From Xylella taiwanensis (GTDB lineage: Bacteria > Pseudomonadota > Gammaproteobacteria > Xanthomonadales > Xanthomonadaceae): a stretch of DNA of 32,000 bases. Both the position numbers and the translations under genes were made by a program. Positions 1 through 32,000 of this stretch are shown piece after piece (within the stretch, counting starts at the first letter, position 1; every line of letters begins with the position of its first letter). The DNA lies in the NCBI RefSeq assembly GCF_013177435.1, contig NZ_CP053627.1:2580001-2612000 (forward strand). The letters are read 5' to 3'. The notes beneath the pieces are model-generated. The model was given only the letters and a program-made list of their open reading frames with translations. It was not told the origin of the DNA and did no database searches.

Positions 1-3000
1 CGCGGTTGTTAATAAAGGTGCCGACTTCGCGCTGTAGGCCGCTGACGATGGTAAAGCCGGCTTTGATCTCTTGTTCGTTGAAGATCGGCTGCAGGGTGTG
101 GCTGGTGTCTTGGCCGGTGAGCACGTCGTGGTTGAGGGCGGCGATGGTCTCGGCGGCGGTCTGCCCGGTGCGGGCCTGTTGGCCGGCTTGGTCACGGATG
201 GTGATGGCGCCAGCGCTGATGCCGCTTTGGGTGGTGCTGTGGCTGGCGTCGCGGGCGTTGATGACGCCGGGGGGAGCCACGCTCACGCCGTGATAGCCCG
301 GCAGTTGGGTGCCAGGCACCTGTTCTGCGGTGGCGGCGCGGCCTTGTTGGTCGGTCCCCACGCCGCCGGGGCCGCGGCTGTAGCCGCCGCCTAGGCTCAC
401 GTGGCTGGCGCTGTAGGAGGCGTGGTTGTCCAGCGCTGTTTCGCTCAGGGTGGCGGTGTCCAGGACGTTCAGGCCCGCTTGGGCGGCGGCGGCGCTGGAG
501 GTGATCAGGCCGCCCATCAGGGTGGTGTGCCCGCCCACGGTCACTTGAAAGCCCCCATCACCAGCCAGCAGGCCGCTTTGTTCGGTAACGCTGCTGTAGT
601 CGCTGCGGATGGTGTGATGGTTGAGGTGGGCGCTGCCAGAAACACCAACCCCAGCGGTGAAGCTGCCGCCGATGCTTTGATCTTTGCTGCGGTACTGGTG
701 GGTGTCTTGGAGGCTTTCGATGTCTAGGTTGCCGCCAATGGTGGCCATCAGCTGGGGGGCGCTGGCCACGGCGCCGCGTAGGATGGTGTTGCCCCCAGAT
801 TCCAGCACCAGCAAGCGACCGCCCTGCACGCGGGTGTTGGTCCAGGTGACATCGGTACTGGCGCCGCTGCCTTTGGAGGCGCTGCCCTGGACGGTGAAGC
901 CGGCGCTGGCGCCGCCGGTGCCCAGGTTCACCGCCACTCCCACGCCGTGACCGCTGCCGCGGCTGTCGCGGGTCATCTGTTCGGTGTTTTTGGCCGCCGC
1001 CATGACAAGGTCGCCATCGGCTTTGAGGTGGGTGACGTTGCCAGCGCTGATCTGGGTGCCGCTCAGGGTCAGGGTGGACTGTTCACCGGCGCCGGTGGCG
1101 CTGATGGTGATGTTGCCGCCGGCGTGGAGGGTGGATGCAACGGCGCGGTCGCTGTGGGTGGTGGTGGTGCTGTGGTATTGGGTGGTGCCCAGGGTCGCCG
1201 TGAGGTTTACGCCGCCCAGGACCTTGGGGTCGCTGCCGATGGCATCTACGGCGTTTCTGGCGGCCAGGGCGGCGGTGATTCCCGCTAGGGCCTGGAGGCG
1301 GGGGGTGGAGGTCCGCCCGGCGGCCGCTGTCATGTGCTGGGTGGTTTGGAAGGCCGCAATCGCTGGATTGCTCAGGCTCGCGGTCAGGCCGCTTTGGCGA
1401 AACTTAGTTTCCTGAGTGGTGTGCTCGGTCTCACGGGCTTCGACAATGGCTACTTTTTTGCCGTGGATGTCAATGTTGCCTTCCGGGGCAATCAGGTCGA
1501 TGCCAGGGGCCTGGACGGCGCCTTTGCTGGAGGAGATGAAGATGTTGCCATTGAGGGCGGCCACGGTGTTGCCGGTCAAGTAGGTGGCGTGGTGGCTGCC
1601 TTGTTGGCTGGCTTTTTGGGAGCCCACGGTGAAGCCGGCGCCAGAACCGAACACGCCGCTGCGGCGCTGGGTGGTGCTGTAGCTGGAGCTGTGGGTGTTT
1701 TGGGCGCCGAACATGCCCACGCCGTGGGTGCCTTCAATGTGGGGGTTGCCATCGGCTATAAAGTCGGTGCCAACGCTGTAAACCTTGTCGCCTGTGACGG
1801 TGACCTTGGTGCCGCCCAGGACGCTGCCCAGGGCAATGGTGTCTTGGCTGCTGGCGGTGCTGTGGCTACGGCTGGAGCCCCATAGGCCGCTGCGCCGGCT
1901 GGTGCGTTCTTCTTGGCCGCTGCGCCGTTCTTGGCCGGCCACCAGGGCCACGGTGCCGTCAGCAGAACTGATGTTCAGCTTGCCTTGGCGGCTGTCCAGG
2001 GTCACGGCACGCCCGATGACGCCACCCTCGCCTTTGATGGTGACGTTGCCAGTGCCAGTAATACGGGTGCCTACTTCGCTGTCGCGGGTGCTGTGGATGC
2101 TGTTGCCCGGTCCTAGGGTGGCGGTGTTGGTTTCGCCCACGGCCACGGTGGCCATGTTGAGTTTGCCGGCGGCGGTGACGCTGCTGGTGCCGCCCGGGCC
2201 GGTGTTGCTGAAAGTGACGCCTTGCAGGGTCATGTCTTTGTCGGAAGTCACGTGCAGGGTGCCGCCGGGGCCGGTGACGCGAAAGGTCGATGGACGGTCG
2301 ATTTCGGTGCGGCTGAAGTGACGTTGGCCTGAGGTACTGTAGCCGCGTGTGGTGCTGCGGGCTATCAGGCCGCCAGCGGCGGTGACATCCAGTGAACTGC
2401 GGGCGCTGAATGTGCCGCCAATGTCGGTGAGGGTGTCTTTGGTATGCACTTTGACGTGGTCGGCGTCCATCTGGCCGCCTTCTTGGTGGATGTTGTCCGC
2501 GTCAATCGTGAGGCGGTCGCGCCCGGTGAGGGTGCCGGTGTTGGTGAGGGTGCCCGATAGGTCCATGGTGAGGCGGGCACCGGCCATGAGGGCGCCGTCG
2601 GTCTTCAGGTCCCCGCGGCGCGGGCGTAGGTAGACACGGGGCACCAGGGCGGTGGTGCTGGTGCCGTTGGGCAGGGTGACGGGTTGTTCCACCAGCCAGA
2701 CGATGTCGCTGGTGAGTTGGGCCATTTGGTCAGCGCTCAGGGCGATGCCGGGGCGTAGGCCGTAGTGCTGGGCAACGGTGACGCCGGCGTCCAGCAGGGC
2801 GCGGTATTGTTGGTCGTCGTTGGCGTAGCCGTCCAGCAAGCGCCGCCCGGTGAGTTGGGCGATTTGTTCGCGGATCAGGCGTTGTTCGTAAAAGCCGTCG
2901 CCAAGGCGTTTGTGCATGCTGGCCAGGGGGTCGTTCAGGGCCTGAAGTTGTCGGTCGGCGGTGGTCCGGTCGCTGCCGCCGCTAAAGTGTGGGTCGGTGA

Positions 3001-6000
3001 CGATGAGGCTGGCGGCGTCGGGATGGACGGTAAACAGGCGGTTGTTGGGCAGGATCAGGGGGCCAGGAACGGTGGTCGCGGTGGCCCAGGACGGGGCAGC
3101 CACGCTGATCGGGGCGTTGTCGGTGTGCAGGGTCGGTAGGCGGGCGTCCGCCAGGTCCTGCAGGGTGGTGTCGGGGATGGTCAGCGGGAGCTGGCTCTCC
3201 ACGGATAAGGCGGGCTCCTCGGCAGACTGGTCCGTGGTCGGAGCCGGGGTGAGCTCGGGCATCAGCGGCATCGGGGGGCTGGTGTGCAGGTCGCCCAGGG
3301 GTGGGTGTTCGACGTGGGTGGTGGTATGCAGGGATTGCAGGCGGTTGTTGACATCCACGGCGGCGATGTATTGGTGGCCGCCGCTGGTGATGCGCCCGCC
3401 AATTTGGCCGATGGTGTAGCGCTGGGACGGCATGGTCCAGGTCTCGGCGGCGCCGGCGTAGGTGTAGCTGATGTTGTTGAACTGCGTGGTGCGCGACAGT
3501 TCAGCGGTGAGGTTGTCGATGAGGCTGGCTTTGCTGTACTCCGGGGCTTTTTCGGGGTCCTTGGGCGGGTGTGGCGGCAGGCCAACGATGGTCTGGTCGC
3601 CACCGGCAAGGATGTCGGCGTAGTGGTTGGCCAGGCGGTCGACCTGGACGAACATGGCGCCGCCAGATTGGATCAGCGCCGCGGCGCCAGCGCCCGGTTG
3701 CAGGATGTCGTCGACGGTGGTCTTGGTGGCGTGGCGGTACTGTTCGTTGGTTTTGACATCCGTGGGGCCGCGGCGCATGTGGGTCAGGGTGTGGTCCGGG
3801 TCGGTGTAGTCACGCCAGGTGATCAGCCGGACGCAGTCGGTACGGCAGGTGCCGTAGGCCGGGTCGTAGGTCAGGACTTCGTCTTGGTAGGTGATGTGGA
3901 CGTCTTGTTGGCGTTCGTTTTTTTGGGGGGTGTCCAGGCCGGCCCAGGCGCTGCCCTGCCGGGCGGCGCTTTGGACTTGGTCGGGGTTGGGTTGTTGGTC
4001 TTGGCGGTCGGTGTAGTACAGCACGACGATGCCTTCGCGCTGGCTCAGGTCCAGGCGCTGGCGTTGGCCGCGGGCGGCATACAGGCCGCCGCGGGCATAC
4101 AGGTAGGCGCTGGTCTGCGGGGTCAGGCGCACCACGGCGCGGTGGATGATGTAGCCGTCCGGGGTGGTATAGGGTTCGTCTTGGAGGATGTCGTTGGGGT
4201 TGAGGTAGTAGATCTCGTGGGCGTCGTAGTTGCTGGTGAGAGTGAAGTCCGCGTCATTGTTGCGTTGGTTGTCGCGCCAGGCCGGTTGGGACATGCGTAC
4301 GGTGGTGCTCACGCCGGGCGCCTGGGTGAGGTGGACGTTGTCGCGGATGTTGTTGAGGGTGGTGGTGGTGATGTCCAAGGCGCCGTCCACGTCAATGGTG
4401 GCGCTGCGGTTGTCCAGCAGGGTGGCGCTGCCGGTGGCGTGGCGATCGCTATCCAAGGTGCCGCCAATGGCGGCATCGCCGGCGCTGTAGATCAGGGCGG
4501 CGCCGCTGTTACGCACGGTGGCCGCGCCAATGTCCAGGCGTTCGCGGGCGGCAATGGTGGCGGCGTGGGTCTGGCCGGCGGTGGATTCATCGCGGTTGGT
4601 GAGGGTCTGGGCCTGGAGGGCGAGGTGGTCGCCGTAGAGGCGCGCGGTGCCAATGTTGTCGAGGGTGGCGGCCTGGAGGTGGGTGGTGGCCGCATCAATC
4701 AGGCCGCGGTTGCTCAGGGTCGCAGTGGCGGTCAGTTGGGCCTGGCCGCTGGCGGTGATTTGGCCGGTGGCAGCGTTGTCAATGGTGCGGGCCTGCAGGG
4801 TCAGGTCGCCGGTGTGCAGCAGGCCGGCGTTGCTGAAGGTGTCCGCGGCGCTGAGCTGGGCTTGGCCGCTGGCAAGGATCTGGGCGGCGGCAGCGTTATC
4901 GATGCGCTGGGCGTGCAGGGTCAGGTCACGGCCCTGAAGCAGGCCGCTGTTGCTCAGGGTCGCGGTGGCGGTGAGTTGGGCTTGGCCGCTGGCAGCCATC
5001 TGCCCGGTGGCCACGTTATCGATGCGCTGGGCCTGCAGGGTCAGGTCACGGCCCTGAAGCAGGCCGCTGTTGCTCAGGGTCTCGGTCGCGGTGAGTTGGG
5101 CCTGGCCGCTGGCAGCCATCTGCCCGGTGGCCACGTTATCGATGTTCTGGGCGTGCAGGGTCAGGTCACGGCCCTGAAGCAGGCCGCTGTTGGTGAGGGT
5201 CTCGGTCGCGGTGAGTTGGGCTTGGCCGCTGGCAGTCATCTGCCCGGTGGCAGCGTTGTCAATGGTGCGGGCCTGCAGGGTCAGGTCGCCGGTGTGCAGC
5301 AGGCCAGCGTTGCTGAAGGTGTCCGCGGCGCTGAGCTGGGCTTGGCCGCTGGCAGCCATCTGCCCGGTGGCAGCGTTGTCAATGCGCTGGGCGTGCAGGG
5401 TCAGGTCGCCGGTGTGCAGCAGGCCGGCGTTGCTGAAGGTGTCCGCGGCGCTGAGCTGGGCTTGGCCGCTGGCAGCCATCTGCCCGGTGGCCACGTTATC
5501 GATGCGCTGGGCGTGCAGGGTCAGGTCCGCCGCCTGGATAAGGCCGCGGTTGTGCAGGGCCCCGGCGGTACGCACGGTGAGCAGGCCGGCGGCGCTGAGG
5601 GTGCCGCCGTTGTCCAGACCTTCCTGCAGGGCCAGGGTCAGGGCGGTGCCAGCATGCAGCAGGCCGGCGCCGCTGAAGGCGCTCAGGTGCAGGCTTTGGG
5701 CGCCGCCACTCAGCAGGGTGCCGGCTTGGTTGGTCAGTTGGGCGGCACTCAGCTGTAGGGTGCCGCCGGCAGTGAGGCGTCCGGCGGTGTTCTGCAGGGC
5801 GCCGCGTAGGGTCAGGGCGATGTCTTGGGCAGCGCTGAGGTGGCCATCGCGGTTATCCAGGGTGGTGCTGTCGATCTGCAGGTGGGTGGCGTGCAGGCCG
5901 GTGGCCGGGGCGGCGGTGTCACGGGGGCGGGAGCCAGGGTCCGGGGCCGCAGGGGTCGTTCGGTTGTCCAGGGTGGTGGTGGTGATCGCCAGGGCCCCGG

Positions 6001-8080
6001 CGGCGCTGATCAGGCCGTCGTGGTTGTCCAGGCGGTTGTCTAGGTGCAGGCGCGCATCCGCGCCGCTGTGCAGGCGTCCGCCGGTGTTGCTCAGGGTGTG
6101 GGCGTCGATCTGGAGACCGTTGGCGCCGCCAAGTTGGCCGCCAGCGGTGTTGTCAATGTGGGTGCTGTGCAGCTGGGTGGCGGCTTGGGAGAATACTTGG
6201 CCGCCGTGGTTGTTTAGGGTGGCGCTGCGCAGGTCGAGGGCGCCGCCAGCCAGTAGGGCGCCGCCGGCGCTGTTGTCCAGAAGGTGCGGGCCGGTGTCGA
6301 TGCGCAGGGCAGTGGCCGCTTGCACCAGGCCGGCACGGTTGTCTAGGACGCCGCTGTGCAGGGTCACGGTGCCGCTGGTGCTGCCCAGGCGGCCACCGCG
6401 GTTGTCCAAGGGTTGGTTTTGGGTGTACAGGGTCACTTGGGCGCCGCTCAGGGTGCCGGCGCGGTTGGTCAGGCCGGCGCTGCTGAGCCAGAGGGCTTCG
6501 CGACTCTGCAGCAGGCCGGCGCTGTTGTCCAGCAGGCCGCTCAGGTGCAGCTGCGCTGCGCCGGCCGCGTCCAGGGTGCCGTGTTGGTTGAACACGGTGG
6601 CCGCGCTCAGGCGCAGGTCTTGGCCGCTGGACAGGGTGCCGTTGTCTTGGTTGTTGAGGGTGCCAGTAACGTGCAGGTCCAGCAGACCGGTGGCGGTGTG
6701 CAGGACGCCGCCGCGGTTGTCCAGGGTGCTGGCGTGCAGGGTGCCAGGGCCGCTGAGCAGCAGCTGGCCTTGGGTGTTGTCCCAGGTGCCGGTGGTCAGG
6801 GTGGCCGGGCCAGTGAGCAATAGATGGCCGCCGCGGTTGTCTAGGGCTTGGGTGGCCTCCAGGCGGCTGGCGCCGGGGCCGGTGCTGTGCAGGGTGCCGC
6901 CGCGGTTATCCAGGGTGGCGGTGTGTAGGTCCAGCACGCCGTTGGTGGCGATGCTGCCGCCACGGTTGTCCAGGCGGGTGCGGGCCTCCAGTTGGAGGGC
7001 TTGGTCTGACTGGGCGGTAAGTTGGCCGCCGGCGGTGCTGAGGACGCCGGTACGGATGCTCACGTGCTGGGCCCAGGTGGTGCCTTGGCTCAGGTCGGTC
7101 TGGGTGCCGGTGATGCTCAGGGCGCCTTGGCTGCTCAGGGTGCCGCCGGGGCCGAAAAGGGTGGCGGCGTCGATCTGCAGGGACCCCTGCCCGCTGTGCT
7201 GTACGGTGCCGCCGCTGTTATCCAGGGTGGTGGCGTTGAGGGTGAGGGCGCTGCCGGTGCTGGATAGGGTGCCAGTGGTGTTGTCTAGCAGGCCACCAAT
7301 GCGCAGGTGGGCCGCCTGGGGGCCGGTGTGGAGGAGTTGGCCGCCACGGTTGTTGAGCTGGTGGGTCTGTAGGTCCAGGGCGCCGCTGGCCTGAAGTTGG
7401 CCGGCGTCATTAGTAAGTTGCCCGGTCTGCAGGGTCAGAGCGTTAGCCGCGCTGGCCAGCACGCCGTGTTGGTTGTCCAGTAGGCCATCAATGCGCAGGT
7501 GGGCCGCCTGGGGGCCGGTGTGGAGGAATTGGCCGCCACGGTTGCTGAACTGTTGGGTGTTCAGGGCCAGGGCGCCGCTGGCCTGAAGTTGGCCGGCGTC
7601 ATTAGTAAGTTGCCCGGTCTGCAGGGTCAGAGCGTTAGCCGCGCTGGCCAGCACGCCGTGTTGGTTGTCCAGTAGGCCATCAATGCGCAGGTGGGCCGCC
7701 TGGGGGCCGGTGTGGAGGAATTGGCCGCCACGGTTGTTGAACTGTTGGGTGTTCAGGTCCAGGGCGCCGCTGGCTTGGAGTTGCCCAGCGGCGTTGTTGA
7801 CCACTTGGCTGTGAATGAGGGCCTCTGCTGCAAGGTGCAGGATGCCGTGACGGTTATCCAACCCTTGGCCTTGCAGGGTCAGTTGGTTCAGGGCGGCGTG
7901 GCCGTGGCGGTTGTCCAGGCCGCTCAGGGTGGCGTTGATGGCGCCGCCAGCCGTGATGAGGCCGCCGCGGTTGTCAATGTCACTCTCTAGGGTCAGGCGA
8001 CCGTCGGCCAGCAGGGAGATGGCAGGGGGGGACGCAGGCAGGGGGGAGGTGTCGTTGCCAGGAGGTTCAATGGCAACGGA
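1..8080 (-). CDS. Body of a giant two-partner-secretion exoprotein (filamentous haemagglutinin / CdiA-BcpA-like). Partial: the 3-prime end lies beyond the left window edge. It is in frame with the TPS-domain ORF only if the C-tract at 8082-8091 changes length.
   Basis: I hand-translated the minus-strand frame with codon first bases = 1 mod 3 at 8080-7560, 5520-5400, 3420-1 and 60-1, and it is open throughout. It gives FHA-type repeats (LDNRHGxL, LTLQTGQLTNDAGQLQASGAL) and 40-aa repeats (LHAQRIDNVATGQMAASGQAQLSAADTFSNAGLLHTGD). It also gives the conserved CdiA/FhaB block NNRLFTVHP..VTDPHF..KRLGDGFYEQRLIREQIAQLTGRRLLDGY..QQYRALLDAGV..LRPGIALSADQMAQLTSDIVWLVEQPVTLPNGT..LVPRVYL. The ORF track lists no complete minus ORF in this frame, which fits a frame that never meets a stop inside the window. 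Confidence 0.85.
4700..5530. repeat. About 7 tandem copies of a 120-bp (40-codon) unit inside the exoprotein gene
   Basis: The string tcaggtc recurs at 4801, 4921, 5041, 5161, 5281, 5401 and 5521, at exactly 120-bp spacing. Long stretches are identical between units, and two sequence subtypes alternate. Confidence 0.9.
7297..7785. repeat. About 2.5 tandem copies of a 192-bp (64-codon) unit inside the exoprotein gene
   Basis: caatgcgcaggtgggccgcctgggggccggtgtggagga begins at 7297, 7489 and 7681. ctgaagttggccggcgtcattagtaagttgcccggtctgcagggtcagagcgttagcc begins at 7391 and 7583. The two central copies are nearly identical. Confidence 0.9.
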
Positions 8081-9437
8081 AGGGGGGGGGGCTGCCAGGA
8101 GGCTCAACGGCGACGGGAGGGGCGCTGGGGCCGGTGGGCAGGTCCGTGGAGGGAGGCTGCCCGATAGACGGCCCCTCCACAGCTCCCAGGCGGCCTTGGG
8201 CTTGGTTGTCGAACTGCTGGGCTTGGATGGATAGGGGTTGGGCGCCGGTTTGTTCCAGGCGACCGCCGCGGTTGTCCAGGGTGGCGCCGCTCAGGTCCAG
8301 TCGAGCGGCGTTGAGGGTGCCGCTGCGGTTGTCAATGTCGGCCTGAGTGTGCAGGTGCAGGGTCTGGGCAGCACTGATCAGGCCGCTGTTGCCAACCCCC
8401 TGTGTCGCGTTCAGGTGCGTGTCTGTGGCCGCTTGCAGGCGACCACTGTTGTCTAGGCGGCCATCCACCGTGACCACCAGTTCACCGGACTGGGCCGTCA
8501 TGGCGCCAGCATGACGGACGCCTAAGCCGTGTTCGGTGCCTATCAGGGTGATCTTGCCGGCGTACATCCCGCCCAGGGCCGATACATCCAGGGCAAAGGC
8601 CGGAGGCGCCGCCGCGCCAGGCAGGGAGACAGCCGCGCTACCGTCAGCCGGCACGGAGGCAGCGCCAATGCTCCCCTGCAGTTGCTGGGCCCATAGGCCA
8701 GCGTTGAGCTGTATGGAGCGGGTGATCAGGGCGGTGTAGTCAGCCGTGCGGCTGTCCAGGCCAGCGCCGTCCAGGCGAATAGCACCGCCTTGAACGCGGT
8801 AGCTCTCTAAGGCGCCGCCAGCATCAAACTCGGGAGCTCCCGTGCTCAGGGTGAAACGGCTGGCGTTGAGCACCCCGCAGCCGCTGCAGGTGATCCCAGA
8901 AGGGTTGGCAATGATCACTTGGGCGCGGGCGCCAGCCACTTCCACCATGCCATGCAATTGGCTGGGTTGGGCGCTGTTTACTTCGTTAAGAATCACCCGG
9001 GCGGTGCCGGTCGCCAGCCAGGGGTTGCCCGGTACCCAGCCGCCCAGGTGTGTTTGGGTTTGGGTGCGGGCGTTGTTGAGAATCGCGCCAGAGGCGCCCA
9101 CGTCTAGCTGTTGGTAGGTGTTGCGCGATACTCCCGCCTGGCTGGGGGTTTGAATATTGATCAGGGCAACACCAGGGGACGCTTCCAAAATCGTGGGGCG
9201 CTGCGTCCCGGGGGCCTGGGGATCGGCCACCACTTGGGCGCCAGCCAGGCTGCACACCCCAACCCAACCCAGGCTCAACCATAATCCAAAGGACACTGCA
9301 CGCACTTGCGCGGTCTGTCGGCGCGCTAGCTGCGGTGAGGTGCCCGCGGCGCTACCGCGTGGAACAGCCAGTTCTGAAGCCACTTGCCATAGGCGCAGGG
9401 CGCGGTTGTAGATCAGGCGGTACAGGTCCTTGTTCAT
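8067..9437 (-). CDS. N-terminal part of the same TpsA exoprotein: extended signal peptide (ESPR) + TPS secretion domain + first FHA repeats. As sequenced it terminates at 8067 after the C10 tract.
   Basis: This is track ORF 8067..9497. The likely true start is the ATG at 9437 (MNKDLYRLIYNRALRLWQVASELA = ESPR motif), preceded by aagga. TPS-domain signatures are present: ILNEVNSAQPSQLHGMVEVAG, ANPSGITCSGCGVLNASRFTLSTG, GKITLIGTEHGLGVR. Confidence 0.9.
   Translation of the reverse strand: MNKDLYRLIYNRALRLWQVASELAVPRGSAAGTSPQLARRQTAQVRAVSFGLWLSLGWVGVCSLAGAQVVADPQAPGTQRPTILEASPGVALINIQTPSQAGVSRNTYQQLDVGASGAILNNARTQTQTHLGGWVPGNPWLATGTARVILNEVNSAQPSQLHGMVEVAGARAQVIIANPSGITCSGCGVLNASRFTLSTGAPEFDAGGALESYRVQGGAIRLDGAGLDSRTADYTALITRSIQLNAGLWAQQLQGSIGAASVPADGSAAVSLPGAAAPPAFALDVSALGGMYAGKITLIGTEHGLGVRHAGAMTAQSGELVVTVDGRLDNSGRLQAATDTHLNATQGVGNSGLISAAQTLHLHTQADIDNRSGTLNAARLDLSGATLDNRGGRLEQTGAQPLSIQAQQFDNQAQGRLGAVEGPSIGQPPSTDLPTGPSAPPVAVEPPGSPPPFRCH
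8082..8091. repeat. G10 (+) / C10 (coding strand) homopolymer at the frame break of the TpsA gene
   Basis: Counted directly: a-gggggggggg-c at 8081-8092. The upstream frame reads GSPPPFRCH-stop. The frame one base on reads SVAIEPPGNDTSPLP... and stays open to the window edge. A tract of 9 or 12 C would fuse the two parts. Confidence 0.9.
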
Positions 9438-9505
9438 CCATAGTCCTTGTGATGAGGGAGGATCCCGAACGCCCAGGTCAGGTGAGGGATGCTCCATGAG
9501 ATAAG

Positions 9506-9519
9506 GTGATATTTATCAC
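9506..9519. promoter_or_regulatory. 14-bp palindrome GTGATA-TT-TATCAC in the exoprotein 5-prime region; possible operator next to a -10-like element
   Basis: It has perfect 6-bp arms and lies 69-82 bp upstream of the ATG at 9437. On the coding strand it directly follows ggattaaaat (a -10-like element). The half-sites resemble the TGATAAT/ATTATCA logic of Fur-type boxes, but the site is shorter. Confidence 0.25.
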
Positions 9520-9958
9520 ATTTTAATCCGGCCAGCGTAAAAATGTGCTAAGCCGTGCGCGGACATTCCACTCACGCCAACTTCAGAAAAACACTCAGGC
9601 TCAGTTCGAAAAGTACAGCACACACTCCACATCCAAACTCTCCGCACCCGGCTTAAATACGCGGGGCGCTGGAGCTGTTGCTGGATGCATGGGATGTATT
9701 TGTGGGTACGTGGCCGGATCAGCTGTGCGGGGTGCCAACGATCAGTCAGCGCTACAGTACCGGCACGACGTGCGTACCCGTGGCCGGTGCTCGGCTGCTC
9801 GATAGTCGGCTGACTGTGGAGAACAGCAGCGACAATCGCAGCTCTCTGAGTATCTCTGGTCGCATCACAATAAGGCCGCTACCGCCCAAGCAGCGCAGCG
9901 GCGCTGGCACCATGAACCCGCTGAGAACGTCGAGCGCGAAAAGATCCTACGAGCGGCG

Positions 9959-10285
9959 ATGTCTGAGTTGTCGTTACAGATTGTCGCGTTTGTTCGCGAG
10001 CATGGCCGTATGACGCTCGGCAAGACCATGAAGCTGAGCAGGGCCAGCCGCACCACGCTCAAGCCGCATGTCCGTGCACTGGTCGTAAGCGGCACGCTGC
10101 ACCAGCATGGTCGTGGCCGTAGGGTTTGGTACGACTTGCGCTGCGGGTCAGCGGGGACGCGGGTTCGATTCCAGTGCGTGGATGTGAACTGGTTGCGCAA
10201 AGCAGCCAATGTTGCGGCTGCATATCGGCCACCCATCGGTCCGAAAGCCTGCTTGATCATGCGCTGCCGCATGAGGCAAAGGTAG
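9959..10285 (+). pseudogene. Remnant of a winged-helix DNA-binding domain, of the type found at the C-terminus of Fic- or AlbA_2/HATPase-type regulators. Only about 61 codons look protein-like.
   Basis: MSELSLQIVAFVREHGRMTLGKTMKLSRASRTTLKPHVRALVVSGTLHQHGRGRRVWYDL fits the wHTH pattern ending GRGxxxxYxL. The frame is open upstream to 9806 (..EREKILRAA) with no catalytic domain. After 10141 the translation turns into Arg/Cys-rich noise and runs through the tRNA-like 20-mer. Confidence 0.35.
10153..10172 (+). other. tRNA/tmRNA 3-prime (T-arm)-like 20-mer GGGGACGCGGGTTCGATTCC without a complete RNA gene; possible att scar of an integrated island
   Basis: GGACGCGGGTTCGATTCC matches the T-arm start of proteobacterial tmRNA and many tRNAs. 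The following bases, AGTGCGTGGATG, do not complete the T-stem (one G.A mismatch). No complementary 5-prime acceptor strand (TCCACGC) is present about 70 nt upstream. Confidence 0.35.
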
Positions 10286-10401
10286 GCTTCTGGATCGCGT
10301 TCGCACGGGTTCAGCGCAGCTTGCAGCGCTTGGATTCCGGACTTATCAAGCGTTGTTTCAAGGGTCGTTTGGTGTGGGATATCACCCCACCGCCACTATT
10401 C

Positions 10402-10432
10402 AAAAAACCAACGGTTCCTGGTTGGTTTTTTT
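10402..10432. terminator. Symmetric A6-stem-loop-T7 hairpin; possible weak bidirectional intrinsic terminator
   Basis: The sequence is aaaaaaccaac-ggttcctg-gttggttttttt. The arms pair over 11 bp, but only 5 bp of the stem are outside the A/T runs and the stem is GC-poor. Confidence 0.3.
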
Positions 10433-12087
10433 GGCTCGTTCCTCCTCCACGTGCTACAGCGATGCCCCCTGAAAACCGCTTTGATGCGCCTGGATCGGGC
10501 GGATTTCGCATCTCTGGAATAAACGCATCCGAACAACACGCAGCGCGCCCATGCTGCTCTTGCGCCGCGAGGACTGCGACGCTCTGTGCACCTGCACCGC
10601 GGAGCGTGGCGCTGGACGTTGTCTTGCTCATCTCGACCTGGGAAACGACCGCGCCGCGCATGACATCCACGGGTTGCACCATTTGCTGGAAGCGTGGCGT
10701 CATGGCCACCTCACCGTGTGGCAGAGCATCATCACAATCGCCGCGTTGCTGGCCGGTACTGCCAGCAACGCCACGCGGATTGGAGCTGCCCAATGATCGA
10801 CCCCGGCACGGTGGTCTCCGCGGCAGATGTTGCCGTCTCGCGCCAGAAGTCCTGAAGTGGCCCAGCCGTAAGAGCACCCGCGGCCACGCGCGGGTGATAC
10901 AGGACCAGGCGTTGGAGTGCGAGACAGTGCGCAGCACCCCGCAGATCGCCGCGCGCGTCGCAAGCGCAGCTGCCGCGTGGCAGGCCGGATCCATCAAGAC
11001 GCGGCGCGCAGCTGTCGCCCCCAAGGGCAGCACTCCAGCGGGCGCGGGGCCGCTGCACTGTTGGTCAGGGTGATCCCGATGCTCACCTACGGGTTTATGA
11101 CGCTGTACTGCACGACCTACACCGCAGCGGCCAGCGTCACCGCTGGCCGGGGTATGGGCATCCTGCACGCATGGACGGAAGCCAACCAAGCGCTGTGGGC
11201 CGGGGTGCTGGACGTGTAGTTTCTCGGGCACGTGTTCCACCGGGCGGGGTCGTGAGCGACGTGCCTCAAATGGTCATCGCATTGGTGAAGCGCTTCGAGA
11301 GAGTGCAGCGCATCGCGCAGCACGATCTGGGCCGCACGCATCCGTATCCGTACCTCTGAGCGGCTATGTTCTGGAGAATCGGCGACAGCCAGTTGCGCGA
11401 CACCAAACCGCCATCCATCACCGCGGCCACCGTGAACCCCGATCGAACACGCAGCCTCCAAACGGCGCTGCCGACACCCCTGGGTGACGGCCCCGTGCTG
11501 ACCATCACGCCGGAAGCGCCCCGCGCCGCCAGCGTAGACTTCATCTTCCATCTTGAGGCTGGGCGTCTCAGACATCGCCATTGCAGCGCCGTATCCACCA
11601 AGGATTGGGCCACTGTGCTGCAACGGAACAAGGCCGATCAATCTATGACGCTGGCCAGGATGCTGACACGGCGCAAGGCGGCGGCGGTTTGGCGGCTTCG
11701 CAACGCCTGATCCCACACCATGCCGCCGCCGTTGGTTTTACCGCCAAACAACTCCTTACATGTGATCCAGGACAACACGAAGCACGCCCCATGCGCCATT
11801 GATGCAAGGCAGCATGCAGCGCCGCGGTGCCATTGCGCGGCCTCGACATATCCTCACCAACCAGCCTGCTGGATGGGTTTGAGTGCGCCATGAAGACAGC
11901 AGCGACGCCGCTGATGCGCGAGGCCAGGTGCGCTACGTCCAACGTCGCCACAGCCAAGCAGCGCGGGTGCGCATGCTTGGGTGACGGGTGAGCGGGGCTC
12001 GCAACGAGGCGCGCCACGCCTGATATGGCGCGTTTCAGCCAGATGTGCCGCGCTGCAATCTGATGCGCCACCGTTAAACCGCCTTCC

Positions 12088-13035
12088 TCAGTCCGTCGTC
12101 TCTGGGATATCCCAATCACCCAATCTGGCTTCGCCGGTTTGATAGAACTGCTTCACCAGCTTCACGTATTCCAGAAAATCCCGGTTCTCGGTCGCCAGCC
12201 GGTTGGCCATGTCCCAATCGATTTCATCTCTTTCCCGGGCAGGAATTAACACCTGACTGTCTGCCGGATCTTCCACATCCAGTTTGATGAGCCCGATGCC
12301 ATGCGCCGCGAACAACATGCGTAATTCTTTGAGCGTGTGCTGGCCCTCGATCTCCGCGGCGACCAGATAGCCGAAATTCGCCCATGACGAATTGGAGACG
12401 GCCTGAAAGAAACATTCACGCACATTCGACTGGTTGATCAGCACCTTGGCCTCAAACGACCATAACGTGGTGCGCTTGTCGGAATACTGGTTGACACAAT
12501 CGCGGACTTCTTGGTGCCACTCAGCCCCCAAATCCTCCACCCCGACCACGTCCGGGTACAACCATCGGTTGCCGTTGGGCCCTCGCTTGTTGGATGCGCG
12601 CTTCTCGTCGATACGCTTTGAATACACCCCAAATTCCTCCCACAGATACAGCGACAGCAGTGGATAGAGCGCGTGCTCCCCCAGCGTCTTGCCATCGGTG
12701 TTCCTCGTAGTCGCCGTGGCGGCACTTTCAGCCGCCGCCACTTCCGCAACATCTGATTTTTCCGTGTAGTAGTACTTGCGTGGCTTGCCTTCGGTCGTCT
12801 TCAACTCCGGGTGTCGCTTCTGCAACCCAAGACGCCGGGAACCAATTTCCGCCTGCAACTGCTGCACCAAATCGCCATCGGTTTTGATGTTATGGTTTTT
12901 GCTATTGGCTTTTTTCTGCTGACACTCCGCAGGATAGGTGCTAAAGACCCATTCGGCGATCTGCCTTGCCGTCCACTTTTCTTCGGGACGTGCTTTTAAA
13001 CAATCCAATACCGCTTTCCCCAGATTCAATGTCAT
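12088..13035 (-). CDS. HARE-HTH (winged-helix) N-terminal domain fused to a PD-(D/E)xK restriction-endonuclease-fold C-terminal domain; last gene of the type IC R-M tail
   Basis: This is track ORF 12088..13050. I prefer the ATG at 13035 because AAGGAG lies 7 nt upstream of it. The N-terminus LGKAVLDCLKARPEEKWTARQIAEWVFSTYP....GKPRKYYYTE fits the HARE-HTH pattern. The C-terminus has EHALYPLL...WLYPDVVGVE...LWSFEAKVLI...QAVSNS, an E..D..ExK..Q nuclease-core arrangement. The amino-acid composition is protein-like and GC is lower than in the flanks. Confidence 0.75.
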   Translation of the reverse strand: MTLNLGKAVLDCLKARPEEKWTARQIAEWVFSTYPAECQQKKANSKNHNIKTDGDLVQQLQAEIGSRRLGLQKRHPELKTTEGKPRKYYYTEKSDVAEVAAAESAATATTRNTDGKTLGEHALYPLLSLYLWEEFGVYSKRIDEKRASNKRGPNGNRWLYPDVVGVEDLGAEWHQEVRDCVNQYSDKRTTLWSFEAKVLINQSNVRECFFQAVSNSSWANFGYLVAAEIEGQHTLKELRMLFAAHGIGLIKLDVEDPADSQVLIPARERDEIDWDMANRLATENRDFLEYVKLVKQFYQTGEARLGDWDIPETTD

Positions 13036-13046
13036 CACACGCTCCT

Positions 13047-13406
13047 TCACATCTTAAATAACGGCTTGATTGCCTTCTCAGTGGATACCAGGCGCTGCTC
13101 TGTTGCGTAGCGCTTCACCGCGGCGACGCTGGCTTGCGTACGCCACATTTCACGATTGACCCATGTTGCGCCATCAGACGCTTTGATACTGAGCTGGTCG
13201 ATCAGCTTAAACACATCATCCTGCTGATGCGACAGCGACCAGACGCGCTGCGCGCCCATGCATTGTTGCATCTCAAACGAATTGAATCGCACGCCGCTGC
13301 TTGCATTCCACTATTGCAGCAACCGAATGCTTGGTTTGAGCAACGTGTTGTTCTCCTGGTTTTTTGCTTCCAATGGGGCGTTGCAGGCGTTCAGATGGCT
13401 GATCAT
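13047..13406 (-). pseudogene. Small unknown gene (119 codons) with a strong SD+ATG but an in-frame TAG at codon 32. The 81-codon distal part is track ORF 13047..13292.
   Basis: GGAGG-gttga-ATG at 13406 opens MISHLNACNAPLEAKNQENNTLLKPSIRLLQ-TAG(13311-13313)-WNASSGVRFNSFEMQQ...KPLFKM. This is the same frame as the 81-aa track ORF. Its stop (13047) overlaps the SD of the next gene. Confidence 0.4.
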
Positions 13407-13609
13407 TCAACCCTCCGCCGCGTTGCGAATCTGCAACACGCCAAACCGCGGTGTTATCGCAAGCACCACGTCACCCGTGATGTGCTTGCGTTGGAGAACA
13501 AGCGTCGCTCTGGATGGATACAGGTGCGATGCCGCATCGCATTTTTCGACGCAGCTGTTCCATCTGTTGACCTACATCGGCACTGTAGCCGCGGTGTGAC
13601 GCAACACGA

Positions 13610-14326
13610 TCATGTCATCGATGTCTGAATGTTCATCCATCCACCGAGGCAAGATCGTGCCGCAGCAGACATGCGGAGCGCTTGCAGTGCTGCAATCGAC
13701 GTCGTGATCGACCACGGCGCACTTTCATCAAACAGCGTGCTACTGGCAATGTCGGTCAGCACTCTCAATAACCACAGCTGCCATGTCTTCTGGTCCACGT
13801 GCTAGGTCGCTGCGTCTTCATCGATTCTCTGACGCGCGGCAACGCATGCTCTGCGAGGACTCCTCGGGCTTTTCCGATGCAACGTATTGCGTGGGGCGGC
13901 CAGCACCTACAACCTGTCAGGCCATGCATCCCACCGATGCACCTGCAACAGCACACCCTCACGCAACAAACGTGCCTCGTTTTTAAGAAACAGGCATTGC
14001 GCTGCGGGCGCCGGATGTATCACTGCAGATGCGTTGGGTTTTAGAAACGTCAGCACCGCTGTAAGCCACGATGCCAGCAGGGTGCAACCACTCGCGCACT
14101 GAGCTTGGCTCTGCAGCAACGCGGCACCCACCATTGCACCCAGCACGGTAGCCGCACCACCCCGCCCATCATGGCGGTGTATCCACATCACGGGCGCCGC
14201 GGCCTTGAGATGTCCCGTGCTGGAGTACGTCGCATCCTCCTCGATCCGCTCAGCCTCGCGGCGCACCGCGGCCCTCATGGCCTCATGGGCGGTTTGGATT
14301 GAGCGCAGCCGCGCTCCCTGCCTCAC
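13610..14326 (-). pseudogene. SLATT-like two-transmembrane-helix protein gene, start-coupled to the hsdR stop (GTGA) and interrupted by two in-frame TAG codons
   Basis: Track ORFs 13907..14326 and 13610..13798 are in one frame, separated only by TAG at 13907-13909 and TAG at 13802-13804. The sequence RIEEDATYSSTGHLKAA..GGAATVLGAMVGAALL..CTLLASWLTAVLTFLKPNASAVIHPAPAAQCLFLKNEARLLRE matches the remembered SLATT pattern (E.s.lYSaKgHf.AA, two TM helices, FLnP.e.a..H..ag..Y..LrN.aR.f). The distal FDESAPWSITTSIAALQAL resembles the SLATT C-terminal sP.ip..ay..A segment. Confidence 0.5.
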
Positions 14327-17300
14327 GCCAACCCGAAATACCGTTCGAAGAACACAGCGAGTTTGTCCAGGACGATCCGCTTCTTAACGGCGTGGTCATT
14401 ATTCTTCGAGAACCGCGACACTGGCGGCAGAACTTTAGTGATTGCCGTGCCGATGGTCGAGACGCCACCGTCGCGGAACGCATTGTCAATGAATTCGCGA
14501 GCGGCCTCCGCGTTGAGGTTTTCTTCCGTGATGATCCGTTCCAACTCAGCCGTCTTTTTCGCTGCAACAAACGCCTGCCACTGCGCATCCACCTTGGTCT
14601 TGGTGTTGACCGCATCGACAAACTGTTCAATCACGTCTTTCCTGTGGCGCAGGCCAGGGCTGGCATTGACAGCGCCTTCAATGGTGCTGCGGATGTCCTG
14701 ATCATCGCCCGTCCCTTTTTTCTTCAGATACTGGGCGACCAGCCACAGGATGTAATCAACATTGACTTCTACCTGCTTGATGAGTTCGATTTCGAAGACC
14801 ACATCGTCATTGATGGATGCTGTCTCGGTCTCCGAGGTGCTGCGGAATGCCGCGTATAGATTCAAATACACACTCTGATAATCCTGAAAATCGCGCTCAC
14901 TGAGGATCTCGTGACCGGCAAAATCATCAAAGGAGGTCAAAATATTTTTCAGCCTCAGGATTGAGCCGAACAACTGGATAAATTCCTTTTGTGCTGCCTC
15001 GCCGACGATGGCGTTCCCGAGTGGGAATTTCGTAACAAGTTCCGCAACGCGCGTGGTGTAGTCCTGGTAATACGCCGCATAAGGCTTCAACAGCACGATG
15101 CCTTTAGCGTCCTTGTTGCCAAACAGCGCAAGCGCGGCGTTGGTTTCCTGCTCCAGATTGCGGAACGAAACAATGTTGCCGTACGTCTTGACCGAATTGA
15201 GGATGCGGTTAGTGCGCGAATACGCTTGTATCAAGCCGTGCGCCTTCAGGGGTTTGTCCACCCACAAGGTGTTGAGCGTGGTGGCATCAAAGCCGGTCAA
15301 AAACATGTTGACCACGATGACAATGTCCAACTGACGCGTTTTCAGACGCTCCGACACATTCTTGTAGTAGTTCTGAAACTCATCGGCCTTGATGCCGAAG
15401 CGAGTCGCGAACAGGGCGTTGTAATCCTGGATTGCCGCCTGGAGAAAATCCCGTGCACTTTGATCCAATCCCTCCGTTTCAAAGGCTTCCTCACCGAGCA
15501 GGCCATCACTGTCCTGCCCCTGCTCAGTCACGCTATAGATCAACCCCACCTTCAGCCGCTGCGCCTCGGGAAGCTCTTTTTGCTGTGCTGCAAATTCCGC
15601 GTAATAACGTTTGGCGGCCTCAATGGACGCGCAAGCAAACAAGGCGTTGAAGCCTGCGAGACGCTTGCCTTCATGGCTGTAGTGGCTGGCACGCTTGGTT
15701 TTTTGGTCGAAATGCGCGCGAATGTAGCCCACGATCTGAGTGATGCGCTGCGGTGCCAACAGCACCCGTTCGGTGTCGATCGCCGATATCGGCGTGTCCT
15801 GGCTCCCCGGAAGCGCTTTGATCGTGTTGATGTAGTCGATGCGAAACGGCAACACGTTTTTATCGTTGATGGCATCGACAATCGTGTAGGTGTGCAACTT
15901 TTCGCCAAACACCTGCGCGGTGGTGCGTCGCTGCGCGTTACTCGTACCGGCTGAATTCTCCGCAAAAATCGGCGTGCCGGTGAAGCCAAACAGGTGATAA
16001 CGCTGAAACACCCGAATGATGGCGGTATGCATGTCACCAAACTGGCTGCGGTGACACTCATCGAAAATCACCACCACATGGGCCGCATACACCGGGTGCT
16101 TATTGTGCTTGGCAACAAAGCGAGACAGCTTCTGGATCGTGGTGATGATGATGCGGGCATCAGCGTCTTCCAACTGCTGTTGCAGCACCGCCGTGGACGC
16201 ATTCGAGTTAGCCGCCCCTTTCTTGAAGCGCTCGTACTCTTGCATCGTCTGGTGATCCAGATCCTTGCGATCCACCACAAACAGCACCTTGTCGATCCCA
16301 GGCACGCCACACGCCAATTGCGCCGCCTTAAAACTAGTCAAGGTTTTACCGCTGCCGGTGGTGTGCCAGATGTAGCCGCCCGCCGCCACGCTTCCCCACT
16401 GCTTCTGATGGGCGGTGGTAACCATGCGTTGCAGGATGCGTTCGGCGGCCACAATCTGATAGGGCCGCATCACCAGCAAGGTACGATCCACCCGGAAAAC
16501 ACAGTATTTGGTGAGCACGTTTAGCAAGGAATGCTTAGCGAAAAACGTCTTGGTAAACCCCGTCAGTTCCGTAATCGGCTGGTTGCGCGCATCAGCCCAC
16601 CAACTGGTAAAGGCAAAGCTGTTGGAGGTGGTGCTCTTGCGGTGCTTGGCGGTGTGCTCCTTGACATGCGCCGCGCGCACCGTATTGCTGTAGTACTTGG
16701 TCAGCGTGCCATTACTGATCACAAACAGTTGCACGTACTGAAACAACCCCGAGCCCGCCCAAAAACTGCTCTGCTGGTAGCGGGTGATCTGATTGAAAGC
16801 CTCGCGGATATCCACGCCGCGGCGCTTTAACTCGATGTGCACCATCGGCAGGCCATTGACCAACACCGTCACGTCATAACGGTTGCCACGCTCCCCCTTG
16901 ACGGTGTACTGATTGATCACCTGCAAGGTGTTGTTATGGATGTTGTCCTTGTCGATCAAATAGATGTTCTTGGTGGTGCCGTCGTCGCGCTTCAACAGCT
17001 GCACAGGGTCTTCTTGAAGGCGCGCGGTTTTTTCCACGATGCCATCATTCGCGCCTGCGATGCAGGTGCTGAAAAAACGCTCCCACTCCGCCTCAGACAG
17101 GGTGATCTTGTTGAGTTTTTCCAACTGGCGGCGCAGATTGGCCACCAATTCAGCCTCCGAGGTGATGCGCAGATACTCATACGCCTGCTGCTGCAATTGG
17201 TGAATAAACGCCTGTTCCAATTCGGCTTCAGACTGGTACGCCGTCTCACGCACCCCGAGCGTATCGAGCTGAAATTCGGCAACAACTGTGCTGTCGTCAG

Positions 17301-17346
17301 ACACGGCAATGGGCGCGTAACGGAACGGGGTGCGGGGTTCGCTCAT
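14323..17346 (-). CDS. hsdR: Type I restriction enzyme R subunit, EcoR124I-like (type IC)
   Basis: This is track ORF 14323..17598, trimmed to the ATG at 17346 (MSEPRTPF), which overlaps the hsdS stop as ATGA. It is collinear with remembered EcoR124I HsdR blocks: YQSEAELEQAFI, NRYDVTVLVNGLPMVHIELKRRGVDIREAFNQI, LLVMRPYQIVAAERIL, GGYIWHTTGSGKTLTSFKAA, VVDRKDLDHQT, FDECHRSQFG, FGFTGTPIF, FLTGFDATTLNTLWVDK, QAYSRTNRI, EENLNAEAAREFI. Confidence 0.97.
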   Translation of the reverse strand: MSEPRTPFRYAPIAVSDDSTVVAEFQLDTLGVRETAYQSEAELEQAFIHQLQQQAYEYLRITSEAELVANLRRQLEKLNKITLSEAEWERFFSTCIAGANDGIVEKTARLQEDPVQLLKRDDGTTKNIYLIDKDNIHNNTLQVINQYTVKGERGNRYDVTVLVNGLPMVHIELKRRGVDIREAFNQITRYQQSSFWAGSGLFQYVQLFVISNGTLTKYYSNTVRAAHVKEHTAKHRKSTTSNSFAFTSWWADARNQPITELTGFTKTFFAKHSLLNVLTKYCVFRVDRTLLVMRPYQIVAAERILQRMVTTAHQKQWGSVAAGGYIWHTTGSGKTLTSFKAAQLACGVPGIDKVLFVVDRKDLDHQTMQEYERFKKGAANSNASTAVLQQQLEDADARIIITTIQKLSRFVAKHNKHPVYAAHVVVIFDECHRSQFGDMHTAIIRVFQRYHLFGFTGTPIFAENSAGTSNAQRRTTAQVFGEKLHTYTIVDAINDKNVLPFRIDYINTIKALPGSQDTPISAIDTERVLLAPQRITQIVGYIRAHFDQKTKRASHYSHEGKRLAGFNALFACASIEAAKRYYAEFAAQQKELPEAQRLKVGLIYSVTEQGQDSDGLLGEEAFETEGLDQSARDFLQAAIQDYNALFATRFGIKADEFQNYYKNVSERLKTRQLDIVIVVNMFLTGFDATTLNTLWVDKPLKAHGLIQAYSRTNRILNSVKTYGNIVSFRNLEQETNAALALFGNKDAKGIVLLKPYAAYYQDYTTRVAELVTKFPLGNAIVGEAAQKEFIQLFGSILRLKNILTSFDDFAGHEILSERDFQDYQSVYLNLYAAFRSTSETETASINDDVVFEIELIKQVEVNVDYILWLVAQYLKKKGTGDDQDIRSTIEGAVNASPGLRHRKDVIEQFVDAVNTKTKVDAQWQAFVAAKKTAELERIITEENLNAEAAREFIDNAFRDGGVSTIGTAITKVLPPVSRFSKNNDHAVKKRIVLDKLAVFFERYFGLA

Positions 17347-18515
17347 CTGGCTTCCTTGAAGGTGAGTAGCCGGTCGCGGTAATACGCATATTGCTGGCGG
17401 CGGGCTTGGATTTCGGCGGGCAGACCGAAGGAAATATCGTTGACCAGCGCATCGAAGCGATCGAGGATGGCAACGATGCGGGCTTGTTCTTCTAGAGGGG
17501 GAATGGGAATCGCATAACTTTTGATGATCCCGGAATTCAAATCGGCTCGCGCGCCCTGCCCCAAAGCCTTGAGCCTCTCGTATTCCTTGCTGACCCAATG
17601 AAATACGTATCTGTAATTGGCTTGAGTCGGATCAACTTCCAAGTTGCAACAGTGTTGGTTGGTAGTCAGCGGAATCTTATTGATTGCAGACCGGGCTGCT
17701 GTTGCACCTGATATAGCGACAATGACGCAATTGGCCGGAATCCATTTTGCCGCCGACTCCTTGAGCCCCTTCTCAGTGATTTTAATTTCAGTATCCAAAA
17801 TATCTGTATATCGGACTTCCTGAGTACGCAACCACGGAATATCACCTCCGTAGTAATCGGTACGCGTAGATAATGGGGTTCCGCCAGACGAAACAGATTT
17901 GCAAATCTCACCCAAAGTCATCCACCTGATGCTTGCATCAACATCCGTGCGCTCACCGAACGTCAAGAGCGCATCGCGATAGTAGGTGTACTGCCGCCGA
18001 CGCGCATGCAACTCCGCATGCAACTCCGCATGCAACTGGGTGAAAGTATCAAGCATTTTCACGATTTCGCGTTGCACTTCGAGGGGTGGAAGGGGGGCTT
18101 TGACTTGATCAAGCGTTCCAACTGCAAGCGCAGGCTGCGCCGCTTTCGTCGCGTACTGATTCAAATTCATGACGGAAAGCAAATGGAATGCCCAATCCAT
18201 GTCCACTTCAACTTTTCCATTGCAGACAACAGCATTATCTGTTGCGAAGAATTTCCCGTGAGTTCGCTTCACATTTCCACACAGTGCACCTATTCGCCCG
18301 ATGAGGATGTACTTGCCCTCTTGATTGTTTTGCCGAACGAACCCACGGATACCATTACTGCCATAGCACGGATACAGAAAATGCTCGTCTTGGATTTTGG
18401 ATATTTCATTGGAGGAAATGAACTTTCCTGCCTTCATGTCGAATATCTCACACAGTGTCTTAAACTCCACCCCCTCTGGGCAAAGCGCTGCAATCAACTC
18501 ATCAATCCGACTCAT
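17343..18515 (-). CDS. hsdS: Type I R-M specificity subunit with two target-recognition domains
   Basis: The conserved spacer motif occurs twice: LEVQREIVKMLDTFTQLHAELHAELHARRRQYTYYRDALLTF (central) and LEEQARIVAILDRFDALVNDISFGLPAEIQARRQQYAYYRDRLLTF (C-terminal). Two AT-richer variable blocks lie between them. It sits between hsdM and hsdR, and its stop forms an ATGA overlap with the hsdR start. Confidence 0.95.
   Translation of the reverse strand: MSRIDELIAALCPEGVEFKTLCEIFDMKAGKFISSNEISKIQDEHFLYPCYGSNGIRGFVRQNNQEGKYILIGRIGALCGNVKRTHGKFFATDNAVVCNGKVEVDMDWAFHLLSVMNLNQYATKAAQPALAVGTLDQVKAPLPPLEVQREIVKMLDTFTQLHAELHAELHARRRQYTYYRDALLTFGERTDVDASIRWMTLGEICKSVSSGGTPLSTRTDYYGGDIPWLRTQEVRYTDILDTEIKITEKGLKESAAKWIPANCVIVAISGATAARSAINKIPLTTNQHCCNLEVDPTQANYRYVFHWVSKEYERLKALGQGARADLNSGIIKSYAIPIPPLEEQARIVAILDRFDALVNDISFGLPAEIQARRQQYAYYRDRLLTFKEAR
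18004..18039. repeat. Three tandem 12-bp units (gcatgcaactcc x2, gcatgcaactgg) encoding QLHA-ELHA-ELHA in the central conserved region of hsdS
   Basis: Read directly: units at 18004-18015, 18016-18027 and 18028-18039. Only the last two bases of unit 3 differ. Confidence 0.95.
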
Positions 18516-18517
18516 GC

Positions 18518-18763
18518 CTATTTCTTTCCACTGATTGTTTTCTGCAGCGTCTGCACCGTTTCCAAAGAGGCCACCTCCACATCAAACACCTGGGCGGCGC
18601 AGTGCGCACGGTCTTGCTGATAGTCCACTGCAACGTTACCCATCGCTTGCTGGTCACTGATGTGGCGCGCGCGTTGCCAGGCGGTGCCGCGCATGGCGAC
18701 GCTCCATGGCTGCACATGGGAGCGCCGCTGTTTGATGATGTCACCACTGGGTAGCTCACTCAT
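18518..18763 (-). CDS. Unknown 81-aa protein encoded between hsdM and hsdS
   Basis: Its ATG overlaps the hsdM stop (ccATGAgt at 18760-18763). Its TAG stop is 2 nt before the hsdS ATG (18515). I recognise no motif. The alternative-frame ORF 18502..18759 is Ser/Cys/Pro/Arg-rich and less plausible. Confidence 0.55.
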   Translation of the reverse strand: MSELPSGDIIKQRRSHVQPWSVAMRGTAWQRARHISDQQAMGNVAVDYQQDRAHCAAQVFDVEVASLETVQTLQKTISGKK

Positions 18764-20340
18764 GGCTGGTCTCCTTCCAGATCGGCCACGATGGCATCAA
18801 TCTGCTGTCTCAATTGCGCTTGTCTTGCCACGATGCGGGCGATTTCGGTATTGAGCGCCTTGATGTCGGTGGTCTGGCGGGTGTCGGCCTGCTCAACGTA
18901 ACTGGACACGGCAATGTTGTAGGCGTTGGCGGCAATGTCGGCATTCTCGACCAAGCGTGCGAAGTGGTCGCTGTTCTGGCGAGCGATACAGGCGTCGAGT
19001 ATTTTTTGCCGATGTTCGGGCAGCAGCTTGTTCTTGTTGCCGCTACGCACGAACAAACTTGATGCATCAATAAACAGCGTGGCGTTATCGAACTTGGATT
19101 TCTTCAGCACAATGATGCACGTCGCAATCGTGGTGCCGAAGAACAGATCAGGCGGCAACTGGATCACGGCATCCACGTAATTGTTATCGATAAGGTACTG
19201 GCGGATTTTCTGCTCCGCACCACCGCGATACAGCACGCCGGGAAACTCAACAATCGCCGCGGTCCCGTTGACTGCTAGCCAACTCAGCATGTGCAGGGTG
19301 AACGCGAGATCCGCCTTGCTTTTGGGGGCGAGCACCCCTGCGGGCGCAAAACGCGCGTCGTTGATCAGCAAGGGATTAGCATCGCCCTCCCATTTGGTCG
19401 AGTACGGCGGATTGGAGACGATAGCCTCGAAGGGCTCATCGTCCCAGTGCGCCGGGTCAGTCAGGGTGTCGCCGTGGGCGATATGGAACTTTTCGTAATC
19501 CACATTGTGCAGAAACATATTGATGCGGCACAGGTTGTAGGTGGTGAGGTTGATCTCCTGCCCGTAGAAGCCCTGGCGTACCTTGCCGTGACCCAGCACC
19601 TTGACGACGTTGAGCAACAACGAGCCCGAGCCGCACGCCGGGTCATACACCTTGTTGACCTCGGTCTTGCCGACCAGGGTGATGCGGGCCAGCAATTCAG
19701 AGACTTCCTGCGGGGTATAGAACTCGCCGCCGGACTTGCCCGCCGTGGAGGCGTACATCTGCATCAGGTATTCGTAGGCGTCGCCAAACAAATCGATGGT
19801 GTTGTCAGCAAATCCGTTACTGCCGCCGGCCAGGGGCAAGTCGCCGATGGCATTGAGCAGCTTGACCAATTTTTCATTGCGCTTGGCGACCGTGGGGCCG
19901 AGCTTGTTGCTGTTGACGTCGAGATCATCAAACAGCCCCTTGAAGTTGGCCTCGCTGGCGGCACCCATGGCCGAGCGTTGGATGTTGGCAAAGATGCGCG
20001 CCAAGGTTTCGTTGAGGTTGTCGTCCTGCTCAGCACGCGCGCGCACGTTGCAAAACAGTGCGGAAGGCAGGATGTAAAAGCCTTTTTCATCCACCGTCAC
20101 GGCGCGGCCGGACTCGGCATCTTCATCGCTCAAGGTGACGTAGTCGGAATCGGCATTGCCCGCGCGACGCTCTTCCCCGTTGAGGTAGCTGGTCAGGTTC
20201 TCGGAGATGAAGCGGTAGAACAACATCCCCAACACATAAGTCTTGAAGTCCCAGCCATCCACACTGCCGCGCAGGTCATTGGCGATGCGCCAGATGGTTT
20301 TGTGCAGCTCGGCGCGTTCGAGTTCTTTGGTGTTGCTCAC
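18760..20340 (-). CDS. hsdM: Type I R-M N6-adenine DNA methyltransferase subunit (type IC-like)
   Basis: The HsdM N-terminal block is LHKTIWRIANDLRGSVDGWDFKTYVLGMLFYRFISE. The AdoMet motif is VYDPACGSGSLLL and the catalytic motif is IVSNPPYSTKW. The start is a GTG at 20340 with gggag upstream. Confidence 0.97.
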   Translation of the reverse strand: MSNTKELERAELHKTIWRIANDLRGSVDGWDFKTYVLGMLFYRFISENLTSYLNGEERRAGNADSDYVTLSDEDAESGRAVTVDEKGFYILPSALFCNVRARAEQDDNLNETLARIFANIQRSAMGAASEANFKGLFDDLDVNSNKLGPTVAKRNEKLVKLLNAIGDLPLAGGSNGFADNTIDLFGDAYEYLMQMYASTAGKSGGEFYTPQEVSELLARITLVGKTEVNKVYDPACGSGSLLLNVVKVLGHGKVRQGFYGQEINLTTYNLCRINMFLHNVDYEKFHIAHGDTLTDPAHWDDEPFEAIVSNPPYSTKWEGDANPLLINDARFAPAGVLAPKSKADLAFTLHMLSWLAVNGTAAIVEFPGVLYRGGAEQKIRQYLIDNNYVDAVIQLPPDLFFGTTIATCIIVLKKSKFDNATLFIDASSLFVRSGNKNKLLPEHRQKILDACIARQNSDHFARLVENADIAANAYNIAVSSYVEQADTRQTTDIKALNTEIARIVARQAQLRQQIDAIVADLEGDQP

Positions 20341-20397
20341 GATGTCAACGCTCCCGCCGTGGCGGCTGTAGCAAGGAAAGGGGGATGATGTGCAATG

Positions 20398-21394
20398 TCA
20401 AGGTTCCAATGGGTACTCAATACATTCATCAGGCGGGTGTGCCGTTTGGTCAGAAACTGTGGAGGTCCTGTCGCGTTGCGACCGGACGTGCTGCCTCAGG
20501 ATCAAGAGCGGCGCGGTTGTTGCCCTTGAAGGACACCCGCGGCCTGGCGCCCGGATGCTTGCGGACATGCCGTAGCACCAGAGGGGCGCGCCAGTCTGGC
20601 CAAGCCGCGCGTGCATCTCCGTCAGGACACCACTGCATCCCATCCGAGGCGGCGATAGTACGTGCTGCAGTGACCGTTGGTCGAATGGCTGGGTTCTGCT
20701 GGCGTCGCTGACCAGGGCGCCGAGGCGCGTGCTCAGCAGCATCTGCAGCTTGGATAGCAGGCGATAGATGCCGTGATCAAGTGCAGCAACAACGCGGGCT
20801 GTGCGGGGTTTTTCATGGCCTTGGTGATGCGCACGCGCAGCGCGCTCTTGAAGGCGTCTGGCTCAATCTCCTTGGTGAACGCGGTATCCGTCTCGATGCG
20901 CGGGTGGCTACTCGCCTTGGTGATCCGCACGCAGCAGGTCAGCCGTTTGCGCCACTGATAATGTGCGCGACGGCAAGACGTCGCCAAGCCGCTGGGGTGG
21001 CTGCAGCACACAGGTGACATAGAGCAACGCCCGATGCACCCAATGCTTGAAGTCCACGCGGTAGCGTCGCGGCGTGCCCGATGGCCGCAACGTCGGCATC
21101 GCGAGCAGCGTTGCACACGGCGGCGCACGGTGTGATGACCTGGTCCATCAGATCGATGCGGGCCTGGTCCGCGGTGAGGTGTTCTTGAAACGCTTTGACC
21201 TGCGTGTCCTGCGGCTGCTTGGCGTAGAAACTGCGGACATGGCCAAACAGATCACCGCAGGCATCGCGGCCCAGCACGCTTACGATGCGACTGCATCCCT
21301 TGGTGTAGCGGCGGCGTTTGGGTTGACCTGCCATCGCACGGATCAGGCGTAGCACCTGCACCTTGACGCGGTCGCACTCCCGATGATTGAGCAC
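20398..21394 (-). pseudogene. Multiply frameshifted gene of unknown family; its 5-prime end is the unit of the adjacent tandem repeat
   Basis: Protein-like segments are scattered over three minus-strand frames. They are AAWRRCAVLNHRECDRVKVQVLRLIRAMAGQPKRRRYTKGCSRIVSVLGRDACGDLFGHVRSFYAKQPQDTQVKAFQEHLTADQARIDLMDQVI, then RRYRVDFKHWVHRALLYV, then IETDTAFTKEIEPDAFKSALRVRITKAMKNP, then LSKLQMLLSTRLGALVS. I could not assign a family, and a mobile-element gene is only a guess. Confidence 0.3.
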
Positions 21395-22378
21395 CGCGCA
21401 GCGGCGCCACGCGGCTTTGAGATCGGATGCGCCGCTGACCAGCAGCGCGCCGGCGTGGGCGGAAATCCTTCCACAGCGTGCTCACATCCACGGGCGATAG
21501 CCTCTTAGCCGTGTCCAGCCGCGGGGTGATGTTCGCGTGGCAGTACCGGCGGCGGTGTTGCAGCGTGCCGGTCATCGCACTCCCGATTGGTGAGCACCGC
21601 GCAGCGGCGCCACGCGGCTTTGAGATCGGATGCGCCGCTGACCAGCAGCGCGCCAGCGTTGGCGGAAATCCTTCCACAGCGTGCTCACATCCACGGGCGA
21701 TAGCCTCTTAGCCGTGTCCAGCCGCGGTGTGATGTTCGCGCGGCAGTAGCGACGGCGGTGTTGCAGCGTGCCGGTCATCGCACTCCCGATTGGTGAGCAC
21801 CGCGCAGCGGCGCCACACGGCTTTGAGATCGGATATGAAGCTGACCAGCAGCGCGCCGGCGTGGGCGGAAATCCTTCCACAGCGTGCTCACATCCACGGG
21901 CGATAGCCTCTTAGCCGTGTCCAGCCGCGGGGTGATGTTCGCGCGGCAGTACCGGCGGCGGTGTTGCAACGTGCCGGTCATCGCACTCCCGATTGGTGAG
22001 CACCGCGCAGCGGCATCACACGGCTTTGAGATCGGGTGCACCGCTGACCAGCAGCGCGCCGGCGTGGGCGAAATCCTTCCACAGCGTGCTCAAATCGGCG
22101 GGCGATAGCCCTTGGCCGTGTGCAGCCGCGGGGTGATGTTCGCGCGGCAGTACCGGCGGCAGTGTTGCAGCGTGCCGGTCATCGCGCTCCCGATTGGTGA
22201 GCACCGCGCAGCGGCATCACATGGCTTTGAGATCGGATATGAAGCTGACCAGCAGCGCGCCAGCGTTGGCGGAAATCCTTCCACAGCGTGCTCAAATCGG
22301 AGGGCGATAGCCTCTTGGCCGTGTCCAGCCGCGGGGTGATGTTCGCACGGCAGTACCGGCGGCGGTGTTGCAGTGTGG
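21391..22378. repeat. Five tandem copies of a ~203-bp unit (periods 203, 203, 203, 201; last copy partial), mosaic and roughly nine-tenths identical by eye
   Basis: gcaccgcgcagcgg begins at 21391, 21594, 21797, 22000 and 22201. The copies differ in short patches: gatgcgccg vs gatatgaag, ccggcgtggg vs ccagcgttgg, cacatccacggg vs caaatcggcggg. On the minus strand each unit carries GGGAG-tgcg-ATG followed by MTGTLQHRRRYCRANITPRL(D/H)TAK.LSP.D(V/L)STLWKDF. Confidence 0.95.
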
Positions 22379-23054
22379 CGGTGTCGACACCAAATGGCTG
22401 GAATCGCGTCAAGGACTGCTCTCTGCGCTGGTGGCCGCGCTCCAGGGCGACCCGGCAGGCGAGCGCGACTTTTTGCAGCGTTGCGGCTTACGGCCACTCC
22501 CAAAGCGACTGCGCTTGCGTGTTCTGGACGCAACGCTGCGCGCCGCTGTGGGTGGCGTTGGCGATCTCTGTGCACCCTACGCGGACATCGCCACGCTCAA
22601 CATCCAGCCCACCCATGTCTTTATTGTGAAAAACCTGCAACCCGGGCTTGCGTTCGATGACCTGGCAGGGGCAGTGGTGCTCATGGCGCAGGGGTATGCG
22701 CTTGATGTACTGGGTGAGCTGGCATGGCTGCAACAGGCGCAATGCTTCTACTGGGGCGACATCGATACACATGGCTTTGCCATGCTGCATCGCGCCAGAA
22801 CATAGCTGCCCCACATCACCAGTGTGCTGATGGATGCGGCCACGCTGCTGAATCATCGCGATGCATGGGTGGAAGAAGAAAAACCGCACCCTGCCGACGG
22901 CTTTGCATCCCTCACCGCCACCGAACAACAGCTCTATCAATCGATCAAGACAGGGGGCTTCACCCACAATACCTTGATCAACAACATCCGCCTGGAGCAG
23001 GAGCGGATCCCCTGGGACATTGCGTGGGCCGCACTTCAAGCCTGTCTTGGATGA
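22365..23054 (+). pseudogene. jetD: 5-prime-truncated Wadjet jetD (DUF3322/DUF2220, Toprim-like) remnant with an in-frame TAG at 22803-22805
   Basis: Track ORFs 22365..22805 and 22824..23054 are in the same frame. The sequence THVFIVKNLQPGLAF..VVLMAQGYALDVLGELAWLQQAQCFYWGDIDTHGFAMLHRART-TAG-LPHITSVLMDAATLLNHRDAWVEEE...LTATEQQLYQ...IRLEQERIPW matches the remembered JetD C-terminal pattern (vENl, YWGDlDthGfaIL..lR..fP.v.SlLMD..Tl, LT..E, RLEQErI). Only about 225 of the roughly 390 expected codons are present, and no jetABC lies upstream. Confidence 0.75.
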
Positions 23055-23410
23055 CGCGGCCTCGGCGTGTGCTGATAGATGCATGAGCAACACCATCCCC
23101 CTAAAGCATGAATCAATACACTGGGACAGCGCCTCGGCTGCGATGCGCACCTAGCTTCGATGACGCCGCCTCGGAGAACCCTGGGCGATGGATAGAACAA
23201 CAGCGGGTACTCCCGTCACATCTGCATATGGCATGCACCGTTTTTTTCTGTGTGTCTGGAACCCATCGCGATGAAATGTCTCCGCGAACCCAGCAACCGT
23301 TTGTTGCATCGCACCGCCGCATGAGCCGGCACCAGGCCAGGCTACCGTTGCAGCGGATGACGATTGGACACACGCTCACGGGAGACGTGCTCACGCAGGC
23401 AACCATCTAT

Positions 23411-23690
23411 TGCAGGCCGACCACATCATCAGCCGGTACCGCAGCTACGTTTTGCAGCACTTAGATCGGTGCGGTACGCAGATGTGGATACGCCAACACC
23501 ATCGCGGCCAAGGCGGTCCCTGACACCACGTTGACCCACTCGCCATACCCGCACACGGGCACAACGGGCGCGGTAGCGCTCGTTCCGCATGGGCTGAACC
23601 TGGGCATCGGCGCCGTGAGCACCGCTTGGGTGTCAGCCATGCGGTGCAACGATCGACAGATACGCGCGTGATGGATCGCGATGTTGACGC
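23411..23690. repeat. Copy A of a ~280-bp imperfect direct repeat (partner at 23816-24085)
   Basis: tgcaggccgaccacatcatcagccggtaccgcagctacgtt...gcggtagcgctcgttccgcatggg is nearly identical in both copies, at an offset of 405 bp. The distal ~100 bp are diverged and carry small indels. Confidence 0.85.
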
Positions 23691-23815
23691 CATGACCAAG
23701 AAACCGAGCAGGCCATCGTCATGACCGAGTGGTGCGCAAGTAAAAGCGCTGTTCAAAACGACGCCCCTTGGAAACAGGCGCGCGAAAAAACAAGTGCGCA
23801 AAGGCAGCCACCCGT

Positions 23816-24085
23816 TGCAGGCCGACCACATCATCAGCCGGTACCGCAGCTACGTTATGCAGCACTTGGATCGGTGCGGTACGCAGATGTGGATACGCCA
23901 ACACCATCGCGGCCAAGGCGGTCCCTGACACCACGTTGACGCGCTCGCCATACCCGCACACGGGCACAACAGGCGCGGTAGCGCTCGTTCCGCATGGGGG
24001 CGCCGCCGTGACAAGCCTCCATTGAATATCAGCCATGCGGTGTAACGATCGAGAAACGCGCGCGATGGATGGCGATGTTGATACC
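23816..24085. repeat. Copy B of the ~280-bp imperfect direct repeat
   Basis: Same evidence as copy A. One minus-strand frame is shared by both copies (..GTSATAPVVPVCGYGE(W/R)VNVVSGTALAAMVLAYPHLRTAPI..), which suggests a duplicated gene fragment. Confidence 0.85.
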
Positions 24086-24827
24086 GTTGCTAAGCAACAA
24101 AGCACGGCAACTGCCATGGTCAAGCGGTGTCGCTGTGTCACACATCCTTTCACACACCTGTCTTGTGTCCCACAGCGGACCACGGCGGCGCATCGGCCAT
24201 CGTGTGCTGGACATCATCCCGCCCCGGCACATGCGAGGCGAGTGCCGCGTAGATGTCCTGTCCGTCCCCGGGACGCGCTGCTTTTCTGGAGACATCATCC
24301 CATCAGGCGCTCGCCACAAGGGGGCATGGTGAACGCCATTCACCTCCTGCGGCTTGGCTTCGCACGCGAACGCGATCGGAGCATCACGCCTCCATTCGCC
24401 AAGCAGCACACGCCAGATCATGACCCGATGCGTGTAGAAGTACTACGTGCGTACCGCTTTGACTTTGGCCGCGTCCACCTTGCCCCGCTGCGCGTCATTC
24501 ATGTTTTCCGTGGTCGTGCGGATCACGGTGATACTGATGACCGAGACCGCTTCACCGCAGCGATTGCAGGGAACCAGATACCTGCGCAGGGATGACGACT
24601 CAATCGCGATCCGCGCTGCTGGACATATGGCACGCATCCGATGCAGCCACGTGCCATCTGCGTGCTGATGCCTGCAGGCCAACCGTTCGACCTGTGATCA
24701 TCGGTACCGCCTCGCGGGTACCAACACACCACGCCGGGGGAGCACAAGCCGTGGGGGCAGCGGCCATCATGGCGATCACCGCAACGCTACTCAATACGGA
24801 TGCAGCATGACGCCGCGTTGCAGGGGC

Positions 24828-25640
24828 TCATTGGGCGGTGCCACCGAACTGAAAGCTAGACACTGTCACGCCCCCCATGAAGCCTGGCTCGTGATAGACG
24901 GCGCGCGCGGTCTCCTGTTCGGCAGCCCCCACAGCGACCATCAATGGGAGCAGGTGTTCTTCACGCGGATGCGCCAGGCGCGCGGCGGGGGCGCGCTCCC
25001 AGTCAAGCAATGCGTGGATCCGTTCTGCCGGCGGTAACGCCATGGCGTGGTGTAGCCAAGCATCGAATGCTGTGGAGGCATGTTGCGCCGCCGCTCCAAA
25101 GGCACGCAGGTTGTGGTAACTCAAGCCGCTACCCACCAGCAGGACACCTGCATCGCGCAACGGGGTCAGTGCCTGTCCCAGTGCGAGGTGTGTTTTGGGA
25201 TCCAGTCCGGTCAATAGGGAAAGTTGCACGGTGGGCATCTCCTGATTCGGATAGGCAATGGCCATAGGGGCATACATGCCATGGTCGTAGCCTCGGTCAG
25301 CGTCCAGGCGCACCCCAAGACCGGCTTCGCGCAGCAGGTCCGCTACGCGAGCGGCCAAGGTGGGATCACCCGCTGACGCATACTGAATCTGGTAGGTATG
25401 TTCCGGGAACCCGGAGTAGTCATACCGCATGGGTGGATGTGGATTGGATTGCACCGTGAACACGGGTTCCTCCCAATGCGCAGACACCATCAAGATGGCG
25501 CGCGGCCGCCCGCCCGCATCCGACGCCATGCGTCGCAATGACGTGGTCAGCTTCGAGTAAGGACCTGCGAGCATCCCATCCAGCCAGGGCCAAGGGCCGC
25601 CGCCGTGTGAGATGAAGAATGTTGGCAAGCGCTGCGTCAT
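24828..25640 (-). CDS. ygiD: 4,5-DOPA dioxygenase extradiol-like protein (class III extradiol dioxygenase, LigB/YgiD family)
   Basis: 270 aa starting at an ATG. Family landmarks: PTFFISHGGGPWP, MVSAHWEE, YDYSGFP, DRGYDHGMYAPM, VLLVGSGLSYHNL, EEHLLPLMVAVGAA. Confidence 0.9.
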   Translation of the reverse strand: MTQRLPTFFISHGGGPWPWLDGMLAGPYSKLTTSLRRMASDAGGRPRAILMVSAHWEEPVFTVQSNPHPPMRYDYSGFPEHTYQIQYASAGDPTLAARVADLLREAGLGVRLDADRGYDHGMYAPMAIAYPNQEMPTVQLSLLTGLDPKTHLALGQALTPLRDAGVLLVGSGLSYHNLRAFGAAAQHASTAFDAWLHHAMALPPAERIHALLDWERAPAARLAHPREEHLLPLMVAVGAAEQETARAVYHEPGFMGGVTVSSFQFGGTAQ

Positions 25641-25805
25641 GGTTGGGGTCGTCTCAGATCACGGAAAATAAAACATGCTACGTGCACGCAGCGGCTGGCC
25701 ACCAGCGGTCCCACGTCGGCATGGACACGCGGCGCTGCTTGGCGACGTCTTGGGACGGGGCAGCGCTGGCGCACCGCGGCTGGGCTGACTTGATGTTGCT
25801 GGCGG

Positions 25806-26089
25806 TCATGTGTGGTCACGCGGCTGCATTGGATGCCTTGCTTGTGGCAGGTCGCCGAGCAGATCAACCCGTGGCTGCACCGACCGGCGCAACCGGTCGA
25901 ACTTCCAGACACCCCAGGGGGCATCCCCGCGGAGCCTGTCGAGCATCTTGGTCAAGCCTGGACGGTCTGGCGGCGTGCCATTGCCGTTGTCCTCAAAGAC
26001 TTTTTTACATCTAGCCTTCTCAGGGCTTGGCGTTGCAGCTCCAGGTCCTGATCCTGCGTCGAGACGCGCCCAGCGCCGATCAACATCAT
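25806..26089 (-). pseudogene. Serine recombinase (resolvase/invertase) pseudogene, N-terminal catalytic domain only, frameshifted
   Basis: Hand translation from the ATG at 26089 gives MMLIGAGRVSTQDQDLELQRQAL. After a 1-nt frame slip near 26020 it gives KARCKKVFEDNGNGTPPDRPGLTKMLDRLRGDAPWGVWKFDRLRRSVQPRVDLLGDL. The resolvase pattern is iGYaRVSTqdQdlelQ..aL..aGc.kvFeD..SG....RPgL..mLd.lR.GD.lvVWKlDRLgRS. Further slips follow (QGIQCSRVTTHD), and the HTH domain is missing where ygiD begins. Confidence 0.7.
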
Positions 26090-26096
26090 GTGCTGC

Positions 26097-26405
26097 TCAC
26101 GCTGACGTTACCGAGACCTGCTGTGTATTGATTGCTTGAAGTCTCTTCAAGAGATTCTTTTCTGGAACTGCTTCGATTGTTTTTCCAACCGATGTATAGA
26201 TGAGTGCGCGCAGCGTCTTGAGGTTTTTATCACTGGTGTCTTGAACAAACCCAGATGTAAACAAGGCCGGCCACGTTAGCATTTCGTTAAAAGAGATCAG
26301 GAATAACGCCTGCTCTCCATGAGCGATATTTTGCGGACACTGATGCGTATATTGCCCCCTGAACGGCTGTATACAAACGCGCTTGTGTTGCTTCCCTAGC
26401 GCCAT
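26097..26405 (-). CDS. Hypothetical protein, overlapping the previous ORF in another frame; AT-rich
   Basis: The distal two-thirds look protein-like (EQALFLISFNEMLTWPALFTSGFVQDTSDKNLKTLRALIYTSVGKTIEAVPEKNLLKRLQAIN). The N-terminal third is dubious. The stop lies 5 nt upstream of the recombinase-remnant ATG (26089). Confidence 0.3.
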   Translation of the reverse strand: MALGKQHKRVCIQPFRGQYTHQCPQNIAHGEQALFLISFNEMLTWPALFTSGFVQDTSDKNLKTLRALIYTSVGKTIEAVPEKNLLKRLQAINTQQVSVTSA

Positions 26406-26565
26406 CCCCCACCACAGTCACTCTCATCCCAACGTCTACTTTTACGCTGATGGATGCTGATTTTTTAGCCAAGTAAAGCGACACGACAATAGCCAAAAAA
26501 GTGGCGATACTTGCTAGCCAAGTTCCCACTGCATTCCACACCTGTATCTGCTGCTCCAACGTCAT
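26287..26565 (-). CDS. Hypothetical small membrane-anchored protein in a low-GC block; possibly the 5-prime part of a frameshifted gene continuing in ORF 26097..26405
   Basis: It has an ATG start and one clear hydrophobic helix (VGTWLASIATFLAIVVSLYLA) followed by KKSASISVKVDVGMRVTVVGDG. The later part of the translation (REATQARLYTAVQGAIYASV) is less protein-like. Confidence 0.35.
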   Translation of the reverse strand: MTLEQQIQVWNAVGTWLASIATFLAIVVSLYLAKKSASISVKVDVGMRVTVVGDGAREATQARLYTAVQGAIYASVSAKYRSWRAGVIPDLF

Positions 26566-26661
26566 ATCAGCGCGCTATCTCATCCATTGTTCGGTGAAAT
26601 GACCGTCATCAATATCTCACCGCACGACAGCCCGTTGTTGCCATCACGCCGGCAGCGCTGT

Positions 26662-27069
26662 CTACACGACTTCAAGGTTGATGTCGCAGTTGCCGTGGGC
26701 CATGCGATTGCGCATGTTGCGCCACGGCACTGCGACGTGCCCCTGGGTGAACTCGGCGTAGCCATCCATCACTTTTGTGGCAGCCTCACCGCTGATGCTG
26801 AGGCGCATGATGACGGTGCACACCCCAACGTTGGTGAAACTGGCGCCGCCACACTGGCAAGGGACATGGACACTGGGCGGCTCTCCCGCCTTGACGCCGC
26901 TGCTCTGGGAAGACGTCCACCCATATGGGTGGTTCGATCTCGAGATGAACACCCGAGCAGCGTTGCTGTAATCAATATGGTGGCTGGTGACACGATTGCT
27001 GGTGCCACCCCTCATCGCATGGGAAGCACTGTCTTTTGTCCACGTGTGCATCCCGCCGCCCTGCGTCAT
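26662..27069 (-). CDS. Hypothetical 135-aa protein immediately downstream of the second hsdR
   Basis: The minus-frame composition is more protein-like than the antisense 165-aa plus ORF (GEPPSVHVPCQCGGASFTNVGVCTVIMRLSISGEAATKVMDGYAEFTQGHV). There is no convincing SD and I recognise no family. Confidence 0.35.
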   Translation of the reverse strand: MTQGGGMHTWTKDSASHAMRGGTSNRVTSHHIDYSNAARVFISRSNHPYGWTSSQSSGVKAGEPPSVHVPCQCGGASFTNVGVCTVIMRLSISGEAATKVMDGYAEFTQGHVAVPWRNMRNRMAHGNCDINLEVV

Positions 27070-27243
27070 ACCGAGACTGCCTAGCCATATTCACCCATGT
27101 CGCTGTAGGGGTTTTCAACCCGTTGCGGATGCACCGCTACGCAGCGCTACCAGCGTGGCGGGTGTCAACGCGCCCCGCCGCAGGCGATGCGCTGTCTTGG
27201 AGCCGCGTGGGCATCCTGAAACACTCAGCGATGCTCACAATGC

Positions 27244-30234
27244 TCAGTAATACTGACGGATGTAGCTGTAGGCTTTTTCGAACAGTTCCTGATCCAGGTG
27301 CAGTTGGTATTTCAACAGTGTCTTGCGCAATGCCTTTTTGACTTCTCTCTGGCCGGCTAGCCGGTCTTGCCAGCCCGGGAAGCGAACGAGGCGAACGATG
27401 TTGTCGATGTCCGTCACCACTCGTTCAATCATGATGGGGGTCGCGGGCGTCTTGATCTCGTTGAACAGCTCGGTCAGCGCGGCTTTACCGCGATCTTCGT
27501 CCGCTTCGGGTGGGGTGTGTTGCTCGGCTTGCAGGGTCTCCCTGGCGATGTCCAGCAATTGTTTTAGAAACTCAACGCTGTTGACCTGTCCGGATTCAAA
27601 ACGATCCTTCAGCGCATCAAGCCGTTCTGAAAGCGGCTTGAATCTGGGATCGCCCTCATGGCGGCGCAGGCGGCGCTTGAGCTTGATCTCGATGTCCTGG
27701 GTTTTCTTGGGGTCAGGATGCGCCAGCAAAGCCTCCAGCAAATCGGCGTCCAACACCACGGTGTCCAGATCATCGCGGATCGCATCCACGCGCACGTTTT
27801 GGTGAATCAGTGCGATGGTCTTGGCGCCGAGGGAATGCCAGATCAGCTTGCCGTAGCCGCTGGATGGCTGCACCGATTGGTAGACCTGGGACAGCCATTT
27901 GTAATCCTTTTCGAAAGGGGTCAGCACGCTGTCCGGGGACAGCGCCTCCCAGATCTTGTTAAGCACGCTGTAGGCGGCGGCAAAGTGGTCACGCGCTTGG
28001 TGGTCGGGCAGGCACTGCTGCGCGGCGATCAGGCCCTCGTAGCCTTGCAAGCGGCGGTCGCAACCGGCAAAGAACGCCAGACATGTGTGCATCGCCTCAG
28101 GCAGGGTGTCCTTCAGGTCTTGGATGTTGCTGATGACCTGCTTGACGCTCTGATCGTCGAACTGTAGTGCTGTCGCCACATCATCAAAGACGCCGAGGTA
28201 ATCCACGATCAAGCCGTGCTTCTTCTGCTGGGAGTAGCAGCGGTTCACCCGGCAAATGGCCTGGAGCAAGGTGTGGTCACGCAGTGGTTTGTCCAGGTAC
28301 ATCACCTGCAAGATCGGCGCATCGAAGCCGGTCAGCAGCTTGGCGGTGACGATGAGCAGTTTCAGTGGGTGGGTAGGATTGCGGAAGTTGTCTAGCAGGG
28401 TTTTCTCTTTATCCCGGGCACGGTCGTAGGGGGCGTACTCCGGGTACTCTTTTTTCTCAGCCGCTTGCACCGACATCACGATCTCTGTGGCCTCGGGCGG
28501 CAGGTGTTTGTCCAACTCAGCTTTGAACAGCAGGCACGACTCCCGATCAAAGGTCACGATCTGCCCTTTGAATCCGTTGGGCGCTACCTTGGTGTTGAAG
28601 TGCGCGACGATGTCCGCACACACTTTACGGATGCGCTCGGGCATCTTGACCAGCACCGCCATTTTGGCGGCGGTCTTGGCAAGTGTGTCTTTGTCCAGAT
28701 CTGACAAGCCGCCGGTCAAGTCTTTGTAAGCGGCGTCCAGTGTCGCCTTGTCGAGGTGCAGCTCGATCCGCCGGGGTTCGAAGTGCAGTTGCAGCGTGGC
28801 TTGGTCGCGGAGCGATTCTTCGAAGCTGTAGCGGCTCATGTAGCCCTGCGCATCTGCGTCGGCGCCGAACGCGTAGAAGGTGTTGCGGTCGGCGCGATTG
28901 ATCGGAGTGCCGGTCAGGCCGAACAAAAACGCATTAGGCAGGGCGTCGCGCATCTTGCGGCCCAAGTCGCCTTCTTGGGTGCGATGCGCTTCATCCACCA
29001 GCGCGATGATGTTGTGGCGGTCGTTCAGCACGCCGCTGACCTCGCCGAATTTGAAGATGGTAGTGATGATGATTTTGCGGACATCCTGCGCCAGTAGGTG
29101 TTGCAAGGTCTGGCAGGTGGCGGCCTTTTCCAGATTGGGAATGTCTGCGCTGGTGAAGTCGTCGGTGATCTGGGTATCGAGATCGACCCGGTCCACCACA
29201 ATCAGCACGGTGGGGTTCTTCAGCCGGGGATGCAGGCGCAGCTTGTGCGCGGCAAACACAATCAACCATGATTTTCCCGATCCTTGGAAGTGCCAGATCA
29301 GGCCCTTGCGGGGATAACCCGCCAGCACGCGTTCGACAATTTTGTTAGCGGCCTCGTACTGTTGATAGCGGCAGATGAGTTTGCTGCGACGCTTCTGGAT
29401 GTCGGTGGCAAACAGGGTGAAATGGGCGAGGATGTCCAACACCACCGCGGGGCGCAACATGCTGTGGACGGATGCGGCGATCGATTGCAACGGGTGATCT
29501 GAACGCGCGGCGGCGGCGCCCTCCAGATGCCACGGGCCCCATTGATTCACAGGCAGACCGATTGAACCGTAGTGATAGGCTTTGCCTTCGGTGGCCACGG
29601 AGAACACGTTGCAGACAAACAGCTCGGGCACGCACTTCTCGTAATCTTCATGCACCTGCACGGCAGCATCGAACCAGCTCATGCACGCCTTGACCGGGGT
29701 TTTGGCTTCGATCAACACCAGCGGCAGCCCGTTGACCAGCAACACCAGATCGGCGCGGCGCTCGGTGGCGGCAGCACGGTAGCTGTACTGCTGGGTGAGG
29801 ATGTATTGGTTCTGCGACACATCATCAAAGTCGATCAGCCGCACCGGTACATGCATGTTGTTGGGGCCGAAGGGCATGGAGCGCTCGCCGCGCATCCAGG
29901 CGGTCATCTCCTCGTTGGCGCGGATCAGTCCGTCGGAGCGCACCGATAGCACGATGGCACGCAGTTTGTGGAGCACTTCATCGGCGTGATCGGGCTGAGC
30001 AGCGATGTCGGGGTTTAAGCGGATCAGTGCTTCACGTACCCACGGTTCCACCAGCACCTCCTGAAGCTGACGCGGCACCGCCGCCGCCGCGACGTAGCGC
30101 CAACCGATGCCTTTGGGGCGGGAGCCAGCGCTGGCTTGGGGTTCTTGAATGGTGTGAGCGGAGGTTGCGTTGATCGGGCCGGCGAGCAGGTCGCGGATAT
30201 AGGCTTCGATGGTGTTGGATTCGTTAAATGACAC
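27244..30234 (-). CDS. hsdR: Type I restriction enzyme R subunit (second system, a different family from the first)
   Basis: 996 aa. The N-terminal nuclease region has ADLVLLVNGLPLVLIEAKTP. Helicase motifs are HFQGSGKSWLIVF (motif I), ALVDEAHRTQ (motif II), FGLTGTPI, LLTGFDAPILQVMYLDK and QAICRVNR. The GTG start at 30234 lies 2 nt after the hsdS stop. Confidence 0.95.
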   Translation of the reverse strand: MSFNESNTIEAYIRDLLAGPINATSAHTIQEPQASAGSRPKGIGWRYVAAAAVPRQLQEVLVEPWVREALIRLNPDIAAQPDHADEVLHKLRAIVLSVRSDGLIRANEEMTAWMRGERSMPFGPNNMHVPVRLIDFDDVSQNQYILTQQYSYRAAATERRADLVLLVNGLPLVLIEAKTPVKACMSWFDAAVQVHEDYEKCVPELFVCNVFSVATEGKAYHYGSIGLPVNQWGPWHLEGAAAARSDHPLQSIAASVHSMLRPAVVLDILAHFTLFATDIQKRRSKLICRYQQYEAANKIVERVLAGYPRKGLIWHFQGSGKSWLIVFAAHKLRLHPRLKNPTVLIVVDRVDLDTQITDDFTSADIPNLEKAATCQTLQHLLAQDVRKIIITTIFKFGEVSGVLNDRHNIIALVDEAHRTQEGDLGRKMRDALPNAFLFGLTGTPINRADRNTFYAFGADADAQGYMSRYSFEESLRDQATLQLHFEPRRIELHLDKATLDAAYKDLTGGLSDLDKDTLAKTAAKMAVLVKMPERIRKVCADIVAHFNTKVAPNGFKGQIVTFDRESCLLFKAELDKHLPPEATEIVMSVQAAEKKEYPEYAPYDRARDKEKTLLDNFRNPTHPLKLLIVTAKLLTGFDAPILQVMYLDKPLRDHTLLQAICRVNRCYSQQKKHGLIVDYLGVFDDVATALQFDDQSVKQVISNIQDLKDTLPEAMHTCLAFFAGCDRRLQGYEGLIAAQQCLPDHQARDHFAAAYSVLNKIWEALSPDSVLTPFEKDYKWLSQVYQSVQPSSGYGKLIWHSLGAKTIALIHQNVRVDAIRDDLDTVVLDADLLEALLAHPDPKKTQDIEIKLKRRLRRHEGDPRFKPLSERLDALKDRFESGQVNSVEFLKQLLDIARETLQAEQHTPPEADEDRGKAALTELFNEIKTPATPIMIERVVTDIDNIVRLVRFPGWQDRLAGQREVKKALRKTLLKYQLHLDQELFEKAYSYIRQYY

Positions 30235-30236
30235 AG

Positions 30237-31391
30237 CTATACCCTTGAGACTCCAGTAAATACCGCCAACTTCATTTGGCTCAACTGCTGTAGCCTGAAG
30301 TTGGTGACCTCTTTGATTTTTCTGATTTGCTTGATCAGAGAGCAGATTTCCCTCTGCTTTGTCAGTGGCAATATCGGAACACGAATCCTGCCAACATCAT
30401 TCGCTGATGCTCGCTGCCGTCCGGTTGAACCAGACATTATTCCGGCAGCTTGAGAATGGAAAACGCGCGACGTAATTAGGTGATAGAGATACTGTTGATC
30501 CGTTCCCTCTTTCGCTCTGAAAACGATGAATTCTGTCGATCCACCAGATTTCTCGATTGAAACAGGAACCTGCGCAATCTTCCCGTTTTCAAGGCAAGGC
30601 GTAATTCTTGCCATCAGAATATCTCCACCTTGGGCTCTGATACCGCCTCTTTTACCTTTCTTTTCGATTTTGGATGGATTGATCTTTTGGGTCCAAGGAT
30701 CAACTGCCTCCATCGGGATAAATGGATCTTCTTCGGAAAGCGAGGAAACCTTTGGGTTAATCTCAGCAATCTGACTTATCGGTTGTTGAATTAAAGACGC
30801 ATCACTCCACACGTAATGCTGGAAAATCGCTTCTATCAGCAACGAAGACCTTCCTTCAAGAGAGATCAAATCGTCAGAATTACGTTCAATCTCCAGGAAT
30901 AAGCCTACTATCCGCCGTTGCTCCTCCATCGGCGGCAGCGCGAACTCGAACTTCGCCAAGCTCGTCCAGTGCGTGCGTGGGCTTAACGAGCCAGCGGAGG
31001 TACTCACCGCGTGATCAAAAAAGGCGTCGGTCTGGCAAATGAAGGGCAACAACTCCGGCAGCAGCACCTGGGCGTCCTTGGATTCCAATACGTAGATGTC
31101 ACCAGAACACACCCCCGCGAAATCCGCCACGGCCACTTTGCGCTGATAGGCGCGGCGCTTACCGAATAACACCTGCCCGGGCTGAAACACGCTGGTAAAG
31201 GTGACGCCGTCAGCGACATGGCCCCAACGGCGAATACGCACATCCTCTGGTTGGAGATGTTCCAGACCGACGTAACGTTCCAAGCCATCGGCCAACGGAT
31301 CTTGGCTGCGTCCCTTGGAGAGGCGCACCACATCGCCAAATCTCACCCGACGCCAACCAGGCTTCAAAGGGGTGCTGTGCTGATCAAACAC
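30237..31391 (-). CDS. hsdS: Type I R-M specificity subunit (second system); the proximal half is GC-rich and the distal half is AT-rich
   Basis: 384 aa. The N-terminus is typical (PGWRRVRFGDVVRL...GDIYVL), and conserved spacers are present (PPMEEQRRIVGLFLEIE and PLTKQREICSLIKQIRKIKE). The gene lies between hsdM and hsdR. The GTG start at 31391 overlaps the hsdM stop (31384). Confidence 0.92.
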   Translation of the reverse strand: MFDQHSTPLKPGWRRVRFGDVVRLSKGRSQDPLADGLERYVGLEHLQPEDVRIRRWGHVADGVTFTSVFQPGQVLFGKRRAYQRKVAVADFAGVCSGDIYVLESKDAQVLLPELLPFICQTDAFFDHAVSTSAGSLSPRTHWTSLAKFEFALPPMEEQRRIVGLFLEIERNSDDLISLEGRSSLLIEAIFQHYVWSDASLIQQPISQIAEINPKVSSLSEEDPFIPMEAVDPWTQKINPSKIEKKGKRGGIRAQGGDILMARITPCLENGKIAQVPVSIEKSGGSTEFIVFRAKEGTDQQYLYHLITSRVFHSQAAGIMSGSTGRQRASANDVGRIRVPILPLTKQREICSLIKQIRKIKEVTNFRLQQLSQMKLAVFTGVSRV

Positions 31392-32000
31392 GCGTGTTGT
31401 CCTCGGCGATCAATCCATCCAGCGTCTCCACCAACGCATCCATCTGTTGCCAGAAGGCGCAGGCGTCGCTTTGCCATTGGTCCCACGTCGCGCGCCATGT
31501 CATGGCATCGCCATTGCTTGATGTGGCCGGGGCAGCAGTCAACCGTTTGACATACAGCGGGATCGACAGGTTGCCCGCATTGGCAGCGATGTCGGCCAGG
31601 GTGGCGACCTTGGCGAAGCCGGGGACATCGGCACAGGTGGTGTACGCGGTGAGGATGCGCTGTTGGTGTTCGGGGGTGAGGAAGCTCTGCGTGCGCTCGC
31701 GGGTGACCTCGTTGACCGCGTCGATGAAGATGACGTTGCCCTGACGCGCGGCGGCTTTGTTGCGGTTGCAGATGAGGATGCAGGATTCCATCGGGGAGTT
31801 GTAGAACAGGTTGGGGCCCAGGCCGATGACGGCTTCGACCCAGTCTTGGGCGACCATCTTGGCGCGCATGGATTGTTCTTCGTTACGGAATAAGACGCCA
31901 TGTGGCCAGAGCACGGCACAGCGGCCCTGGGGGCTGAGGCTGCTGAGGATGTGTTGCTGAAAGGCGTAATCGGCGCGGCCCTGGGGCGGGGTCCCCAGGG
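31384..32000 (-). CDS. hsdM: Type I R-M methyltransferase subunit, C-terminal part (the 5-prime end lies beyond the right window edge)
   Basis: The frame is open to position 32000. The sequence ..ADYAFQQHILSSLSPQGRCAVLWPHGVLFRNEEQSMRAKMVAQDWVEAVIGLGPNLFYNSPMESCILICNRNK matches the HsdM post-NPPF region (G..avvlPhGvLFr..E..iR..l.e.d.veaVIgLp.nLFy.t.i...il). Confidence 0.9.
   Translation of the reverse strand, partial: LGTPPQGRADYAFQQHILSSLSPQGRCAVLWPHGVLFRNEEQSMRAKMVAQDWVEAVIGLGPNLFYNSPMESCILICNRNKAAARQGNVIFIDAVNEVTRERTQSFLTPEHQQRILTAYTTCADVPGFAKVATLADIAANAGNLSIPLYVKRLTAAPATSSNGDAMTWRATWDQWQSDACAFWQQMDALVETLDGLIAEDNTRV

Follow-up and report, generated by a model that had tools for sequence, protein, structure and literature searches.

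SMODS-SLATT gene pairs were reportedly described by Burroughs in 2015, and P2/P4-type defence hotspots of prophages and satellites are said to have been described by Rousset et al. in 2022. To our knowledge, no member of the exact 258-aa cyclase clade that concerns us here has been tested experimentally. Panoptes, also a cyclase-effector system, consists of an mCpol (OptS) and an S-2TM-beta protein (OptE) and occurs in defence islands, where CBASS is often its neighbour (PMC12657218). DUF511 (PF04373, equivalent to COG2958) is a family listed in PMC3424549; its members have been predicted to combine a winged helix with a PD-(D/E)XK nuclease, with the N-domain of RNA polymerase delta as the closest template (PMC3045609).

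Here, we compare with these systems a locus of Xylella taiwanensis, contained in the window (the whole 32,000-nucleotide stretch of DNA that was analysed). On the 3' side of an intact type IC hsdMSR lie two pseudogenes and then one intact gene. In our reading, which we hold with considerable confidence, these are a dead type I CBASS and a separate intact hrgA, located in a defence hotspot where a now-degraded prophage ends; R-M, CBASS and HrgA would thus be neighbours, not one coupled machine. The features are as follows.

18760..20340, minus strand: hsdM, intact, 526 aa (Pfam N6_Mtase, E=8.5e-111, and HsdM_N)
17343..18515, minus strand: hsdS, intact, 390 aa (Pfam Methylase_S, E=7e-47, two stretches)
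14323..17346, minus strand: type IC hsdR, intact, 1007 aa (Pfam HSDR_N, SWI2_SNF2, T1R_D3-like and EcoR124_C, the last at E=1e-71)
13802..14326, minus strand: predicted SLATT_4 2TM CBASS effector pseudogene (PADLOC PDLC00712 and NCBIfam SLATT_4)
13047..13777, minus strand: predicted pseudogene of a minimal SMODS/CD-NTase cyclase (tblastn with an intact 258-aa cyclase; PADLOC PDLC00769)
12088..13035, minus strand: hrgA (COG2958/DUF511 family), intact, 315 aa, with a predicted N-terminal winged helix and PD-(D/E)XK core
11806..11970, plus strand: remnant of a conserved 96-aa gene, which in relatives faces hrgA in convergent orientation (49% identity over 55 aa by tblastn)
10530..11707, plus strand: decayed remnants of a prophage lysis module (tblastn, 38-57% identity; PHROG/Pfam identities taken from the intact genes), made up of the next three
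11252-11707, plus strand: endolysin remnant (tblastn)
10810-11243, plus strand: phrog_6637 homologue, split over two frames (tblastn)
10530-10793, plus strand: DUF6127 remnant (tblastn)

The restriction-modification genes have the marks of a type IC system: EcoR124_C in HsdR, matches to N6_Mtase and Methylase_S, and three of three reading frames intact. HsdR scores 553 bits on the NCBIfam hsdR model and aligns with its relatives without gaps (0.79-0.81 nucleotide identity, 83% amino acid identity), and HsdM is 82-87% identical to its relatives at the amino acid level. A promoter and terminator scan gave nothing above the shuffled background, and an Rfam scan of the window returned 0 matches.

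As a sequence-only reading of this DNA had pointed out, the hsdR stop (TGA 14325-14323) overlaps a GTG (14326-14324). That reading went on to propose that a SLATT effector, a small adaptor and a modification-sensing nuclease form one unnamed abortive-infection or type IV-like module, chained to the type IC enzyme. The arrangement invites such a proposal. The frames are contiguous and co-oriented, their stops and starts overlap or nearly do so, and in type IC relatives a GTGATG overlaps the hsdR stop; the closest of these read GCGTGATGAAG at the hsdR stop and SLATT start. We nevertheless regard a three-gene module as highly unlikely, since the supposed adaptor turns out to be half a cyclase (the C-terminal part), the first two genes are dead in the window while hrgA is conserved, and the parts occur separately elsewhere (see below).

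The GTG opens a frame of 139 codons that ends at a TAG (13909-13907), and a second, premature TAG lies at 13804-13802, so the in-frame TAG reported for this gene is real. Its likeness to SLATT also holds: translated with read-through, the frame matches the PADLOC CBASS 2TM effector model PDLC00712 with E=6.5e-39 and NCBIfam SLATT_4 (NF033632) with E=4.7e-14, at 52.5 bits against a cutoff of 55 bits. An intact orthologue of 163 aa (L003:3736-4224), to which the window frame is 51% identical in amino acids (tblastn), reaches 134 bits on SLATT_4, and intact orthologues match the PADLOC 2TM model with E=9e-76. A conserved N-terminal motif of the orthologues, IQTTDQA, is encoded in the window between 14326 and the first ATG (14278) and therefore the SLATT gene began at or near the hsdR stop. 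For the same reason we dropped the alternative in which ATG 14278 is the 2TM start and the GTG overlap a coincidence. What remains of the gene has lost its canonical Met, and its first TM helix is degraded. Kyte-Doolittle profiles of the intact orthologue have two peaks (residues about 35-55 and 58-79); in the window frame the second peak alone is above threshold, and the two hydrophobic helices claimed earlier come down to one strong helix. By these profile matches, the frame was in all likelihood a genuine effector gene of the SLATT_4 2TM kind, and it is now dead. In all intact loci its partner gene is a SMODS cyclase, and in the window that partner is a SMODS pseudogene. The PADLOC match and this partner bear out the earlier assignment of the first gene to the SLATT-family effectors of nucleotide-signalling systems.

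The second gene was taken to be a small ORF of 119 codons with a strong GGAGG-ATG. Both the frame (13406-13050) and the GGAGG-ATG exist, as does the overlap of its stop (TGA 13049-13047) with the AAGGAG of the 315-aa gene. It is not, however, a separate gene. The frame aligns with residues 140-258 of the intact 258-aa SMODS cyclase and with model positions 148-259 of 261 in PADLOC PDLC00769 (E=2.5e-20), and the GGAGG corresponds to the codons for the conserved Gly-Gly of ...GSGGW.... In other words, the sequence proposed as an adaptor encodes the C-terminal half of a CD-NTase cyclase. In a tblastn search with the intact protein (44% identity, E=2e-51), the match to residues 3-36 and that to residues 56-258 fall in different frames, with the frameshift between 13667 and 13661. 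Further on come three stops (TAG 13574-13572, TGA 13409-13407 and TAG 13313-13311), the last of which is the in-frame TAG noticed in the 119-codon ORF. Word-indexed searching for homologues of the 119-aa fragment returned X. taiwanensis fragments only. The intact orthologue, for its part, carries GSSTRG...DID...FDLV, matches Pfam SMODS and covers PDLC00769 end to end (E=2e-118); its clade scores 92 bits on the NCBIfam equivalog model, against a cutoff of 200. CBASS cyclases require a catalytic motif G-S...DxD...D, and this is incomplete in the window, where the G-S region was lost at the frameshift.

With the small adaptor recognised as part of a cyclase (its 3' half), the first two genes belong to an ordinary named system: profiles and alignments identify them as the remains of a type I CBASS operon whose effector is of the 2TM type. 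The earlier reading had not recognised the cassette as a named system; the 315-aa protein, too, belongs to a named family (HrgA/COG2958/DUF511). The cyclase is accompanied by the 2TM gene alone: Cap2/Cap3 and HORMA/TRIP13 are absent, and the flanking genes are hsdR and hrgA. Panoptes was ruled out as the identity of the pair because the cyclase is SMODS, not mCpol. By analogy with the CBASS family, the cyclase of intact relatives would respond to infection by synthesising a cyclic (oligo)nucleotide; this signal would activate the 2TM effector, causing membrane damage and abortive infection.

Could the pair still work, with its TAG codons read through or recoded? Of the five internal stops, TAG does account for four. 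Recoding would have to cope, however, with a TGA stop, a frameshift and 61 gap columns relative to the orthologues (the G-S catalytic region among them) in the cyclase, and with a lost canonical start and a degraded first TM helix in the effector. In addition, the two genes retain 44% (cyclase) and 51% (2TM) amino acid identity to intact genes, compared with 80-97% among the intact orthologues themselves. We find continued function scarcely credible.

The third gene is a different matter. Its ORF (13035-12088) is free of lesions, which agrees with the earlier remark that the nuclease gene is the only intact one of the three. The 315-aa product is 100% identical to an X. taiwanensis protein that NCBI names 'HrgA protein / COG2958 family protein', and a homologue search yielded ~5,500 homologues. 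Amino acid identity is 79-89% to the copies of relatives and about 60-90% across genera in the proteobacterial subfamily. An AlphaFold (AF2) model built on a diverse alignment has a pLDDT of 90.8; an alignment of 46 sequences at least 80% identical gave a C-terminal domain with pLDDT <50. The E..D..ExK core proposed from the sequence is there. An alignment of 57 diverse members shows no variation at P161, D162 and K197 and at least 90% conservation at E120 and E195. The AF2 model puts E120 at the start of a helix (120-135), D162 before a strand (163-168), and E195 and K197 within another strand (189-200). This places the E...(P)D...(D/E)xK pattern on the alpha-beta-beta-beta-alpha-beta core of PD-(D/E)XK enzymes. 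Structure searches of BFVD found MmcB-like proteins (E=1.2e-4 to 1.2e-3), which we take to be a PD-(D/E)XK family, and Foldseek found nothing significant in the PDB for the nuclease core.

The N-terminus had been described as HARE-HTH-like. The model does predict a winged helix for residues 1-90 (pLDDT about 90), and Foldseek relates it weakly to the wH domains of forkhead, Z-alpha and TubR. As for HARE-HTH itself, the window protein has no match to PF05066 at E<=1, and weak matches occur in 3 of 116 family representatives (best E=7e-4). Pfam searches with HrgA and 116 relatives gave stray weak matches and, in the copy searched, no DUF511 match. PHROGs, PADLOC, NCBIfam and Pfam hold no model that matches HrgA, and a PDB sequence search, with the single sequence or the 57-member profile, found nothing. 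Altogether, we assign the protein, with its predicted winged helix and PD-(D/E)XK nuclease fold, to HrgA, an already published family.

To see HrgA in context, we surveyed its neighbourhoods in 80 species genomes, 71 of them with enough upstream sequence; counts are approximate because genes were called by tblastn and crude ORFs. The three genes do co-occur, as had been anticipated: 2TM and SMODS lie directly 5' of hrgA in 13/71 loci (18%), with gaps of 4-14 nt, and the same trio is found on several IMG/VR contigs. This recurrence is above the random-neighbour level and leaves room for some functional interplay. It does not make the three genes one module. About 80% of hrgA loci lack any cyclase, and some have only housekeeping genes upstream (mnmE, pnp, ftsH, tctA). 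The SLATT+SMODS pair (85-89% identical) also occurs without hrgA, and it is found behind non-IC R-M or DUF1156-methylase systems. In one locus (L107), a type IC hsdR like that of the window is joined directly to hrgA. Other neighbours include a patatin and DncV-like CBASS directly 5' of hrgA (1/71), BREX with GmrSD, DUF1156 methylase with SNF2-PLD, MADS-like HerA with a kinase, and YgjP.

Many of these neighbours modify DNA. HrgA might be an accessory or back-up nuclease of methylation-based defence, for instance a type IV-like reader of modifications on foreign DNA or an enzyme that R-M, BREX or MADS systems recruit, and its place behind them would then have a function. A DNA methyltransferase is indeed part of most identified hrgA cargo (type I R-M in 41/60, counted within 10 kb; BREX PglX, DUF1156, MADS). 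Type I R-M operons contain or adjoin distant members of the family (33-44% identity) in L154, L160 and L163, two long members carry an Mrr_N domain, and hrgA of H. pylori adjoins M.HpyIII (PMC3045609). On the other hand, hrgA directly follows housekeeping genes, with no methylase system, in four loci (L023, L025, L044 and L087), the specificities of the neighbouring systems are unrelated, and the position of methylases near DUF511 genes is not conserved (PMC3045609). We consider this explanation unlikely.

A further feature of the survey is the link to prophages. hrgA usually lies at a prophage end beside lysis genes, and downstream of it in relatives come the 96-aa gene, endolysin and tail genes. 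A 275-aa gene that takes the hrgA position in some prophages was considered as a divergent HrgA and rejected (hhalign probability 0.3%); it is TcmP. The linkage raises the question of whether HrgA is prophage backbone, serving the phage life cycle (through degradation of host DNA, as a homing-type nuclease or as a lysis accessory) without protecting the host. Linkage with the 96-aa gene and endolysin is tight (58/58 IMG/VR loci, and 41/67 genome loci for the 96-aa gene), endolysin stands directly 5' of hrgA in alphaproteobacterial loci L082-L085, and the amino acid identity of HrgA across genera (75-90%) resembles that of backbone genes. Yet the orientation of hrgA is that of the defence cargo, the reverse of that of the lysis and tail genes, and the gene is found neither in PHROGs nor, by tblastn, in any of the 50,697 deposited phage genomes of INPHARED. 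It is also intact in X. taiwanensis, next to lysis genes that are pseudogenes. A role confined to the phage thus seems improbable to us.

Decay in X. taiwanensis has been selective. The segment is 100% identical in four genomes of the species, with both CBASS pseudogenes fixed in 4/4 examined. These pseudogenes show about 3-4 times the amino acid divergence of their neighbours, and at least 6 disabling lesions fall in the 1.28 kb adjacent to hrgA, compared with 0 in its 948 bp. The codon-position identities of hrgA are 0.88/0.94/0.63. The decay of CBASS and of the lysis genes of the prophage, with hsdMSR and hrgA still intact, suggests that selection acts on HrgA.

We arrive at the following picture. 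In relatives, hrgA would be the constant terminal gene of a prophage family, adjoining the lysis cassette and oriented with the defence cargo. Immediately 5' of it, variable cassettes would be inserted: type I R-M families, BREX, MADS, DUF1156-methylase, two CBASS types and YgjP. HrgA itself most likely acts alone: it would bind and cut DNA to the benefit of the lysogen, and we infer a restriction-like or superinfection-exclusion role for it. More tentatively, HrgA may be both an autonomous anti-phage/anti-plasmid nuclease and the anchor of an undescribed prophage-end hotspot, in which cassettes (those just listed, YgjP aside) are swapped precisely at its 5' edge; the prophage family would be widespread in beta- and gamma-proteobacteria, and the host would have kept HrgA after phage and CBASS decayed.

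For annotation, this means that an apparent SLATT gene and small ORF are one dead CBASS operon. X. taiwanensis would have lost an abortive-infection system and its carrier prophage and kept type IC R-M and HrgA, a retention pattern that points to defence genes still useful to a reduced, host-restricted plant pathogen. The HrgA locus and its relatives are a natural experiment in retention under decay, and they offer a clean set of contexts for HrgA, in which R-M and CBASS are each present or absent. Should the hotspot prove general, hrgA could serve to mark places where new defence cargo may be found.

How, then, does the locus compare with known systems? A dead CBASS and an intact hrgA sit at the terminus of a degraded prophage, in a place where the exchange of defence genes is common. 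The locus is thus a defence island of a well-known sort, and we see no new three-gene system in it. The pair resembles type I CBASS with a 2TM effector in its composition and order (effector then cyclase), and its intact orthologues match both PADLOC models (PDLC00712, PDLC00769) end to end, along with SLATT_4 and Pfam SMODS. It differs in that both window genes are pseudogenes and the cyclase is minimal (258 aa), below the NCBIfam CBASS_cyclase equivalog cutoffs. Panoptes is likewise a two-gene operon of cyclase and 2TM effector (PMC12657218), but the window cyclase is a Pol-beta-type SMODS rather than mCpol, and the effector SLATT_4 rather than S-2TM-beta.

HrgA agrees with the HrgA/COG2958/DUF511 family in its NCBI name, length (~315 aa), predicted winged helix and PD-(D/E)XK layout and position next to R-M genes, whereas the proteobacterial subfamily of the window is prophage-borne. 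It shares a wH domain and a PD-(D/E)XK-type nuclease with winged-helix fusion endonucleases and Mrr-type type IV enzymes (PMC11037411, which makes no mention of HrgA), and the two Mrr_N-bearing relatives add to the likeness. This is a likeness of domain layout, without membership at the sequence level. Finally, the hotspot differs from those of the P2/P4 type in its prophage family (beta- and gamma-proteobacteria and some alphaproteobacteria), in having an anchor that itself has a predicted nuclease fold, and in being known from the present survey alone. Like them, it has phage backbone flanking a site where unrelated defence systems are exchanged, with cargo near the prophage end and oriented against the late genes.

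The type I restriction-modification (R-M) operon and the gene at its end are laid out in the window as follows.

20340-18760, minus strand: hsdM, intact
17343-18515, minus strand: hsdS, intact
17346-14323, minus strand: hsdR, intact (EcoR124_C domain, E=1e-71)
13035-12088, minus strand: hrgA, 315 codons, intact

The EcoR124_C domain makes HsdR type IC, as the sequence-only reading had it. The two overlaps it described are also present: the hsdR stop (TGA 14325-14323) overlaps a GTG at 14326-14324, and the stop preceding the 315-codon gene (TGA 13049-13047) overlaps its AAGGAG. An 81-codon ORF (18518-18763, minus strand), for which no family match was found, occupies the 245-bp gap between hsdM and hsdS. 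In relatives, hsdS starts about 3 nt past hsdM and HsdS is about 435 aa long, compared to 390 aa in the window; the ORF may be a remnant of target-recognition-domain exchange in hsdS. Upstream of hsdM (21372-22382) lies a 203-bp tandem repeat (5.0 copies, 93% matches), each unit of which holds an ORF of about 68 codons. An Rfam search of the repeat gave no match, and its copy number varies among X. taiwanensis assemblies (5 at locus L005; at least 8.2 at L008, where the repeat reaches the contig end). Window positions 1-8000, a two-partner-secretion/filamentous haemagglutinin gene in genome records, are unlike the remaining window (GC 65-71%, strong positive GC skew of 0.13-0.30, AT skew near -0.3).

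Between hsdR and hrgA (14326-13050), no frame holds an intact ORF. The frame opened by the GTG ends at TAG 13909-13907 or, with read-through, at TAG 13804-13802. Its proposed SLATT identity holds: read through, it matches the PADLOC model for the CBASS 2TM effector (PDLC00712) over almost the full model length (E=6.5e-39) and scores 52.5 bits (E=4.7e-14; cutoff 55 bits) on NCBIfam SLATT_4, while a Pfam search returned no SLATT match. The 119-codon frame that follows (13406-13050) had been taken for a small adaptor protein. Instead, it matches positions 148-259 of the 261 in the PADLOC model for the CBASS oligonucleotide cyclase (PDLC00769, E=2.5e-20). Contigs encoding close HrgA homologues include an undamaged form of the locus, in which the gene order (loci L003 and L004) is type IC hsdR, then genes for a 163-aa protein and for a 258-aa protein with a Pfam SMODS match, then hrgA. 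The 163-aa orthologue reaches 134 bits with SLATT_4 and matches PDLC00712 at E=9e-76; the 258-aa orthologue matches PDLC00769 at full length (E=2e-118). The SLATT gene and ‘small ORF’ together form one dead CBASS operon. In its intact relatives, following the CBASS paradigm, the SMODS cyclase would make a nucleotide signal upon infection, and this signal would trigger the SLATT membrane effector.

The damage was mapped by tblastn of the intact 163-aa and 258-aa proteins against the window. Both TAGs fall inside the alignment of the SLATT frame, which spans 164 residues at 51% identity; of the two hydrophobic helices originally described, one is still clearly hydrophobic and the other no longer is. 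Cyclase residues 3-36 are encoded in the SLATT frame (13771-13667) and residues 56-258 in a different frame (13661-13047, 44% identity), the latter interrupted by TAG 13574-13572, TGA 13409-13407 and TAG 13313-13311. The cyclase frameshift/deletion has removed the catalytic G-S motif, which is GSSTRG in the orthologue. The ‘strong GGAGG-ATG’ once read as the start of the small ORF encodes conserved cyclase sequence (...GSGGWM...). The TGA, the frameshift, 61 gap columns and a lost canonical start make TAG recoding unviable as an explanation. A separate, independent decay of the same CBASS is seen at another locus (L103:8600-10000), where the 2TM gene and the N-terminal part of the cyclase are deleted and an hsdS-like frame continues into the last ~160 SMODS cyclase residues.

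The SLATT start was checked against the frames upstream of the gene in 16 loci. ATG 14278, which corresponds to the annotated start in L003, was rejected because a conserved N-terminal motif (M-x-x-IQTTDQA-K-ISAL) precedes it. The window version of this motif reads ...RSIQTAHEAMRAAV...; its canonical Met is mutated, and the sole remaining in-frame start is GTG 14326. In the closest type IC relatives (L019, L021 and L022) the junction is GCGTGATGAAG; here the hsdR stop overlaps a GTG/ATG. The tight packing of the two genes is therefore real for the window's lineage. Behind other upstream genes, the SLATT gene follows a gap of 3-27 nt and its start is preceded by its own GGAGG.

Intact orthologues of the CBASS proteins are 80-97% identical to each other and share 44-51% identity with the window copies. 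The flanks are as conserved as in other genomes (hsdR 83%, hsdM 82-87%, hrgA 79-89%), and all three genes show the codon-position pattern of purifying selection (0.88/0.94/0.63 for hrgA). The 12088-14326 segment is 100% identical across four X. taiwanensis genomes, so the CBASS pseudogenes are fixed in the sampled species. On the other side of hrgA, a tblastn search of the window for prophage lysis genes found decayed remnants only, with 38-57% identity to intact genes.

11806-11970: remnant of a 96-aa gene
11252-11707: endolysin remnant
10810-11243: phrog_6637 gene, split across two frames
10530-10793: DUF6127 remnant

GC content is 62-65% over these remnants (10530-11970) versus 53-57% in the R-M/hrgA block. 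Decay has thus struck on both sides of hrgA, while hrgA itself and hsdMSR are intact; within the tail behind hsdR, only the nuclease gene survives, as had been noted. At least six disabling lesions lie in the 1.28 kb next to hrgA; about five would be expected in its 948 bp, and by our own Poisson estimate the chance of zero is below 1%. This lesion-free gene between decayed neighbours is the best evidence here for HrgA being useful to the host by itself.

For the 315-aa protein there is a 100% identical X. taiwanensis entry named ‘HrgA protein / COG2958 family protein’. The protein has 5,500 word-index homologues, many of them 80-89% identical and from beta- and gamma-proteobacteria, and an exhaustive HMMER search gave 1,379 clusters at 50% identity; Pfam, NCBIfam, PADLOC and PHROG returned no match. 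DUF511/HrgA has been predicted to carry a canonical PD-(D/E)XK site and, at the N-terminus, a winged helix whose nearest match is the RNA polymerase delta N-domain (Laganeckas et al., PMC3045609), and DUF511/PF04373/COG2958 is listed as a PD-(D/E)XK family of unknown function (Steczkiewicz et al., PMC3424549). In an alignment of 57 diverse members, P161, D162, K197 and Q211 do not vary, and conservation is at least 90% for both E120 and E195. The AlphaFold model from this alignment (pLDDT 90.8) places a winged helix at 1-90, E120 at the head of a helix, D162 before strand 163-168 and E195/K197 in strand 189-200. Conservation and model agree with the published prediction, and the nuclease fold recognized earlier is borne out by E120/D162/E195/K197. 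Foldseek against BFVD found MmcB-like phage proteins (E=1.2e-4 to 1.2e-3), MmcB being a PD-(D/E)XK family; against the PDB, only weak winged-helix matches appeared. A HARE-HTH profile did not match the window HrgA and matched 3 of 116 relatives weakly; two long relatives carry an Mrr_N domain. HrgA would bind DNA via its winged helix and cut with its PD-(D/E)XK site as a lysogen-protective nuclease.

The context of hrgA was surveyed in 80 loci from a genome scan (one per species) and another 80 from IMG/VR, with approximate counts. A convergent 96-aa gene almost always lies downstream (58/58 IMG/VR loci, 41/67 genome loci), and after it come endolysin, phrog_6637, DUF6127 and tail genes. As hrgA is also the very last gene on many IMG/VR contigs, it is the terminal gene of a prophage family. 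In alphaproteobacterial and some IMG/VR loci (L082-L085, L139, L140, L143, L148), hrgA sits between the 96-aa gene and an endolysin gene immediately upstream on the opposite strand, with the R-M/YgjP block past the endolysin.

What lies upstream differs between loci. In 41 of 60 there is a type I R-M system, from one of several families, within 10 kb. In 13/71 genome loci the gene pair immediately 5' of hrgA is SLATT+SMODS, which itself follows a type I R-M system (IC or non-IC) or a DUF1156-methylase/SNF2-PLD system. Other cargo includes a CBASS of the patatin plus DncV-like type (L001, L013, L091, L096, L145), YgjP, BREX with GmrSD, and MADS-like HerA with a kinase; at L107 the window-type hsdR is joined straight to hrgA. 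Whatever its kind, the preceding gene ends 4-14 nt from the hrgA start. Some loci carry housekeeping genes alone (mnmE, pnp/selO, ftsH, tctA), which argues against a dependence of HrgA on neighbouring methylase-based systems. A six-gene cluster directly upstream of hrgA in L012 and L018 (19-9952) encodes 1414-, 274- and 380-aa proteins without a Pfam match, a HerA helicase and a Ser/Thr kinase. PADLOC matches its genes to mad6, mad8 and PD-T4-6; the cluster resembles a MADS-type system that has large components lacking annotation. A weak CD-NTase-like match (L010:5124-5597 and L105:5133-5606; 25-26% identity to the DncV-like cyclase) sits between hsdS and hsdR of a YgjP-type type I R-M operon.

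This SLATT+SMODS pair, at 85-89% identity, is also found without hrgA. It ends a Mu-like prophage in Massilia putida. Behind a DUF1156/DUF499 (PADLOC HmaC) gene set it occurs in Variovorax, Ralstonia and Acidithiobacillus, all three with TcmP in hrgA's position and two of them with an adjoining TIR gene. Related prophage ends (L170:8835-10405, L171 and L172) have TcmP (TIGR04474, 170 bits; weak PADLOC PDC-M41A match) replacing hrgA, convergent to a DUF5131 gene and with the same pair upstream. The pair without hrgA, and hrgA behind varied cargo, indicate frequent hotspot neighbours rather than an obligate module. The three genes do recur together, but not obligately, and the unnamed three-gene system of the sequence-only reading falls away. 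The observation behind that reading was largely real and its interpretation half right, in the SLATT gene and the nuclease fold but not in the adaptor or the system. HrgA, now a clearly defined candidate, and the hotspot itself keep their value. The parts sit in a prophage defence hotspot and belong to known kinds: the CBASS pair is a type I CBASS with a 2TM effector, and the 315-aa protein is a member of the HrgA/COG2958 family.
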